In this document: piece after piece, positions 1-64,000 of the stretch
Layout: the number at the start of each line of letters is the position of its first letter
How positions within the stretch are numbered: position 1 is the stretch's first letter
Assembly (NCBI GenBank): GCA_965220745.1
Contig: CBDCQT010000012.1
Span: 480,001-544,000, forward strand
Length of the DNA: 64,000 nucleotides
Reading direction: 5' to 3'
Source of the DNA: Alphaproteobacteria bacterium
Lineage (GTDB): Bacteria > Pseudomonadota > Alphaproteobacteria > UBA828
Translations under genes and position numbers: made by a program
The notes under the pieces: model-generated
Told to the model about the DNA's origin: nothing
What the model saw: the letters and a program-made list of their open reading frames with translations, nothing else
Database searches by the model: none

Positions 1-110
1 AACTTCTAGGCTCGACCGGAGAGGGGTGCAAGATTCCCGGCCCGGCTAGCCCGCATACCTCACCAGAGTCACGCACTGCGCCGCGCGCCGCCTGTTTCGA
101 GGCGCACGAC

Positions 111-758
111 GTGGCCTGCATCCGCGGCGAGCGTCCGGTCTTCTCCGGAGTCTCGTTGCGCCTCGCCCGTGGCGGGGCGCTGACGCTCGTCGGACCCAAC
201 GGCGCCGGCAAGTCGAGCCTGATCCGTATCCTTGCCGGCCTGCTGAGGCCGGCCGGCGGCACGCTGACCTGGGAGGGCGCGCCGGTCGATGAGGACTGGG
301 CCGCTCATCGCCAGCGGGTCCACTACGTAGGCCACCTCGATGCGGTGAAACCCACGCTCACGGCGGCGGAGAACTTGCGCGACTGGGCACGCTTCAGGGG
401 TGCGTCGCGGGCTACGCCCGGTGCCCTCGAAGCGCTCGGAATCGAGGATTTGGCCGACGTGCCGGGGCGCTTCCTCTCGGCGGGGCAGCGACGGCGACTC
501 GCACTTGCGCGTCTGGTGGCGGTCCCTGCGCCGCTCTGGCTCCTCGACGAGCCGACGGTGACGCTCGACGCCGACGCATCGGCTCGCGTCGCCGCCATGA
601 TCGCCGGGCACCGGGCGGATGGAGGCATGGCGATCGTGGCGACGCACGGTGAGATCGCCCTCGACGGTGCTGACCGCCTTGACCTCGGAGATCATTCGGT
701 CCCCGCCGACATGTTGATGGCCGCAGGCGACGGGGAGTCGGAGGAGGAGCAGTGGTAG
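111..758 (+). CDS. ccmA: Heme ABC exporter ATP-binding subunit CcmA (true start probably upstream of 111)
   Basis: Walker A GPNGAGKS, LSAGQ signature, WLLDEP Walker B; precedes ccmB and ccmC. The frame is open back to the window start and encodes FEAHDVAC before the GTG. Confidence 0.93.
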   Translation: MACIRGERPVFSGVSLRLARGGALTLVGPNGAGKSSLIRILAGLLRPAGGTLTWEGAPVDEDWAAHRQRVHYVGHLDAVKPTLTAAENLRDWARFRGASRATPGALEALGIEDLADVPGRFLSAGQRRRLALARLVAVPAPLWLLDEPTVTLDADASARVAAMIAGHRADGGMAIVATHGEIALDGADRLDLGDHSVPADMLMAAGDGESEEEQW

Positions 759-1420
759 GCGTCTTCCTCCGCCTCATCGGTCGCGAGCTCACCCTCGCGG
801 TGCGAGGCGGCATCGGCACCTTGATGGCAGTGGTCTTCTTCGTCATCGCCGTGACGCTCTTTCCGCTCGGGGTCGGGCCCGAGCTCGGCCTGCTCAGCCG
901 CATCGCGGCCGGCGCCGTCTGGGTCGCGGCCCTGCTCGCGGCGCTCCTGTCCCTGGATCGCCTGTTCGTCGCCGACCACGAGGACGGCAGCCTCGAGCAG
1001 CTGATGCTCGGCGTGCTGCCGCTTGAGCTCGTCGTGCTGGCCAAGGCCGTGGCGCACTGGCTCACGACCGGACTCCCGCTGGCCGCCGCCGCGCCGGTGC
1101 TCGCGCTCCTCCTGAACATGAGCGTGGACGGGCTGGTCATCCTGATCGTCTCGCTGTTGCTGGGCACGCCGATCCTCAGCCTGATCGGCGCCGTGGGGGC
1201 GGCGCTCACCGTGGGCCTGCGCCGCGGCGGCGCGCTCATCGCGCTTCTGGTCTTGCCGCTCTATGTTCCCGTTCTCATATTCGGCGTGGGCGCGGTGGAA
1301 GGCGCCGTGCTCGATGTCGGCGTGCATGCGAACCTGTCGATTCTGGCGGGCGGGCTCGTGGGCGCTCTGGTGCTGGGACCGCTGGCGGCGGCGGCGGCGC
1401 TGCGCATGACGGTGGAATAG
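752..1420 (+). CDS. ccmB: Heme exporter permease CcmB
   Basis: Hydrophobic protein with LFPLGVGPE, DHEDGSLEQL and LVLPLYVPVLIFG motifs; overlaps ccmA. Confidence 0.95.
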   Translation: MVGVFLRLIGRELTLAVRGGIGTLMAVVFFVIAVTLFPLGVGPELGLLSRIAAGAVWVAALLAALLSLDRLFVADHEDGSLEQLMLGVLPLELVVLAKAVAHWLTTGLPLAAAAPVLALLLNMSVDGLVILIVSLLLGTPILSLIGAVGAALTVGLRRGGALIALLVLPLYVPVLIFGVGAVEGAVLDVGVHANLSILAGGLVGALVLGPLAAAAALRMTVE

Positions 1421-1442
1421 GTCGGGCAGGTCGAGGCCAGGC

Positions 1443-2216
1443 ATGGCGACACGGACAACGGGCGCGACGAGGCGAGGGAGGGTCGGATGGACCAGCATCC
1501 ACTTCTTTGCCAACCCGGCCCGCTTTCTCCGCGTGGCGCGAGCGGTCTATCCCTGGGCGGCGGGTTCGACGGCGGCGCTGATCGTGGCCGGCCTGGTGCT
1601 CGGCCTCTACGTGGCGCCGCCTGACTATCAGCAGGGCGACGCCTACCGCATCATCTTCGTCCACGTGCCGGCGGCGTGGATGTCGCTCTTCGTCTATGTC
1701 GTGATCGCGCTTTGCAGCGTGGCCAGCCTGGTCTGGCGCCACCCGCTGGCGGACCTGGTGGCAAAGTCGAGTGCGCCTGTCGGCGCAGCCTTCACCTTCA
1801 TCACGCTCTTGAGCGGATCGCTCTGGGGGCAGCCGATGTGGGGCACCTGGTGGGTGTGGGACGCGCGCCTCACCTCGATGCTGATTCTGTTCTTCCTCTA
1901 TCTCGGCTACATCGCGCTGCACTCTGCTTTTGACGATCCGGCCAAGGGCGCCCGCGTCGCCGCGATCCTGGCGCTGGTCGGCGTCGTCAACGTGCCCATC
2001 GTCAAGTTCTCGGTCGACTGGTGGAACACGCTGCACCAGCCCGCGACCATCTCCAAGATCGATGCGCCGTCGATCGACAGCTCCATGATCGCGCCGCTGC
2101 TGCTCATGGCGGCGGGCTTCATGGCCTACTATGTGACGGTGCTAATTCCGCGCGTGCGCGCCGAGATTGCGAGCAGGCGTATCCGAAATTTGCGAATGGC
2201 CCAGGTCTCTCGATAG
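1443..2216 (+). CDS. ccmC: Heme exporter / cytochrome c biogenesis protein CcmC
   Basis: WGQPMWGTWWVWDARLTS (WWD motif), HVP and WWNTLHQ. Confidence 0.96.
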   Translation: MATRTTGATRRGRVGWTSIHFFANPARFLRVARAVYPWAAGSTAALIVAGLVLGLYVAPPDYQQGDAYRIIFVHVPAAWMSLFVYVVIALCSVASLVWRHPLADLVAKSSAPVGAAFTFITLLSGSLWGQPMWGTWWVWDARLTSMLILFFLYLGYIALHSAFDDPAKGARVAAILALVGVVNVPIVKFSVDWWNTLHQPATISKIDAPSIDSSMIAPLLLMAAGFMAYYVTVLIPRVRAEIASRRIRNLRMAQVSR

Positions 2217-2250
2217 GGCCGCGCGGGTATCAGGTGAGGCGGGTGTCGCG

Positions 2251-3207
2251 CTAGCTTTCGGCGACGGCGCCCAGCTCCAGGTACTTCTCCCGCCGCTGAC
2301 TACGCAGGGACGCACCGTCGAGGCCGCGCAGGTCGACGAACGCTTCCTCCAGCGCCGAACCGGCCCGATCGATCGTGCTTGCCGCATCCCGGTGAGCGCC
2401 GCCCACGGGCTCCGGCACGATGCCGTCGATCACGCCGAGTGCGTGCAGGTCCTCCGCCGTCAGGCGCAACGCCTCCGCCGCCGTCTCCGCATGGGCCGCG
2501 TCACGCCACAGGATCGACGCGCACCCCTCCGGCGAAATCACCGAGTAGATTGCGTGCTCCATCATCAGCACGCGGTTGGCAACGCCCAGAGCGATCGCTC
2601 CGCCGGAGCCGCCCTCGCCGATGATGAGCGCGACCACGGGCACCCTGACATCGAGACAGGCCTCGATGCAGCGCGCGATTGCTTCTGATTGTCCGCGCTC
2701 CTCAGCGCCGACGCCGGGATAGGCGCCCGGCGTGTCGATCAGCGTCAGCACGGGCACCTGAAAGCGCTCCGCCAGCCGCAGCAGGCGCGACGCCTTGCGG
2801 TAACCTTCGGGGTTGGCCATGCCGAAGTTGTGGGCGACCCGGCCCTCGGTATCGGACCCCTTCTCCTGGCCGATGACCATCACGGTGTGGCCCTGGAGGC
2901 GCCCCAGCCCTCCGATCACCGCCCGGTCCTCGCCGAAGGCACGGTCGCCGGCAAGCGGCAAGAAGTCCGTGATGAGGCGCGAGATGTAGTCGGAGCAGTG
3001 GGGCCTGAGCTGATGGCGGGCGACCAGCGTCTTCTGCCATGGAGTGAGGCGGCTGTAGGTCTGCTTGAGCAGTCGGTCGACCTTGCCCTCGAGGCGCGAA
3101 ACCTCGTCGAGCATGTTGACGCCGCTGTCGTCGCTGAGGTGGCGAAGCTCCTGAAGCTTGCCTTCGATCTCCGCGATCGGCTTCTCGAAGTCGAGATAAC
3201 TGTTCAT
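2251..3207 (-). CDS. accA: Acetyl-CoA carboxylase carboxyltransferase alpha subunit
   Basis: YLDFEKPI N-terminus, [30 protein letters not shown]. Confidence 0.97.
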
Positions 3208-3400
3208 CGACTCGCCCACTAACCCGCCTCATGTATAGCACGAGGCAACAATTCGACAATCGGAAGCTCGGATTATCGGCGCCCGTCTCTCGTCGCGACG
3301 GTCGCTCTTGGCAACCAGCCCCCGCTGCTGGCGCCATATGGGGTGCGCACTGGCGACGCGCAACCCGACCCTTGCAGCGCGTGCGAGCGGGGCCGTTGCC

Positions 3401-4687
3401 TCAGGCGTCGCGGCCTCTGGCAGCGCGGGAGCGCGGGATTACCCGGAGCTGGGTGATCTGATTTCGCCTGCGGGCGCGGACCTCAAATGTGAAGCCGTAG
3501 AGCGAGAAGGACTCGCCGATCTCGGGAATCTCCTGCGCCTCGTTCAGCACGAGGCCCGCGATGGTTGCGGCCTCCTCGTCGGGGAGATCCCAGTCGTAAC
3601 GCCGATTGAGATCGCGGATCGCGACGGTTCCCGGAATCAGGAACGAGCCGTCGTCGCTCTCCACCACCTCGCTGAGCGCGACGTCGTGCTCGTCGACGAT
3701 CTCGCCCACGATCTCCTCGATGATGTCCTCCAGGGTCACGAGGCCCATCAGCGAGCCGTATTCGTCGACGATCAGCGCGAAGTGAGCCCGACGCTCGCGG
3801 AACGAGTGGAGTTGCTCGTCGAGCGGCGTGGTCTCGGGCACGAACCAGGGCTCGGTCACGATCGACATGACGTCGAGTCGGTCGAGGTCGGCGAGGTTCG
3901 CATGCATCGCCCGCAGCAGGTCCTTGGCATGCAGGACGCCCACGATGTTGTCCGGCTCGCCCTTCCAGACCGGCAGACGCGTGTGGGGGCTGCGGACGAC
4001 CTGGTCGAGGATGTCGGCGGGCGCCGCGTCGGCGTCGATCATCTCCATGGTCTTGCGGTGAGTCATGACCGCGCCGACTTCGATCTCCTCCAGGTCGAGG
4101 ATGCTGCGGAGCATGTCGCGCTCATGCTTGACCATGGCGCCTTCCTGCGCCTGCAGGGCGATGGTGCCCCGAAGCTCCTCCTCGGCGGCGCTCGCCGTCC
4201 TCGGTCCCTGGGAGGCCCCGGCCGCGCTAAGCGTCGCCGAGACGACCAGCCTTACGGCGCCGACAATGGGGGAGAGCAGCCACACGATGGGGCGCAGCAC
4301 CGGCGCCACCCTGAGTGCCACCCGGTCGGCATCGCGGATCGCGTAGGTCTTCGGCAGCACCTCGGCGAAGACCAGAATGACCAAGGTCATGCCGATCGTC
4401 GCATAAGCCACGCCGGCGTCCCCGACCACCGAAATCAGAACGCTGGTGGCCAGTGCGGAGGCGAGGATGTTGACGGCGTTGTTGCCGAGCAGAATCGCGC
4501 CGATCAGTCGCTCCCGATCGTCGGTGAGCCGCTCGACCGCACGCGCGCGCCTGTCGCCGGCGCCTGCCAGATGGTGCATGCGCGGGCGGGAAGCTGCGGT
4601 CAGGGCCGTCTCAGAGCCTGAGAAAAAGCCCGATAACGCGATCAGCAAGCCGATCGCGCCGATGGTGATGGCAGTCTCGGTCGTCAT
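3401..4687 (-). CDS. HlyC/CorC (CNNM) family transporter with DUF21, CBS pair and CorC domains
   Basis: SGFFSGSETAL, AEVLPKT, HTRLPV, VDEYGSLMGLVTLEDIIEEIVGEI. Confidence 0.92.
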   Translation of the reverse strand: MTTETAITIGAIGLLIALSGFFSGSETALTAASRPRMHHLAGAGDRRARAVERLTDDRERLIGAILLGNNAVNILASALATSVLISVVGDAGVAYATIGMTLVILVFAEVLPKTYAIRDADRVALRVAPVLRPIVWLLSPIVGAVRLVVSATLSAAGASQGPRTASAAEEELRGTIALQAQEGAMVKHERDMLRSILDLEEIEVGAVMTHRKTMEMIDADAAPADILDQVVRSPHTRLPVWKGEPDNIVGVLHAKDLLRAMHANLADLDRLDVMSIVTEPWFVPETTPLDEQLHSFRERRAHFALIVDEYGSLMGLVTLEDIIEEIVGEIVDEHDVALSEVVESDDGSFLIPGTVAIRDLNRRYDWDLPDEEAATIAGLVLNEAQEIPEIGESFSLYGFTFEVRARRRNQITQLRVIPRSRAARGRDA

Positions 4688-4739
4688 GGGTGCGTCGTTG
4701 AGGATTGTGGAGGGATGTAATTCGGAGGCGCCGTGAACT

Positions 4740-5885
4740 TCATTCGCCGAAGGCTTGGTCGAGCAGGGCAGCGAGCGCCTCCGGAGGCACGTCCCGGCTG
4801 AGGAAGGCGTGCCCGATGCCGCGTGTCAGGACGAACGTCATCCGTCCGCCCTGCATCTTCTTGTCATGTTTCATTCGCTCGATCAGTGCGGCTGAGTTCC
4901 ACCCGATCGCGGGAAGGGCGTCTGCCTCGCTGGGCAGCCCGACCGCGCGGAAATGGGCCGCGACCCGCGCGGCGTCATCCTTGCTGCACAGGCCGAGGGC
5001 TGCGGAGAGTCGGTGCGCCAGCACCATGCCATAGGCCACCGCCTCGCCGTGCAGGAGCGATCCGTCGTAGCCGGCCTCCGCCTCCAGGGCATGGGCGAAG
5101 GTGTGTCCCAGATTGAGCAAGGCCCGGCTGCCGCTCTCGCGCTCGTCGGCGGCAACGATGCGGGCCTTGGCCCGGCACGAGTGGGCCACGGCGGTCCGCA
5201 GCACGTCCGGATCGCCGTCGAGGAGCGCCGGACCGTTGGTTTCGAGCCAGGTGAAGAACGCCGGGTCGTCGATGAGGCCGTATTTCACGACCTCGGCATA
5301 GCCTGCCCTGCGCTCCCGCAGCGGCAGCGTGGCCAGCGTCACCACGTCGGCGAGCACCAGGCGCGGCTGGTAGAACGTCCCGATCAGGTTCTTGCCGTGG
5401 GTGCTGTTCACACCGGTCTTGCCGCCGACACCGCTGTCCACTTGGGCAAGGAGCGTTGTCGGGATCTGAACGAAGGGGACGCCGCGCAGCAGGATGCTCG
5501 CGGCGAAGCCGGTGAGGTCGCCCACGACCCCGCCGCCCAGCGCCACCAGCGCGGTCGACCGCTCGATCCCGCGGTCCAGGATGTCGTCCAGCACGCCACC
5601 GAGCGTTGCCAGGTCCTTGCTGCGCTCCCCCGCCTCGACGATCAGGTGGGAGGGCGCGAAGCCGGCCCTCCCCAGGGCGTCGAGCGTCGCGTCGAGATAA
5701 AGCCCTGCCACGACGCGGTCGGTGACCACAACCGCCGAGCGGCCTGCCAGGAGCGGCGCCATGAGCCGTCCCGCCTCGCTGACGAGGCCGGCACCCACCA
5801 CGACATCGTAGCTGCGCGGGCCGAGTTCGACACGCACCGTCTCCCGGTCATGGTCGGTTCGTGGGTCGGGGTCCGCTGTGCTCAC
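4740..5885 (-). CDS. aroB: 3-dehydroquinate synthase
   Basis: GGGVVGDL, PTTLLAQVDSGVGGKTG, LNLGHTFAHALE, LHGEAV; GTG start at 5885 chosen just downstream of aroK. Confidence 0.96.
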   Translation of the reverse strand: MSTADPDPRTDHDRETVRVELGPRSYDVVVGAGLVSEAGRLMAPLLAGRSAVVVTDRVVAGLYLDATLDALGRAGFAPSHLIVEAGERSKDLATLGGVLDDILDRGIERSTALVALGGGVVGDLTGFAASILLRGVPFVQIPTTLLAQVDSGVGGKTGVNSTHGKNLIGTFYQPRLVLADVVTLATLPLRERRAGYAEVVKYGLIDDPAFFTWLETNGPALLDGDPDVLRTAVAHSCRAKARIVAADERESGSRALLNLGHTFAHALEAEAGYDGSLLHGEAVAYGMVLAHRLSAALGLCSKDDAARVAAHFRAVGLPSEADALPAIGWNSAALIERMKHDKKMQGGRMTFVLTRGIGHAFLSRDVPPEALAALLDQAFGE

Positions 5886-5889
5886 CGCG

Positions 5890-6483
5890 TCAGGCCTCGA
5901 CGCTCGCCGATGACGGATCGGGACCCGGCTCTCGCTGCTGTGCCTCGACATGCGCGCCGAGCGCGCCAAGCACCGCCTCCACCGTCTGTTCGTGCGGTCC
6001 GTCCCCGCTTTCCACGACAACGTCGGCCTCGGCATAGATCGGGTGACGCTCGTTCATCAGCCGCTGCAGGATTTCGCGCGGATCGCCGCCGGCCAGCAGC
6101 GGGCGATTGTTGCGCCGCGAGACGCGGGAGACCAGCAAGTCGAGGTCGGCGCGCAGCCACACCGATATGCCGCACGCCCGGATCGCCGTGCGCGTTTCGG
6201 GGTCCATGAACGCCCCGCCGCCCGTCGCCAGAACGTGCGGCGGGCGGGTCAGCAGCCGGGCGATGACCCGCCGCTCGCCGTCGCGGAATGCCGCTTCGCC
6301 GTGTATCTCGAAGATGTCCGAGATCGAGCATCCCGCGGCGCGCTCGATCTCTTCGTCCGCGTCGACGAACGGAATGCCGAGTCGGCTGGCGAGCCGGCGG
6401 CCGATCGCGCTCTTGCCCGCACCCATCAGGCCCACGAGGACGACCGAGCAGTCTATCCGTAGGCACCCCAATTCTGCCGTCAT
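5890..6483 (-). CDS. aroK: Shikimate kinase
   Basis: GLMGAGKS P-loop, [18 protein letters not shown]. Confidence 0.95.
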
Positions 6484-6650
6484 CGGCTCAGCGGCACACT
6501 CCGCCCCGCCCGGCCGCGGGTCGTTGAAGCGCCGCGCTCGCGCCGATAGACTGCCACACCATCGCCATAATCCGATTCTAACACACAAGCGTCGAATGCC
6601 TCGCGGCTGATTCAGCGTCGACGCGTGTTCAGGAGTGAAGGCACGTCCCG

Positions 6651-6779
6651 TTGAAAGTCCTCGTCATCATCCTCTTGCTCATCATCGGCGGCGGAATCGG
6701 ATTTCTTTTGACCTGGGATATCCCCCCGCCGCCCGGTCCGGTCGAAAAGGTGCTGTCCAATGATCGCTTCGAGAAGTGA
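6651..6779 (+). CDS. Small (42 aa) single-TM membrane protein, absent from the ORF track
   Basis: TTG start; [42 protein letters not shown]; AGGAG upstream at 6631; stop overlaps the next start (GTGA). Confidence 0.75.
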
Positions 6780-8677
6780 GAGCACCCCCGGTTAGTCGGA
6801 TGTTCCGACTGCCTCTTCGCCGCTCGCGAGTTGGCCGAAAGCCATGGTCCGCGCTTGTCGGCGCATTTCTTCCGGCTGTTCTGCTGCTGATCGCATCCGC
6901 GGGTGAAGGCATCGCTCAGGATTCCGATGAGCCGTTGCGGCTGATCCCGCAGCAGCAGAGCGAGGACGTCGACGAGAGCGGCTCGGAGCCGGGCGAGGAC
7001 GAAGGCGCGTCCCCGAACATCGATTCGGTCGTGGGCGCAGAGGGTACCGCCGCGACCGCTTCGGCCGCTCCCGCATCGGCCGAAGGCGGCATCCGTGTGG
7101 GCGCGCTCGAGGCCATCGATCCTGATGCGGCTGGCATTCCGGTCGAGGGACTCGAGCCGTTTCCTGGCGATCTCTGGTCGGGCTCGCGTCGCTCAAGGAT
7201 CGAAGCCTTGCTGCCGCGCCTGCCCGTCGCGGCGCCTTCCTTCACCATGCGGCGACTCGCGTTGGGGTTGCTCACCTCGCCGTCGCAACCGCCTGCTGGT
7301 GAGGGCGAGGCCGGTGCACTCGCCCTCGTGCGGGCCGAGCGCCTGGTGGCCATGGGTGCGCGCGACGCTGCTCTTGCGCTGCTGGAGAGTGCCGGTCCGG
7401 CCGGGGGTCAGAGTCTCACCGCCCGGATCGAGAACGACCGCCTTCTCGCTGCGTTCGACCTCGACACCGCTTGCGCGCAAATCCTCGGCAAGGCAGGGCG
7501 GGCCGGCGATGGTTATTGGCGCCGCGTGCGCATCCTGTGTCAGGCGCACGCCGGCATGATTGAGGCCGCAACGCTCGGCCTGGAGCTGCTGCTGGAAACC
7601 GATACCGCGTCCGATCAGGTGTTCGACGACACGATCTATGCCATGGCGGGGTTGGCCGAGCCTGTCGTGGATTCGATGGCCGATCCGACTCCCCTGCGCG
7701 TCGCCGCCTGGCGGCTTGCGCAGCTCCCGATCCCGGTGGAAGCGGTGGGGAGAGCAGCGCCCGATGTGCTGCCGGCGATTGTCGTCGCGCCGGAATCCCT
7801 GCCGGGGGCACGGCTGCTGGCGGCGGAGCGCGCGGAGGCGACCGGCACACTCCCCATTGAAGCCCTTCGCGATCTCTATCGAACCATGTCGTTCTCGTCG
7901 GAGGAGCGCGCCGATGCCCTGGCGCAGGTCGAATCGCTGGAACCGCCGCTCGGCCGCGCCTTGATGCTCCAGGCGATCGAGACAGAGACGGCGCCTGCGC
8001 TCAGGGCGGAGCTGCTGGCGGAGGCACTCTTTCTTGCCGAGGCTCAAGGGGCTCACGGAACTGCGGCGCGAGCGTTCGCGCATCTGGTGGGCACGGTGCC
8101 GCCAGCGCCCGCGCACGTCTGGTTCGGCGCGGCGGCCGGGCGAGCTCTCATTGCGGCCGGCGAGCTCGATGCGGCTGCACGCTGGTACGCACTGGCCACG
8201 GACCATGGCTCGCGCAACCCCGAAGCGTTGCGCGCCTCGTTGCGGCTCTGGCCGTTGATGCTTCTGAGCGGCGATGACGATCATCTGACCAAGGCCAAGT
8301 TCGACGCGTGGCTTTCTCTGCGGGCCGACGAGGGCGGGCGGACCGTCGCGGTCGCGCGGGCGAACTGGCTGGCGATTCTGGTCGATGCGCTCGGAGGCCG
8401 CGTAGACCCGCAGGTCTGGGATCGCCTGTTGCTCGACGAGCCACCTGTGGCAGCGCGGGGGCCGGCGCTGGCGCTGGCGAACGGACTGCTGAAGGCGGCC
8501 GAGGGCGGGCAGCTCGGCGAAACCGTCCTGTTGGCGCTGCTGCTGCTCGGCGACGCCGGCCCCGCCGCTGCAGGCATCGCGACCGTCGGGCCCGTGGTCT
8601 CCAGCCTCGTTTCTGCCGACCTGCAGGAGGAGGCGCGGGCGATCGCCCTGGAAGCGGCGCTCGCGGCGGGGCTTTGA
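6776..8677 (+). CDS. Exported alanine-rich helical hypothetical protein upstream of xerD
   Basis: 633-aa ORF with signal-like segment, acidic linker and DLWSGS motif; translationally coupled on both sides. Start uncertain. Confidence 0.75.
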   Translation: MRAPPVSRMFRLPLRRSRVGRKPWSALVGAFLPAVLLLIASAGEGIAQDSDEPLRLIPQQQSEDVDESGSEPGEDEGASPNIDSVVGAEGTAATASAAPASAEGGIRVGALEAIDPDAAGIPVEGLEPFPGDLWSGSRRSRIEALLPRLPVAAPSFTMRRLALGLLTSPSQPPAGEGEAGALALVRAERLVAMGARDAALALLESAGPAGGQSLTARIENDRLLAAFDLDTACAQILGKAGRAGDGYWRRVRILCQAHAGMIEAATLGLELLLETDTASDQVFDDTIYAMAGLAEPVVDSMADPTPLRVAAWRLAQLPIPVEAVGRAAPDVLPAIVVAPESLPGARLLAAERAEATGTLPIEALRDLYRTMSFSSEERADALAQVESLEPPLGRALMLQAIETETAPALRAELLAEALFLAEAQGAHGTAARAFAHLVGTVPPAPAHVWFGAAAGRALIAAGELDAAARWYALATDHGSRNPEALRASLRLWPLMLLSGDDDHLTKAKFDAWLSLRADEGGRTVAVARANWLAILVDALGGRVDPQVWDRLLLDEPPVAARGPALALANGLLKAAEGGQLGETVLLALLLLGDAGPAAAGIATVGPVVSSLVSADLQEEARAIALEAALAAGL

Positions 8678-9672
8678 CGCGTCGTAGGCGGCCACGGACG
8701 GCCGAAGCCGCGCTCCGCGAGGGCGACGCGGCCGCCATCGAGGCGTTTCTCGAAATGGTTGCCGCAGAGCGCGGGCTCGCCCGCAATTCGATCGACGCCT
8801 ACCGGCGGGACCTCGCCTGTTTTGCCGCCTATCTCGCGCCGTCGCGTATGGCCCTGGTTGAGGCCGACTCCGCGTCGATCCGGGGGTTCGTGGCGGAACA
8901 ACGCCGCTCCGGCGTTGCGGCGCGCACCGCGGCGCGTCGGCTCTCCTGCCTGCGCCAGTTCTATCGGTTCCTGTTGACCGACGGCCGGCGTGACGACGAT
9001 CCCACTGCGACGGTGGATTCGCCAGTGCTCCCTCGCACGCTCCCCGGCGTGCTCAGCGAAGAGGAGGTCGAGAGGCTGCTGGCGGCAGCGTGGCCCGAGG
9101 ACGATGCGGCGAAGATGTCGCCCAGGCGCGAGGCCGACGGGCTTCGCCTGCGGGCCATGATCGAGCTGCTTTACGGCAGCGGTCTCCGTGTTTCGGAGCT
9201 GGTGTCGCTGCCGCTCCACGCGATCTCCGCCGAGACGCAGAGCCTGTTGGTGCGGGGCAAGGGCGACAAGGAACGCCTGGTTCCGCTCGGGGCGCCAGCC
9301 CGCCGGGCGCTCGACGCCTATCTCGCGGTGCGCGATCGTCACCTGGCGAACGGAGCGCCGTCCCGCTGGCTGTTCCCCTCGCGCGGCGCGAGCGGTCACC
9401 TGACGCGGCATCGACTTGCGCAGATGCTCAAGGCGCTGGCGCAGGCGGCGGGGATCGAGCCGAGCCGGGTCTCGCCCCACGCGCTGCGCCATGCCTTCGC
9501 CAGCCATCTGCTCGCCAACGGGGCGGACCTGAGGGCGGTGCAGAAGATGCTCGGCCACGCCGACATCGCGACAACGGAAATCTACACCCATGTCCTCGAC
9601 GAGCGGCTCAAGCGGCTGGTCGAGGCCGGGCATCCCCTCGCCGCCGCCGGCCGCGCGCGCTCGGGCGGCTAA
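8674..9672 (+). CDS. xerD: Site-specific tyrosine recombinase XerD
   Basis: ERGLARNSIDAYRRDL, GLRVSEL, GKGDKER, SPHALRHAFASHLL, LGHADIATTEIYTHV; TTG start overlaps the previous stop. Confidence 0.93.
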   Translation: MTRRRRPRTAEAALREGDAAAIEAFLEMVAAERGLARNSIDAYRRDLACFAAYLAPSRMALVEADSASIRGFVAEQRRSGVAARTAARRLSCLRQFYRFLLTDGRRDDDPTATVDSPVLPRTLPGVLSEEEVERLLAAAWPEDDAAKMSPRREADGLRLRAMIELLYGSGLRVSELVSLPLHAISAETQSLLVRGKGDKERLVPLGAPARRALDAYLAVRDRHLANGAPSRWLFPSRGASGHLTRHRLAQMLKALAQAAGIEPSRVSPHALRHAFASHLLANGADLRAVQKMLGHADIATTEIYTHVLDERLKRLVEAGHPLAAAGRARSGG

Positions 9673-9857
9673 AGACATGCTCGAGCAGACATATTTCAGC
9701 CCTGTACCCAGGTCGCCGGTTGTCGGCCTGCGGCGCGCTGTACTAATGTGCCCGACTGCCGCGGGCCATGTAACCGCCGCAGGGGAAGAGCCGTCTGGAT
9801 GGGCCTGCGAGCGATCATGGAGCACAGACTCGGCGTTCCGGGGATGACGGACAGGCG

Positions 9858-11015
9858 ATGAGCGGGCAGCGGCCATTCCTGATTCGCATGAGCCTCTTCC
9901 TGGCCCTCGTGGTCGGGGTGGTCGTCGTGCTGAGCGACACGCTGGGCGATGCGTTCTTCGCCAATTCGATTCTGAACGGCGTCATCCTTGGCGCGCTGGT
10001 CATCGGCATCGTCTACAATTTCCGCCAGGTCCTGCTGTTGAAGCCGGATACCGCCTGGCTCGCGGCGGTGAAGAGCGACGACGTGCCGGGCGCGGCACCG
10101 CCGTCGTCCGCTCGCAAGCCGCGCCTGCTGGCGCCCCTGGCGACCATGTTGGCAGACCGGCGCGGCCGCATGACGCTCTCTGCCGTTTCGCTCCGCAGCC
10201 TGCTCGACGGCATCGGCTCGCGGCTCGACGAATCGCGCGATCTGTCGCGCTACATGATCGGCCTCCTGATCTTCCTGGGTCTGCTGGGCACGTTCTGGGG
10301 CCTGCTCCAGACCGTGACCTCGGTGGGCGACGTGATCGGCGACCTCTCGGTGGCCAATCAGGACATGCTCGGCGTCTTCGACGACCTCAAGGGCGGCCTC
10401 GAAGCCCCGCTCGAAGGGATGGGCACGGCCTTCAGCTCCTCGCTCTTCGGACTCGCGGGCTCGCTCATCCTGGGCTTTCTCGACCTCCAGGCGAACCAGG
10501 CGCGGAACCGCTTCTACAACGAGCTGGAGGACTGGCTCTCCTCCTATACCCGGCTTACCGGCGGCACGCTCGGCGTGGAGGGCGACCAGTCGGTTCCGGC
10601 CTACGTCAGCGCTCTGCTGGAGAAGACCGCCGACAGCCTAGAGGAGCTGCAACGAACGCTCGCGCGCGGCGAAGAGCAGCGCGCAACCTCCTCGGCCAAC
10701 CTGCTGTCGCTCACCGAGCGCCTGGCCACGCTCACGGACCACATGCGCTCCGAGCAGGACCTCATGGTCAAGCTGGTGGAGAATCAGCTGGAGATGCGGC
10801 CGGTGCTTGAGCGCCTCGCGGCGGGCGCCACCCGACAGGGCGGTCTCGACGAGCCCAGCCGCGCGCATCTGCGCAACCTGGACGTCTATCTTCAGCGGCT
10901 CCTGGAGGAGATGGTCTCCGGGCGCGAGCAGTCCGTCGCCGAGCTTCGCAGCGAGATCAAGCTCCTCGCACGGACCATAGCGGCGGTCGCCGAGAACGAG
11001 CGGCGCCAAAGCTGA
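9858..11015 (+). CDS. MotA/TolQ/ExbB-like proton channel membrane protein
   Basis: LGLLGTFWGL and GMGTAFSSSLFG transmembrane motifs; coiled-coil C-terminus. Confidence 0.88.
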   Translation: MSGQRPFLIRMSLFLALVVGVVVVLSDTLGDAFFANSILNGVILGALVIGIVYNFRQVLLLKPDTAWLAAVKSDDVPGAAPPSSARKPRLLAPLATMLADRRGRMTLSAVSLRSLLDGIGSRLDESRDLSRYMIGLLIFLGLLGTFWGLLQTVTSVGDVIGDLSVANQDMLGVFDDLKGGLEAPLEGMGTAFSSSLFGLAGSLILGFLDLQANQARNRFYNELEDWLSSYTRLTGGTLGVEGDQSVPAYVSALLEKTADSLEELQRTLARGEEQRATSSANLLSLTERLATLTDHMRSEQDLMVKLVENQLEMRPVLERLAAGATRQGGLDEPSRAHLRNLDVYLQRLLEEMVSGREQSVAELRSEIKLLARTIAAVAENERRQS

Positions 11016-11033
11016 GCGCGGGAGGCCCGCCCG

Positions 11034-12464
11034 GTGTTTGCCGCATCGCGCCTGAAACGAAGGGGCTCTAGCGCCGACTACTGGCCGGGCTTCGTCGACC
11101 TGATGTCGACGCTGCTCCTGGTGATGATCTTCCTGCTCGTCGTCTACATGCTGGCGCAGTACTTCCTGCAGCGCACCCTGTCCGAGGAAACCGAGGCGAA
11201 GGACGACCTCAACGCCCAGCTCAACAGTCTCGACGAGACGCTCGCCCTCGAGCAGCAGGCCAACGCGGATCTCAGGATCAATATCGCCCAGCTCGCGGAT
11301 CAGCTTCAGAGCTCGCTTTCGGTTCGGGACCAGCTCATCGCCGAGCTTTCGATGATCACCGGCGAGCGCGACACGCTCCAGCTGCGTCTCAGGGAGATGA
11401 CGGGGGAGGGGCAGTCCGCGCTCGCCGAAGCAGCCCAGGCCTCCATCAGGGCGGATGCCGGCGAGGAGAAGATCAAGGTTCTGCTCTCCGACGTCGAGCG
11501 CCTGCGCCGCGACATCGACGCGCTGAACGCGGTGCGCCGGGATCTCGAGTCCAAGGTCGGGATAATGGCGGCGGCGCTGATCGAGAGCCGGGGCGAGCTC
11601 GGCCAGAGCGAAGAGGAGACGGCAGCCGTGCGGGCCGATCTCTCCGCGCAGCGCGACACCACGGCGGAGCTCGAAGCGCGCCTCTCCGACGAGCAGGAGC
11701 GCACGGTGCTCGCCCAGCGCACGCTGGAGGAGCGGGAAATCCGCCTCGCCGAGGTGCAGGCCCTTCACCTCGCGGCCCAGTCCTCGTACGACAGCACCCA
11801 GGCGGCACTGGACGAGAACCGCCAGCTCAGCGCGCGCCAGCGCGACCAGATCGCCGTGCTCAACCAGCAGATCGACGCGCTCAGGGCGCAGCTCGGGCGC
11901 GTCGAGGAAGCCCTGCAGATCTCGGAGCGCAAGACCCAGGAACAGGACGTGACGATCGCCAACCTGGGCCAGCGCCTCAACATGGCGCTCGCCGCCAAGG
12001 TCGAGGAACTCGCCGCTTACCGCTCCGAGTTCTTCGGCCGGCTCCGGGAGGTGCTGAGCGACCGGCGCGACTTCACCATCATCGGCGACCGCTTCGTCTT
12101 CCAGTCCGAGGTTCTGTTCGCCCCCGCCTCCGACGAGCTGGGCCCGGAAGGTCACGACAAGTTGGCGAAGTTTGCACAGGTCCTCAGGGACGTGATGGTT
12201 CAGATTCCGTCTGATCTGCCCTGGATCCTGCAGGTCGATGGCCACACCGACAGCCGGCCGATACAGACGGCCCGCTTCCCGTCCAACTGGGAGCTCTCGG
12301 CGGCGCGCGCGATCTCGGTGGTGAACTTCCTCGTCGCCCTCGGCATCCCGCCCGAGCACCTGAGCGCCGCTGGCTACGGCGAGTTCCAGCCTCTCGACGC
12401 GCGCGAGGACGAGATCGCCTATCGCCGCAACCGTCGCATCGAACTCAAGCTGACCCAGCGATAG
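11034..12464 (+). CDS. MotB/OmpA-like peptidoglycan-binding protein with long coiled coil
   Basis: WPGFVD TM helix containing Asp; C-terminal GHTD...NWELSAARA...NRRIE OmpA-like domain. Confidence 0.9.
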   Translation: MFAASRLKRRGSSADYWPGFVDLMSTLLLVMIFLLVVYMLAQYFLQRTLSEETEAKDDLNAQLNSLDETLALEQQANADLRINIAQLADQLQSSLSVRDQLIAELSMITGERDTLQLRLREMTGEGQSALAEAAQASIRADAGEEKIKVLLSDVERLRRDIDALNAVRRDLESKVGIMAAALIESRGELGQSEEETAAVRADLSAQRDTTAELEARLSDEQERTVLAQRTLEEREIRLAEVQALHLAAQSSYDSTQAALDENRQLSARQRDQIAVLNQQIDALRAQLGRVEEALQISERKTQEQDVTIANLGQRLNMALAAKVEELAAYRSEFFGRLREVLSDRRDFTIIGDRFVFQSEVLFAPASDELGPEGHDKLAKFAQVLRDVMVQIPSDLPWILQVDGHTDSRPIQTARFPSNWELSAARAISVVNFLVALGIPPEHLSAAGYGEFQPLDAREDEIAYRRNRRIELKLTQR

Positions 12465-12570
12465 AGCGAGTCCGTCTTTGACGGACTCGCGACAGGCCGC
12501 GACCGCGGCCCGCCGCTCCTGCGGCGCCCTCGCGGAGGCGCCGGCCGTAGGCCGGCTGCCGTGAGCGACA
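12462..12570 (+). repeat. Multi-hairpin intergenic repeat family R1, copy A (short form, lacks terminal hairpin)
   Basis: TAGAGCGAGTCCGTC-TTT-GACGGACTCGCGACAGGCCGCG...GCTGCCGTGAGCGA; homologous to 21685-21857, 37278-37454 and 43729-43875. Confidence 0.9.
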
Positions 12571-12584
12571 AATGCTTCAAGGGA

Positions 12585-14459
12585 TCACCCGGCCGCGCTG
12601 CGGGGCGCGGCGGCGAGGGCGTCTCGCGCCGAATCCTCTTCGCGCCCGTCGTCGAACTGGAGCGCCGCGAGCCTCGCGTAGAGCCCGCCGCGCGCCATCA
12701 GCGCCCGGTGCGTCCCCTCGGCGACCACGCGGCCCTCGTCCATCACCACGATGCGGTCCGCCTTCTGCACGGTGGCGAGGCGATGCGCGATGACGATGGT
12801 GGTCCGCCCCGCCATCAGCCGCTCCAGCGCCGCCTGCACCGCGCGCTCGCTCTCGGCGTCCAGCGCGCTAGTGGCCTCGTCGAGCAGCAGCACCGCCGGG
12901 TTGCGCAGCACGGCGCGGGCGATCGCGAGCCGCTGCTTCTGCCCGCCCGAGAGCCGGGTGCCCTTCTCGCCGAGGAAGGTATCAAAACCCTCCGGCAGGC
13001 TGTCGAGGAAGGCCGCCGCGCCCGCCGCCTCCGCCGCGGCGCGGACCTCCTCGTCGCTCGCCTCGGGCCGGCCGAAGCGGATGTTCTCCCGCGCGCTCGT
13101 CGCAAACATCACCGCATCCTGCGGTACCAGCGCGAAGGAGCGCCGCACCGCCTCCAGCGAGGCCTCCCGCAGGTCGACCCCGTCGAGCACGACGCGCCCG
13201 TCCTCGGGGTCGTAGAAGCGCAGCAGGAGGTTGAAGACGGTCGACTTGCCCGCGCCCGAGGGACCCACCAGGGCGACCGTCTCGCCCGGCGCAACGGCCA
13301 GCGAGAAGCCCTCCAGCGCCGGCGCGTCCGGCCGAGCGGGGTAGTGGAAGGTGGCGCGGTCCAGCTTCACGGCGCCCTGCTGCGGCTCCAGCAGCGGCTT
13401 CGTCACCGCAGGCGCGGGCGCGAGCGCGGGCTCCTCGTTGAGCAGCTCGGCCAGCCGCTCAGCGGCACCGGCGGCGTGCTGCAGGTCGCCGTAAACCTCG
13501 CTGAGCGAGCCCACCGAGCCCGCGACCACCACGGCGTAGAACATGAAGGCGGTCATCTCGCCGCCGGTCATCTCGCCCTGCAGCACCGTGGTGCCGGCGA
13601 TCCAGAGCACGAGGCCCACGCCGCAGAAGACCAGCAGGATGACGATCGCCGTCAGCGTCGCCCGTGCCTGCACGCGCCGCAGCGCCGCGCGGAACGCCGC
13701 CTCCACGTGGTCGCCGAAGCGCTCGCCGCTCCGCTCCTCCTGGCCGAAGGCCTGCACGGTGCGGATGCCGCCGAGCGCTTCCTCCATGTGCCCGCCGACA
13801 TCGCCCACGCGGTCCTGGGCGAGGCGGGAGAAGCGCCGCACGCGCCGGCCGAGCACGACGATGGGGATCACCACCACGGGCACCATCAGCACCACGAAGC
13901 CGGTGAGCGTCGGGCTCGTCACGATAAGCATGGCACTGGCCCCGAGGAACAGCAGCAGGTTGCGCAGCGCCGACGACGCCTGCTGGCCGATCACGGTCTG
14001 CAGCAGGGTGGTGTCGGTGGTGATGCGCGACAGCAGCTCCCCCACCTTGTTGATCTCGAAGAAGGCCGGGCTCAGCCCCACAAGGCGGCGGAAGACTGCC
14101 CGCCTTATGTCGGCCACCACCCGCTCGCCGAGCCAGGAGACGAGGTAGAAGCGCGCAAACGAGCCGCCCGCCAGCAGCGCCACCATGCCCGCCATGTAGA
14201 TCAGCGCATGGTGGAGCCGCGAGATCTCCTCCGCGCTGAGGCCGTCGTCGATCAGGACCCGGAGCCCCTGGCCCATCGCGAGCACCGCCGCGGCGCTGAC
14301 GCAGAGCGCGAAGACCGCCGCCACGATCACTCCGCGGTAGGGCCGGAGGAAGCGGAACAGGTAGCGGATACGGCGGATCTCGCCACGCGGCGGCAGGGCT
14401 GACGACGCCGGCGAATCGCCGGAGCGCCGCCGCCTCGCTTCCGATCCGAAGATGCTCAC
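12585..14459 (-). CDS. ABC exporter, fused permease/ATPase (MsbA-like family)
   Basis: N-terminal TM domain, [32 protein letters not shown]. Confidence 0.93.
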
Positions 14460-14575
14460 CGCTGCCGCCCCCCGTTCTGGTGGCGGCACGATATCCGAGT
14501 CGCGGCGGAGCCAATAGCCGCTTGCGCCGGGCGCGCCGCGTCTATATGAAAGCCGCGCGACAAGCGGGGCCCGCC

Positions 14576-14800
14576 ATGAAGAAAGACATTCATCCCGATT
14601 ACCACGAGATCACCGTCGTCCGGACCGACGGCAGCACCTTTACCACGCGGTCCACGTGGGGCAAGGCGGGCGACACGCTCACCCTCGATATCGACCCGCT
14701 GTCGCACCCGGTGTGGACAGGTGGGGCCCAGCGCATCGTCGACCGCGGCGGCCAGGTCTCGCGCTTCAACAAGCGCTTCGGCGACTTCGGGCTGAACTAA
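14576..14800 (+). CDS. rpmE: 50S ribosomal protein L31 (Cys-less form)
   Basis: [10 protein letters not shown]...HPVWTG...RFNKRF. Confidence 0.97.
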
Positions 14801-14864
14801 GTCTCGCACGCGCGAAGCGTGGTGCGCGCGAAACCAAGAGCCGCGCACGCCTAACTTCCCCAAC

Positions 14865-14894
14865 CGTCATGGCCGGACTCGTTCCGGCCAACCA
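14865..14894 (+). repeat. CGTC-type REP palindrome (family R2)
   Basis: CGTCATGGCCGGA-CTCGT-TCCGGCCA; related copies near 18427, 18952, 34212, 34276 and 35850. Confidence 0.8.
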
Positions 14895-14990
14895 TGTCCT
14901 GCTCGTCTGAGGCCCGTGTTCCGAAGGGTCATGTACCCAAGAGCGGCCTCGTGTCTCGTCGGCCCGGTGGGATTATCCCAAATGTTAATT

Positions 14991-15051
14991 TTAGGCGGCC
15001 TATTCCGGCCCACTCCGGCCCAAAGTGGCCCAAGGTGGCCCAAGGTCGCCC
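14991..15051. repeat. Array of degenerate 10-bp-period units (GGCC/CGCC core) after an AT tract
   Basis: GGCC at 14997, 15007, 15017, 15027 and 15037, CGCC at 15047. Confidence 0.75.
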
Positions 15052-15083
15052 ACGCGACAAAATTAGGGGATTATATACCGACC

Positions 15084-15113
15084 TTGACATCTGAGCGCAA
15101 TTCCCCGTAGCCT
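15084..15113 (+). promoter_or_regulatory. Putative inward-facing sigma70 promoter with -35 in the left TIR
   Basis: TTGACA (15084-15089), 18-nt spacer, TAGCCT (15108-15113); predicted start near 15120 coincides with the first base of a long stem. Confidence 0.6.
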
Positions 15114-15119
15114 CCTCCC

Positions 15120-15240
15120 TGCAACGTTACGCGGACCCGCTTGTCGGGTCGCCCGCTGAATAGAACAGCCCTTGATCCGGCCGGGGTAGCTCCCCGGCTT
15201 GGCGAATAGGCGGGGCTTCACGCTTCCGTGTGACGTTGCA
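15120..15240 (+). ncRNA. Putative structured RNA or 5' leader of unknown family inside the IS1595 element
   Basis: 16-bp closing stem TGCAACGTTACGCGGA/TCCGTGTGACGTTGCA with two G-U pairs, enclosing CCCGCTTGT/ATAGGCGGG, GCTG/CAGC and GCCGGGG-TAGCT-CCCCGGC helices. Confidence 0.55.
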
Positions 15241-15293
15241 ACGGCCCGGCGCCAGGCGCCAAGGGGCGCGGCCGGTCCACGGGAGATGGACCT

Positions 15294-16610
15294 ATGCTCA
15301 GAACATCGTTGATCGCCGTAGCGTGCGCTGCGGCCGTGATAGCGCTTGCCGCCTGCGGCGGTGGGGGCGGGGGCAGTGGTGAGCGGCCATCCGTCCACCA
15401 CGATATTGTCGGGGTCGACCAAGGCCTCGAGTCTTTTCGAGGGCTGCCGTCAGCCGGCGCGCGCGGCGGTGTGGCGATCCGCTACGGCACTCGCACTGAT
15501 GGCGTGGGTCGCGACGCCTTGGTCGCCTATCTCACCGAAGCCGGCGCCACGACAGCACGCTGGTACGACGTGCCGCCGGACATTCGGGTGATCGGCCCCT
15601 CGACGGCGCGGGAAAAGCAACTCGTGACCGAGGTCGTCGAGGCGATCAACCTATCGCTGCCGCCTGAGCACCGGATCAAGCTCAGGACGCCCGTGGCAGG
15701 GCTCAGCCTGCGCCACACGGTGAATGCCGCTGGCCGCTACTTCCGGGGGAGAGATCACCGCCCGAACACGATCCATATCGAGTTCCTCGACTGCCACGAT
15801 TACCACGACTGTGGCACCTCCGGCGCCACCGCCTGGGGCAACGGGTCCGACCTTCACGCCTACGTCCAGATGGCACGAGGAACACCCGCCTATGGCCGGG
15901 ATGATTGGGCACGCATCCTTCTGGCGCACGAGCTCCTGCACACCCTGCTTGCGGACGAGCATGTCAGCGAGCGCTTCGACTCGATCAATCTGGGCTCCAA
16001 TGCCATCTACGCGGCCGGGCCAGCCTCTATCCTCAAGCCGATCGACCGTGAAGCGCTCCAGGCGCTCTACGGGCACCTCGAACTGCACGACAGCCCAACG
16101 GCCCTCGGCCCTTGGTCGAGCACCTCGACGCATTTCATCGGTGACGGGCGCCATGCCGACTTCGGCGTTGCGCTGAGAAACGGCTACGCGGAGCCGTGGG
16201 CGCGCGGTGCCCGGCCTTCCTCCACGCTCGCGAACAACCGCGCCCTCTTGGGAACGGTCATCTGGGATGGCGCGCTGGTCGGCTTCTCGGGGCACCAATC
16301 CGTCACGGGCGATGCCTTGATCTCCGTCGACCTGACCGTGCTCGATGCTCCCTTGCCCGAGCTCGACGGCAGTGCCGTCTTCACGGCGCTCGAATACTGG
16401 CATCACCCCGAAGCCGACGATCCGTTGGGCGGCTCGATGTGGGGCGACGGCGATCTCGCCTACACGATCACCGTGGACGGCAACACCTTCCGAGAAACTG
16501 GCGGGGATGATGGTAGACTCACGGGGATCTTCACCGGCCGTTCCCATGAAGGAGCCGCCGGCACCTTGGAGCGGTCCGACCTCATCGCAGCCTTCGGCGC
16601 TTCACGCTGA
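15294..16610 (+). CDS. Passenger lipoprotein: metzincin-like HExxH domain plus C-terminal TbpB/fHbp-like beta-barrel
   Basis: Lipobox LAAC followed by poly-Gly; AHELLHTL and DREALQALYG; C-terminus GRLTGIFTGRSHEGAAGTLERSDLIAAFGASR. Confidence 0.8.
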   Translation: MLRTSLIAVACAAAVIALAACGGGGGGSGERPSVHHDIVGVDQGLESFRGLPSAGARGGVAIRYGTRTDGVGRDALVAYLTEAGATTARWYDVPPDIRVIGPSTAREKQLVTEVVEAINLSLPPEHRIKLRTPVAGLSLRHTVNAAGRYFRGRDHRPNTIHIEFLDCHDYHDCGTSGATAWGNGSDLHAYVQMARGTPAYGRDDWARILLAHELLHTLLADEHVSERFDSINLGSNAIYAAGPASILKPIDREALQALYGHLELHDSPTALGPWSSTSTHFIGDGRHADFGVALRNGYAEPWARGARPSSTLANNRALLGTVIWDGALVGFSGHQSVTGDALISVDLTVLDAPLPELDGSAVFTALEYWHHPEADDPLGGSMWGDGDLAYTITVDGNTFRETGGDDGRLTGIFTGRSHEGAAGTLERSDLIAAFGASR

Positions 16611-16627
16611 CCATCGGGAAAGAGATC

Positions 16628-16783
16628 ATGGCGAAACAGACCGGCGAGACAGACTTGCTCACCTTGGCGATGCGCCGCGCGCACGCGGAGGCGGCAGAAA
16701 GGCGGGAGCCGGAACTCCCGCCCGATACCGAAAATGCTTCAGCCGCGGATGTTGCTGACGACCAGAATGTTGCCGTCGAGTAG
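16628..16783 (+). CDS. Small acidic passenger ORF (51 aa), hypothetical
   Basis: ATG 17 nt after the lipoprotein stop with purine-rich GGGAAAGAG upstream; MAKQTGETDLLTLAMRRAHAEAAE...; not in the ORF track. Confidence 0.45.
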   Translation: MAKQTGETDLLTLAMRRAHAEAAERREPELPPDTENASAADVADDQNVAVE

Positions 16784-16957
16784 CTTGGTCTCGTTGATCA
16801 AACCGCCCAATAGTCCCCGGTGGACCGCGCCAATGACGGTGGTCTCGACCGCCTCGTGACTGGCGCCGGGGAGCTGCGCGGCAAGGTCTTCGACGGTGTT
16901 GAACTGGCGGCCTCGGCAAGCCGCAAGGACGCGCTGTAGCAGCGGTGTCTGGGACAC
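16739..16957 (-). CDS. Small passenger protein (72 aa), possible winged-helix fold
   Basis: AAGGAG 7 nt before GTG; helix-helix-helix-hairpin pattern (TVEDLAAQL, SHEAVETTVIGAVHRGLL). Confidence 0.55.
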   Translation of the reverse strand: MSQTPLLQRVLAACRGRQFNTVEDLAAQLPGASHEAVETTVIGAVHRGLLGGLINETKLLDGNILVVSNIRG

Positions 16958-17169
16958 AGAAGGTCTCCTTGATCTGGAGACCGCCTAACGCCATGCTATG
17001 GAGATTGCGTTTCAGCATGTGCCCGCAGCGGTCTCGTGAGCCATGTGCGGGTGCCGGGAGTTCCCCTGCCAGGGGGTAGGCCCGACCGTCGAGCATCATC
17101 TTAGCCGATGGTGCTCGATGTGTCTTCAGGGTAGTGGCCGCAACTTGTCGACCGTCAAGATGTAGGGGG

Positions 17170-18153
17170 TCAGGCGCTGCGTGCGCCGCTTGACAGGCCG
17201 TTGTCGGCGATCAGCGCGCTGTACGCCAGATGCTTGCCCACCATGTGCGTGACGGCGGTTTCCATCTGCTCGATGGTGTCGGCCTCGCGCACGTTGTGCC
17301 GGCCCGAGAACTCGTTGATGTACCGCTCAAGATGCTTCTGGCTCATCTTGTGGTAGGTACCGTGGTAGCCGCGCTTCAGCATCGCCCAGAAGCTCTCCAT
17401 GCCGTTGCAGTGTGCCTGTCCCCGGACATATTCGCCGGCGCTGTGGTTCACGGCCTCATGGTCGAACCATGCCGCCAGTGCGTTGTACGCCTTCGACTCG
17501 TCGGTGTAGACCGTGGCGCCGGGCTTGGTCCGCTCCGCGACGAAGCCCGCGACATGGGGAGTGTCGGTACCGGCGACGTGGCGAGCGGCGACCTTGTTGC
17601 TCTCGCGATCCTTGGTCCCAACGACTGCGGCCTTGCCGACCGCTCCCCGGCCCGTCAGCTTCACCCGCTTGCTCTTGGGCATGTTCTTCCGCCTGCCGCC
17701 GATATAGACCTCATCGGCCTCCACGGGCCCGGAAAACGGCGCCGCACCGTTGTCGTCCCACGCTTCCCGCAGGCGATGCAGCATGAACCAGGCCGTCTTC
17801 TGGGTCACCTTCAGGTCGCGATGCAGCTTCATGCTGCTCACACCCTTCAGGTTGGTGACGTAGAGGTAGACCGCGAACACCCACTTGCGCAGCGGCAGGC
17901 GGGAGCTTTGCAGCATGGAGCCGGTGCGGACGGAGAAGTAGGACCGGCACGACTTGCACCAGTAGGGCATCGGCTTCGCGTTCGGCACTTCCTTCGTCTC
18001 GGTCGATCCGCAATGGCCGCAGTGGCGCTCGCCGTCCGGCCAGCGCGTATCCTCAAACCACTTCACTGCCGAGGCTTCGTCGGGGAACATCTCGGTCAGT
18101 TCGATGATCGAAATGCCTTCGCGGTGGGCTTTTCCAGGTGCTTTGCGGGTCAT
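17170..18153 (-). CDS. IS1595-family DDE transposase
   Basis: Zn ribbon CGHC...CKSC, KTAWFMLHRLR, EADEVYIGG, YTDE, NGMESFW, YINEFSGRHN. Confidence 0.96.
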   Translation of the reverse strand: MTRKAPGKAHREGISIIELTEMFPDEASAVKWFEDTRWPDGERHCGHCGSTETKEVPNAKPMPYWCKSCRSYFSVRTGSMLQSSRLPLRKWVFAVYLYVTNLKGVSSMKLHRDLKVTQKTAWFMLHRLREAWDDNGAAPFSGPVEADEVYIGGRRKNMPKSKRVKLTGRGAVGKAAVVGTKDRESNKVAARHVAGTDTPHVAGFVAERTKPGATVYTDESKAYNALAAWFDHEAVNHSAGEYVRGQAHCNGMESFWAMLKRGYHGTYHKMSQKHLERYINEFSGRHNVREADTIEQMETAVTHMVGKHLAYSALIADNGLSSGARSA

Positions 18154-18178
18154 TTCTCGTCTCCCCCTTACACCTTGG

Positions 18179-18207
18179 AATATAGGCACTTACCCCTCGA
18201 TTGTCAA
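18179..18207 (-). promoter_or_regulatory. Transposase promoter with -35 in the right TIR
   Basis: Minus strand TTGACA, 17-nt spacer, TATATT, then AAGGGGGAG before the ATG at 18153. Confidence 0.75.
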
Positions 18208-18262
18208 GGTCGGTATATAATCCCCCAAAATTATCGCAACCACGGAAGCAGAGGCCCGCCCG

Positions 18263-18396
18263 CCCATCGATCTTGCTTGCCGTGACCCGCTCGCTCTCGC
18301 ACTGCGTCGCGCGGATACGCGCGCGGGAAAATAATCGAACCATCTCGCGATCCTGACGCAGTCACCGCGCCCTGTGCACCGCACCATGGTCCGGGG
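18263..18396. repeat. 134-bp repeat family R3, copy 1
   Basis: Ungapped match to 34062-34195 (18 mismatches by manual count). Confidence 0.88.
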
Positions 18397-18426
18397 AGTC
18401 GGGAGGGGAGGAGTCCCACCATGTCT

Positions 18427-18451
18427 TGCCCGGACCAAGTCCGGCACGACG
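18427..18451 (-). repeat. Degenerate CGTC-type REP (R2)
   Basis: TGCCCGGAC-CAA-GTCCGGCACGACG. Confidence 0.65.
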
Positions 18452-18494
18452 GCATGTGACAGCGATGGAATGGAGAGAGCGCCCCGGCTCTTCC

Positions 18495-18743
18495 CTAAAT
18501 GCAGTCAAAGTGGAAATGTTTGATGGTGCAGGCCTCGTCCTTGCATTGGACCTTGGTGGGCTGCGCGACCTTGCCGTGAACTGCGCATCCCCTCTCGGCT
18601 GCGCTCCACACCCTTTGCTCTTGGGTCAAGTAACCCGCCTTTATGACGATGTTGCCGCTGTCGAGGTGTTCGACGACCGACGCGAACTGAGCGCAACCGG
18701 CAACGGCCAAGGCGACGATCCCGACAACCAGCAGGCGTCTCAT
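18495..18743 (-). CDS. Small Cys-rich lipoprotein (82 aa), hypothetical
   Basis: Signal peptide with lipobox VAGC; four further Cys; GGGAGG RBS; TATAAT on the minus strand at 18856-18861. Confidence 0.8.
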   Translation of the reverse strand: MRRLLVVGIVALAVAGCAQFASVVEHLDSGNIVIKAGYLTQEQRVWSAAERGCAVHGKVAQPTKVQCKDEACTIKHFHFDCI

Positions 18744-18951
18744 CGTTCCCTCCCTGCGTTGATCGCGCGCGCCTCGGACTTGCCGCCAAGGGTCGCAGAC
18801 GATGCGCGGCGCGTCAGGCTGGCCTCATGCTGCACCGCTCGCGCCGCTTACCACCATTATAGGGCTGTCCCTGGCCTCTCGTGTCCCGTTTTGAAGGGTC
18901 GCCGGACGCCGGATCGGCGTGCGCCCGCTCCACCAGTTACTCCCCCACACC

Positions 18952-18998
18952 GAGATGCCCGGACTTGCCCGGACTTGTTCCGGGTATCCGGGCGTCTC
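18952..18998. repeat. Nested REP variant (R2)
   Basis: GAGATGCCCGGA-CTTG-CCCGGACTTGTTCCGGG-TA-TCCGGGCGTCTC; same nested form at 35855-35897. Confidence 0.75.
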
Positions 18999-19119
18999 TT
19001 TCGACCAGTCCGACCGTGCGTGGGTGGGCACGTGGGTTGCGCGCCGGTCCGCGCGGTAAGTTATTGAAATGGCGTGATACGACGAGGTCGAATTCGCACG
19101 CCAAACAACAATCGGGGAC

Positions 19120-20373
19120 TTACACGGCGGCCCAGTGGGAACCTTCGATCCCGCCGACCCGCCGGCCGGACTTGATGTGGATGCGCCGGCCGGGGAGGCG
19201 CCGCAGGACATCGACCAGGTTGGTCGCCTCGAACACCACCAGGTCGGCGGGGGAGCCTGCGGCAACCTCGGGCACAGGCGCGCCGATGATCTTCGCCGCC
19301 CGCGTGGTCACCATCTCGAAGCCCTCGCGGACCTCCTCGTCGAGCCTCATGCCGGCGCTGTGCACGGTCATGTAGGCGAGCTCCACCGGGTCCATCCGGT
19401 TGAAGCGATACCAGATGTCGTACATGTTGTCGGCGCCGGCGGCGACGTTGATGCCGGCGTCGAGCATCTCCTTCACCCGTGACGAGCCCCGGTTCTGGGG
19501 CGTCCGGCCCTCACCGCCCAGCATCTGGAGATTGGCGATCGGCAGCACGGTGACCGCCATGTCGGCGTCCAGCACCTTGTCGATCACCCGCGTCGCCTCC
19601 TCGTCGGGATAGACCGCGAGCGCGTTGCAGTGGCTGGCGACGACCCGGCCCTGCATGCCGTGGGCAACGGTGGCCTCGGCCAGCATCTCCAGCGTCTTGA
19701 GCTCGGCCCGGTCCATGTAGTCGGCGTGCATCTCCACGCCCACGTCGAACTCGGCGGCGAGGTCGAGCACCGTCTCGACGTGGGTGCGCTGGTCTTCCAC
19801 CGAAGCCTCGACTTCCGGCAGGCCGCCGACCGCTGCAGCGCCCATGCCGAGCGCCTCGCGCAGCAGCGCCGGCGCCTCCGGGTCCGCGACGATCCCTTCC
19901 TGGGGGAAGGCCACGAGGGTGACGTCGACGACGCCGGCGAAGCGATCGCGCGCGCGCATCACGCCTTCGAAGGAGACCAGCTTGGTTGCGAAGTCCACGT
20001 CGATCTGGGCGTGCAGGCGGCCGATGCCGTGGGCCGCGGCGAGCCTGAGGGCGGTGCTGGCGCGCTCCTCCACGTCGGCGAGGGTGAAATGGATCTTGGC
20101 CTCGCGGGCGCGGTCCAAGGCCTCCTGCGGCCCGCGCGCACCGAGCAGGTCGCGGCTCAGCACCTTGTCGATGTGGAAGTGGGGATCGACGAAGGAGGGC
20201 GTGACCAGCCCGCCGCGCGCGTCGACACGCGCCGCCGCGTGGCCGTCGAGGGTAGGCGCGACCGCCTCGATACGGCCGTCGCGGATGCCGATGGAGACCG
20301 GTACCGCATCATCGAGACGCACTGCGTCGTGAATGAGAAGGTCCCACTCGGGGCCCGGAGCCGCGTCCGTCAT
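19120..20373 (-). CDS. Amidohydrolase, cytosine/creatinine deaminase-like
   Basis: FVDPHFHIDK, VAFPQEG, MHAD, SHC, GADN and PADLVVF motifs. Confidence 0.88.
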   Translation of the reverse strand: MTDAAPGPEWDLLIHDAVRLDDAVPVSIGIRDGRIEAVAPTLDGHAAARVDARGGLVTPSFVDPHFHIDKVLSRDLLGARGPQEALDRAREAKIHFTLADVEERASTALRLAAAHGIGRLHAQIDVDFATKLVSFEGVMRARDRFAGVVDVTLVAFPQEGIVADPEAPALLREALGMGAAAVGGLPEVEASVEDQRTHVETVLDLAAEFDVGVEMHADYMDRAELKTLEMLAEATVAHGMQGRVVASHCNALAVYPDEEATRVIDKVLDADMAVTVLPIANLQMLGGEGRTPQNRGSSRVKEMLDAGINVAAGADNMYDIWYRFNRMDPVELAYMTVHSAGMRLDEEVREGFEMVTTRAAKIIGAPVPEVAAGSPADLVVFEATNLVDVLRRLPGRRIHIKSGRRVGGIEGSHWAAV

Positions 20374-20412
20374 GTCTCCTCCGCCGTCAATGATTTCGTC
20401 GAGGCCGCGCCG

Positions 20413-21618
20413 TTATTCCCAGTAGATCGGCGAGGTGGTGATGACCTCGACGCTGTCCTTGTGGACGATCAGGTTCTGCTCGAAGCCCACCGCGCCGACC
20501 CCCTCCCAGGCGAGGAAGGCCTCGGAACTGCAGACCATGTTCTCCTGGATGAGCTGGTCCTCGTCGCAGGTCGAAAGACCGTACATCGGATTTTCGAACA
20601 TCATGTCGCAGAGGTGGCCGTAGAGCGGCCATTGCAGGCCGGCCTGGTCGACCGTGTCGCCGCCGCCCGCTTCCCTGGTCAGCCGGTCGCCCTCGCGTGC
20701 GAGCTCGTGGGGTGAGACGCCGGGGCGGATCTTCGCCATCACGCCGTCGACGATGCCCATGCAGGCTTCCATCAGCTCGCGCTGGGTGTTGCTCGGCCGG
20801 CGCCCGCATACCGCCGTCCGCCCCGGGTCCAGAAAATACCCGTGCCGCATCGGCCCCATGATCCAGGCGCGCACGAAGTCGCCGTCTGCGGGCGCGGAAT
20901 CGGGATCGGCGCCGCTCAGCGGGTAGCGGCTAAAATTGTTCATCTCGTCGCCGGTGCCGTGGGAGAGGCGGATGATCGCGGGAATGCCGCCCCGGCGCAC
21001 CACTTCGGCGGCGCCGGCGGCCGCCGCCTCCGCTTCGGTCTGGCCTGAGACAAGGCCCTCCATGATGAGCGTCAGCGCGCGGCTCGCGATGTCGCCGGCC
21101 TCGCGAAAGACCTCCAGTTCGCGCGGGCTCTTGACGTGCTGCACCGACTTGACGAGGTCGTCCTCCGGGCACCAATCGATACGCGGGCACCATTCGCGCA
21201 GCCAGTCCATGTACTTGCAGGGCAGAAAGTCGGTGCCGACGATGGCGACCGGGCCGGTGATCCCCTGCGCGTTGAGCGCGTCCGCCGTGCCCCTGATTGG
21301 GTTCTGGTGCCAGTGCCAGTTGTCAGTTGCGAGCCAGTCCGCCGGCTCCAGGAGCTCGTCGTTGTGCAGCTCGGGCTCCCGGCCCGCGCGCATGATCACG
21401 GCGTTGTGGCCGCGCCCCTGCCAGAGGTTGTTGTCCGGCGTCTGGCCTGGGTGCCCCGAATAGTGGTTCACCAGCCAGAGCAGGTTGGCGCAGCGGTCGT
21501 AAGAGCTCGCGCCGCGCGACCAGATCACCGCCGTCTCGTAACCCCGGCGTGCCATCTCGGCATGAACCTTGGCCCAGCGCGCCTCGTATTCCTCTCTGGG
21601 AAAGACCTGGCTCGTCAT
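20413..21618 (-). CDS. M24 (creatinase/Xaa-Pro peptidase) family protein
   Basis: FPREEYEARWAKV N-terminal domain, VKSPRELEVFREA, DPGRT, YGH, GFEQN. Confidence 0.85.
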   Translation of the reverse strand: MTSQVFPREEYEARWAKVHAEMARRGYETAVIWSRGASSYDRCANLLWLVNHYSGHPGQTPDNNLWQGRGHNAVIMRAGREPELHNDELLEPADWLATDNWHWHQNPIRGTADALNAQGITGPVAIVGTDFLPCKYMDWLREWCPRIDWCPEDDLVKSVQHVKSPRELEVFREAGDIASRALTLIMEGLVSGQTEAEAAAAGAAEVVRRGGIPAIIRLSHGTGDEMNNFSRYPLSGADPDSAPADGDFVRAWIMGPMRHGYFLDPGRTAVCGRRPSNTQRELMEACMGIVDGVMAKIRPGVSPHELAREGDRLTREAGGGDTVDQAGLQWPLYGHLCDMMFENPMYGLSTCDEDQLIQENMVCSSEAFLAWEGVGAVGFEQNLIVHKDSVEVITTSPIYWE

Positions 21619-21684
21619 GGCCGCCCCCTTCGACCTGCCGTCGCGGAAGGTTACTTCCATCGGCGGCTTTCCACCAACCGGCCC

Positions 21685-21857
21685 GGGCGTTCCCGTTTGG
21701 CACGGAAACGCCCTCGCACTATTTCGCTCACGGCAGCCGGCCTATGGCCGGCGCCTCCGCGTCGCGCGTCCACGCGCGCTGGCGCGCGATGGCGCCGCAG
21801 GAGCGGCGGGCCGCAGTCGCGGCCTGTCGCGAGTCCGTCGAAGACGGACTCGCTCTA
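21685..21857 (-). repeat. Repeat family R1, copy B (long form)
   Basis: Reverse complement begins TAGAGCGAGTCCGTC-TTC-GACGGACTCG and ends in the hairpin GGGCGTTTCCG...CGGGAACGCCC. Confidence 0.9.
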
Positions 21858-22220
21858 CCGCTGCCTCCTCGACCACAGTCGGGCGCCGGGGCCATGCTGC
21901 TCGGCAACGGTGAACCGCTCGGCCGCAATCAGGGCGTCCAGCGCCTCCCGGAGTGAGCGGCCGGATACCAGGTACTTGCTGATCTTGCCGGGCGGGAGCG
22001 TCAGATCGCGCTGCTTGAGCGCGCCCGAGACATAAGCACGTATCTCGGCGAAGGAGCGGGGCTCGGCGAGGATCGGCGCGAGCAGCCCGTCAAATTCGTC
22101 GAGCCCAAGCGCCGTCTCCCATTCGACGGTGATCTTCTGCTCGAAGCTGTAGCTGCCTTCCAGCAGGATCGCATCGGGGCTCGGCCGGCCGGCCCGCCTA
22201 GCGCGCCGCGCCTGCGCCAT
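21855..22220 (-). CDS. Hypothetical protein or gene fragment (about 121 aa)
   Basis: Protein-like composition (DAILLEGSYSFE...WETALGLDEFDGLLAPILAEPRS); overlaps the LysR 3' end; start uncertain. Confidence 0.45.
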   Translation of the reverse strand: MAQARRARRAGRPSPDAILLEGSYSFEQKITVEWETALGLDEFDGLLAPILAEPRSFAEIRAYVSGALKQRDLTLPPGKISKYLVSGRSLREALDALIAAERFTVAEQHGPGARLWSRRQR

Positions 22221-23142
22221 GGGCCACCGCCTTGGGCCCCAGCACCTTCGTCCTGTTGAGCCTGCGGTCGAGCACCTCGACAATGGCGGCAGTCAGCGCG
22301 CGAATGGCGCCGGTCGCCCCGGCAGGATTCCAGAAGAGGCCGATATCGAAGTCGTCGAGAGCGGGCAGCTCCGGACAAGGCGGCAGCGGGCGGAGCGTGG
22401 GCGGCACGGTGCTCTGCGATATCGCCGTGAGACCGAGGCCGCTCTCGATCGCCGCCTGGTTGCCGGCGAGATTCGAGCTGGAATAGACGATCCTGTACGG
22501 GATGTCGCGGCGCCGCAGCGCGCTGAGCACGCGCAGTCGGTACTGGCAACCATCCGGGAAAAGGACCAGCGGGAGCGGGCGCCGTGCGCGCAGATCGTGG
22601 ATCTGGCTGCCGACCCAGGCCATCGGCTCGCGCCACTGATCCGTCAGGTGGGCGGTCGATCGGTCGTCGTGCACGGCCAGCACGACGTCGAACGCGTTCC
22701 GGGCGAGCCCGCCGACGAGGTCGCGGCTCAGCTCGCAGGTCACGTCGAGCGCAATGTCCGGGTGGGTCTCGGAGAACCGGCCAAGCAGCTGCGGCAGGAA
22801 CGAGAGCGCGAAGTCGCTGGGAATGCCGACGCGGATCGTCCCGGTCAGGATGCCGCCGTCCAGGCGGCCCACGCATTCGTCGTTCAACGCCACGATCTGC
22901 TTGGCATACTCGAGGACGATCTCGCCCTGCGGCGTGAGACCGAAGGACTTGCCCGAATTGGTGAGGATCGGAGAGCCGACGATCTGCAGCAGCCGCCGCA
23001 TCTGCAGGCTTACCGCCGACTGCGAGCGGCCGATCTCTTCGCCGGTGCGCGAGAAGCTCTGCGTCCGGTCCAGAACGAGCAGCGTTCTCAACAGGTCGAT
23101 CGGGAGGATGCGTTCCATTCGTGCATCATGAGCGGTGCTCAT
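22198..23142 (-). CDS. LysR-family transcriptional regulator
   Basis: IDLLRTLL...SFSRTGEEIGRSQSAVSLQMRRL HTH, LTPQG, GTIRVG; divergent from the creatinase-like operon. Confidence 0.93.
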   Translation of the reverse strand: MSTAHDARMERILPIDLLRTLLVLDRTQSFSRTGEEIGRSQSAVSLQMRRLLQIVGSPILTNSGKSFGLTPQGEIVLEYAKQIVALNDECVGRLDGGILTGTIRVGIPSDFALSFLPQLLGRFSETHPDIALDVTCELSRDLVGGLARNAFDVVLAVHDDRSTAHLTDQWREPMAWVGSQIHDLRARRPLPLVLFPDGCQYRLRVLSALRRRDIPYRIVYSSSNLAGNQAAIESGLGLTAISQSTVPPTLRPLPPCPELPALDDFDIGLFWNPAGATGAIRALTAAIVEVLDRRLNRTKVLGPKAVAHGAGAAR

Positions 23143-23150
23143 GGAACTAT

Positions 23151-23176
23151 ATTGACTATTAATGCGGATAATCAAT
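23151..23176. promoter_or_regulatory. Putative LysR-type binding site
   Basis: AT-rich imperfect palindrome ATTGACTAT-N8-ATAATCAAT containing T-N11-A, in the divergent intergenic region. Confidence 0.55.
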
Positions 23177-23261
23177 CGCACGGTGCTATTGGTGGTCGCT
23201 GCCGCCTCGTAAACTGACGGGATTCGTTGCCGAGAATGACAACAGTGTGGAGGGGGACGCC

Positions 23262-24500
23262 GTGACCGACACGGAGAGGATCACCACGCAGAAGGTCTGG
23301 AGCGTCGGCGAGATGCAACGGCGTCTGCGCAACCTGCACGCGCTGATGGACGAGCGATCGCTCGACGCCGTGATCCTGACCAGCCTTCACAACGTTCTCT
23401 ATTACACCGGGTTCTTCTGCCCGCCCTTCGGCCGGCTGCACTCTGCGGTGATCCCGAGGAATGGCGAGCCCGCGCTGATCGTCTCCCTCATCGAAGACGT
23501 CCGGCCCCGGCACTGCTGCTACTACGAGGACATCCGCCTCTTCCATGACTGGGAGATGAGCCCGCTCGAAAACAACCTGCGGCTCTTCGGCGAGGTGCTG
23601 CGCGACAACGGCATGGTGAGCGGCCGCCTGGGCTACGAGGAAGATTCGGTCTCGGTCGCGTTCAAGGCGATGATCGACCATGCGCTCGGCGGCTTCGAGT
23701 TCGCCGACGTGGCCTACGACACCATGCGCCAGCGCCTGGTCAAGTCGGAGGAGGAGATCGCCCTCATCCGGCAGGGCGTCAAGGTCTGCGAGGTCGGCGG
23801 CTACGCCGCGCTGGAGGCACTGAAGACGGGCGTGACCGAAGTCGAGATGGCGCGCGCCGCCAATTCCGCGATCGAGGACGAGCTCCGCCGGCGCTTCCCC
23901 GACATCGAGGTCGACAACGTCAACATGTGCTGGATTCAGACCGGCCCTTACCGCAGCCGCGTCGGCCACATCATGAACGCGCACCGGGTGGTGCAGAAGG
24001 GCGAGATGATCAGCGTGAACCCCTACGCGATCATCGGCGGCTACTACCACGTCCTCGAGCGCAGCCTCTATTGGGGGCACATCCCGGACGATGCGCTTGC
24101 GGTCTTCAAGACCAACGTCGAGGCGCATCACGCGGGGCTGCGGACGCTGCGCGCCGGCATCAAGTGCTCGGACGTCGACAAGGTGATCAACCCGATCTAC
24201 CGCGAAGCGGGCCTGCTGGAGGGGCGCTCCTTCGGCACCGGCCACTCGGTCGGCATCATGTGCATCTGGTACGGGCGCGAGGAGGGGGGCGAGCTGCGCC
24301 AGTACAACGACACGGTGCTCGAAGAGAACATGGTCGTGACCATGGAGCCGATGGTGAACGTCGACGGTCTCGGCGGCTTCCGCCACCACGACATCTGCCG
24401 CATCACCGCCGACGGCATCGAGAACCTCAACACCTTCCCGCGCGGCGTCCTGTTGGCGCAGGACGACGGGAGCCTGGAGGAGCTTTGGCTGCCTTCCTAG
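23262..24500 (+). CDS. Creatinase-like amidinohydrolase (M24 fold)
   Basis: TSLHNVLYY, PFGR, GYYHVLERS, FGTGHSVG, YGREEGGELR and MEPM match motifs recalled for creatine amidinohydrolase; GGAGG RBS. Confidence 0.85.
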   Translation: MTDTERITTQKVWSVGEMQRRLRNLHALMDERSLDAVILTSLHNVLYYTGFFCPPFGRLHSAVIPRNGEPALIVSLIEDVRPRHCCYYEDIRLFHDWEMSPLENNLRLFGEVLRDNGMVSGRLGYEEDSVSVAFKAMIDHALGGFEFADVAYDTMRQRLVKSEEEIALIRQGVKVCEVGGYAALEALKTGVTEVEMARAANSAIEDELRRRFPDIEVDNVNMCWIQTGPYRSRVGHIMNAHRVVQKGEMISVNPYAIIGGYYHVLERSLYWGHIPDDALAVFKTNVEAHHAGLRTLRAGIKCSDVDKVINPIYREAGLLEGRSFGTGHSVGIMCIWYGREEGGELRQYNDTVLEENMVVTMEPMVNVDGLGGFRHHDICRITADGIENLNTFPRGVLLAQDDGSLEELWLPS

Positions 24501-24534
24501 ATTTGGCCGTCGGTCCGACGCAGCGAGCGGTGCG

Positions 24535-26595
24535 ATGACTGCCCGGCTTGCCGCGGACATCGGCGGCACCTTCACCGACCTGGTGCTGCTGGATCCCGGC
24601 GGCGGTGTGCATGTCGCGAAGACACTGTCGACGCCGGGCGATTTCAAGGAAGGCGTGCTGAGCGGCGTCGAGAGAATCCTGTCGGATGCCGGGACGGTGC
24701 GGGGGCAGGATATTGCGCTCGCCGACGTCGACTACTTCGTGCATGGCGCAACCGTCGTGCTCAACGCGCTGCTGGAGCGGAAGCTGCCGCAGGCTGCGCT
24801 GGTGACCACGGCAGGGTTTCGGGACGTGCTGGAGATCATGCGCACCAACAACCCCCGCATGTACGACCTCAAGTGGGTGAAGCCGAAGCCGATCATCCCG
24901 CGCCATCTGCGCTTCGAGGTCGCCGAGCGCGTCCGTCACACCGGCGAGGCGCTGTGTGCGCTGGACGAGGCGGGCACCCGCGAGGTCGCGCGCCGGATCG
25001 CGGAGCTCGGCATCCGCTCCGTCGCGCTCTGCTTCCTCCATGCCTACGCCAACCCGGACCATGAGCGCCGCGCCCGAAAGATTATTCTGGAGGAGCACCC
25101 GGAGGCGCACGTCACGATCTCGTCCGATGTCGCGAGCGAGCTGAGGGAGTTCGAGCGCACCTCGACGGTCGCGATCAACGCCAGCACGATCCCGATCATC
25201 TCGGCCTATCTGGACGGACTGTCGCGGGCGCTGAGCGACCGGGGCCTGGAGCGGGAGCTCTTCGTGATGCAGTCGAACGGCGGCGTCATCACGAGCCGGA
25301 CCGCCCGGTCGTTGCCGGTCCGCACCGTGATGTCGGGTCCGGCCGGCGGTGTCGTCGGCGCGCAGTTCATCGCGAACCGCATGGGCTTGCGCGACGTGGC
25401 GACCATCGACATCGGCGGCACCAGCAGCGACATGGGCGTCATTTCCGACGGCTTGGCGCGGACGGTCGACCAGAGCGCGGTCGAGGGCTGGCCGATCATG
25501 GCGCCCACCATCGAGATTCTGGCGATCGGCGCAGGCGGCGGCAGCATGGCCTGGGTCGATGAGGGCGGCGCCTTACGTGTCGGGCCGCAGAGTGCGGGCG
25601 CTCGGCCGGGGCCCGCCTGCTACGGTCTTGGCGGGGACGAGCCCACCGTCTCCGACGCCTGCGTCACCCTCAACCGGCTGAATCCGGACTACTTCCTCGC
25701 GGGCGAGATGGTGCTCGACCGCGCGGCTGCCGAGCGCGCCATCCGCGAGCGGATCGCCGAGCCCCTCGGGATGGACGTCGCCGAGGCCGCCGAAGGTATC
25801 CTCCGGGTCGTCACCGCCAACATGAACAAGGCGATCCGCTCGGTCCTGATCGCGCGGGGCTTCGACATCCGCCAGTTCACCCTCATGGCGTTCGGCGGCG
25901 CGGGCGGCATGGTGGCGGGCGAGCTGCTCCGCATCGGCGACGTGCAGCGGCTGGTCGTGCCCAGCAATCCCGGCGCCGTTTCGGCCATCGGAATGCTGGC
26001 CACCGACCTCCGGCACGACTTTGCGCAGTCTTCGGTGCAGTCCTTTGGCGATGTCGAGTGGGGCGAAGTCCGGCACGCCCTGCGTCATCTTCGAACGCTC
26101 GGCGCGGAACGGCTCCAAGCTGATGGCGTGGACGAAGCGGCAATGCACTTCGACGACGCGCTCGACCTGCGCTACGTCGGGCAGGACTATTACCTCCGCG
26201 TCTACGTCGATATCGACGCTCTCGACGGCGAGCGCATCCGGTCCGATTTCGATCGGCTGCACGAGCACACATACGGCTTCGCCAATCCGGAGTTCGAGGT
26301 CGAGATGGTCAACGCACGAGTCTTCGCCATCGGCGCATTCGAGCGGCCTCAGCTTCCGGAGATTGGTGCCCGTGGCTCGTCGGACGGCCCGCTCTCGCCG
26401 AAGGCGCGTCGTCCGGTGTTCTTCGACGGTGCGTTCGTGGAGACGGACATCTACGATGTGACGGCGCTCTGCGCCGACGATGCGATCGCCGGTCCTTGCG
26501 TCATCGAGGACCCGCGCTCGACAATTGTCGTCATGCCGGGCCAGAGCGCTGCGGTCGATCGGTTTCGCAATCTATCGATCGAGGTCGCGGCTTAG
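24535..26595 (+). CDS. Hydantoinase/oxoprolinase subunit A (N-methylhydantoinase A-like)
   Basis: DIGGTFTD, REFERTST, MQSNGG, SGPAGG, DIGGTS, GPQSAGARPGPACY. Confidence 0.93.
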   Translation: MTARLAADIGGTFTDLVLLDPGGGVHVAKTLSTPGDFKEGVLSGVERILSDAGTVRGQDIALADVDYFVHGATVVLNALLERKLPQAALVTTAGFRDVLEIMRTNNPRMYDLKWVKPKPIIPRHLRFEVAERVRHTGEALCALDEAGTREVARRIAELGIRSVALCFLHAYANPDHERRARKIILEEHPEAHVTISSDVASELREFERTSTVAINASTIPIISAYLDGLSRALSDRGLERELFVMQSNGGVITSRTARSLPVRTVMSGPAGGVVGAQFIANRMGLRDVATIDIGGTSSDMGVISDGLARTVDQSAVEGWPIMAPTIEILAIGAGGGSMAWVDEGGALRVGPQSAGARPGPACYGLGGDEPTVSDACVTLNRLNPDYFLAGEMVLDRAAAERAIRERIAEPLGMDVAEAAEGILRVVTANMNKAIRSVLIARGFDIRQFTLMAFGGAGGMVAGELLRIGDVQRLVVPSNPGAVSAIGMLATDLRHDFAQSSVQSFGDVEWGEVRHALRHLRTLGAERLQADGVDEAAMHFDDALDLRYVGQDYYLRVYVDIDALDGERIRSDFDRLHEHTYGFANPEFEVEMVNARVFAIGAFERPQLPEIGARGSSDGPLSPKARRPVFFDGAFVETDIYDVTALCADDAIAGPCVIEDPRSTIVVMPGQSAAVDRFRNLSIEVAA

Positions 26596-26625
26596 GCCGC
26601 GCGGGGCGCCGGATCAGGGGGCACC

Positions 26626-28449
26626 ATGGCCAAGGCAGTGCATTTCGTTGACGTGGCGCAGGAGGAAACGGTCGATCCGGTCACGCTCGAGGTCGTCCGC
26701 GCCGGCCTGCACTCGATCATCAGCGAGATGTCGATCACGCTGAACCGGACCTCCTATTCGACGATCCTGCGCGAGATCAACGACTACAGCTGCGTCCTGT
26801 TCGACAGCCGGGGCCGGCTTCTGGCTCAGGCCGAAGGCATCCCGATCTTCAACGGCAGCATGAACTTCGTGGTCGATGCGGTGATCGAGAAGTTCCCGCT
26901 CACCGAGATGGAGGAGGGAGACATCTTCCTCTCCAACGATCCCTACACCGCCGGCGGCACGCACAAGAACGACATCAACGTCGTCATGCCGATCTTCTGG
27001 CAGGGCGAGCTGGTGATGCTGGCGGCGAACAAGGCGCACCACCTGGACATCGGCGGCAAGGACCCCGGCAGCTGGTCGGCGGATGCCCGCAACACCTATC
27101 AGGAGGGCCTCTGCCTGCCCGCGCTCAGGCTCGCGCGGCGCGGCGTGATGAATGAGGAGCTGGTCGAGGTCCTGATGGCCAACCTGCGCACGCCGACGCT
27201 CTCCCGCGGCGACTTCTCGGCCCAGATCGCAGCGCTGAAGACCGCGGAACTGCGCACCCACGAGTGGCTGGAGAAGAATGGGGCCGATGCGCTGACCCGG
27301 ACGGCGGACGCGCTGCTGGACCACGGCGAGCGTGTCGTCCGTGCGGCCATCGAGCGAATTCCCGACGGCGTCTACAAGGCATCGGGCTTCGCCGATGGGG
27401 ACGGCGTCTCCGACGAGCCCATTCCCATCGCGGTCACCGTCACGGTCGACGGCAGCGACATCTACATCGACTTCGCTGGCAGCGGCGCCCAGAGAGAAGG
27501 CTCGGCGGGGAACGCCCATTGGGTCGTGACGGTGTCCATGACACGCCAAGCGATGATGTTCTTCACCGACACCGCACTCGGCGGCAACGAGGGATCGTAC
27601 CGGCCGATCCACGTTTCGGCGCCGCCTGGCTGCGTCTTCAACCCGGAATACCCGGCACCTGTAACGACCGGCATGGGCAACATGGGCACGCGGCTGATCG
27701 AGCTGATCTTTCAGGCGCTGGCGGACGTCATCCCTGAGGAGGTCATCGGCGGCACCTTCGGCTGTTTCAGCTGCATGACCCTCGGCGGCAATGACCCCGA
27801 GACCGACGGCGAGTTCGTGCACTTCGAGTGCTATTCCGGCGGCTGGGGCGGGCGCCACCACGCGGACGGCAACAGCGCGACCGTCTCGCTCGGCAGCGGC
27901 GACGCCTACAACATTCCGGTGGAGGTGATGGAGACCACCACGCCGATCCTGCTCTGCGAGAAGTTTGCGCTGCAGGAAGGCTCCGCCGGCGCCGGCAGGC
28001 ATCGCGGCGGCTTCGGCACCGAGATCGACTACCGGATGATGGGCGAGGCCGAGCTCGCCATCGCGCTCGACCGCGAGACCTTCAAGCCCTACGGCCTGTT
28101 CGGCGGGCTTGAGGGGCAGGGCAGCGAGCTCCTGGTCGAGCCCGGCACGCCGTCGGAAGAGCTCTACGTCCGCGCGAGCGGGGTGAAGGTGGCCGAAGGC
28201 GCGCTCGTCCGCCATCGGACGGCAGGCGGGGGCGGCTACGGCCCACCGACCGAGCGCGATCCGGCCCTGGTTGCGGACGATTGCCTGAACGGACTGATCA
28301 CCATTGAGGATGCACGCGACCTTTATGGCGTGGCGATCGATCCCGGCACCTTCGCGCCGAACCTCGACGCCACGGCCGTCCTGCGAAAGGCCCAGCGAGG
28401 ACAGAGCGGGTGCTCGCCCCCGATATCCGAGAGTGAGCGGACGCAGTGA
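26626..28449 (+). CDS. Hydantoinase B/oxoprolinase subunit
   Basis: DPVTLEV, NDPYTAGGTHKND, HHLDIGG, GAGRHRGG, GGGGYG. Confidence 0.93.
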   Translation: MAKAVHFVDVAQEETVDPVTLEVVRAGLHSIISEMSITLNRTSYSTILREINDYSCVLFDSRGRLLAQAEGIPIFNGSMNFVVDAVIEKFPLTEMEEGDIFLSNDPYTAGGTHKNDINVVMPIFWQGELVMLAANKAHHLDIGGKDPGSWSADARNTYQEGLCLPALRLARRGVMNEELVEVLMANLRTPTLSRGDFSAQIAALKTAELRTHEWLEKNGADALTRTADALLDHGERVVRAAIERIPDGVYKASGFADGDGVSDEPIPIAVTVTVDGSDIYIDFAGSGAQREGSAGNAHWVVTVSMTRQAMMFFTDTALGGNEGSYRPIHVSAPPGCVFNPEYPAPVTTGMGNMGTRLIELIFQALADVIPEEVIGGTFGCFSCMTLGGNDPETDGEFVHFECYSGGWGGRHHADGNSATVSLGSGDAYNIPVEVMETTTPILLCEKFALQEGSAGAGRHRGGFGTEIDYRMMGEAELAIALDRETFKPYGLFGGLEGQGSELLVEPGTPSEELYVRASGVKVAEGALVRHRTAGGGGYGPPTERDPALVADDCLNGLITIEDARDLYGVAIDPGTFAPNLDATAVLRKAQRGQSGCSPPISESERTQ

Positions 28450-28488
28450 CTTGGCAACGCGAAGAAAGCTGAAAGGGAGGGCTTGATC

Positions 28489-29586
28489 ATGTGGAAATGG
28501 ATTACCGGTGCTGTCGCGGCGGTCGCGATCAGCGCGCTCGCCGCCACCGGGGCACAGGCGGCATTCAAGCTGGAGGGCGAGCCCAAGGTCGCGATGCTCC
28601 AGCTCGCCACCGTCAACGACGGCGGCTGGTCCGAGGCGCTCGAGTACGCGCGGGTCAAGACCGAAGAGGCGTTGGGCATCGAGATCGCCTATACCGAGAA
28701 CGTGCCCGAGGATAACTCGGAGATTCTCAGGACCATCGACCTCTATGTGAACCGGGGCCACAACATCATCATCGGCACCTCGTGGGGCTACGGCGACGCC
28801 TTCCTCGAAGCCGCCACCAAGTACCCCAACGTGGCCTTCGTGAACTGCGCCGGCGAGACCAACAACTCGGTGAACCTGGAGAGCTTCTATGCCCGCAGCT
28901 ATCAGGGCTGGTATCTCGCCGGGATCGTCGCCGGCCATCTGACGCAGTCCAAGAAGGTCGGCACCATCGGCGGTTATCCGCTGGGCGTGGTGAACTGGGA
29001 CCTCAACGCCTTCCTGCGCGGCGCGCAGTCGGTGGATTCCGAAATCGAGATGGTCGGCGTCTTCGTCAACACCTGGTACGACCCGGTGAAGGAGACGCAG
29101 GCGGCAGAGGCCCTGCTGGAGCAGGGCGTCGACGTGCTGGGTTCCAACATGAGCACGCCCGGCCCGCATCTCGCCTTCCAGGAGCAAGGCAAGTGGTCGG
29201 TCGGCTTCCAGGTCGACGTGTCGGACCAGGCGCCGGATGCGGTGGCGACCTCGATGATCTACAAGTGGGAGGCCTATTTCATCCCGACGATCTCTGCGAT
29301 CATCGACGGCACCTGGGAGCCTGCTGAGTGGGGCTGGTGGGAAGGAATCGATACCGGTCTCTTCGACGTCGATCCCATCGCGGACTGGGTACCGGCGGCG
29401 GCGGTGGCGGACGTCGGTGCGGCGCGCGCGGCGATGGTCGCGGGCACGCTCGATCCGTTCCAGGGGCCGCTCCATCGCCAGGACGGCTCGCTGGCAGTGC
29501 CCGAGGGCGAAGTCCTCTCCGACGACAATCTGTGGGGGATGAACTACTTCATCCAGGGCGCCATCGGCACCATGCCCGCGGAGTAA
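28489..29586 (+). CDS. BMP-family ABC transporter substrate-binding protein
   Basis: Signal peptide; DGGW, YTENVPE, GTSWGY, WYDPVKE; GGGAGG RBS. Confidence 0.9.
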   Translation: MWKWITGAVAAVAISALAATGAQAAFKLEGEPKVAMLQLATVNDGGWSEALEYARVKTEEALGIEIAYTENVPEDNSEILRTIDLYVNRGHNIIIGTSWGYGDAFLEAATKYPNVAFVNCAGETNNSVNLESFYARSYQGWYLAGIVAGHLTQSKKVGTIGGYPLGVVNWDLNAFLRGAQSVDSEIEMVGVFVNTWYDPVKETQAAEALLEQGVDVLGSNMSTPGPHLAFQEQGKWSVGFQVDVSDQAPDAVATSMIYKWEAYFIPTISAIIDGTWEPAEWGWWEGIDTGLFDVDPIADWVPAAAVADVGAARAAMVAGTLDPFQGPLHRQDGSLAVPEGEVLSDDNLWGMNYFIQGAIGTMPAE

Positions 29587-29632
29587 ACCCACCGGGCCGG
29601 TTACGGCCCGCACATAGCGCCGGCGTGACAGG

Positions 29633-31132
29633 GTGAGTCACGCCCTGGAAATCGCCGGCGCTAGCAAGGCGTTCGACGGCCGCCCGGCGCTCAGGCGGGC
29701 GTCGTTCGCCTGCGACTGGGGCGAGGTCCACGCCCTGCTCGGAGAGAACGGAGCCGGCAAGTCGACGCTGATGAACGTCGCCTGCGGGCTCTATGCCCCG
29801 GACGAGGGGTTGATCGCGGTCGACGGACTGCCGGCCGCGATTACCGCGCCGGCCGACGCCGCCAGGCTCGGCATCGGCATGGTCCACCAGCACTACAAGC
29901 TGGTGAAGCGCTTCACCATTGCCGAGAACATCGTGCTCGCCTGCCGCAGCGCGCTCGGCGTGCGCCGTCCGCGGGACGCGGCCGAGGCGGTGGCGGCCAA
30001 GGCGGCGGAGGTCGGTTTCGACATCGACCCCGATGCCGTCGTCGGCGACCTTTCCATCGCCGAGCAGCAGCGCGTCGAAATCCTCAAGGTGCTGCTGCTG
30101 GGCGCTCGGATTCTCATCCTCGACGAGCCCACGTCGGTGCTGACCGATCAGGAGTCTGTCGCGGCCCTCACCTTCATGCGCCGCCTCGCCGAGGACGGCC
30201 ACGCGGTCGTTCTCATTACCCACAAGCTGCGCGAGGTGATCGGCTATTCGTCGCGGGTGACGGTGATGCGCGGCGGCGAAACGGTGCTCGCCGGCGCCGA
30301 GACGGCGGGCCTGGACGCCGAGACGCTCGCCCGGACCATGGTGGGCGAGGAGGGCGAGACGGCAGAACGCCACGCCCGGCAGCTCGGCGAGGTTCGGCTC
30401 CGGGTCGAGGATCTCAGCGTGCGCGGCGCAGGCGGCATCGGCGTAGACGGTGTCGGCTTCGCCGTGCGCGGCGGGGAGATCTATGGGATCGCCGGCGTCG
30501 GCGGCAACGGGCAGCAGGAGCTCGCCGACGCGCTGACCGGGCTGCGCCCGCCCACCCGTGGCCGCATCGCGATCGATGACGACGAGATCGCGGGCAGGGA
30601 TGTCCCCGCCTTCCGCCGTCGTGGGATGCGCGCCGTGCCCGCCGACCGTTTCCGCACCGGCCTCCTGGCGGAGCTCGCGGTCTACGAGAACCACGGCGTG
30701 ACGGGCGTGCCGGCGGGCGAGTACGGCAACCCGGCACTGGTTCGTCGCGGCGCCATGAAAGCGGCGGCAGCGGGTGCCATCGAGGCCTACAACATCCAGG
30801 GTGCGGCGCCCGCCACGCTCTCCAGGCTGCTTTCCGGCGGCAACGCCCAGAAGCTCCTGCTCGCACGTGAGCTCCGGGGTGAGGCCAGCGTGCTGGTCGC
30901 CCACTCTCCCACCCGCGGCCTCGACGTGAGCGCCTGCCGCACCGTCCACGACCTGCTACAGGGCGCGGCAGACGCAGGCACCGCCTGCGTCCTGATCAGC
31001 GAGGACCTGGAGGAGGTGCTTGCGCTGTCGACCACCATCGCCGTGATCAGCCGGGGCAGGCTGGTCGGCGAGTTCGGCGCAGGCGAGGTGAGCCGCGCCG
31101 AAATCGGCCGCCTGATGCTGGGCCACGCATGA
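29633..31132 (+). CDS. ABC transporter ATP-binding protein (tandem ATPase, nucleoside/sugar type)
   Basis: GENGAGKS, GMVHQH, LDEPT, LSGGNAQK. Confidence 0.94.
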   Translation: MSHALEIAGASKAFDGRPALRRASFACDWGEVHALLGENGAGKSTLMNVACGLYAPDEGLIAVDGLPAAITAPADAARLGIGMVHQHYKLVKRFTIAENIVLACRSALGVRRPRDAAEAVAAKAAEVGFDIDPDAVVGDLSIAEQQRVEILKVLLLGARILILDEPTSVLTDQESVAALTFMRRLAEDGHAVVLITHKLREVIGYSSRVTVMRGGETVLAGAETAGLDAETLARTMVGEEGETAERHARQLGEVRLRVEDLSVRGAGGIGVDGVGFAVRGGEIYGIAGVGGNGQQELADALTGLRPPTRGRIAIDDDEIAGRDVPAFRRRGMRAVPADRFRTGLLAELAVYENHGVTGVPAGEYGNPALVRRGAMKAAAAGAIEAYNIQGAAPATLSRLLSGGNAQKLLLARELRGEASVLVAHSPTRGLDVSACRTVHDLLQGAADAGTACVLISEDLEEVLALSTTIAVISRGRLVGEFGAGEVSRAEIGRLMLGHA

Positions 31133-32214
31133 TGCTCAGCCTCAGCCCGATCTACCTCGTGCCCCGCCAGCAGGCGCCGCTCTGGATGCGGGCGGCGACG
31201 TTCGTCGGCGGCATCGCGCTCGGCCTGCTCATCGCCTTCGGCATCCTCATCGCCTACGGCGTCTCCGCCGGGCAGATCATCAACGAGTTCATCGTCTACG
31301 TGTTCCTCGACCTGAACGGCCTCGCCCAGGTCGTGACCGCGTCTACGCCGTTGGTGCTCGTCGGCCTCGCGGCGGCGGCGGCGCTCAAGCTCAGGTTCTG
31401 GAACATCGGTGTCGAGGGCCAGATGTGGCTGGGCTGCATCGCCGCGACCGGCGTCGCCCTCTTCGACATCGGCCCCGATTTCTTCCGCCTGCCGCTCATG
31501 TTCATCGCCGCCGCCGTCGCCGGCGCCTGCTGGATCGGCATTCCCGCCTTCCTCAAGCTCCGCTTCCGGGTCAACGAGATCATCACCTCGCTGCTACTGA
31601 CCTACGTCGCCTATCAGCTGGTCCAGCATCTGCTGTTCGGCCCGTGGCATGACCCCGGCAGCGCCTTTCCCAACTCCCGGCACTATGACGAGGGGATCGA
31701 GCGTCTGGCGCGGCTCGGCTGGGGCTCCTCCCACACCGGCATCTGGATCGCTTTGGGTTGCGGTGCCCTGCTCTGGTTCACCATGGCCCGCTCCAGGCTC
31801 GGCTTCTACATGGACGCGATCGGCGCCAATGTGGAGGCGGCGCGGGCGGCGGGCATCCCGGTCGTGCTGACCACCGCATTCGCCGCCGCCATGTCGGGCG
31901 GGCTCGCGGGCATCGCCGGCGCGGGGCTCGCCGCCGGGCAGGAATACCGCATGACGCTCTTCATCGCCGGCGGCTACACCTTCAGCGGCATCGTCATCGC
32001 CTTTATCGGGCGCTTCCGGCCGGTCCCCGTCATCGTCACGGCGTTCGTGGTGGGCGGCGTCTACACCGCAGGCGACACCCTCAAGGTGTTCTATCAACTG
32101 CCCGCCGCGATCACGACGCTGATCGAGGCGGTGATCCTCTTCACCTTCGTCGTCGTCGAGTTCTTCAGCCGCTACCGGCTCAGCTGGGGCGTGCGGGAGC
32201 GGGAGCACGCCTGA
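31129..32214 (+). CDS. ABC transporter permease 1
   Basis: WNIGVEGQ, VNEIITSLLL, multiple TM segments. Confidence 0.92.
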   Translation: MMLSLSPIYLVPRQQAPLWMRAATFVGGIALGLLIAFGILIAYGVSAGQIINEFIVYVFLDLNGLAQVVTASTPLVLVGLAAAAALKLRFWNIGVEGQMWLGCIAATGVALFDIGPDFFRLPLMFIAAAVAGACWIGIPAFLKLRFRVNEIITSLLLTYVAYQLVQHLLFGPWHDPGSAFPNSRHYDEGIERLARLGWGSSHTGIWIALGCGALLWFTMARSRLGFYMDAIGANVEAARAAGIPVVLTTAFAAAMSGGLAGIAGAGLAAGQEYRMTLFIAGGYTFSGIVIAFIGRFRPVPVIVTAFVVGGVYTAGDTLKVFYQLPAAITTLIEAVILFTFVVVEFFSRYRLSWGVREREHA

Positions 32215-33143
32215 TGGCGGCCGATTTCGTCCAGAACTGGCTCGCCACCACGCCGGGCTTCGCCACGCCCTACCTGCTCGCGGCACTCGGCCTGATCATC
32301 AACGAGCGCGCCGGCGTCCTCAATCTCGGCTGCGAGGGCATGATGCTGGTGGGCGCGATGGTGGGCGCGGTCGTGAGCTTCAACACCGGGCTCGCCGGCG
32401 CCGGCGTGCCGGTCGCCATGCTGGCGGGCGCCCTGGTGGGTCTCGTCTTCGGCATCGCCGTCGTGGTCTTTCGCACCGATCAGGTGCTGACCGGGCTCAT
32501 CATCGTCGCCCTCGGCGACGGGCTGACCGGGGTCGTCGGCCGGCCCTACATGTTCGAGAAGGTGGCGGGCTTCCGCGACCTCGATCTCGGCGTGCTCAGC
32601 GACATCCCGTGGATCGGACCGATCGTCTTCCAGCAGGACATCCTGGTCTACGCCGCTGCGGCGCTTGCCATCGCAGTATGGTGGGGCCTCGACCGTTCGG
32701 ACGCGGGGCTCAGGCTGCGCGCCGTCGGCGAGGACCCCGCGACGGCCGATGTCGCCGGCGTCAACGTCCAGCTCTTCCGTATTGCCGCCGTGATGCTGGG
32801 GGGCGCGCTCTGCGGAATCGCCGGCGCCTACCTGTCGCTCGCCTCCAGCTTCGTCTGGACCGAGCACATGGTCGCCGGACGCGGCTGGATCGTCATTGCG
32901 CTCGTCATCTTCTCCGGCTGGCGGCCGGGGCGCGCGGTGATTGGGGCGCTCATCTTCGGCGGCGCCGAAGCGTTGATCCCGCGCGTCCAGGCGATCGGCC
33001 TGGACGTGCCGATCTATATCGTCGGCATGCTCCCCTACGTGCTGACGCTCGCGGTGCTGATCGTGCCCACGATCCTGCGCGGCGAGCGCTCGCCTGCGCC
33101 GAGCGGGCTTCTGCTCAACTACCTGCGCCAGGATCGGCGTTAG
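32214..33143 (+). CDS. ABC transporter permease 2
   Basis: ERAGVLNLGCEG, RAVGEDP, GRGWI, MLPY; ATG overlaps the previous stop. Confidence 0.92.
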   Translation: MAADFVQNWLATTPGFATPYLLAALGLIINERAGVLNLGCEGMMLVGAMVGAVVSFNTGLAGAGVPVAMLAGALVGLVFGIAVVVFRTDQVLTGLIIVALGDGLTGVVGRPYMFEKVAGFRDLDLGVLSDIPWIGPIVFQQDILVYAAAALAIAVWWGLDRSDAGLRLRAVGEDPATADVAGVNVQLFRIAAVMLGGALCGIAGAYLSLASSFVWTEHMVAGRGWIVIALVIFSGWRPGRAVIGALIFGGAEALIPRVQAIGLDVPIYIVGMLPYVLTLAVLIVPTILRGERSPAPSGLLLNYLRQDRR

Positions 33144-33189
33144 CATGCAACGGCGGTAATCGACATCGACATCGAATGGGAGGCTAGAC

Positions 33190-33801
33190 ATGTCCGGCTT
33201 GGCAACGGTGCGCGAGACCCACGAAGTGGCGGCGCGCACGGGAAAATCGTTCGAGGTGGCAACCGGAGACCTCATCCGGATCACGGATTTGGAAGGCTCG
33301 CAGCCGGTGGATTTCTGGGCCTTCAGCAAGGAGGACCATCTGGAGTTTCTCTCCTGCGAACACACCAAGCCCTCGATCGAGAAGCTGTTTCCGCACGTCG
33401 GGGACTCGGCCTACACCAACCGGCGCCAGAAGATCGTCACGGTCGTGGACGACACCTCGCCCGGCCAGCACGACATGCAGTACGCCGCGTGCGATCCCAC
33501 GCGCTATGCGGAGCTGGGCGTCGAGGGTTATCACGAGAGCTGCCAGGAGAACCTTCACCTGGCGCTCGACGGCTACGGCATCGTGCTCGACTTCACGCCG
33601 CAGCCCTGGAACCTGTTCACCAACTTCTTCATCAACCCGGACGGCACCTTCACCATCAAGGCGCCGGAGTCGAAGGCCGGCGACCACATCGTGCTGCGGG
33701 CCGAGATGGACGCCACCATCGTCGTCTCGGCCTGCCCCCAGGATCAGAACCCCACCTGCGGCGGCCAGCCCACCGATATCCGGGTCGAGGTCGGCCGCTG
33801 A
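33190..33801 (+). CDS. DUF1989 / urea carboxylase-associated family protein
   Basis: GSQPVDFWAF, HDMQYAAC, HESCQEN, VSACPQDQNPTCG. Confidence 0.88.
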   Translation: MSGLATVRETHEVAARTGKSFEVATGDLIRITDLEGSQPVDFWAFSKEDHLEFLSCEHTKPSIEKLFPHVGDSAYTNRRQKIVTVVDDTSPGQHDMQYAACDPTRYAELGVEGYHESCQENLHLALDGYGIVLDFTPQPWNLFTNFFINPDGTFTIKAPESKAGDHIVLRAEMDATIVVSACPQDQNPTCGGQPTDIRVEVGR

Positions 33802-33922
33802 GCCGGCGCCCGAGTCGCCCGCGCCCGGAGGGTCGTGCGCGGCAGGCAGGGTCGCGGGCGCGCAATCAAGAGTCTCGCCCGCGCCTCCCGCACCTTTTCC
33901 CCGGCGCGGTGGAACAAAACCA

Positions 33923-33968
33923 CTTTTAAATTTGCGGGATGCGCTGGGATTAGGCGGGATAGGTGGGA
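33923..33968. repeat. AT tract followed by 10-bp-period GGGAT units
   Basis: CTTTTAAATTT then GGGAT ending at 33940, 33950 and 33960, and GGGA at 33965. Confidence 0.55.
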
Positions 33969-34061
33969 GATGCCGCGCACGCCCGGAGGGACGTGTGCGC
34001 GGTAGATAGGGTCGCGGGCACGGTAACAAGGTTCCGCGCGCGAAACCAAGAGTCGCGCACA

Positions 34062-34195
34062 CCCATCCATCTTGCTTGCCATGACCCGCTCGCTCTCGCG
34101 CTGCGTCGCGCGGCTGCACGCGCGGGAATGTGATTGACGCATGGCGCAATCCTGACGCAGGCCCCGCGCCCTGTGCACCGCATCATGGTCCGGGG
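34062..34195. repeat. 134-bp repeat family R3, copy 2
   Basis: Ungapped match to 18263-18396. Confidence 0.88.
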
Positions 34196-34211
34196 GTCTG
34201 GTTCCCCACAT

Positions 34212-34305
34212 CGTCATGCCCGGACTTGATCCGGGCATCTCTCTCGCGCAACGCACTGTAAGGAAAAGAAAAACGTGGATGGCCGGGTCAAGCCCGGCCA
34301 TGACG
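34212..34305. repeat. Inverted pair of CGTC-type REPs (R2)
   Basis: CGTCATGCCCGGACTTGATCCGGGCATC, spacer, GGATGGCCGGGTCAAGCCCGGCCATGACG. Confidence 0.9.
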
Positions 34306-34334
34306 AGGTGGGTGGGTTCGCGCCCTTCTCCCGC

Positions 34335-34652
34335 TTAAAAGTCGGGATCGATGCTGTACTTGATCGATAGCGACTGGGGTTTGTCTATATCGGTGGCGAG
34401 CGCTGTCAGCGCGTGACCCTGGATAAAGCCCTGCGCGACGCCCAGGAATCGTGGTTCGGCACCGCTATCCTCGTATAAGCGGATGTGAGCCATGCCCGAA
34501 TCGCAAGTGGTGCTGGCTTCGATGGTTAGCATTCCCATCGCGTTCTGCCACCGCCAGTCCTCGATCTCGCAGGTCCCGACGTGATCGTCGCAGGCAAGAG
34601 CCGAGCCCATGCACAGCGGGATGACAGCAAGCGACAATAGAGCGAACCGCAT
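34335..34652 (-). CDS. Small secreted hypothetical protein (105 aa)
   Basis: Signal peptide ending SALA, Cys residues, beta-rich pattern; purine-rich RBS; directly downstream of the CoA transferase. Confidence 0.75.
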   Translation of the reverse strand: MRFALLSLAVIPLCMGSALACDDHVGTCEIEDWRWQNAMGMLTIEASTTCDSGMAHIRLYEDSGAEPRFLGVAQGFIQGHALTALATDIDKPQSLSIKYSIDPDF

Positions 34653-34667
34653 TCCTCTCTCCTCCAA

Positions 34668-35828
34668 TCAGTTGTCATCGGACCCAGCGCCAAACTCCCC
34701 CCGTATCAACTCACTCTGCTCACCCAGGGCCGGGACGGGGCGGAGGGGGCGGTCGGCGTCCGCGCCGTCGCCGTGGCGGGCGGGGGGTGCGACGATCTCG
34801 ACCGTGCCGGCGGCCGTCTCCACCGGCGCACGCCGAAGCTGTGGGTGCTGGGACAAGCCCGCGACATCGTTGAGGCGGCCGAAGGCGATGCCCGCATCCC
34901 GCAGGGCCGCCGCCAGCGATTCCATGTCGTGGCGGCCGAAGACCGCGACGATCAGCGCGTCCATCTCCGGCTTGTTCTGGAGCCGGGCCGGGTGGCCGGC
35001 GAAGCGCGCATCGGTGGCGAGTGTCGCATCGCCCAGGATGTGCGCGCAGAAGCGCGCCCACTCGCGCTCGTTCTGGATCGCGATCACCATCTGCCCGCCG
35101 CAGCCCACGGGATAGGCGCCGTAGGGCGCGATCATGGCGTGGCTGAGGCCGGTGCGCGCCGGCGCCTTGCCGCCGTGCTCCAAGTGCAGGAGCGGCACGG
35201 TCATCCAGTCCGCCATGCCGTCGAAGAGCGAGACCCTGATGCCGGTGCCCCGGCCGGTGCGCTCGCGGCCGATCACGGCTTCGAGGATCGCGCCGTAGGC
35301 GTTGAGCCCCGCCCCGATGTCGCAGACGGATACCCCGACCCGGCTCGCGGATTCAGGGGTGCCGGTCACCGACGCGATCCCCGATTCGCACTGGATGAGG
35401 AAGTCGTAGGCCTTCATCGCGGCGTAGGGGCCGCTCTCGCCATAGCCGCTGATGTCGCAGGTGATGAGGCGGGGATGCCGGCGCCTGAGCTCGTCGGAGT
35501 CGAAGCCCGCCCGCGCCGCCGCGCCGGGCGCGAGGTTCTGCACGAACACGTCGGCCGTGGCGACGATGCGGTGCAGCAGGGCGTTGTCGCCCGCGTCCTT
35601 GATGTCGAGGACGATGGATTCCTTGCCCCGGTTGAGCCAGACGAACCAGGCGCATTCGCCGCCCACGTGGCGGTCGTAGAAGCGGGCGAAGTCGCCCTCC
35701 GCCCGCTCCACCTTGATGACGCGCGCGCCCGCGTCCGCGAGGCGCACGGTGGCGAAGGGCGCGGCCACGGCCTGCTCGACCGAGACCACCAGGAGACCGC
35801 TGAGCGGGCCGGTGCCTGCTTCGCTCAC
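34668..35828 (-). CDS. CaiB/BaiF family III CoA transferase
   Basis: EQAVAAPF, GARVIKVE, LNRGKES, ADVFVQN, KAYD. Confidence 0.93.
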   Translation of the reverse strand: MSEAGTGPLSGLLVVSVEQAVAAPFATVRLADAGARVIKVERAEGDFARFYDRHVGGECAWFVWLNRGKESIVLDIKDAGDNALLHRIVATADVFVQNLAPGAAARAGFDSDELRRRHPRLITCDISGYGESGPYAAMKAYDFLIQCESGIASVTGTPESASRVGVSVCDIGAGLNAYGAILEAVIGRERTGRGTGIRVSLFDGMADWMTVPLLHLEHGGKAPARTGLSHAMIAPYGAYPVGCGGQMVIAIQNEREWARFCAHILGDATLATDARFAGHPARLQNKPEMDALIVAVFGRHDMESLAAALRDAGIAFGRLNDVAGLSQHPQLRRAPVETAAGTVEIVAPPARHGDGADADRPLRPVPALGEQSELIRGEFGAGSDDN

Positions 35829-35849
35829 GACCCGCTCTTTTCCCTACTC

Positions 35850-35951
35850 CGTCATGCCCGGACCTGCCCGGACTTGATCCGGGTATCCGGGCATCCATCT
35901 CTGCCCGGCTCGTCCGAGGGTGGGCAGATTCGTGGATGGCCGGGTCAAGCC
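35850..35951. repeat. Inverted REP pair (R2); second REP interrupted by IS4 and continuing at 37211-37230
   Basis: CGTCATGCCCGGA... then GGATGGCCGGGTCAAGCC, the IS, then GGTCAAGCCCGGCCATGACG. Confidence 0.88.
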
Positions 35952-37210
35952 CATTGCTGTCCGGTTTAGCTTGGGTAGACAAGGTGCATGGCTTGGATTC
36001 AACTTGGTTTTTGCAAGACCTGTTGAATCGAAGCTCGCAATGGAGCCCAAGCCATGCCCTACCAGGATACGATTTTCGGCGGACTGATGAAGGCGTTTCC
36101 GCGCTGGCGCTTCGACAAGCTGGCAGAGCGCCACGGAGCGGACTACCGGGTCCGGCGCCTTTCGTCGTGGAGCCAGTTCCAGGCGATGGTGTTCGCCCAG
36201 CTGTCGGGCTCGCGCTCGTTGCGCGAGGCGGTCGGTGCGCTGGAACGCTTTCCGGGCGTCCATGCCCATCTGGGTCTGGCGCCGGTGCGGCGGTCTACGC
36301 TCGCGGATGCCAACCGGGTACGTCCGGCGGCCCTGTTCGAGGACGTACTCGAGGCCCTGGTCGCCCGGCTGGGCGCATCTGCGGGCCAGCGCGGGCGGGA
36401 GATGCTGCGCCTCGTCGATGCGACCCGGGTCCTGGTTGGCAAGCGGATCGAGAGCTGGGAGGTCGACGGTGCCGTCAAGCTGCACGTGGTCTACGACCCG
36501 GACGCAGATGCGCCCGTTTGCTTTGCCGTGACCTCGGCCAGGGTCAACGACATCACGCCGGCCAAGCGCCTCCCCATCGAGCCCGGCGCGACTTACGTCT
36601 TCGACAAGGGCTATTACGACTTCGCCTTCTGGGCAGACATCGACGCCAAGGGGAGCCGCTTCGTCACCCGGCTGAAGAAGAACTCGCCCACAAGCCTGAT
36701 CGAGACCCGCCCGGTCAAGCCGGACGGCCCGGTCGTGGCCGACCGCGTCGCCTTGCTGTCGAAGCGCCTGGCGGCGAGCCGCCAGAACCCCTTCGACAAG
36801 CCGGTGCGTCTGGTCACCGTGCGCATCGACAGCGGCAGGGAGATCATGCTGGTCAGCAACGACCTCAATGCCCCAGCCGAAGAGATCGCGGCGCTCTACA
36901 AGCGGCGCTGGCAGGTCGAGCTGTTCTTCAAGTGGATCAAGCAGAACCTGAAGATCCGGCACTTCCTCGGCACCAGCGAGAATGCCGTGCGCATCCAGAT
37001 CGTCACCGCGCTGATCGCCTACCTGCTGCTGCGGCTGGCGCAGATCGGAACCGGAACCCGGCTCGGCCTCCAGGCCATCGCCCGCCTCGTCGCCAAGACG
37101 ACCTTCCAGCGCCGGGCGCTCACCGACCTCTTCGAACCGCCGCCCGATGAGCCACAAACCCATGACCAACTCCAAATCCCCTTCGCCAAAATCTAAACCG
37201 GACAGCAATG
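35952..37210 (+). mobile_element. IS4-family insertion sequence, 1,259 bp
   Basis: 18-bp perfect TIRs CATTGCTGTCCGGTTTAG and CTAAACCGGACAGCAATG; 9-bp direct repeat GGTCAAGCC (35943-35951 and 37211-37219). Confidence 0.95.
36054..37196 (+). CDS. IS4-family transposase
   Basis: RSTLADAN, VDAT, VFDKGY, YKRRWQVELFFKWIKQ (YREK motif). Confidence 0.96.
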   Translation: MPYQDTIFGGLMKAFPRWRFDKLAERHGADYRVRRLSSWSQFQAMVFAQLSGSRSLREAVGALERFPGVHAHLGLAPVRRSTLADANRVRPAALFEDVLEALVARLGASAGQRGREMLRLVDATRVLVGKRIESWEVDGAVKLHVVYDPDADAPVCFAVTSARVNDITPAKRLPIEPGATYVFDKGYYDFAFWADIDAKGSRFVTRLKKNSPTSLIETRPVKPDGPVVADRVALLSKRLAASRQNPFDKPVRLVTVRIDSGREIMLVSNDLNAPAEEIAALYKRRWQVELFFKWIKQNLKIRHFLGTSENAVRIQIVTALIAYLLLRLAQIGTGTRLGLQAIARLVAKTTFQRRALTDLFEPPPDEPQTHDQLQIPFAKI

Positions 37211-37277
37211 GGTCAAGCCCGGCCATGACGAGGTGGGATTAACGTGCGAAGGCATGCGAACGGCTGTCGGGGGGCGG

Positions 37278-37454
37278 TAGAGCGTGTCCGCCTTTGACGG
37301 ACACGCGACAGGCCGCGACTGCGGCCCGCCGCTTATGCGGCGCCATCGCGCGCCCGCGCGCGTGGACGCGCGACGCGGAGGCGCCGGCCGTAAGGCCGGC
37401 TGCCGTGAGCGATAAAGAAGCCGGAGCGTTTCCGTGCAAAACGGAAACGCCCTA
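37278..37454 (+). repeat. Repeat family R1, copy C (long form)
   Basis: TAGAGCGTGTCCGCC-TTT-GACGGACACG ... GAGCGTTTCCGTGCAAAACGGAAACGCCCTA. Confidence 0.9.
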
Positions 37455-38629
37455 ATACGAGCGGGGCATGCCGAGCACATGCTGGCCGAGGTAGGCGAGG
37501 ACGAGGTTGGTCGAGATCGGCGCCACGCGGTAGAGCCGGGCCTCGCGAAACTTGCGCTCCACGTCGTACTCCTCGGCGAAGCCGAAGCCGCCGTGGGTCT
37601 GGAGGCAGGTGTCGGCGGCCTTCCACGAGGCTTCCGCCGCGAGCAGCTTCGCCATGTTGGCCTCGGGCCCGCACGGGCGGCCCGCGTCGAAGAGTGCTGC
37701 GGCCTTCTGCACCATGAGCCGCGCGGCCTCCATCTGCGCATACGCCTCGGCGATGGGGAACTGCACGCCCTGGTTGGCGCCGATGGGGCGGCCGAACACC
37801 TGGCGCTCGGTGGCATACGCGCTCGCCTTCTCGATGAACCAGCGGCAGTCGCCGATGCACTCGGCGGCGATCAGGATGCGCTCGGCGTTCATGCCGTCCA
37901 GGATGTAGCGAAAGCCCCGACCCTCTTCGCCGATCAGGCTGGAGCCGGGGATCACCAGGTCGTCGAAGAAGAGCTCGGTGGTCGCGTGGTTGATCATGGT
38001 GCGGATCGGCCTGATTTCGAGACCCTGGCCGACCGCATGCTCGAGCTCGACCAGGAACACCGAGAGACCTTCGGTGCGCTTCTTGGTCTCCGCCGCTGGC
38101 GTGGTACGGGCGAGCAGGAGCAGCAGGTCCGAGTGCTCGGCCCGCGAGATCCAGACCTTCTGGCCGTTCACGGTGTAATCGCCGTCCGTGCGGCGCTCGG
38201 CGGTGGTCCGCAGCTGGGTCGTGTCCGAGCCGGTGGTGGGCTCGGTGACCCCGAATGCCTGGAGCCGGCGCGCGCCGCTCGCGATCTGCGGCAGGTAGGT
38301 CTCCTTCTGCGCGTCCGAGCCGTGCCGCAGCACCGTGCCCATGGTGTACATCTGGGCGTGGCAGGCGCCGCCGTTGCAGCCGGATGCGTGGATCTCCTCC
38401 AGGATTGCCGCGCCGGCGCCGATGCCGAGCCCGCTGCCGCCGTAGCGCTCAGGGATCAGCGCGGCCAAAAAACCCGCGTCGGTGAGCGCCTGCACGAACT
38501 CCTCCGGGTAGGCGCGCTCGCGATCCTTCTCCCGCCAGTACTCGCCGGGGTAGCGCGCGCATAGCGCGCTGACCGGCTCGCGCAGCTCGCGGTGGTCGTC
38601 GTCGAGGTCGATGAAGGCGCGCTGCTCGC

Positions 38630-38633
<4 letters not shown>
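37452..38633 (-). CDS. Acyl-CoA dehydrogenase
   Basis: FGVTEPTTGSD, NGQKVWIS, RQVFGRPI, QTHGGFGFAEEY; start overlaps the glmS stop. Confidence 0.94.
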
Positions 38634-40453
<1,820 letters not shown>

Positions 40454-40470
40454 GGTGCCGGCGCTCCTCT

Positions 40471-41826
40471 TCAGTCCTCGGCCGGGTCGGGCTGGCGCCG
40501 CTCGCGCCGCCGCGCCGCCGCGCCTTCGCGCTGGCGCTGCTCGCCCCTGGCCACGGCGATGGCGTCCGCCTCCACGTCCTCGGTGATCACGCTGCCGGCG
40601 CCGACCACCGCGCCGGGGCCCACGGTCACCGGCGCCACCAGTGCGGTGTTGGAGCCGATGAACGCGCCCTCGCCGATCTCCGTCCGCGACTTCTGATAGC
40701 CGTCGTAGTTGCAGGTGATCGTGCCGGCGCCGATGTTGGCGCCCGCGCCGACCCCGGCATCGCCCACGTAGCTCAGGTGGTTGATCTTGGCACCTTCCGC
40801 GACCGTGCTGCCCTTCACCTCGACGAAGTTGCCCACGCGCGCGCCTTCGCCGATGTCGCTGCCGGGCCGGAGCCGCGCAAACGGGCCGATCACGGCGCCT
40901 TTCCGCACGCGCACGCCCTCCAGGTGGCTGAAGGGCCTGATCTCGACCTCGTCCTCGATGACCACGCCGGGGCCGATGGCGACGTTCGGCCCGATGGTCA
41001 CGTCGGTGCCCAGGCGCGTGTCGCAGCTGAGCCAGACCGTGGCCGGCTCGGTGAGCGTGGCGCCACCCTCCATCGCCGCCCGGCGCAGACGGCCCTGAAT
41101 GACGCGCTCGGCGTCGGCCAGCTGTACGCGGTCGTTGATGCCCATGACCTCCTCCGCCGGCGCTTCGGCGACCGCGCACCGGCCGCCCTCCGCCGCGACG
41201 ACGGCGGGGAGGTCGGTGAGATAGTACTCGCCCTTGGCGTTGTCGTTGCCGATGGCATCGAGCAGGGAGAAGAGCCGGCGCCCGTCCACCGCCATCATGC
41301 CGGCGTTGCAGAGCGTGACCGCGCGCTCGTCCCCGCTCGCCTCGGCGTATTCCACGATGCGGGCGAGCGAGCCGTCGGGCGCCAGAATCAGCCGGCCGTA
41401 CTCTGCGGGATCCTCCGGGCGGAAGCCCAGCACCGCGGCAGCCACGCTATCGCCCGCCCGCCGCGCCTGGATGAGCCGGGCCAGTATCTCGCCGCGCACC
41501 AGCGGCGTGTCCGCGTAGAGCACGAGCACGTCGCCCCCGAAATCCTGCAGCAGCGGCCGCGTCTGTGCCACCGCATGCGCGGTGCCGAGCGGCTCGTCCT
41601 GCACCGCGCACATCACCGCGTCGCCGACGCCTTCAAGGCCGGGAGCCGCCACTTCGAGCTCGGGTCCGATCACCAGCACCGTGCGTTCCGGCGCAAGCGA
41701 ACCGGCGATGGCCAGCGCGTGCTCCACCATCGGCCGCCCGGCGAGGGGATGCAGGACCTTGGGCAGGGCCGAGCGCATACGCGTCCCCTTGCCCGCCGCA
41801 AGCACGACGCAGGCGAGCCCGCTCAC
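40471..41826 (-). CDS. glmU: Bifunctional GlcNAc-1-P uridyltransferase/acetyltransferase
   Basis: LAAGKGTRM, LGTAHAV, EYYLTD, hexapeptide repeats, CNYDG. Confidence 0.97.
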   Translation of the reverse strand: MSGLACVVLAAGKGTRMRSALPKVLHPLAGRPMVEHALAIAGSLAPERTVLVIGPELEVAAPGLEGVGDAVMCAVQDEPLGTAHAVAQTRPLLQDFGGDVLVLYADTPLVRGEILARLIQARRAGDSVAAAVLGFRPEDPAEYGRLILAPDGSLARIVEYAEASGDERAVTLCNAGMMAVDGRRLFSLLDAIGNDNAKGEYYLTDLPAVVAAEGGRCAVAEAPAEEVMGINDRVQLADAERVIQGRLRRAAMEGGATLTEPATVWLSCDTRLGTDVTIGPNVAIGPGVVIEDEVEIRPFSHLEGVRVRKGAVIGPFARLRPGSDIGEGARVGNFVEVKGSTVAEGAKINHLSYVGDAGVGAGANIGAGTITCNYDGYQKSRTEIGEGAFIGSNTALVAPVTVGPGAVVGAGSVITEDVEADAIAVARGEQRQREGAAARRRERRQPDPAED

Positions 41827-42030
41827 TTGCTCCTCCGCCGTGAGGTGCGCGCTCGCTGGCGACGTGTGCGATGGGAGACCGCTTGGCTCACGCCCGATGT
41901 CTCATTGGTTCAGGGATATCCAGCGCCGGATCGGTGGAGGCCGCGCGACTCCGACCATCATACCACGCCCGCCCGCGCCGCAGCCCCGCCCGCCTTGTCA
42001 ACATGCGCGGCTTCCCGCACCATCCGCGCG

Positions 42031-42711
42031 ATGCGTGAGCATGTGGACGCGGTGCTCGTCGATTTCGACGGGACGCTTGTCGATTCCGCGCCCGATCTCA
42101 TCGCGGCGCTCAACCGGCTGTTGACGGAACTGGGCCACGCGCCGGTCCCCTTCGAGGACTTCCGCCAGCGCGCCGGCGCCGGTGCCAAGCGCCTCCTGCT
42201 CGCGGCCCTCGATTCCCAGGGTGCGGCGCGGCCCAACGACACGGCGCTCCGGCCGCTGATCGAGCGGCTCATCGCCTACTACTTCGAGATCGAGACCGAG
42301 AGGGTGCGGCTCTTCCCCTCCGTGGCGGCCACCATCGAGCGGCTGCGCGACGCCGACATCTCGCTCGCCGTCTGCACCAACCGGGGGGAGCGCTCCACCC
42401 GCCGCCTGCTCGCCCACTTCGGCATCGACCGTCACATCGAGGCAGTGCTCGCCGGCGACATGGTTGCCAGGATCAAGCCCCATCCCGGCCATGTTCAGGA
42501 GGCGCTGGCGGCCCTCGGCGCTCGGCCGGCGCGCGCGGTCATGGTGGGCGACAGCGCCGCCGACGTGGATTCCGCGCAGGGAGCGGGCGTCGCGGCGATC
42601 GTCACGGCCTACGGATACAGCCCCGTTCCGCCGCACGACCTGGGGGCCGATGCCGTGATCGACGACTTCGCCGGGTTGCCGGCCGCGATCGAACGACTCT
42701 TCCGAGGGTAG
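42031..42711 (+). CDS. gph: HAD-family hydrolase, phosphoglycolate phosphatase-like
   Basis: DFDGTLVDSAPD, CTN, KPHP, MVGDS; divergent from glmU. Confidence 0.8.
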   Translation: MREHVDAVLVDFDGTLVDSAPDLIAALNRLLTELGHAPVPFEDFRQRAGAGAKRLLLAALDSQGAARPNDTALRPLIERLIAYYFEIETERVRLFPSVAATIERLRDADISLAVCTNRGERSTRRLLAHFGIDRHIEAVLAGDMVARIKPHPGHVQEALAALGARPARAVMVGDSAADVDSAQGAGVAAIVTAYGYSPVPPHDLGADAVIDDFAGLPAAIERLFRG

Positions 42712-42719
42712 CCCGCCGG

Positions 42720-43703
42720 ATGACGATCCTCGTGACCGGGGCCGCCGGCTTCATCGGCTTCCACGTCTGCAAGGCGCTGCTCGCGCGCGGCGAGCGCGTG
42801 CTCGGCGTGGACAATCTGAACGACTACTACGACGTGCGCCTCAAGCAGGCCCGGCTCGCCCTGCTGCAAGCACACGCGGGCTTCGCCTTCGCCCGCGCCG
42901 ACATCGCCGACCTCGAGGCGATGGCTGCGGCGGTCGCGCCGGAGCGCGGATCGATCACCGGGGTGGTCCATCTCGCGGCCCAGGCCGGGGTCCGTCATTC
43001 CCTGGTCGACCCCTACGCCTACGTGCAGGCCAACGTGATGGGCCAGGTCGTGATCCTGGAGCTTTGCCGCACGCTGCCCGCGCTGGAGCACCTCGTCTAC
43101 GCGAGCTCCAGCTCGGTCTACGGCGGCGTGGCCGAGGCGCCGTTCAGGGTCGAAGCCCGCGTCGATTCCCCGGTCTCCCTCTATGCCGCGACCAAGAGGG
43201 CCGGCGAGTTGATCGGCCATGTCTACGGGCATCTCCATGCCGTGCCCGCGACCGGGCTCCGCTTCTTCACGGTCTATGGCCCCTGGGGGCGGCCGGACAT
43301 GGCCTATTTTCTCTTCACGCGGTCGATCCTGGAGGGCCGGCCGATCACGCTCTTCAACCACGGCAGGATGAAGCGCGACTTCACCGATATCGACGACGTC
43401 GTGCCGGCGGTCTTGCGCGTTCTCGATGCGGCGCCGTCGGTGGGCGGCGGCACGGTGCCCCACCGCCTCTACAACGTCGGCAACAACCGGCCCGAGGCGT
43501 TGACCGACTTCGTCGCAGTGCTTGAGCGGGCGCTCGGCCGCAAGGCCGTGGTCGAGCACGCGCCGATGCAGCCGGGCGACGTGGAGGAGACCTGGGCGGA
43601 TATCGCGGCGCTGCAGCGCGACCACGGCTACGCGCCGAAGACCACCATCGCCGAGGGCATCCCCCGATTCGTCGCCTGGTACCGCGAGCACTACGGCGTC
43701 TGA
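42720..43703 (+). CDS. NAD-dependent epimerase, UDP-glucuronate 4-epimerase-like
   Basis: GAAGFIG, DNLNDYY, HLAAQAGVR, YAATK, YGPWGRPDMA. Confidence 0.92.
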   Translation: MTILVTGAAGFIGFHVCKALLARGERVLGVDNLNDYYDVRLKQARLALLQAHAGFAFARADIADLEAMAAAVAPERGSITGVVHLAAQAGVRHSLVDPYAYVQANVMGQVVILELCRTLPALEHLVYASSSSVYGGVAEAPFRVEARVDSPVSLYAATKRAGELIGHVYGHLHAVPATGLRFFTVYGPWGRPDMAYFLFTRSILEGRPITLFNHGRMKRDFTDIDDVVPAVLRVLDAAPSVGGGTVPHRLYNVGNNRPEALTDFVAVLERALGRKAVVEHAPMQPGDVEETWADIAALQRDHGYAPKTTIAEGIPRFVAWYREHYGV

Positions 43704-43728
43704 TCCAGGTAAGCTCCCGATAGGTACG

Positions 43729-43875
43729 TGGAGCGTGTCCGTCTCTGACGGACACGCGACAGGCCGCGACCGCGGCCCGCCGCGTTAGCGGCGCCCTCGC
43801 GGAGGCGCCGGCCGCAGGCCGGCTGCCGTGAGCGATAAGAGGCTAGAACGCTCCGCGTAAAGCGGAAGCGTTCTA
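43729..43875 (+). repeat. Repeat family R1, copy D (short form)
   Basis: TGGAGCGTGTCCGTC-TCT-GACGGACACG ... TAGAACGCTCCGCGTAAAGCGGAAGCGTTCTA. Confidence 0.9.
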
Positions 43876-44940
43876 GCCTCTACTAGAAGCCTTCTCCCAG
43901 CCCAGCTCGGCCAACGCGCGTGCGCGGTCGCCGTATTCGTGCGCGTTGGGCGCACTCGCGTTGCCCTTGAGGCCGCGCGCGTAGACCCCCTGGCAGATCG
44001 CCGCCATGCGGAAGAAGGCAAAGGCCATGTAGAAGCGCCACTCGGCGATCGGCCCGCGGCCTGCGCGCTCGCAGTACGCGTCCCGGTAGGCCTCCTCCCC
44101 CGGCAGCCCCAGCGCCTCGAAGTCGGCGCCGCCGAGCCCCGGCAGCGCCGACGCGCCGCGGGGGATCGAGAAGGCGAGGCAGTTGTGGGCGAGGTCGCTC
44201 AGCGGGTGGCCCAAGGTGCTGAGCTCCCAGTCCAGCACCGCGGCGATGCGCGGCTCTTCCGGGTGCACGATCAGATTGCCGGGCCGGTAATCGCCGTGTA
44301 CGATGGTGGTCTCGTCGTCGTCCGGCAGGTGGTCGGGAAGCCAGGCGAGCAGGCGGTCCATTTCCGGGATCTCGTCGGTGCGCGAGGCCTCGTACTGGCC
44401 GGACCAGCGGCGGATCTGGCGCGCGATGTAGTTGCCCTCCTTGCCGAAGTCGGCGAGGCTCAGCCCCCGCCAATCCACGCCATGCAGACGGGCCAGCACG
44501 TTGGCCATCGAGTCGTAGAGCGCCCTGCGGCGGCCGGCTTCCTGGGCGGGCCAGGCCGGGTCCTGGTCCACCGAGCCCTCCACGTGGTCCATCACGTAGA
44601 AGGCCGTGCCGACGATCTCGGGATCCTCGCAGAGGTGGTGGACGCGCGGCACGGGCACGTCGGTCTCGGCCAGCGCCGCGAGGATGCGGTACTCGCGCTC
44701 CACCAGGTGGGCCGAGGGCAGCAGCGTGCCCGGCGGCTTCTTGCGCAGCACGAAGCGCCTTGAAGGCCCTTCGATCAGATAGGTGGGGTTCGACTGCCCC
44801 GCCGCGAATTGGCTGATGGCACGGATCGGCACCGCCTGCGGCACGTGCGCACCCAGATAGCGCTCGAGCGCCGCCCGGTCGATGCGGTGCGCCGCACGCA
44901 CGGGCGTCGTCGCCGTTCCTTGAGCCGATACCTGGGCCAT
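43873..44940 (-). CDS. APH-family phosphotransferase (ACAD10/11 N-terminal-like)
   Basis: GQSNPTY, LRKKPPG, HGDYRPGN, LDWELSTLGHP. Confidence 0.92.
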   Translation of the reverse strand: MAQVSAQGTATTPVRAAHRIDRAALERYLGAHVPQAVPIRAISQFAAGQSNPTYLIEGPSRRFVLRKKPPGTLLPSAHLVEREYRILAALAETDVPVPRVHHLCEDPEIVGTAFYVMDHVEGSVDQDPAWPAQEAGRRRALYDSMANVLARLHGVDWRGLSLADFGKEGNYIARQIRRWSGQYEASRTDEIPEMDRLLAWLPDHLPDDDETTIVHGDYRPGNLIVHPEEPRIAAVLDWELSTLGHPLSDLAHNCLAFSIPRGASALPGLGGADFEALGLPGEEAYRDAYCERAGRGPIAEWRFYMAFAFFRMAAICQGVYARGLKGNASAPNAHEYGDRARALAELGWEKASSRG

Positions 44941-45313
44941 CGCGCCGCTTGGCCCTTCCCGAGCCGTGTTTCCGACCCACCATTCTAGGGAGCGGCCCCG
45001 ACGGCTGCCACCCTCTCTATGTGTCTCTGCTCATCCGATGGACGGAGGCTGGTGAATGCACCAAGTCAGTTATTCAAATGATTTATTTCATAAGAAAATA
45101 TGTCAAAAAACTATTTTATATGATTAAATAATAAAATACGCATATCATCACGATCATGCGTTTGCACGCAGGCCCGCTCGTGCGGTGAGAGCGGCAGTGT
45201 GACGTCGGCCGTTATTGCAAACGCAAGTTGAGGCGCCGCACCAGGCATGAGGGGAGGTTCAACCGACTGAGGCCTGCAGGCGGGGCCTCGACAAAAGAAT
45301 CAGGGAGGCTCCA

Positions 45314-47452
45314 ATGACCGTATCCACCAAGAAATACCTTGCCGCGTTCGCAGCGACCGCAGTGCTCGCGCTGGGGCTATACGGTTGCGGCGGCGGTGGA
45401 GGAAGCGGTCCGACGACTGGGACCGAAACTATGATGCCGGACGACGGCGAGACGATGATGCCTGACGACGGCGAGATGATGATGCCGGACGACAGCGACG
45501 GCATGATGATGGGTCCCGGTGACCGCGATCCGATCGATCTTTCCCAATTTCTACTTCCTGCTACCGAGCAAGGCATCGCACCTGGAATGATTGCTGCAAT
45601 AATCGATGAAGAAGGCGTAAAGGCGATCGGAGCCGCCGGACTTCGCAGGCAAGGATCGCCCGAGATGATCACAGTTGATGACCTCGTTCATATTGGATCT
45701 GATACCAAGGCCATGACGTCGACAATGCTGGCGACGTTGGTGGAGGACGGAATCTTTAGTAGTGGTTGGGATACGACAATCGCGGATGTCTTTCCCGAGC
45801 TTATTGGCACGATCCATCAAGGCTACCACACTGTTACACTCTCTCAACTCGTAAGGATGCGCGGCGGCATTTCTCGTAATGCCGCAGATTGGTGGGCGCA
45901 TTCAAGCAATCCTGATATTGTGGGAATGCGCTACGAGTTACTCAAGGATAATTTAGCCATCCCGCCTGCTGGGGCCGTGGGAGACGACCTCTATTCGAAC
46001 CTTTCATATATGGTTGCGGGCGCAATGGCCGAGCGCCTTACGGGAAAAAGCTGGGAAACATTGATGCAGGAGCGTTTGTTCACACCCTTGGGCATTACCA
46101 ACGCCGGGTTTGGTCCTCCAGGTACGCCAGGTTCTGTCGATCAACCGTGGGGTCATGCGCCCCGTGGCCGGAGCGATTGGGCGCCCAACCAGTATGATAA
46201 CAATCCGGCTCTGGGGCCTGCCGGCACGGTCCATATTTCAATCGAGGACTGGGCTAAATTCATTTCGCTTTGGTTTACAAATAAGGAGCCCGCTATTCTT
46301 AGCCGAAGCATTTTGAATGAGCTCAGCACGCCGGAATCAGGGGAATATGCAGCAGGGTGGTATGTGGCCCAACGAAATTGGGCAGGCGGAACAGTGCTCA
46401 ATCATGATGGCTCCAACACCTATTGGTACGCGACACTATGGATTGCGCCACAGCGGAGCGTAGCATTCGTGGCGGTTGCCAACTCGTCCGACCTTATTGA
46501 AGACCGTGGGGTGTACTTGGCGCTCGATTCGATCATCTCCAGTCTTATTGTCGATGATTCGTTGTCGCGCGGTGCGGGTATCGGTGGAAGTGGACAAGAG
46601 GAGGCCTCACAGAGGCAATGGCTCTTGAACCCGACCAGCGTCCGCTCCGTGACCGGCGCCCAGGCGCCCGACTTTTCCAGCGAAGATGTCGGCACAAGTG
46701 TAAGCCAGCTGAGGGCAGCGGCAAATGCCCTGCTCGCGAGTGACCTTTTGATGTTTGCCGGTAATGGCGTTGCCGTTCGCGGCCAGACCACATGTCTCAA
46801 CGACGAATGTTCGTCGAATTTAGCGGAGACTGCGCTGACGCTCACAGTGTCCGGAGTCGAATTCGGCAATCAGTCTCTCGATTACCAGGCCGTTGCGAGC
46901 CATCGCGGCGCGTCCTTGGCCGAAGGTCGGGGCGAAACGTCGATCGCTGGCACGTCGATAGACTACAATGCATATGGTGGCTGGCTGCAACACAGCTTCT
47001 TCGTAATCGAGGCTGGCAAAGTCGCCGAAGGTCTCCTCGAAGGCACGCCCATCATCTACAGCTATTCGGTTGGCGACGCACCAGACACAAATCCGGCAGC
47101 GGTAGACGGAAGCGGCAGGTGGAGGGGCGTCATGGTCGGTGCTGACGTCGGCCAGACCGCAACACGTGGCAACCTGATCCAGGGCAATGCGGAGATCACG
47201 ATTGCGGACTTCGCTGATCCGCAGGTTGACGTCGCGTTCACTCAAATCTTTGATTTGGAAACCGAAATCCAGCGCAGCGATATGAATTGGGTCGGCATCC
47301 AAGTAACGGCAGGCGGATTCGCCTCCGGCACTGACGGTAACTCGATCGAGGGTCGGTTCTACAGCCCGAACCACCAGGAGGTCGGGGGAATTTTCGAGCG
47401 AGATCAAGTTCTCGGAGCCTTCGGCGGCGCGCGCTCTTCGAGCGACCAGTGA
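45314..47452 (+). CDS. Lipoprotein: serine hydrolase (beta-lactamase family) domain plus C-terminal TbpB/fHbp-like barrel
   Basis: Lipobox LYGC with poly-Gly; SDTK (SxxK), YSN, HDGS; C-terminus IEGRFYSPNHQEVGGIFERDQVLGAFGGAR; GGGAGG RBS; visibly lower GC than its neighbours. Confidence 0.85.
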   Translation: MTVSTKKYLAAFAATAVLALGLYGCGGGGGSGPTTGTETMMPDDGETMMPDDGEMMMPDDSDGMMMGPGDRDPIDLSQFLLPATEQGIAPGMIAAIIDEEGVKAIGAAGLRRQGSPEMITVDDLVHIGSDTKAMTSTMLATLVEDGIFSSGWDTTIADVFPELIGTIHQGYHTVTLSQLVRMRGGISRNAADWWAHSSNPDIVGMRYELLKDNLAIPPAGAVGDDLYSNLSYMVAGAMAERLTGKSWETLMQERLFTPLGITNAGFGPPGTPGSVDQPWGHAPRGRSDWAPNQYDNNPALGPAGTVHISIEDWAKFISLWFTNKEPAILSRSILNELSTPESGEYAAGWYVAQRNWAGGTVLNHDGSNTYWYATLWIAPQRSVAFVAVANSSDLIEDRGVYLALDSIISSLIVDDSLSRGAGIGGSGQEEASQRQWLLNPTSVRSVTGAQAPDFSSEDVGTSVSQLRAAANALLASDLLMFAGNGVAVRGQTTCLNDECSSNLAETALTLTVSGVEFGNQSLDYQAVASHRGASLAEGRGETSIAGTSIDYNAYGGWLQHSFFVIEAGKVAEGLLEGTPIIYSYSVGDAPDTNPAAVDGSGRWRGVMVGADVGQTATRGNLIQGNAEITIADFADPQVDVAFTQIFDLETEIQRSDMNWVGIQVTAGGFASGTDGNSIEGRFYSPNHQEVGGIFERDQVLGAFGGARSSSDQ
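45431..45502 (+). repeat. Intragenic 24-bp tandem repeat, three copies (MMPDDGET-like)
   Basis: ATGATGCCGGACGACGGCGAGACG / ATGATGCCTGACGACGGCGAGATG / ATGATGCCGGACGACAGCGACGGC. Confidence 0.9.
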
Positions 47453-47791
47453 GTGTGTTTTGCTCTGACCCGCGCCCGTTGAAGTAGTCCGGAGCTGGTG
47501 TCTCTATTCTCTAGCTTTGATGGTTCGTCTTCGACGCAAGGCGCTATCGGGAGTTCGCAGCCTGAACCACCTGGCGGAGGCGAGGATGTCGGCGGCCGAC
47601 TTGGACCAACGAAACGGTCGCGAATAACAGTGCCCAGACTGTCTAGAGGGGAAAGGCGGCCGTTTGGCCGCCTTTCTCTTGGCCGGCGTCGATCCTCCAG
47701 AGGCGACACGGCGTTCTGATCGACGACGACGGCCAGAGTCGACTCACGCTCGCGGCCCCCGCTATCATCGCTGCCAGCCGGGGAGGGGTGT

Positions 47792-49663
47792 ATGGAGGCA
47801 GTGGTCGATCGCGGCGGGGCGGAAGGCGCAGCCAGCGCGGCCGCCGGGGCCAACGACGCGGGCGGGGCCGATCCCTTCGGCTTCGAGCTCTTCCGCAACG
47901 CCATCTTCGCCATCGCGGACGAGATGGCGCTCACCGTCTGCCGCACCACCTATTCCGGCGTGCTGCGCGACAACATGGATTTCTCCACCGCGCTTACCGA
48001 CGGCGACGGCCGCCTGATCGCGCAGGGGCTCACCCTGCCTGGCCACCTCGGCTCGGTGCCTACCGCCATCCAATCGGTGCTGCGCCACTATGGCGACGAC
48101 ATGCACCCCGGCGACATCTTCGTGATGAACGACCCGTTCGACGGCGGCATGCACCTGCCCGACATCTTCATCTTCAAGCCGATCTTCGACGGGGACGAGC
48201 GCCTCGCCTTCGCCGCCACGGTCTGCCACCACGCCGATGTCGGCGGCCGGGTCGCGGGCTCCAATGCTTCCGATTCCACCGAGATCTACGCGGAAGGCGT
48301 GCGCATCCCACCGCTCCGCCTCTACGACGCGGGCAAGCGCAACGAGACCCTCTTCGCAATCCTCGAGAAGAACGTGCGCCTGCCGGTCAAGCTCTTCGGC
48401 GACCTGCGCGCCCAGCTTGCCGCCTGCCACATCGCGGAGCGCCAGTTCCTCGACCTGGTGCGCCAGCACGGCGCCGAGGCCACGCGCTTCTACCTGCGCG
48501 AGATCATCGACTACGCCGAGCGGCTGACGCGCGCGGCGCTGCGCGAGCTGCCCGACGGCGAGGCGAGCTTCGAGGACTGGATCGACGACGACGGCATCGA
48601 TCGCGGCAAGCCGATCAGGCTGTTCGTGACCTTCCGCAAGGAGGGTGACAGCCTCCACGCCGACTGGGCCGGCTCCTCGCCGCAGGTCAAGGGCGCGATC
48701 AACGGCACGCTGTCGTGGACCAAGGCTGCGACCTACACGGCGGTCCGCTCGGTCCTGCCGCCAGGCATCCCGGACAACGAGGGCGTCTTTCGCGCCATCA
48801 CCGTCACCGCCCCGCCCGGCACCATTACCAACGCAGTGCTGCCGGCGGCCTGCGCGGCGCGCGGGCTCACCGGCTTCCGCATGGTGGACTGCGCCTTCGG
48901 CGCGCTCGCCATGCTGCTGCCGGACAAGGTTTTTGCGGCCTCTGACGGCGGCAACACGGGCATCACCATCGGCGGCTACGACGCCGAGCGTAAGCCCTTC
49001 ATCTACGTCGATTTCACCTGCGGCACCTGGGGCGCCAGGCCCTGGGCCGACGGCCTCGAAGGCAACTCCAACATCCTCGCCAACATGGCGTCGCAGTCGG
49101 TGGAGGTGATCGAGACCGAACAGCCGCTGCAGATCCTCTCCTACGAGTTCGTGCCCGACCGCGCCGGCGCCGGCCGCTACCGGGGCGGCACGCCCTACCG
49201 CCGCGACTATCGCTTCCTGGAGGCCGAGGGCCTGCTCCAGGTGCGGGCGGACCGGCACACCTTCAGGCCCTACGGGCTCTATGGCGGGAGCCCCGGCCAA
49301 CCCTCGCGCAACGTGCTGAACCCGGGGCCGGACGAGCAGCCGCTGCCGAGCAAGCTCACCGAGACCATCCAGCGGGGCGATGTCTTCCGCCACGAGCTCG
49401 CGGGCGCGGGCGGCTGGGGCGACCCGCTGGAGCGCGACCCGCACGCCGTGCTGCGCGACCTCCGCAACGAGCTGATCGGCGATGCCACCGCGCGCAACGA
49501 CTATGGCGTGATCGTCGACCGGGCCGCGTGGCAGGTCGATCACGCCGCGACCGAGGCGCGCCGGGCGGAGCTGCGCGCCAAGCGGGCGTGGACCGAACCA
49601 CCCGCCGTCTCGCGCGGCGAGATGCCCGAGACGGGGAGCGGCGCGCCCGAGAACGGGGCGTGA
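47792..49663 (+). CDS. Hydantoinase B/oxoprolinase subunit (second system)
   Basis: NDPFDGGMHLPD, HHADVGG, GAGRYRGG, GAGGWGDPLERD. Confidence 0.92.
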   Translation: MEAVVDRGGAEGAASAAAGANDAGGADPFGFELFRNAIFAIADEMALTVCRTTYSGVLRDNMDFSTALTDGDGRLIAQGLTLPGHLGSVPTAIQSVLRHYGDDMHPGDIFVMNDPFDGGMHLPDIFIFKPIFDGDERLAFAATVCHHADVGGRVAGSNASDSTEIYAEGVRIPPLRLYDAGKRNETLFAILEKNVRLPVKLFGDLRAQLAACHIAERQFLDLVRQHGAEATRFYLREIIDYAERLTRAALRELPDGEASFEDWIDDDGIDRGKPIRLFVTFRKEGDSLHADWAGSSPQVKGAINGTLSWTKAATYTAVRSVLPPGIPDNEGVFRAITVTAPPGTITNAVLPAACAARGLTGFRMVDCAFGALAMLLPDKVFAASDGGNTGITIGGYDAERKPFIYVDFTCGTWGARPWADGLEGNSNILANMASQSVEVIETEQPLQILSYEFVPDRAGAGRYRGGTPYRRDYRFLEAEGLLQVRADRHTFRPYGLYGGSPGQPSRNVLNPGPDEQPLPSKLTETIQRGDVFRHELAGAGGWGDPLERDPHAVLRDLRNELIGDATARNDYGVIVDRAAWQVDHAATEARRAELRAKRAWTEPPAVSRGEMPETGSGAPENGA

Positions 49664-51744
49664 GCGGCTGGCGCATCGGAGTCGATATCGGCGGCACCTT
49701 CACCGATATCGTTCTCCTCGGCGCGGACGGCACCGTCGCCACCCGCAAGATCTCCTCAAGCGTCGACGACTATGCCCGCGCCATCATGGAGGGGATCGCT
49801 TCCCTCGTCGCCGAGCACGCCATCGATGGCGCGGACATCGCCGAGATCACGCACGGCACCACCGTCGCCAGCAACGCGCTGCTGGAGCGCAAGGGCGCGC
49901 GCACCGGCCTGATCGGCACGAAGGGTTTTCGGGACATCCTGGAGATCCGCAACCTGCGGATGCCCCGGCTCTACGACCTCGCGTGGGAGAAGCCGCCGCC
50001 CCTGGTCGAGCGCTACCTGCGCCAGGTGGTGGACGAGCGCATCGACGCCCGCGGCAACGTGCAGACCGCGCTCGATGCCGACGAGGCGCGCACCGTGGTC
50101 GACCGGCTGCTGGCGGAAGGGGTGGAGGCGATCGCCGTCTGCCTCATCAACGCCTTCAACAATCCGGTTCACGAGCGGGCGCTGGAAGCCATCGTGCGCG
50201 AAAAGGCGCCGGGCTGCACCGTCTGCATCAGCTACGACGTCCTGCCCGAGATCAAGGAGTACGAGCGCACCTCCACCACGGTGATCAACACCTATATCAG
50301 CCCCATCGTGCACACCTACCTGGAGCGGCTGCGGCAGGCGATCCTGGAGCGCTGCCCCAAGGCCCACCTGCTCATCATGCAGTCCAACGGCGGGCTCACC
50401 TCGGCGGACGAGGCGGCGCGACGCCCGGTCAACATCGTGGAATCCGGGCCGGCCGGCGGCGTGGTCGGCGCGCTCGCCATGGCCGGCGACATCGGCCAGG
50501 ACGATCTCGTCACCTTCGACATGGGCGGCACCACGGCCAAGGCGGCGCTGATCGAGGGCGGCGTCATCAGCCGCTCCGCCGAGTTCCAGGTGGGGGGCGG
50601 CATCCTCACCGGCTCCCGGCTCTTGACCGGCGCCGGCTACCTGGTGCGGATGCCCGCCATCGACCTCGCCGAGGTCGGCGCAGGCGGCGGCTCTCTCATC
50701 GCCATCGACGCCGGCGGCTCCATGCAGGTGGGGCCCGAGAGCGCGGGCGCCGAGCCCGGCCCCGTCTGCTACGACCAGGGCGGAACCGCGCCCACCATCA
50801 CCGACGCCAACGTCGCGCTCGGCTACCTCAATCCGGACTACCTCGTGGGCGGTGCGCTGCCCATCGACGCCGCCAAGGCGATCGCTGCCCTGCGCACGCA
50901 GATCGCGGAGCCGCTCGGCGTCTCGGTGGAGGAGGCGGCCTACGGCGCGCACCGGATCGTGGCCTCCAACATGATCCGCGCGATCCGGGCGGTCTCGACC
51001 GAGCGCGGGCGCGATCCGCGCGGCTACACGCTGGTCGCCTTCGGCGGCAACGGGCCGGTGTTCGGCGCGGCGATGGCGCAAGCCCTCGATATCCGGCGGG
51101 TGGTGGTGCCCCAGGCACCGGGTCTCTTCTCCTCCTTCGGGCTGCTCACGGCGGATGTGGAGCACCATCTCTCGCGCACCTTCCGGGAGCTTCTGCGGAG
51201 CATCGACAAGGCGGCGCTCAACGAGCGCTGGAACGCGCTCGCTGAGGACGCGCGGCAGAGGCTCGCCGCCGACGGCTACGGCGGAGAGGCCGGCCAGATC
51301 GAGCGCCACGCGAGCTTGCACTACCAGGGCCAGACCTACGAGCTCACCGTGCCGGTGCCCGACGGCCCGCTCGACGATGCCACGCTGGCTGCGCTGGAAG
51401 AGGCCTTCCACGCGGAGCACGAGCTCACCTACGGTCATCGCGCGGGGTCGGAGGAGCCGGTCGAGCTGGTGACGCTACGCGTGCTGGGCCGGGGCCGCAG
51501 GCCCACGGCGCCGCCGCCCAAGATCGGCCATGGGGCGGGAGCGGGGCAGGCGCCGGCCACGCGTCGCGCCTATTTCGGGCCTGAGCACGGCTGGTGCGAG
51601 GCCGCCGTGATCGGCCGCGCCGACCTCGCCGAGCGCCGCGAGGGGCCGCTGATCGTCGAGGAGTACGACGCCACCTGCGTCGTGCCGCCCGACGTCTCCG
51701 CCGCCCTCAACGACGCCGGCTGCATCGTTCTAGAGGTGGGGTAG
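49660..51744 (+). CDS. Hydantoinase/oxoprolinase subunit A (second system)
   Basis: GVDIGGTFTD, EYERTSTT, ESGPAGG, DMGGTT; GTG overlaps the previous stop. Confidence 0.92.
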   Translation: MSGWRIGVDIGGTFTDIVLLGADGTVATRKISSSVDDYARAIMEGIASLVAEHAIDGADIAEITHGTTVASNALLERKGARTGLIGTKGFRDILEIRNLRMPRLYDLAWEKPPPLVERYLRQVVDERIDARGNVQTALDADEARTVVDRLLAEGVEAIAVCLINAFNNPVHERALEAIVREKAPGCTVCISYDVLPEIKEYERTSTTVINTYISPIVHTYLERLRQAILERCPKAHLLIMQSNGGLTSADEAARRPVNIVESGPAGGVVGALAMAGDIGQDDLVTFDMGGTTAKAALIEGGVISRSAEFQVGGGILTGSRLLTGAGYLVRMPAIDLAEVGAGGGSLIAIDAGGSMQVGPESAGAEPGPVCYDQGGTAPTITDANVALGYLNPDYLVGGALPIDAAKAIAALRTQIAEPLGVSVEEAAYGAHRIVASNMIRAIRAVSTERGRDPRGYTLVAFGGNGPVFGAAMAQALDIRRVVVPQAPGLFSSFGLLTADVEHHLSRTFRELLRSIDKAALNERWNALAEDARQRLAADGYGGEAGQIERHASLHYQGQTYELTVPVPDGPLDDATLAALEEAFHAEHELTYGHRAGSEEPVELVTLRVLGRGRRPTAPPPKIGHGAGAGQAPATRRAYFGPEHGWCEAAVIGRADLAERREGPLIVEEYDATCVVPPDVSAALNDAGCIVLEVG

Positions 51745-51755
51745 AGCGCGTCCGC

Positions 51756-52403
51756 TTAGAGCTTGGCGAGCGCGTCGGCGATGGGCGTCTCGCCGTCGAT
51801 CATCTCGAAGGTCTTCGCGATGGTGTTGTCGGCGGCGAGGCAATCCACCAGCACCCGCGCCACGTTCTCGCGGCTCACCGAATGGGTCTCCTTGGCGATG
51901 GGGCCGAGGTCGTCGCCGGTGGCGATGGCGCCGGTGCCGGTCTCGTTGGTGAGGAAGCCCGGCCGCACGATGGTGTAGTTCAGGCCGCTCGCCTGCAGGT
52001 GCTTGTCGGCGATCGCCTTGGCCCTGAAATAGTGATGCAGGCTCTCGGGCCCGCGCTCCGGCTCGTCGACGGCAATCGAGCTCAGCATGACGAAGCGGAG
52101 GGCGTTCATGCGCGCGCAGGTGTCGATGAAGGCCATCGCCCCGTTCTGATCCACGTCGATGGTCATCTCTGGCCCGGTCTTGGAGCCCGAGCCGGCGGCG
52201 AAGATGGCGCCGCGGCAGCCGCGAACGGCGTAACCCACCGGCTTTTCCAGATCGCCGATCCGGCACTCCGCGCCGAGCGGCTCCAGTTCCTCGCGCTGAG
52301 AAAAATCCCGGATCATGGCGACGGGCTCGTGCCCGGCCTCCGCCAGCATTCTCAGCACGATCCGCCCGGTGAGCCCGTTCGCGCCCGCAACCACCACCTT
52401 CAT
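51756..52403 (-). CDS. NAD(P)-binding Rossmann-fold protein (atypical SDR)
   Basis: GANGLTG, FAAGSG, YFRAK, YTIVRPG. Confidence 0.9.
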   Translation of the reverse strand: MKVVVAGANGLTGRIVLRMLAEAGHEPVAMIRDFSQREELEPLGAECRIGDLEKPVGYAVRGCRGAIFAAGSGSKTGPEMTIDVDQNGAMAFIDTCARMNALRFVMLSSIAVDEPERGPESLHHYFRAKAIADKHLQASGLNYTIVRPGFLTNETGTGAIATGDDLGPIAKETHSVSRENVARVLVDCLAADNTIAKTFEMIDGETPIADALAKL

Positions 52404-52510
52404 CGCCGTCTCCGCGTCTTCGGGCAGCGCGGGCCTGGCGGACCCGCGCTGCTTCTCTCATCCCTCGCGTGCCGGCAGCCGCCTTCTCCAACGCCTGATC
52501 GTCGGCCGCT

Positions 52511-53707
52511 CTAGTTGGCGAGCAGCACCTCGACGGGGATCGGACCCGTGGTCCAGTAGCCCTCGATCTTGTGCTCGCCGTTGTGCCAGCCGATCATCAG
52601 GTAGCGCACCTTGTTCTGGATGTGCAGGTCCTTGCTGTAGCTGCGCGGGCCGGCGACGGTTTCGATGTCGCGCAGGTTCTCGAGCGCTTCGACGACAGGC
52701 TCGGTCTCCACCGTTCCCGCGTTCTCCACCGCCAGCGCCCACATCTCGATAAGGGCATAGCCCGGCAGAGCGTAACCGGTGGCGGGCCGCTCGCCGTAGT
52801 GCTCCTCGAAGCGATCCATGAAGGCCTCGACCTTGGGGTCCGGATCGTCGCCGTACACCGAGCCGATGGCCGTGACGTACACCTCGTCGATGTTGGGCAC
52901 GGCATCGATCCAGAAGTTACCGTCCATGGCCCCGTCGGTGAGGATCGGCGTGTCGATCCCGTTGTCGCGGATCTGCTTGATGACCGAAGCGCCGCCCGGC
53001 ACGAAGCTGCACAGCACGATCGCGTCGATGGGCTCGCTGGTGCTCCTCATCCTGTCGATTTGTGCCTGCACGCTGGGGTCGTTGTTCTGGAACGAGTCGA
53101 AGCCGACGATGTTCAGCCCGTCCAGGCTCTCCGCCGCCCAGCGGAAGCCGTTGCAGACCGACTTGTTGTACTGGGCGATATCGTCCAGGAGGAGGTAGAA
53201 GTTGCGGTAGCCCTTTTCGTGATAGCCCCACTGCGCGACGGTGGAGCCCTGCGCGTGCGCGGCATTGCCGGAGGTGAACGCGTAGGGTCCGATGCCGGCC
53301 GGCCCGGCCTTGGCATCCTCGGCACAGAGGAAGAAGGAGATCAGGCCGGCGTTCTGGGCCATCAGTGCGCCCGGCCCGCCCCAGTCGAAATCGCAGTCGA
53401 CGATCACCATGTCGGCGCCGGCATTGATGACGTCGAGCGCGGCCTTGGCGCTCTCTTCCTGGATCGACTTGGCGTCGGATTCGACGATGCTGATCCGCTG
53501 GCCCAACAGCCCGCCGCGCGCGTTGATGTCGTCGATGGCCATCTTGGCGCCGAGCGCCGAAGGGCCGCTGAAGGCCAGCATGAAACCGGACTGGGAAGCG
53601 GCGATGCCGACGACAATCTCGTCGTCGTCGGCGCTGGCCGGCCCGCACAGCGAGCCGATGGCGAGAAATGCCGCCGCTGCGACGGCAAGCACGGACTTGT
53701 GTGTCAT
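52511..53707 (-). CDS. ABC substrate-binding protein, branched-chain amino acid (LivJ/K-like) family
   Basis: Signal peptide; GAKMAIDDINARGGLLG motif. Confidence 0.88.
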   Translation of the reverse strand: MTHKSVLAVAAAAFLAIGSLCGPASADDDEIVVGIAASQSGFMLAFSGPSALGAKMAIDDINARGGLLGQRISIVESDAKSIQEESAKAALDVINAGADMVIVDCDFDWGGPGALMAQNAGLISFFLCAEDAKAGPAGIGPYAFTSGNAAHAQGSTVAQWGYHEKGYRNFYLLLDDIAQYNKSVCNGFRWAAESLDGLNIVGFDSFQNNDPSVQAQIDRMRSTSEPIDAIVLCSFVPGGASVIKQIRDNGIDTPILTDGAMDGNFWIDAVPNIDEVYVTAIGSVYGDDPDPKVEAFMDRFEEHYGERPATGYALPGYALIEMWALAVENAGTVETEPVVEALENLRDIETVAGPRSYSKDLHIQNKVRYLMIGWHNGEHKIEGYWTTGPIPVEVLLAN

Positions 53708-53763
53708 CGGGTCTCTCCCTTTGGCGTCGTCATTGCGTTTCCGCTGCCCGAACCGCGGGCATG

Positions 53764-54975
53764 TCAGGACCAAAGGCGTTCGCTCGCGAGCCTCGCGCCC
53801 TCCGTCAACATCTCGAGCTTCTTCCAGGCGACATCGGCCGGAACCATCACGTAGCCCGCGAAGGTGCTGAAGCCGCAGTCGGCGGCGGCGACGATGCGAC
53901 TGCGATCGCCGACGACCTCGGCAAACTGGCAGAGGCGGTCCGCCACAACCTCCGGGTGCTCCAGGTAGTTCGTGGTCACGTCGATGACCCCCGGCATGAG
54001 GATCATCGAGTCCGGCAGCGGATGGGCCTTGAACTTCTTCCAGTCGTGCTGGTGGCGGGGATTGGCGAAGGCGATGCTGAGCGCACCCACCTTCGCCGCG
54101 TAGAGATGCGGGATGAGCGGCTCGAGGTCGACATCGTCGAGGTGCGGGCCGTCCCAGTTGCCCCAGCACACGTGAAGCCGGACCTTCTCGGGCGGGATGT
54201 CAGCAAGCGCAAGGTTGAGCGCCTCGATATGCAGGGCGACCCGTTCGAGGAACTCGTCGAGCGGGCGGTCGTGAAACATGATCTGCCGCTCAAGCGCGAG
54301 ATCCGGCGCGTCGAGCTGCAGGGTGTGGCCCTGCGAGACGACGTAGTCGTATTCCTTCTTGAGTTCCGCCGCCAACGCATACAGATAGTCTCGGTCGCTG
54401 GCATATGCCGGGTTGTCTTCTGTGCGCAGCAGCGTCGTCGAGATGATGCCGGGGGTCGCCGCCGTCACGAAGGTCTCGACGAACTTGTCCGCCGCGCCGA
54501 CACGCTCGATCGCGGCGTCGAACGCGGCGAGTTCCTCCTTCGCAGCGGCGAGCTCAGGGTCGTAGACGACCTCTCCCTGGCACTCCGGCGCGGCGTACAT
54601 CGACGCGCTCTGCGTGATGTCCTTCTCGTCGTCCTCGCTGGTCTTGTGAGCACCGAACTTCAGCGCCGCGTAGCCAGGGAACTTGGCGAAGTCCGTGACG
54701 GTCCCGCGCTGCGCGACCCCGCCGAAGCCGGACATCCGGTCCTTGACGTAGAAGGAAAAGCCGATGCGGGGCAACTCGCCGTCGCCCGCGACGTCGATTC
54801 CGACCTCGACCTGCTTGCGGACGATTTCGTCCATGTCGTCGGCGAGGCGGGTGCGAAACGCGTCCGGGTCGACGGCCTGGCCGGCTTCCATCTGTACCAA
54901 CATGTCCAGCAGCGCCGGGCTTCGCGGCAGACTGCCAATGTGAGTGGTCAGGATGCGGTCATCGCTCTTGCGCAT
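53764..54975 (-). CDS. Cobalamin-independent methionine synthase II-like (single-barrel MetE fold) protein
   Basis: TTHIGSLPR, DGE, LQLDAPDL, HVCWGN, PGVID, DCGF. Confidence 0.9.
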   Translation of the reverse strand: MRKSDDRILTTHIGSLPRSPALLDMLVQMEAGQAVDPDAFRTRLADDMDEIVRKQVEVGIDVAGDGELPRIGFSFYVKDRMSGFGGVAQRGTVTDFAKFPGYAALKFGAHKTSEDDEKDITQSASMYAAPECQGEVVYDPELAAAKEELAAFDAAIERVGAADKFVETFVTAATPGIISTTLLRTEDNPAYASDRDYLYALAAELKKEYDYVVSQGHTLQLDAPDLALERQIMFHDRPLDEFLERVALHIEALNLALADIPPEKVRLHVCWGNWDGPHLDDVDLEPLIPHLYAAKVGALSIAFANPRHQHDWKKFKAHPLPDSMILMPGVIDVTTNYLEHPEVVADRLCQFAEVVGDRSRIVAAADCGFSTFAGYVMVPADVAWKKLEMLTEGARLASERLWS

Positions 54976-55020
54976 GAGCTCGCCCTTCTCCCTTGTCGAT
55001 CGATGCTATGAATGGGGTAA

Positions 55021-56451
<1,431 letters not shown>

Positions 56452-56539
56452 CCGGGCGGGCGTCAGCTGGCGCCCCACTGATTTAGGCCAACACTGCTGT
56501 CTTGACAGGCGCCGGCGGCGGGGTTGATGTCGTGGCGTC

Positions 56540-56875
56540 ATGGCCGAGCGATTCGCCCGCGTTCGCTACCGGACCATCATCGTGCTGCTCACCTGCGCGC
56601 TGGGCCTCCTCTATGTGGGCTACCAGAGCGTGCAGGGCGAGCGCGGGCTGCTCAGGTGGGTCGAGCGCTCCGCCGAGGTGGAGCGAACCCGCGCCGAGGT
56701 GGCCGCGCTTGCCGAGGAGCGGCGCAAGCTGGAGCATCGCGTCTCCCGTCTTCGGAGCGACAACCTGGACCTCGACCTGCTCGATCAGGAGGCCCGCCGG
56801 ATGCTCAACCTCGGCCACCCGGACGAGGAGATCATCTTCCACGACCGCCCGTCGGGCTCCGGAGCGGACGAGTAA
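56540..56875 (+). CDS. ftsB: Septum formation initiator FtsB/DivIC-like
   Basis: TM helix, GERG, coiled coil, DLDLLDQEAR; follows eno. Confidence 0.8.
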   Translation: MAERFARVRYRTIIVLLTCALGLLYVGYQSVQGERGLLRWVERSAEVERTRAEVAALAEERRKLEHRVSRLRSDNLDLDLLDQEARRMLNLGHPDEEIIFHDRPSGSGADE

Positions 56876-57031
56876 GCGCCATCGTCGCCCGGCCTAACGT
56901 CAAATCCCTTGTCATGGCAAGTAATCGTTGCCTTCCCCTTGTCAGCCGGCCCCGATTGACCTAGCGTGCCTTGACGTTCCGCGCCAGCCGATTACGTGAT
57001 GGGTGGAGCGGGCGTCGGAGGCGAGGACAGG

Positions 57032-58051
57032 ATGGCGACTGCCAGGAAACGGGCCCGGAGTGGGACTGCACCCGCTCGCGAGGCCGCGATGGAGCCGGAG
57101 ACGCTGCATCGCGCGTTCCGCGACATGCTACTGCTCCGCCGCTTCGAGGAGAAGGCCAGCCAACTCTACGGCATGGGACTCATTGGAGGCTTCTGCCACC
57201 TCTATATCGGGCAGGAGGCGGTGGTCACGGGCATCCAGTACGCGCTCGGGCCCGGCGATTCGGTCATCACCGGCTATCGCTGCCACGCCCACATGCTGAT
57301 CGCGGGCGTACCCCCCAAGGAGGTCATGGCGGAGCTTACCGGGCGTGCTGCCGGCTCCTCCAAGGGCAAGGGCGGCTCGATGCACCTGTTCGCGCCGGAG
57401 CGCGGCTTCTACGGCGGCCACGGCATCGTCGGCGCCCAGGTGCCGCTCGGCGTGGGCCTCGGCTTCGCCCACAAGTACCGGGCTTCGGACCGCCTCTCCG
57501 TCACCTATTTCGGCGACGGCGCAGCCAACCAGGGCCAGGTGTTCGAGGCCTTCAACATGGCGGCGCTCTGGCAGCTTCCGGTCCTCTTCGTGATCGAGAA
57601 CAACCAGTACGCCATGGGCACGGCGGTGGAGCGCTCGGCGGCGGTGTCGGAGCTTTACGAGCGCGGCGCGGCCTTCGGCATTCCCGGCGGGCGGGTCGAC
57701 GGGATGGACGTCGCCGCGGTCTACCATGCGACGCAGGAGGCCGTCGCGGGCTTGCGGGCGGGCAACGGGCCGCTGCTGCTCGAAATGATGACCTACCGCT
57801 ACCGCGGCCATTCGATGTCCGATCCGGCCAAGTACAGGAGCCGCGACGAGGTGAGCAAGGTGCGCAAGGAGCGCGACGCCATCGAGCAGGCGCGCCAATC
57901 CCTGATCGACGGCGGCCACGCCGACGAGGACGCGATCAAGGAGATCGACCGGGAGATCAAGGCCATCGTCAACGAGGCCGCCGATTTCGCCCAGTCCGCG
58001 CCCGAGCCCGCTCCGGTCTCGCTCGACGCCGATATCGTGGTCAGCGCCTGA
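57032..58051 (+). CDS. pdhA: Pyruvate dehydrogenase E1 alpha subunit
   Basis: GFCHLYIGQEA, GGSMH, GDGAANQGQ, YRYRGHSMSDP. Confidence 0.96.
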   Translation: MATARKRARSGTAPAREAAMEPETLHRAFRDMLLLRRFEEKASQLYGMGLIGGFCHLYIGQEAVVTGIQYALGPGDSVITGYRCHAHMLIAGVPPKEVMAELTGRAAGSSKGKGGSMHLFAPERGFYGGHGIVGAQVPLGVGLGFAHKYRASDRLSVTYFGDGAANQGQVFEAFNMAALWQLPVLFVIENNQYAMGTAVERSAAVSELYERGAAFGIPGGRVDGMDVAAVYHATQEAVAGLRAGNGPLLLEMMTYRYRGHSMSDPAKYRSRDEVSKVRKERDAIEQARQSLIDGGHADEDAIKEIDREIKAIVNEAADFAQSAPEPAPVSLDADIVVSA

Positions 58052-58075
58052 GAGCCGCACAGGACGCCGCCCCAC

Positions 58076-59059
58076 ATGGTTCAGCAGACCGTTCGAGAGG
58101 CGCTTCGCGACGCGATGGCGGAGGAGATGCGGGCCGACCCCGACGTCTTCCTCATGGGCGAGGAGGTGGCGGAGTACCAGGGCGCCTACAAGGTGAGCCA
58201 GGGCCTGCTCGACGAGTTCGGTGCGGCCCGCGTGATCGACACGCCCATCACCGAGGCCGGGTTTGCCGGCATCGGCGTGGGCGCCGCCATGGGCGGCCTA
58301 AAACCCATCGTCGAGTTCATGACCTTCAACTTCGCCATGCAGGCGATGGACCATCTCATCAACTCGGCCGCGAAGACGCTCTACATGTCCGGCGGCCTGC
58401 TGCCGGTGCCGGTGGTCTTTCGCGGACCCAACGGCGCCGCCGCGCGGGTCGCGGCGCAGCACTCCCAGTGCTATGCGAGCTGGTTTGCCCACGTGCCCGG
58501 CTGGCGGGTGATCGCGCCCTATTCGGCGGCCGACGCCAAGGGGCTGCTGAAGTCCTGCATCCGCGATCCCAACCCGGTGGTGTTCCTGGAGAACGAGCTG
58601 CTCTACGGCCAGAGCTTCGAGGTGCCCGAGGGCAACGATCATCTGGTGCCCATCGGCAAGGCCGCCATCGCGCGCGCCGGCGGCGATGTCACCGTCGCCG
58701 CCTTCTCGATCATGGTGGGCCGCGCGCTGGAGGCGGCGGAGACTCTCGCCGGAGAGGGCATCGAGGCCGAGGTCATCGACCTGCGCTCGCTCCGCCCGCT
58801 CGACGGCGCGGCCGTACTGGCTTCGGTGGAGAAGACCAACCGCCTGGTCACGGTGGAGGAGGGCTGGCCCTTCGCCGGCATCGGCGCCGAGGTCGCCGCG
58901 CTGGTCATGGAGCAGGCGTTCGACATGCTCGATGCGCCGGTCGCGCGAGTCTCGGGTGCCGACCTGCCGATGCCCTACGCCGCCAATCTCGAAGCCGCGA
59001 CCCTGCCGGGCGCGAAAGACATCGCCGACGCCGTCCGTCGCGTCTGCTATCAGGAATAG
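58076..59059 (+). CDS. pdhB: Pyruvate dehydrogenase E1 beta subunit (no N-terminal lipoyl domain)
   Basis: [40 protein letters not shown]. Confidence 0.96.
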
Positions 59060-59068
59060 GGAGACGAC

Positions 59069-60382
59069 ATGCCGATCCAGATTCTCATGCCGGCGCTCTC
59101 GCCGACGATGACCGAGGGCAACGTCGCGAGCTGGCTCAAGAACGAAGGAGACTCGGTCCAGGCTGGCGACATCCTGTGCGAGATCGAGACCGACAAGGCG
59201 ACCATGGAAGTGGAGGCGACCGACGAGGGCACGCTTGCCAGGATCGTCGCCCCGGCCGGCACCGAAGCGGTGCCGGTGAACGCGGTCATCGGGCTGATCC
59301 TGGAGGAGGGCGAGGATTCGTCCGCCCTCGAAGGCGCAGACGCCGCGGCGCCGACGGCAGCGCCCGCAGCCCCGGCGGTTGAGGCCCCAGCCGAATCTGC
59401 CCCGGCAGCGCCAGCGCCAGAGGCACCTTCGCCCGGCGGCAACGGCGCGACACCGCCGGCGCCCGCGCGCGAGCCCGGCGCGCGCATCTTCGCGAGCCCG
59501 CTGGCACGCCGCATGGCGAAGCAGGCCGGCCTCGCGCTGGAGGCGATCGCCGGCACCGGCCCCAACGGGCGTATCGTCAAGGTCGATGTCGAGGCGGCGA
59601 TTGCCGCCGCTGCGGCAGCGCCCGCGGTCGCCGCGCCCGCTCCGGCGGCGGCTGCACCCGTTTCGGCGCCGGCCGCACCGGCTGCGCCCGCAGCCGCCTA
59701 CCAGGACGCGCCGGCCAGCACCATGCGCAAGGTCATCGCGCAGCGGCTGCAGGAGGCGAAGCGCGAGGTCCCGCACTTCTATCTGACGGTCGACTGCGCG
59801 GTCGACGCGCTGCTGGAGACCCGCGCCCAGCTCAACGAGCGCTCGGACGACTACACCCTCTCGGTCAACGACTTCGTGATCCGCGCGGCGGCGCTCGCGC
59901 TGCGCAAGGTTCCGGCCGCCAATGCGTCGTGGGTGGACGGCGCGCTCCGACAATACGCGAGCGCCGATGTCTCGGTGGCCGTCGCCATCGAGGACGGGCT
60001 GGTGACGCCCATCGTGCGCAACGCCGACGGCAAGGGGCTCGCCGAGATTTCGGCCGAGGTGAAGGAGCTCGCCGGACGCGCCCGCGCCAAGCCCATGGGG
60101 CTCGCGCCGGAGGAGTACCAGGGCGGCACCTTCAGCGTTTCCAACCTCGGCATGTACGGCATCAAGGAGTTCGCGGCGATCATCAACCCGCCGCAGTCGA
60201 TGATCCTCGCGGTCGGCACCGCCGAGCAGCGGCCGGTGGTCAAGGACGGCGCGCTCGCCGTCGCCACCATGATGTCGTGCACGCTCTCGGTCGATCACCG
60301 CGTGGTCGATGGGGCGCTCGGCGCCCGGTTCCTGCAGGCGTTCAAGGGCCTGATCGAAGACCCGCTCACCATGCTTCTCTAG
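59069..60382 (+). CDS. pdhC: Dihydrolipoamide acetyltransferase E2
   Basis: MPALSPTM...ETDKA lipoyl domain, ASPLARR, DHRVVDG. Confidence 0.96.
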   Translation: MPIQILMPALSPTMTEGNVASWLKNEGDSVQAGDILCEIETDKATMEVEATDEGTLARIVAPAGTEAVPVNAVIGLILEEGEDSSALEGADAAAPTAAPAAPAVEAPAESAPAAPAPEAPSPGGNGATPPAPAREPGARIFASPLARRMAKQAGLALEAIAGTGPNGRIVKVDVEAAIAAAAAAPAVAAPAPAAAAPVSAPAAPAAPAAAYQDAPASTMRKVIAQRLQEAKREVPHFYLTVDCAVDALLETRAQLNERSDDYTLSVNDFVIRAAALALRKVPAANASWVDGALRQYASADVSVAVAIEDGLVTPIVRNADGKGLAEISAEVKELAGRARAKPMGLAPEEYQGGTFSVSNLGMYGIKEFAAIINPPQSMILAVGTAEQRPVVKDGALAVATMMSCTLSVDHRVVDGALGARFLQAFKGLIEDPLTMLL

Positions 60383-60431
60383 CCGGGGCCGGTCGCTCCG
60401 GCCCCTCACGCAGACCAGACCGGAGGACATC

Positions 60432-61835
60432 ATGGCCGATCCGTCCTTTGATGTTGTCATCGTCGGCACCGGCCCCGGCGGCTATGTCGCGGCAATCCGC
60501 GCCAGCCAGCTCGGCCTCAAGACCGCCGTGGTCGAGCGCGAGCGGCTCGGCGGCATCTGCCTCAACTGGGGCTGCATCCCGACCAAGGCACTGCTCCGGG
60601 TCTCCGAGCTGCGCCACACCCTGGACCGGCTCGGCGACTTCGGCATTACTGTCGGCGACGTCTCGGTCGATATCGAGAAGGTGGTTGCTTATTCGCGCAA
60701 GGTCGCGGACCAGCTCTCTCGCGGCGTCGCCTACCTGATGAAGAAGAACGGCATCACGGTGATCGAGGGCCACGCCCGGCTCGCGGGCTCCGGCGCGCTC
60801 GAAGTGACGAAGGAGGACGGGACGGTCGAGACCGTCTTGGCGCGGCACATCATCCTCGCTACCGGCGCCAGGGCGCGGGTGCTGCCCGGTCTGGAGCCCG
60901 ACGGCGAGACGATCTGGACCTACAAGGAGGCGATGGTGCCGCGTGCGCACCCGGCCTCGTTGCTGGTGATCGGGGCCGGCGCCATCGGCATGGAGTTTGC
61001 GAGCTTCTACGCCGACCTCGGCAGCGCCGTCACCGTGGTCGAGATCCTGCCGCGCGTGCTGCCGGTGGAGGACGAGGAAATCTCCGCAGCCGCTCTCAAG
61101 GCCTTCGAAGCGCAAGGCATGACCATCCACACCGGCGCGCGCGTGACCAGCCTCGCGGCAAGTGGTGGCTCGGTGCAGGCCGCCATCGAGACCGCCGACG
61201 GCAAGACCGAGAACGCCACGTTCGACCGCGCGATCCTCGCCGCCGGCATCGTCGGCAACGTCGAGGACATCGGACTGGAGGGCACCGGCGTCGTGGTCGA
61301 GAAGGGCCACATCCAGACCGACCCCTGGATGGCGACCGGCGAGCCTGGCGTCTATGCCATCGGCGATGTCACCGGGCCGCCCTGGCTCGCCCACAAGGCC
61401 AGCCACGAGGGCGTGCTCTGCGTGGAGAAGATCGCGGGCGCTGACGGCGTGCATCCGCTGGACACGAGCCGCGTGCCGGCCTGCACCTACTGCCGCCCCC
61501 AGGTCGCCTCGGTCGGGCTCACAGAAGCCGCGGCGAAGGAGGCGGGGCACGCGGTGCGCGTCGGGCGCTTCCCCTTCATCGGCAACGGCAAGGCGATCGC
61601 GCTGGGCGAGCCCGAGGGCATGGTCAAGACGGTGTTCGACGAGACCACCGGCGAGCTGCTCGGCGCTCACATGATCGGCACCGAGGTGACCGAGCTGATC
61701 CAGGGCTACACCGTTGCCCGCTCGCTGGAGTGCACCGAGGCGGACCTGGTCGAGACCATCTTCCCGCACCCCACATTATCCGAGGCGATGCACGAATCGG
61801 TGCTTGACGCCTATGGGCGCGTCATCCACATCTAG
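60432..61835 (+). CDS. lpdA: Dihydrolipoamide dehydrogenase E3
   Basis: GGICLNWGCIPTK, GAGAIG, HPTLSE. Confidence 0.97.
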   Translation: MADPSFDVVIVGTGPGGYVAAIRASQLGLKTAVVERERLGGICLNWGCIPTKALLRVSELRHTLDRLGDFGITVGDVSVDIEKVVAYSRKVADQLSRGVAYLMKKNGITVIEGHARLAGSGALEVTKEDGTVETVLARHIILATGARARVLPGLEPDGETIWTYKEAMVPRAHPASLLVIGAGAIGMEFASFYADLGSAVTVVEILPRVLPVEDEEISAAALKAFEAQGMTIHTGARVTSLAASGGSVQAAIETADGKTENATFDRAILAAGIVGNVEDIGLEGTGVVVEKGHIQTDPWMATGEPGVYAIGDVTGPPWLAHKASHEGVLCVEKIAGADGVHPLDTSRVPACTYCRPQVASVGLTEAAAKEAGHAVRVGRFPFIGNGKAIALGEPEGMVKTVFDETTGELLGAHMIGTEVTELIQGYTVARSLECTEADLVETIFPHPTLSEAMHESVLDAYGRVIHI

Positions 61836-61856
61836 GCGGGAACCGAGGAGCCGACG

Positions 61857-62807
61857 ATGGCTGAGTCGCAGGTCACACCGCTGAAGTCCCGTAGCGACCG
61901 CGAGCCCAAGCCGCGCTGGCTCCGGGTCAAGGCGCCGACCTCGCCCGAATACAACGCGACGCGGAAGCTGATGCGCACGCACCGGCTGAACACCGTGTGC
62001 GAGGAGGCGGCCTGCCCCAACATCGGCGAGTGCTGGGCCAAGGGCCACGCCACTGTGATGATCCTGGGCTCGGTCTGTACCCGTGCCTGCGCCTTCTGCA
62101 ACATCGCCACCGGTCGGCCCGACCAGCTCGACCCGCACGAGCCGGACGAGCTCGCGCAGGCGGTCGGATCGCTCGGGCTCGACCACGTGGTCATCACGTC
62201 GGTGGACCGTGACGACCTCGACGACGGCGGTGCCTTCCAGTTCGTGCGCTGTATCGAGCGCCTGCGGGAGACCGCGCCCGAGACCACCATCGAGGTGCTG
62301 ACGCCCGACTTCCGCAACAAGCCCGGCGCCATCGAGGCGGTGACGGACGCGAAGCCCGACGTCTACAACCACAACCTGGAGACCGTGCCGCGTCTCTACA
62401 CCCAGGTGCGCCCCGGTGCGCGCTACTACCACTCGCTCCGCCTGCTGGACACGGTTAAGCGCCGCGATCCCTCGATCTTCACCAAGTCCGGCGTCATGGT
62501 CGGCCTCGGCGAGGAGCGCCGCGAGATCCTCCAGGTGATGGACGATCTGCGCTCGGCCGACGTGGACTTCCTCACCATCGGCCAGTACCTGCGCCCGACC
62601 GAGCGCCATCACGAGGTGATGCGCTACGTCACGCCGGACGAGTTCGCCGAGTACGAGCGGCTGGCCTACGCCAAGGGCTTCCTGATGGTCTCGTCCTCGC
62701 CGCTCACGCGCTCCTCCTATCACGCCGGCGACGATTTTCTGACCCTGCGGGCCAACCGCGAGGCCAAGCTCGCCGCCGACGCGGCCGCGTCCCCCTCTGG
62801 CGCCTGA
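61857..62807 (+). CDS. lipA: Lipoyl synthase
   Basis: [26 protein letters not shown]. Confidence 0.97.
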
Positions 62808-62817
62808 AGGCGCTCCC

Positions 62818-63282
62818 ATGCCGCAGCACGTCGAGCGCCGCTTCATGCCCTACAGCTCGGACCAGATGTTCGATCTGGTGGCCGAGGTCGAGTGCTACCC
62901 CGAGTTCCTGCCCTGGTGTCTCGGCACCCGCGTGACCAGGCGCGTGCCCGGCGAGCCCGGCATCGTGGAGGCCGACATGCTGATCGGCTTCATGATGCTC
63001 CGCGAGCGCTTCGGCTCGCGAATGCAGCTTCACCGCGACGAGTACCGGATCGAGGTGAACCACACCCACGGGCCGTTCCACCACATGGTCAACCGCTGGC
63101 GCTTCGATGAGCGCACTGACGGCTGCGAGGTCGATTTCTTCGTCGATTTCGAGTTCCGCTCCAGGCTTCTGAGGCGGGTCATGAGCGCGCTCTTCGCCGA
63201 GGCCGTGGACCGCATGGTCCGCGCCTTCGAGGTCCGCGCCCGCCAGCTCTACGGCGCGCCGGCGGTGGAAGCGACGGCCTAG
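62818..63282 (+). CDS. ratA: RatA/PasT (Coq10, START-fold) protein
   Basis: MFDLVAEVECYPEFLPWC, GPFHHMVNRWRF, AFEVRA; follows lipA. Confidence 0.85.
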   Translation: MPQHVERRFMPYSSDQMFDLVAEVECYPEFLPWCLGTRVTRRVPGEPGIVEADMLIGFMMLRERFGSRMQLHRDEYRIEVNHTHGPFHHMVNRWRFDERTDGCEVDFFVDFEFRSRLLRRVMSALFAEAVDRMVRAFEVRARQLYGAPAVEATA

Positions 63283-63409
63283 GGCGGAGGCTGGCCGCGG
63301 TGAAAAACTCAAAATTACAAAACGAACCCAATTTCGCATAACCATCTTATTTGATTGAATAATTGACGCCGAAGCCGGCTCTGGATCGGGCGGCGAGGGG
63401 AGGGCAGTC

Positions 63410-64000
63410 ATGGCGATCAAAGCACCCACCACGGACCAGATCGTCGAGGTCGGCGCGCAGCTCGGCATGAGCCTCTCGGAGGACGAGGCCGCCCAGTATC
63501 TCCAGGCGATGCAGCCCATGCTCGCGGGCTACGGCGTGGTGGATTCCATGGCGGACGAGCTGCCCGAGGTCAGATACCCGCGCGTGCCCGGCCACCGGCC
63601 CACGGGCGACGAGAACCCACACAACGGCTGGTACTGGAAGACCGCGATTAAGGGCGCGGCGGAGGGCCCGCTCGCCGGCAAGCGGGTCGGCATCAAGGAC
63701 AACGTCTGCGTCGCTGGCGTGCCGATGATGAACGGCGCCTCGGTGCTCGAAGGCTACGTGCCCGAGGTGGACGCCACCGTGGTGAGCCGCATCCTCGACG
63801 CGGGCGGCGAGATCGCGGGCAAGACCGCGTGCGAGTATCTGTGCTTCTCGGGTGCGAGCCATACCAACGCGACCGGGCTCCCCGTGCACAATCCCTGGAA
63901 GCACGGCTACACCTCCGGCGGCTCCTCGTCGGGCTCCGGCGCGGTGGTCGCGGCCGGCGACGTGGAGATGGCGATCGGCGGCGACCAGGGCGGCTCGATC
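63410..64000 (+). CDS. Amidase signature family enzyme (5' part; runs off the window)
   Basis: Manual translation from ATG 63410: IKDNVCVAGVPMMNGA, SGGSSSGS, GGDQGGSI; GGAGG RBS. Confidence 0.93.
   Translation, partial: MAIKAPTTDQIVEVGAQLGMSLSEDEAAQYLQAMQPMLAGYGVVDSMADELPEVRYPRVPGHRPTGDENPHNGWYWKTAIKGAAEGPLAGKRVGIKDNVCVAGVPMMNGASVLEGYVPEVDATVVSRILDAGGEIAGKTACEYLCFSGASHTNATGLPVHNPWKHGYTSGGSSSGSGAVVAAGDVEMAIGGDQGGSI

Follow-up and report, generated by a model that had tools for sequence, protein, structure and literature searches.

An intact IS1595-family transposon carrying a predicted metzincin lipoprotein with a TbpB-type barrel behind a structured RNA leader

An insertion sequence is commonly regarded as carrying nothing beyond its own transposase. 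Within the IS1595 family, the ISNwi1 group has the end consensus GGnnATTAT. Siguier, Gagnevin and Chandler reportedly described members of this family with passenger genes in 2009. NHBA, TbpB, LbpB, HpuA, HphA and hemophilin are substrates of Slam and type XI secretion (T11SS), and TbpB-class proteins are binding proteins rather than enzymes. Here we describe an IS1595-family element of 3,160 bp, found in a 64-kb stretch of DNA (the window), whose main passenger gene encodes a lipoprotein with a predicted protease head and a predicted TbpB-type barrel. No published description of this IS1595 cargo class was found in the literature. Taking all parts together, we consider it likely that this is an intact, probably recent IS1595 transposon with a self-contained passenger module, whose product would be a leader-regulated protease displayed on the cell surface through Slam.

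The element occupies 15058-18233 with its flanking duplications and 15066-18225 without them. The left terminal inverted repeat (IRL; 15066-15089, + strand; GGGGATTATATACCGACCTTGACA) and the right one (IRR; 18202-18225, - strand) are exact complements over 24 of 24 bases, and an 8-bp target-site duplication, CAAAATTA, stands on either side (15058-15065 and 18226-18233, an 8/8 direct repeat). Both ends start GGGGATTAT, which fits the ISNwi1 consensus and makes the element a putative member of that subgroup. When up to three mismatches are allowed, the 24-mer end occurs exactly twice in the window, and two or more matches occurred in 0 of 100 shuffled sequences (mean 0.00). A preliminary description of this DNA had claimed 24-bp inverted repeats, an 8-bp duplication and a transposase at the right end, and all three are where it placed them. 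These data indicate that 15066-18225 is an intact IS1595-family transposon that was probably inserted recently. Its cargo protein forms a cluster with a single member from a single contig, which gives no hint of another copy elsewhere in the source genome.

The transposase (17170-18153, - strand; 327 aa from its ATG) is an IS1595-family DDE enzyme, matching PF12762 (DDE_Tnp_IS1595) at 2.6e-40 and NCBIfam NF033547 at 8.4e-58. Its putative N-terminal zinc ribbon scores slightly below the cut-off of PF12760 (2.1e-5; 24.9 against 25.4 bits); the CxxC...CxxC pattern is visible, and close relatives have a precomputed PF12760 assignment. Relatives at E<=1e-30 number at least 7,996, with up to 94% identity in the best match, and a search of 72,556 plasmid records gave nothing at >=60% identity. 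The only promoter-like site in 14700-18500 belongs to this gene: TTGACA, lying inside IRR, is followed after 17 nt by TATATT (18179-18207, - strand; 11/12 matches). A GTG at 18189 lies upstream of that site. On the opposite side, the inner end of IRL is also TTGACA, a -35-like box that faces the cargo (15084-15089), and a TTGAC box stands at the equivalent position in the ends of related elements.

The cargo gene (15294-16610, + strand) encodes a 438-aa protein and is preceded by an SD-like GGGAGA at 15281-15286. Its N-terminal end, ...VIALAAC(21)GGGGGG, comprises a signal peptide with a lipobox (LAAC, Cys21; 15294-15356) and then a Gly tether. HELLH follows at residues 212-216 (15927-15941), with a third His at residue 223 (15960-15962), and the C-terminal end reads GIFTGRSHEGAAGTLERSDLIAAFGASR. 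The lipobox, poly-Gly tether and HExxH domain proposed earlier for this gene are therefore all borne out. The sequence itself matched no Pfam family; it gave nothing at E<=1 against PF00413 (Peptidase_M10) and was below Pfam detection for PF01298.

Structure prediction was more informative. The AlphaFold (AF2) model of the whole protein has a pLDDT of 91.4 and a pTM of 0.86. Its C-terminal part (residues ~270-438, 16101-16607) is modelled as a three-strand handle followed by eight strands at 321-437, with pLDDT mostly >90. Foldseek searches of the PDB returned NHBA at 1.8e-7 (target TM 0.66-0.69) and TbpB at 9.5e-7; LbpB, HphA, HpuA and hemophilin were further matches of the barrel, and NHBA, TbpB, HpuA and HphA together spanned E-values of 1.8e-7 to 1e-4. 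The top ESM Atlas cluster was TbpB_B_D/FHBP_C (0.92), and a profile of the C-terminal domain reached NHBA at 0.03. The preliminary description had staked its reading on a TbpB-like fold for this region, and a TbpB-type handle and eight-strand barrel with NHBA-, TbpB- and HpuA-type matches is what the model gives. Its other structural claim, a peptidase-like HExxH domain, can now be narrowed to a metzincin fold (residues ~36-262). The whole-protein search already included MMP-1 (1.4e-5). When the N-terminal domain was modelled on its own (pLDDT 87.0), 70 PDB matches were found at E<=1e-3, led by MMP-8 at 4.2e-5; the best 50, listed without further chains of entries already present, are all metzincins (MMP, serralysin, adamalysin/ADAM and karilysin). 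A profile of the domain matched the MMP-1 catalytic domain at 1.3e-4. The high-confidence prediction for the cargo is thus a lipoprotein, recognised by its lipobox, that joins an MMP-like metzincin domain to a TbpB/NHBA-type barrel.

Proteins of this type form a large unnamed family, with 703 clusters at 50% identity in about ten major lineages. Hosts include Nitrospirota, Nitrospinota, Binatia, Chloroflexi, Acidobacteria and others, and several host lineages are named as sponge inhabitants. Of 266 family proteins, many of them fragments, 195 have a lipobox within the first 70 residues. PF01298 (TbpB_B_D) is matched at E<=1 by 33 of 76 C-terminal domains (best 2.3e-5), and a precomputed PF00413 assignment exists for 2 of the 120 homologues listed.

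An IS1595-type transposase is present in 23 of the 79 loci that encode a cargo relative, and in 10 of the 79 the relative lies between IS1595-type inverted repeats. Five of these 10 are 100% identical 2,936-bp copies in one assembly, each with a different perfect 8-bp duplication, and the elements at L032 (4,992 bp) and L018 (7,441 bp) have perfect 8-bp duplications as well. Other genomes therefore contain elements of nearly the same architecture, and these have demonstrably moved; the one-off capture that the preliminary description had weighed against its own reading is not what these loci show. Distances among cargo proteins and among their transposases were uncorrelated (Mantel r=-0.14, p=0.64, 8 pairs), which argues that the pairing is no old stable unit. 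All-against-all clustering of 1,474 ORFs revealed no recurrent neighbour except the transposase. In sister IS1595 elements of the loci examined, restriction-modification genes or a GT25 glycosyltransferase take the place of this cargo.

By analogy with known barrel lipoproteins, the cargo is predicted to be displayed on the surface by Slam through its barrel. It is possible, though in our judgement somewhat unlikely, that the element and fold are as described and that the lipoprotein instead faces the periplasm, or lies outside the cytoplasmic membrane in hosts without an outer membrane, with the barrel as a substrate-binding or scaffolding domain. The 79 ORFs scanned in the window include no Slam/DUF560 gene, and a Slam gene adjoins a cargo relative in only one of the 79 related loci (L056), among 104 of 169 candidate neighbour ORFs scanned. 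Two loci are titled Chloroflexi or Dehalococcoidia, many others are non-proteobacterial, and a Dehalococcoidia copy (L022) keeps both lipobox and Gly tether. The family extends to phyla without reported DUF560, which is described as proteobacterial in one survey (PMC8406197); another has the TbpBBD domain co-occurring in only 8 of 145 loci of marine T11SS cluster 3 (PMC12282271). At L056, however, the Slam gene (PF04575, 2.1e-15, with TPR_Slam) is flanked by two barrel lipoproteins, in the order barrel lipoprotein, Slam, cargo-family member. Slam genes need not adjoin their cargo, and T11SS substrates, either secreted or on the surface, account for all the best structural matches of our protein. 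Within the protein, conservation is highest in the barrel and the C-terminal motif and the protease head is hypervariable, a pattern that fits an export handle. The head evolves or is swapped at a far higher rate than the leader, the barrel or the transposase.

All 120 relatives keep H212, E213 and H216, and 117 of the 120 keep H223. The family consensus is HExxHxLGxxGH; HExxHxxGxxGH occurs in 154 of 266 family proteins and the canonical spacing in 56. The window copy, HELLHTLLADEH, likewise has its third His one residue further than in HExxHxxGxxH, and the motif Gly is replaced by Leu. That Gly is found in 107 of 120 relatives and Leu in 2. The column that a profile alignment of the N-terminal domain pairs, approximately, with the MMP Met-turn holds Met in 89 of 120 relatives and Asn in 5, as in the window copy. 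These two substitutions suggest that the window copy may be a weak or altered enzyme. They could also mark it as a catalytically dead or re-purposed binding protein, in a module that would serve adhesion or the binding of a host and not proteolysis, as would suit the binding role of TbpB-class proteins. We regard this as improbable: the window copy retains the catalytic Glu and all three His of the zinc site, which are invariant or nearly so across the 120 relatives, its active-site helix (203-218) has a high-confidence model, and Met-turn substitutions in metzincins reduce stability without abolishing activity.

Upstream of the cargo gene we identified a 5' leader RNA of ~130 nt (15121-15250, + strand) by nhmmer and a covariance model. 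Its fold consists of P1 (15121-15134 with 15226-15239), P2 (15152-15157 with 15209-15214), P3 (15168-15170 with 15201-15203) and a P4 hairpin (15179-15199), with a conserved internal loop (UGAAUAGAACA / GAAUA) and a candidate pseudoknot between GUCGGG (15143-15148) and CCCGGC (15245-15250). A mutually exclusive hairpin lies downstream. The search with nhmmer gave 36 instances, and the covariance model 29 matches at E<=0.01 in 1.49 Mb. In the alignment, 93.1% of cells are paired, 30 of 32 pairs have compensatory changes, and the covariation score is 0.576 compared to 0.171 in shuffles (0/500). The leader matched none of 4,227 Rfam 15 families at E<=10; a cmscan of 14800-18400 at the same threshold gave three weak matches, all outside the leader and far below gathering scores. 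It precedes the cargo gene in the window and in ~20 related loci, and before cargo-family genes it ends ~27-64 nt 5' of the start codon or extends over the ORF start as called. The genes behind it encode secreted or surface proteins.

It is very unlikely that this conserved stretch is a DNA-level feature, such as a binding site for transposase or a host factor or a recombination site: in the window and in L012 the model does start 50 nt, and the P1 stem ~31 nt, inward of the left inverted repeat, and several copies lie within other IS1595-type elements (L012B, L044, L011), but 27 of 29 instances have no inverted repeat within 200 nt, a same-strand ORF starts <=600 nt downstream in 26 of the 36 nhmmer instances (mostly within ~65 nt; none in 10), the long outer stem keeps its pairing despite complete sequence change, and G-U cells outnumber A-C cells 86 to 12 in an alignment fitted to the model, which argues for a fold on the sense strand only.

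Between cargo and transposase lies a ~560-bp spacer with two small overlapping ORFs. The first, orf51 (16628-16783, + strand), is of doubtful reality; it has 63% identity over 38 aa to a sequence in L012 only and no match to family profiles. The second, orf72 (16739-16957, - strand; 72 aa), is conserved, and is downstream of and co-directional with the transposase, with AAGGAG 7 nt 5' of its GTG start. Its homologues include one at 61% identity in L012, partial matches in L005 and L018, and five more at 68-81%. ESM Atlas gives a lead only, to the wHTH family DUF2582 (0.91), and orf72 may be a small winged-helix protein. Elsewhere, the window encodes a second enzyme lipoprotein with a lipobox, a Gly tether and a TbpB_B_D end (45314-47452), in line with a barrel-based export route; this gene, orf72 and the RNA leader were absent from the preliminary description.

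Under the reading that we favor, a mobile and leader-regulated surface protease, the passenger module would comprise the inward -35 box in the left end, the structured RNA leader, the lipoprotein gene and a small ORF. The protein would be exported by Sec, lipidated at Cys21 and transported to the outer membrane, where in proteobacterial hosts an integral Slam/type XI secretion protein would use the C-terminal barrel to place it on the surface. Held there on its Gly-rich tether, it would cleave extracellular protein. The leader would set the amount of protein in response to a signal, with the conserved CCCGGC alternating between the GUCGGG pseudoknot and the downstream hairpin.

A broader idea, and in our view a rather doubtful one, is that the element is one form of a modular surface-enzyme cassette passed between phyla, composed of an undescribed riboswitch-like leader, a quickly diversifying protease head, a conserved TbpB-type export barrel and an IS1595 transposase. 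Because many hosts are non-proteobacterial, export there would have to use a route other than Slam/T11SS, or T11SS-like machines would have to reach well beyond Proteobacteria; the leader would represent a new sensor class for secreted and host-interaction proteins.

The identical copies found at five different sites of one genome demonstrate that a small IS1595 element can transport an entire, putatively regulated gene whose product is probably a surface protease. The spread of a large unnamed family across about ten lineages suggests an inexpensive way for host-associated bacteria to gain and diversify surface enzymes, and it raises the question of how TbpB-type barrels are handled outside Proteobacteria. 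The leader is a new structured RNA that is well supported and clearly associated with a gene. The predicted metzincin widens the range of heads on TbpB-barrel lipoproteins to include an enzyme; in the main text of two T11SS cargo surveys (PMC12282271, PMC8406197), words beginning with "metallo" are absent.

Compared with riboswitch-type 5' leaders, the RNA described here has a similar multi-stem fold of ~130 nt, strongly conserved internal-loop bases, a candidate pseudoknot and an exclusive downstream hairpin. It differs in matching no Rfam family, in having no U-tract after the hairpin, and in preceding genes for secreted or surface proteins rather than metabolic enzymes or transporters. The element shares with other passenger-carrying IS1595 elements the DDE_Tnp_IS1595 transposase, with a putative zinc ribbon, short inverted repeats, an 8-bp duplication and passengers between its ends; its own passenger is a predicted lipoprotein protease with an export-type barrel and an RNA leader. 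The predicted catalytic fold resembles those of MMP-like metzincins (karilysin 4in9 and the M10 MMP catalytic domain; target TM 0.60-0.64), as do the HExxH helix, the third His and a conserved D-R-E-A-L-x-x-L-Y helix that aligns to D-D-x-x-G-I-Q-x-I-Y of MMPs. Unlike these enzymes, the cargo family has its third His one residue further and no pro-domain seen, the protein is predicted to be lipid-anchored and barrel-fused, and neither the motif Gly nor the Met-turn Met is present in the window copy. Finally, the cargo has in common with the Slam/T11SS substrates TbpB, LbpB, NHBA, HpuA and HphA/hemophilin a lipobox with a Gly-rich tether, a handle with an eight-stranded barrel, and the G-x-F-x-G...AFGA end motif. 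In contrast to them, it has a predicted metzincin enzyme as its head in place of a binding domain, its gene is borne on a transposon, and its family extends well beyond Proteobacteria.

The IS1595-family transposon at 15066-18225 (3,160 bp) belongs to a mobile cassette that recurs across phyla. It is intact. Its 24-bp inverted repeats (15066-15089 and 18202-18225) are perfect and lie directly inside two copies of the 8-bp direct repeat CAAAATTA (15058-15065 and 18226-18233). The 24-mer end occurs at only two sites in the 64 kb when up to three mismatches are allowed, and no shuffled sequence contained a match. At the right end, a transposase of 327 aa is encoded on the minus strand (17170-18153; PF12762, 2.6e-40; NCBIfam NF033547, 8.4e-58); the transposase zinc-ribbon model scored slightly below its cut-off. 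The repeats, the exact target duplication and the intact right-end transposase all stand as the preliminary description had them. A TTGACA within the right repeat, together with TATATT, gives an 11/12 promoter match oriented toward the transposase, the sole promoter-like site in 14700-18500. The left repeat has the same TTGACA oriented toward the cargo gene, and every related element that we delimited has a TTGAC box at the equivalent place in its ends.

The insertion site is intergenic, downstream of rpmE, in a chromosome region of alphaproteobacterial type (68% G+C) with ccm genes, pyruvate dehydrogenase and enolase nearby. The G+C content of the element is 64.6%, compared with 69.5% and 67.3% in its flanks. 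Immediately upstream of the site, GGCCCAARGT is repeated three times in tandem (15017-15046), and the duplicated AT-rich octamer is flanked by GCGA and TCGC, a short inverted pair. The window has one more transposase gene, unrelated to this one, at 36054-37196 on the plus strand (DDE_Tnp_1 with DUF4372).

We scanned genomes with an alignment of the cargo protein family, and the best 80 of 141 confirmed places yielded 79 distinct loci; the titles of all of them name a metagenome-assembled genome. By hand count from the titles, with Poriferihabitaceae placed in Gammaproteobacteria, 40 loci belong to Alphaproteobacteria, 7 to Gammaproteobacteria, 6 to Binatia, 5 each to Nitrospinota and Deltaproteobacteria-type hosts, 4 to Nitrospirota, 2 to Chloroflexi, and 1 each to Acidobacteria, Entotheonella and Porisulfidus; 7 are unclassified. 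Judging from names only, several of the host taxa appear to be sponge inhabitants. A relative of the window transposase is present in 23 of the 79 loci. The preliminary description had held that a one-off capture would count against it; we find the family gene between IS1595-type inverted repeats, with a convergent transposase at the right end, in 10 loci (L012, L001-L004 and L037, L032, L018, L009, and L048).

Five of these copies come from one assembly (L001-L004 and L037, each at 9645-12580) and are 100% identical over 2,936 bp. Their perfect 8-bp, AT-rich target duplications are all different (AATTCTTT, AAAAATTA, AAGATTTT, TATTTAGT and AAAACAAT). Five identical copies with five different duplications are direct evidence that a cargo-carrying element of this kind transposes as a unit, and the set looks like a recent transposition burst. 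Perfect 8-bp duplications also bound the elements in L032 (4,992 bp) and L018 (7,441 bp), the duplication in L009 matches at 7 of 8 positions, and we saw no target duplication around the L048 element. In L012, two IS1595-type elements abut side by side (the second at 12734-15201).

Other passengers occur in sister elements of IS1595 type whose ends are likewise GGGRATTAT...TTGAC: a NotI-like restriction endonuclease with a D12 methylase (L072, 11395-14203), an N6/N4 methylase with a partner ORF of no assigned family (L056, 14943-17826), and, behind the RNA motif described below, a GT25 glycosyltransferase (L044, 2991-5403). Other mobile genes are abundant around the cargo family, including transposases (IS66, IS110, IS4, Mutator, ISAZ013 and DDE_3), the reverse transcriptase of a group II intron and a phage terminase; an ankyrin-repeat protein is encoded in L006.

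If cargo and transposase had diverged together, their distances should correlate. This was rejected for the 8 element-borne pairs (Mantel r = -0.14, P = 0.64, all 40,320 permutations). We compared the window element by region with its closest relative, the 3,161-bp element of L012. Identity was 80-81% across the left end and leader, 11-58% in the first two-thirds of the cargo gene, 72-75% at the end of that gene, 66-77% in the small-ORF region and 57-92% in the transposase. These data indicate that the protease head is either diversifying fast or exchanged between conserved flanks.

Within the small-ORF region, downstream of the transposase, orf72 (72 aa; 16739-16957, minus strand) has a strong Shine-Dalgarno sequence, AAGGAG, 7 nt before its GTG start. 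Its counterpart in L012 is 61% identical, L005 and L018 conserve part of it, and five more homologues are 68-81% identical; all homologues seen end in IRG. An ESM Atlas lead hints that orf72 might encode a winged-helix protein. L005, a locus without a transposase, retains a relic of orf72 downstream of its cargo gene. Another small ORF, orf51, is conserved in L012 only.

The passenger is probably a regulated gene. When the element was compared with the related loci by BLASTN, the region upstream of the cargo gene was more conserved than the gene itself. This region holds an RNA motif of about 130 nt (15121-15250, plus strand), of which nhmmer found 36 instances in the window and the 79 loci. 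A covariance model based on the window and L012, with the structure drawn by hand, gave 29 matches at E ≤ 0.01 in 1.49 Mb. It replaced RNAalifold on a plain MAFFT alignment, in which misalignment of the variable outer stem had limited recovery to 9 pairs. After fitting to the model, 93.1% of 856 alignment cells were paired, double changes occurred at 30 of 32 pairs, and the covariation score was 0.576 compared with 0.171 in shuffles (reached by 0 of 500) and at most 0.069 with slid partners, all figures that the fit to the model inflates. Each position of the 14-bp outer stem nevertheless shows 3-6 pair types. G-U cells outnumber A-C cells (86 vs 12), which places the fold on the sense strand.

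A candidate pseudoknot, GUCGGG/CCCGGC, is 94% paired, with one pair found as UG 14 times, CG 7 and UA 5. Its score was equalled by 4-11 of 500 shuffles, and we regard its support as modest. In most instances CCCGGC is also one arm of a hairpin whose other arm is a GCYGGG further downstream, so this part of the leader may act as a switch. A local hairpin, ACCCG/CGGGU, was unsupported (75.2% paired, 75.1% in shuffles).

Twenty of the 36 instances stand directly before family members, the next called ORF starting no more than 64 nt past the 3' end of the motif or overlapping it. The remaining instances include ones ahead of genes for a protein with RTX repeats, one with Sel1 repeats, a GT25 enzyme and small proteins with signal peptides, and the motif is absent from the five identical 2,936-bp copies. 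Only in the window and L012 does the left end of the element lie within 200 nt of the leader, indicating that the leader belongs to the gene module and not to the transposon. At loci without a transposase, no inverted-repeat remnant was found within 200 nt upstream of the leader; pattern matches in L048 and L079 were discarded, as their sequence does not continue like an inverted repeat. Nothing in Rfam 15 matched the stretch and the literature searched held no account of a matching motif, so as far as these searches reach, the leader is undescribed.

The cargo gene (15294-16610, plus strand) encodes a 438-aa lipoprotein with a predicted metzincin head and a predicted TbpB-type barrel. A lipobox, a poly-Gly tether and an HExxH motif had been noted previously, and we read all three in the ORF: a hydrophobic N-terminus up to LAAC, six Gly, and HELLH at 212-216, with a further His at 223. 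Searches with this single sequence returned no match in Pfam, NCBIfam or PDB sequences, so profiles and folds were needed. The whole-length profile (A1) gave only weak matches among PDB sequences (MJ1213, 0.24; astacin, 1.1). Among 8,000 candidates scored, 432 proteins belong to the family at E ≤ 1e-3; clusters at 50% identity number 703 at E ≤ 1e-3, 235 of them at E ≤ 1e-30. The sources give the family no functional name, the few names being "hypothetical protein". Many matches cover approximately residues 205-438 only and have other N-termini, up to 1,992 aa long.

In an alignment of 120 relatives, H212, E213 and H216 are invariant and H223 is present in 117. The AlphaFold2 model built on it (pLDDT 91.4, pTM 0.86) predicts a signal helix and a disordered Gly tether, then an alpha/beta domain (36-260) with HExxH on helix 203-218, and three strands (278-306) followed by eight (321-437). 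When the N-terminal domain was modelled alone (pLDDT 87.0), all fold matches listed (ranks 1-50, repeat chains omitted) were metzincins, led by MMP-8 (4.2e-5) and then serralysins, adamalysins and karilysin. The domain profile aligned with the catalytic domain of MMP-1 (1.3e-4) over the zinc motif and the helix after it. The family motif, HExxHxLGxxGH, is the canonical metzincin motif plus one residue; the longer His spacing occurs in 154 of 266 family proteins and the canonical spacing in 56. In the window copy, the motif Gly (107 of 120 relatives) is Leu, and a position that is Met in 89 of 120 relatives is Asn; the L012 copy is among the relatives that retain both the Gly and the Met.

For the whole model, Foldseek returned 67 PDB matches at E ≤ 1e-3, headed by the NHBA C-terminal domain (1.8e-7, target TM 0.66-0.69) and TbpB (9.5e-7), with LbpB, HphA, HpuA, hemophilin and MMP-1 (1.4e-5) lower down. 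The barrel-like C-terminal segment of the preliminary description is thus borne out at the level of the predicted fold. The window cargo's own C-terminal domain has no match to PF01298 (TbpB_B_D) at E ≤ 1; 33 of 76 such domains from related loci do (best 2.3e-5). A C-domain profile of these loci reached NHBA at 0.03 and TbpB at 0.87 among PDB sequences, and ESM Atlas places the domain nearest to a TbpB_B_D/FHBP_C cluster (0.92, 185 shared features). The PF01298 matches, the profile and this placement support the barrel assignment.

The window encodes another lipoprotein built on this plan, outside any IS, at 45314-47452 (plus strand). It has a lipobox (LYGC), five Gly, MMPDDGE-like repeats and a PF00144 serine-hydrolase domain of the beta-lactamase family (6.5e-39). 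Its C-terminal end matches TbpB_B_D (2.1e-4) and is 26% identical to the cargo barrel over 127 aa (E = 1e-4). These data indicate that the host already makes enzyme-barrel lipoproteins. The literature searched held no account of cargo of this kind, and to the extent of our searches the enzyme-on-barrel design is undescribed.

Slam (PF04575/DUF560) is the outer-membrane protein of type XI secretion (T11SS). PMC8406197 describes DUF560 as proteobacterial, and in PMC12282271 only 8 of the 145 loci of a marine T11SS cluster also have the barrel domain; the string "metallo" is absent from the main texts of these two T11SS cargo surveys. Near the cargo genes lie 169 ORFs of 380-620 aa, and we scanned the nearest 104 of these, within 3.4 kb, for Slam. 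The preliminary description had proposed looking for a Slam gene: one of the 104 is a Slam, beside a family member in L056, and there was none among the window ORFs scanned. A 500-aa ORF at 7193-8695 (minus strand) was rejected as a Slam: it has no family match and is antisense to a likelier 633-aa, Ala-rich ORF (6776-8677, plus strand). The latter has no Pfam match and overlaps the beginning of an XerC/D-like tyrosine-recombinase ORF (8308-9672, plus strand), whose true start is probably further downstream. Clustering 1,474 ORFs in search of Slam or a TonB receptor gave no recurrent neighbour of the family except the transposase; the other recurring clusters were generic ABC proteins and one that arose as an antisense artefact. 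The lack of a recurrent neighbour other than the transposase, the absence of Slam among the window ORFs scanned, the proteobacterial range of DUF560 and the low co-occurrence argue against a general Slam link.

The L056 Slam (7977-9416; PF04575, 2.1e-15, with TPR_Slam) lies within 6969-11086, between a barrel-ended 330-aa lipoprotein gene and the gene for a 512-aa family member that has LAGCGGGG and HELLHAYGIVAH. Putative Slam-mediated surface display of family members is plausible in proteobacterial hosts, and the order of these three genes follows the usual layout of a T11SS locus.

Follow-up and report, generated by a model that had tools for sequence, protein, structure and literature searches.

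A structured RNA leader of ~130 nt lies between a promoter-like site and the cargo gene of an IS1595-family transposon in the 64,000-nucleotide stretch of alphaproteobacterial DNA that we analysed (the window; all coordinates are positions within it). We are highly confident that the structure is real and conserved, and comparison of its sequence across genomes makes it probable that the RNA is a conserved cis-acting 5′ leader of the cargo gene that has so far gone uncatalogued. A sequence-only reading of this DNA had proposed an unrecognised noncoding RNA or cis-regulatory leader at this site, and had recommended comparison with Rfam (c4-type RNAs included), a covariance model built from homologues and a comparison of folding energy with shuffled controls. 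Covariation, folding energy and the lack of any Rfam match all support that proposal.

Results

An IS1595-family transposon carries the leader just inside its left end

The transposon and the features at its ends are as follows:

15058–15065: left copy of the 8-bp target-site duplication (CAAAATTA), identical to 18226–18233
15066–18225: IS1595-family transposon, 3160 bp, with a promoter-like site and the leader just inside its left end
15066–15089, + strand: left terminal inverted repeat (GGGGATTATATACCGACCTTGACA), 24 bp, perfect
15084–15089, + strand: −35-like TTGACA, the innermost six bases of the left inverted repeat
15108–15113, + strand: −10-like TAGCCT, 18 nt past the −35 and 6 nt before helix P1 of the leader
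15294–16610, + strand: cargo gene for a 438-aa lipoprotein with a HELLH motif (ORF, AlphaFold2 and Foldseek)
16739–16957, − strand: small 72-aa ORF between cargo and transposase genes (ORF list)
17170–18189, − strand: IS1595-family DDE transposase, 339 aa (Pfam and NCBIfam)
18179–18207, − strand: transposase promoter-like site, TTGACA-17 nt-TATATT, 11/12 consensus positions (promoter scan)
18202–18225, − strand: right terminal inverted repeat, 24 bp, perfect
18226–18233: right copy of the 8-bp target-site duplication (CAAAATTA)

The repeat GGGGATTATATACCGACCTTGACA matched the window twice, on opposite strands and with 0 mismatches (0.00 matches expected by chance), and the 36-nt, 89% repeat detected at the ends of the element is this inverted repeat plus the 8-bp target duplication. 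Duplications of 8 bp are typical of the IS1595 family. The transposase matched Pfam DDE_Tnp_IS1595 (PF12762; 2.7e-40, 138 bits against a cut-off of 27) and NCBIfam transpos_IS1595 (NF033547; 195.6 bits against a cut-off of 75), with its N-terminal zinc-ribbon (PF12760) scoring 24.8 bits, just below the cut-off of 25.4. According to Pfam and NCBIfam, this is the sole enzyme gene of the element. The 72-aa ORF belongs to no Pfam family and is 62% identical to a translated stretch at the same position in the related locus L007. The element in another related locus, L001, is likewise flanked on both sides by a duplicate, AATTCTTT.

The element resembles IS1595 transposons with passenger genes in its transposase domain, its terminal repeats starting GGGGATTAT, its 8-bp duplication and the presence of a passenger gene. 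ISNwi1-type ends and the passenger genes of the IS1595 family are reportedly described in ISfinder and by Siguier et al. in 2009. In the portions of papers returned by a full-text literature search, we found no account of a leader RNA conserved for IS1595 passengers.

The leader folds more stably than shuffled sequences

On the plus strand, the core of the leader (15120–15241) had a predicted folding energy of −68.3 kcal/mol, compared to −47.7 ± 4.1 kcal/mol for shuffled sequences (z −4.99; 0/200 as good), while the minus strand gave z −3.23 (1/200 as good). For the 182-nt stretch 15115–15296, z was −3.85 on the plus strand (0/200) and −1.63 on the minus strand (12/200). The leader consists of the following parts:

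15120–15135, + strand: 5′ arm of P1, a 16-bp terminal helix (fold and pair changes)
15134–15150, + strand: hairpin H1, GACCCG-CUUGU-CGGGUC (−10.0 kcal/mol)
15143–15151, + strand: segment A (GUCGGGUCG), 5′ strand of helix A:D (RNAalifold)
15152–15157, + strand: CCCGCU, 5′ strand of helix A:C, pairing with 15209–15214
15158–15208, + strand: optional inner domain, comprising GAAUAGAACA, the GCC/GGC helix, hairpin B and then GAAUA
15168–15170 with 15201–15203, + strand: GCC paired with GGC in the inner domain (RNAalifold)
15180–15198, + strand: hairpin B of the inner domain, loop UAGCU
15209–15214, + strand: GGCGGG, 3′ strand of helix A:C (RNAalifold and pair counts)
15215–15224, + strand: C/U/A-rich, G-poor linker from helix A:C to the 3′ arm of P1 (alignments)
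15225–15240, + strand: 3′ arm of P1 (fold, pair counts and arm-swap check)
15242–15250, + strand: segment D (CGGCCCGGC), 3′ strand of helix A:D (RNAalifold)
15251–15293, + strand: remaining leader, with a partner arm for D (~15263–15276), the Shine-Dalgarno (SD) hairpin and the SD
15274–15279 with 15287–15292, + strand: SD hairpin, GGUCCA/UGGACC, preceding the ATG at 15294
15281–15285, + strand: SD GGGAG, in the loop of the SD hairpin

P1, which joins the predicted mRNA 5′ end to a stretch ~105 nt downstream, is present as the sequence-only reading described it. The helix has 14 Watson-Crick and two G-U pairs (U15128-G15232 and G15131-U15229); both G-U pairs become A-C mismatches on the minus strand, as that reading had pointed out. 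Both hairpins that it placed inside the stem, GCUG/CAGC and GCCGGGG-UAGCU-CCCCGGC, are in the minimum-free-energy fold. Its inner stem (15136–15144 with 15206–15214) is also in that fold, but the conserved partner of 15209–15214 is 15152–15157. Similarly, GGUCCA and UGGACC do flank GGGAG before the ATG as described, but this SD hairpin is shared only with the related locus L051 and is therefore not a family feature. In the window, the A:D duplex has 9 bp and −15.3 kcal/mol, and H1 competes with it for 15145–15150. This conserved long-range helix (15143–15151 with 15242–15250) was absent from the sequence-only reading. Neither blastn nor the covariance model described below revealed a second leader copy in the window.

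Relatives of the leader occur in at least five phylum-level groups

At least 432 of 8000 candidates scored were relatives of the cargo protein at E ≤0.001. We aligned 30 proteins chosen from the top 38, and a genome scan keyed on this alignment yielded 61 loci. Using the window leader as query, nhmmer detected 16 places in 13 of these loci. A MAFFT alignment of 17 leaders, in which the outer stem is variable yet always self-complementary and the core strongly conserved, was the basis of a covariance model. Applied to the 61 loci and the window, the model gave 27 hits at E ≤1, of which 17 were full-length (92–149 bits) and eight were short variants (32–48 bits). The short variants are a copy on the other strand of L007 (48 bits), the L056 copy (32.1 bits) and six identical copies in one genome (L001–L004, L021 and L028; 38.3 bits). 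Two weak hits (L053, E 0.38; L057, E 0.52) were dropped. At E ≤0.01, there were 20 distinct copies in the window and 15 loci, with 19 of them in the 15 loci.

The hosts are labelled as at least five phylum-level groups and include Alphaproteobacteria (among them Defluviicoccus), Candidatus Binatia (L010 and L023), Dehalococcoidia (L022), Syntrophobacterales (L031) and Gemmatimonadota (L056). Since every copy was found via one cargo family, the sample is biased: the scan started from the cargo protein and under-represents copies that accompany other cargo or lie outside transposons. A blastn search of a plasmid collection with 15059–15300 gave no match.

An IS1595 transposase was encoded in 9/16 distinct motif loci but in only 2/41 loci counted as motif-free by model R1, which gives short variants low scores (odds ratio 25, p 5e-5). 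The other 7/16 motif loci had no transposase within the fetched DNA. A loose regular expression applied to the motif-free loci detected scattered GC-rich noise only, none of it upstream of the cargo gene.

Compensatory changes support the leader structure

We counted 38 pairs in the 20-copy alignment. Overall, 87.5% of cells were paired, compared to 74.1% in shuffles, and the covariation score was 0.420, compared to 0.185 in shuffles (0/500 as high) and 0.08–0.12 in slid controls. Because the alignment was fitted to a model holding P1, A:C, GCC/GGC and hairpin B, the following counts lean upward for those helices; A:D was not in the model:

P1: 70–82% of cells paired; 16/16 pairs changed on both sides
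A:C: 94.9% of cells paired; 3/6 pairs changed on both sides
GCC/GGC: 100% of cells paired; 2/3 pairs changed on both sides
A:D: 97.8% of cells paired; 1/9 pairs changed on both sides

P1 was kept in 20/20 copies, with differing sequences. A check that needs no alignment gave the same picture, as the arms of each copy paired with a mean of −28.4 kcal/mol, compared to −13.7 ± 4.4 kcal/mol when arms were swapped between copies. A copy's own arms ranked best in 17/20 cases; the exceptions include the near-identical window and L007 leaders, and in L012 and L005 the own arms tie with the partner's and still rank first.

RNAalifold, run on the unfitted alignment, returned A:D, A:C and GCC/GGC and did not choose the inner stem of the sequence-only reading. 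We rejected that stem: its positions were 66.3% paired, the pairing of 15152–15157 with 15209–15214 was preferred, and an alternative structure containing it scored 0.097, compared to 0.077 in shuffles (11/500 as high). The GCUG/CAGC hairpin was 85.5% paired, with two pairs changed on both sides, and overlaps two better-supported helices; its changes for 15158–15166 come from the near-identical L012 and L005 leaders. For H1, the alignment count (65.8% paired, in a poorly aligned stretch) was no better than in shuffles.

Although A:D has just one pair changed on both sides, that pair (15151–15242) is G-C in 14 copies, A-U in two and U-A in one, and it falls outside both local hairpins, H1 and the hairpin that D forms with its downstream arm. 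U-G/C-G/U-A exchanges were also present at two positions of the helix. Part of the A:D complementarity could nevertheless stem from the sequence similarity of the H1 and D hairpins. In strand comparisons, the plus strand was far more favourable for this helix, with summed energies of −318 kcal/mol on the plus strand and −234 kcal/mol on the minus strand, and with the plus strand better in 18/20 copies. For P1, this asymmetry was modest (plus better in 13/20).

The inner domain is optional. A short loop takes its place in the L001 and L056 types, and in the minus-strand copy of L007 it is shortened; P1, A, C and D are retained throughout. The most conserved loop bases are in this domain, yet three distinct short variants lack or shorten it. 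The short natural variants of the L001 type are ~115 nt long. By eye, we saw no conserved short ORF that could encode a leader peptide in the alignments, and GAAUAG loops did not fit the K-turn or loop-E consensus.

GC-rich segments of the core can pair in two ways

Inside and just after P1, six GC-rich segments follow each other in the order CCCG, CGGG, CCCG, CGGG, CCCG and CGGG. In the nested pairing, they form H1, A:C and a hairpin of D with its downstream arm; in the alternative, A:D is stacked on A:C. As P1 and A:D cross, they constitute either a pseudoknot or mutually exclusive alternatives. Per-copy folding predicted H1 (CCCG/CGGG), whose stem is 4–6 bp across copies, in 19/20 copies and the D hairpin in 20/20. 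A:D has 9 bp in 16/20 copies, has 7–8 bp in both L022 copies and in L026, and is weak in L010. In L044, changes in D are matched in both of its partners; D is CCCGA there and the downstream arm is UCGGG, a compensatory change. Segments with two partners are nearly invariant, while P1, with a single partner, varies freely, which we read as a mark of alternative pairing.

The energies of the two states are close in some copies, including the window (−97.2 and about −97.8 kcal/mol), whereas elsewhere the nested state is lower by as much as ~12 kcal/mol (L056). Once any pseudoknot penalty is added, the nested state is more stable in most copies. A side-by-side pseudoknot appears feasible by a geometric estimate, reasoned and not computed, in which linkers of 7 nt separate P1 and A, ~10 G-poor nt separate C and P1, and 1–2 nt separate P1 and D.

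We looked for an output of the alternative pairing. When A and D were blocked in silico, SD accessibility increased in six of 18 copies, decreased in nine and was level in three. With no consistent direction, there is no visible route from a switch to translation, and control of the SD by a switch gained no support from these copies. The D hairpin lacks the U-tract of a classical terminator, and we rejected that role for it. The C-rich 15114–15119, just 5′ of P1, pairs with the SD in 4/18 copies and partly in a fifth; in these few copies, transcripts entering from outside would be masked. We suggest only tentatively that the core acts as a regulated switch, which we consider somewhat less likely than not.

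The leader belongs to a promoter-leader-gene module

As the sequence-only reading noted, the left inverted repeat ends in TTGACA, with TAGCCT 18 nt later; this pair reads toward the cargo gene. Compared with the consensus, the left promoter is weak: only 3/6 positions of its −10 agree, which is why the site is absent from the promoter-scan output. Transcription is predicted to start at ~15120 ± 2. The transposase promoter-like site takes its −35 from the inner end of the right repeat and reads toward the transposase.

A script detected a −35 matching at least 5/6 of TTGACA, together with a −10-like hexamer ending 4–9 nt before P1, in 11/20 copies. In L001, a −35/−10 pair was also spotted by eye further upstream. 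The recurrence of −35/−10 pairs at a fixed place relative to P1 in the relatives fits a start at the foot of the stem.

The suggestion that the RNA is encoded by the transposon end holds in part. Only the window, L007 and the L001 type have the terminal repeat directly beside the module; in L051, L012, L031 and L044, the left repeat is ~530–1400 nt further out, and L005 retains only the inner portion of such a repeat. By this comparison, the RNA belongs to the promoter-leader-gene module and not to the terminal repeat itself.

Exported-protein genes follow every copy of the leader

The cargo protein belongs to no Pfam or NCBIfam family, and all hits in a PDB sequence search had E >0.08. An AlphaFold2 model (pLDDT 86.3, pTM 0.82) searched against the PDB with Foldseek matched 6cuj_A (E 4.5e-7), 3ve1_A (1.2e-6) and 2clt_A (1.9e-6). 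The C-terminal part matched the barrels of NHBA, TbpB, HpuA and hemophilin, and the full-length protein matched the full-length collagenases MMP-1 and MMP-13, a match that we attribute to the N-terminal half of the predicted model. From this model, we take the cargo to be probably a surface lipoprotein whose head resembles a metalloprotease. In one genome, the collagenase-like surface lipoprotein and its leader have multiplied to six identical copies.

All 20 copies are followed by an ORF on the same strand with a signal-peptide-like or lipoprotein-like N-terminus, and an SD and start codon lie within ~20–145 nt after the leader in 20/20. In L022 the leader precedes an RTX-repeat protein gene, and in L056 a gene whose product matches a TbpB-like barrel only weakly, with a score under the Pfam cut-off. 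The ORFs downstream in L007, L023 and L012 have signal-like N-termini and belong to no known family. We found no shared metabolic theme or ligand-linked function among the downstream genes.

The leader matches no catalogued RNA family

Rfam 15 gave no hits in the whole window at the gathering threshold. At the motif in the 15 related loci there were also no hits; elsewhere in these loci, Rfam identified two group II introns and one tRNA. Rfam includes c4-type models, and none matched here. In a permissive local scan, all hits were at chance level, the best having E 1.1. This was the nhaA-II RNA (RF03038), two GC-rich hairpins of which align loosely over 15175–15263; at 18.9 bits against a gathering threshold of 70.4, we rejected it. 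Such an RNA was also not described in the portions of text that a full-text literature search returned.

In its behaviour, the leader is like an orphan cis-regulatory leader, outside every family compared. Orphan riboswitch candidates and other leaders classed as Cis-reg likewise combine a conserved fold in the 5′ UTR with helices that covary and junction bases that do not change. As in riboswitches, we found a conserved structured 5′ UTR domain with covariation, always upstream of a gene and on its strand, and the mutually exclusive pairings resemble an expression platform. Unlike RNAs of this type, it has no Rfam 15 model, is transposon-borne, precedes exported-protein genes without a common pathway, and has no route that we could find by which the alternative pairing would reach a terminator or the SD.

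The stabilising 5′ stem-loop of the ompA 5′ UTR reportedly requires a helix at or near the transcript 5′ end. In the leader, too, a helix starts at the predicted 5′ end or a few bases from it, but the partner of the P1 5′ arm is ~105 nt away and not local, and P1 encloses a sequence-conserved core.

IS10 and IS50 are controlled by fold-back inhibition and the antisense RNA-OUT. As in these elements, an RNA structure lies inside a transposon end beside a promoter that overlaps the terminal repeat, and the anti-SD masking seen in a few copies, although not general, is similar to the IS10 fold-back. However, the leader here serves the cargo gene and not the transposase. Complementarity to the transposase 5′ region was −70.2 kcal/mol for own pairs and −68.4 ± 10 kcal/mol for swapped pairs (8 elements; the measure is crude on long inputs). 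As this pairing was no better than swapped and there is no antisense overlap, antisense control of the transposase was rejected. Bridge RNAs of IS110 and omega RNAs of IS200/605 are encoded beside an IS110 recombinase or a TnpB/IscB gene. We rejected a transposon guide RNA, as the element encodes neither and has only an IS1595 DDE transposase.

Discussion

A model that fits these data is a cis-acting leader with a two-state core. A sigma-70-type promoter with its −35 in the left inverted repeat would start transcription at, or a few bases from, the first pair of P1. This helix of 16–19 bp would give the transcript a base-paired 5′ end, which should protect it from 5′-end-dependent decay and insulate it from sequences flanking the transposon. 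Within the leader, the six GC-rich segments would pair in two exclusive ways, either as H1, A:C and the D hairpin or as A:D on A:C, crossing P1. The leader may toggle between these states and so set expression of the exported-protein gene; the two-way pairings come from comparison of the copies, and the toggling is what we infer from them. That the leader occurs in several phyla with only the transposase and cargo alongside argues for a universal cue or an element-encoded partner. Candidate cues are temperature, ions, small molecules and the machinery of translation or decay.

The main competing explanation, which we regard as unlikely, is a static stabiliser or insulator, in which P1 and the GC-rich hairpins protect the cargo mRNA and standardise it without any switching and A:D is a by-product of similar hairpins. 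It would account for P1 starting 4–9 nt after the −10, a spacing that stabilising stem-loops of the ompA type reportedly require. The copies folded have the nested state as their minimum-free-energy structure, the effect on the SD is inconsistent, and the short variants work without the inner domain, all as a stabiliser would have it. However, a simple stabiliser does not need A, C and D to be near-invariant while P1 drifts. It also leaves aside the covariation at 15151–15242, outside both hairpins, and an A:D helix that at 9 bp in 16/20 copies exceeds the 4–6 bp H1 stem. More improbable still is that transposons carry a new switch class sensing a ligand or signal, with the A:D pseudoknot, A:C and the optional GAAUAG-rich domain as its aptamer. 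In a bolder variant, the zinc-ribbon region of the transposase would bind the leader RNA, linking cargo expression to transposition.

We consider it very unlikely that the RNA is no leader and is instead a discrete small RNA of ~130–160 nt, ending at the D hairpin and acting in trans or bound by the transposase. Ends joined by P1 and then a GC-rich hairpin are a shape common in stable RNAs, and such an RNA would fit the association with the IS1595 transposase (odds ratio 25) and the crossing of phyla with transposase and cargo only. Against this, the hairpin lacks a U-tract, an SD and start codon follow on the same strand in 20/20 copies, pairing to the transposase 5′ region is not specific, and 7/16 motif loci have no transposase in the fetched DNA. 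Least credible of all is a DNA-level element, a single-strand hairpin or operator-like repeats serving transposition, recombination or repression. P1 does form a long inverted repeat close to one end of the transposon, and the minus strand of the core also beats shuffles (z −3.23). Folded single-stranded DNA also tolerates G-T wobbles. However, A:D is much weaker on the minus strand, the orientation is fixed relative to promoter and gene, and the module lies 0.5–1.4 kb from the repeat in four elements and in transposase-free loci in 7/16 cases. In addition, DDE transposases are not known to use hairpin sites.

A structured RNA family that covaries clearly and lies outside Rfam gives RNA biology a concrete new object. 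This leader is built into a mobile element, beside a promoter that reuses the terminal repeat. As it occurs in several phylum-level groups, the machinery or the cue that it depends on must be universal. At ~115 nt, the short natural variants would make compact parts. Should the two-state core really switch, transposons would be spreading regulated cassettes and not bare genes. Should the leader prove to be a new switch class, IS1595 elements would hand at least five phylum-level groups a ready-regulated cassette for surface or secreted proteins.

Surroundings of the insertion

The window's IS1595-family transposon lies between two stretches, 10638-14489 and 19120-20373, that hold its neighbouring genes. 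These are listed here with the small ORF inside the element and the repeats found elsewhere in the window.

Features in the window
11034-12464 (+), OmpA-family protein, insertion neighbour
12585-14489 (-), ABC exporter whose membrane and ATPase domains are fused, insertion neighbour
16739-16957 (-), 72-aa ORF between cargo and transposase
19120-20373 (-), amidohydrolase, insertion neighbour
12456-12568, 21724-21863, 37274-37392 and 43728-43835 (both orientations), repeated element of ~80-140 nt

Immediately outside the left end, at 14968-15057, we observed a small palindrome, TGGGATTATCCCA, followed by AAATGTTAATTTTAGG, and also approximately four tandem units resembling GGCCCAAGGT. The flank of a related element (locus L051) carries ATCCCATAACTTAATTTTAGG, which resembles this left-flank sequence. 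The flank is perhaps an AT-rich site favoured as a target, or else a leftover of another element's end. Elsewhere, the ~80-140-nt repeat occurs in at least four copies of mixed orientation, with 85-97% identity, and is a candidate miniature mobile element or intergenic repeat.

Within the element, the 72-aa ORF has a counterpart at the equivalent position in the related locus L007 (62% identity). Searches of Pfam and NCBIfam found no family for this ORF.

Leader copies and element copies in related loci

Features in related loci
L007 8669-8803 (-), short leader variant, the second element's own copy
L012 8977-9203 (-), group II intron domain (Rfam)
L023 1122-1260 (-), group II intron domain (Rfam)

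L007 contains a second IS1595 element (6700-8810), inserted tail-to-tail and adjoining the first, whose short leader variant (inner domain shortened) lies upstream of an unrelated 130-aa membrane-like ORF. At locus L022, two full leader copies 1.1 kb apart (2224-3664) point away from each other, one ahead of an RTX-repeat protein gene and the other ahead of a cargo homologue; transposase was absent from the 9.3 kb of locus DNA covered. The Rfam group II intron matches in L012 and L023 lie near the transposons.

Six of the loci (L001-L004, L021 and L028) belong to one genome (contigs CBDCME010000026/37/69/73). Each carries an identical copy of a cargo-bearing IS1595 element with a short leader variant. 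In L001, where the flanks were inspected, the ends of the copy are perfect over 25 bp, with an 8-bp duplication, AATTCTTT. Together, the six identical copies and the L001 ends and duplication suggest recent transposition.
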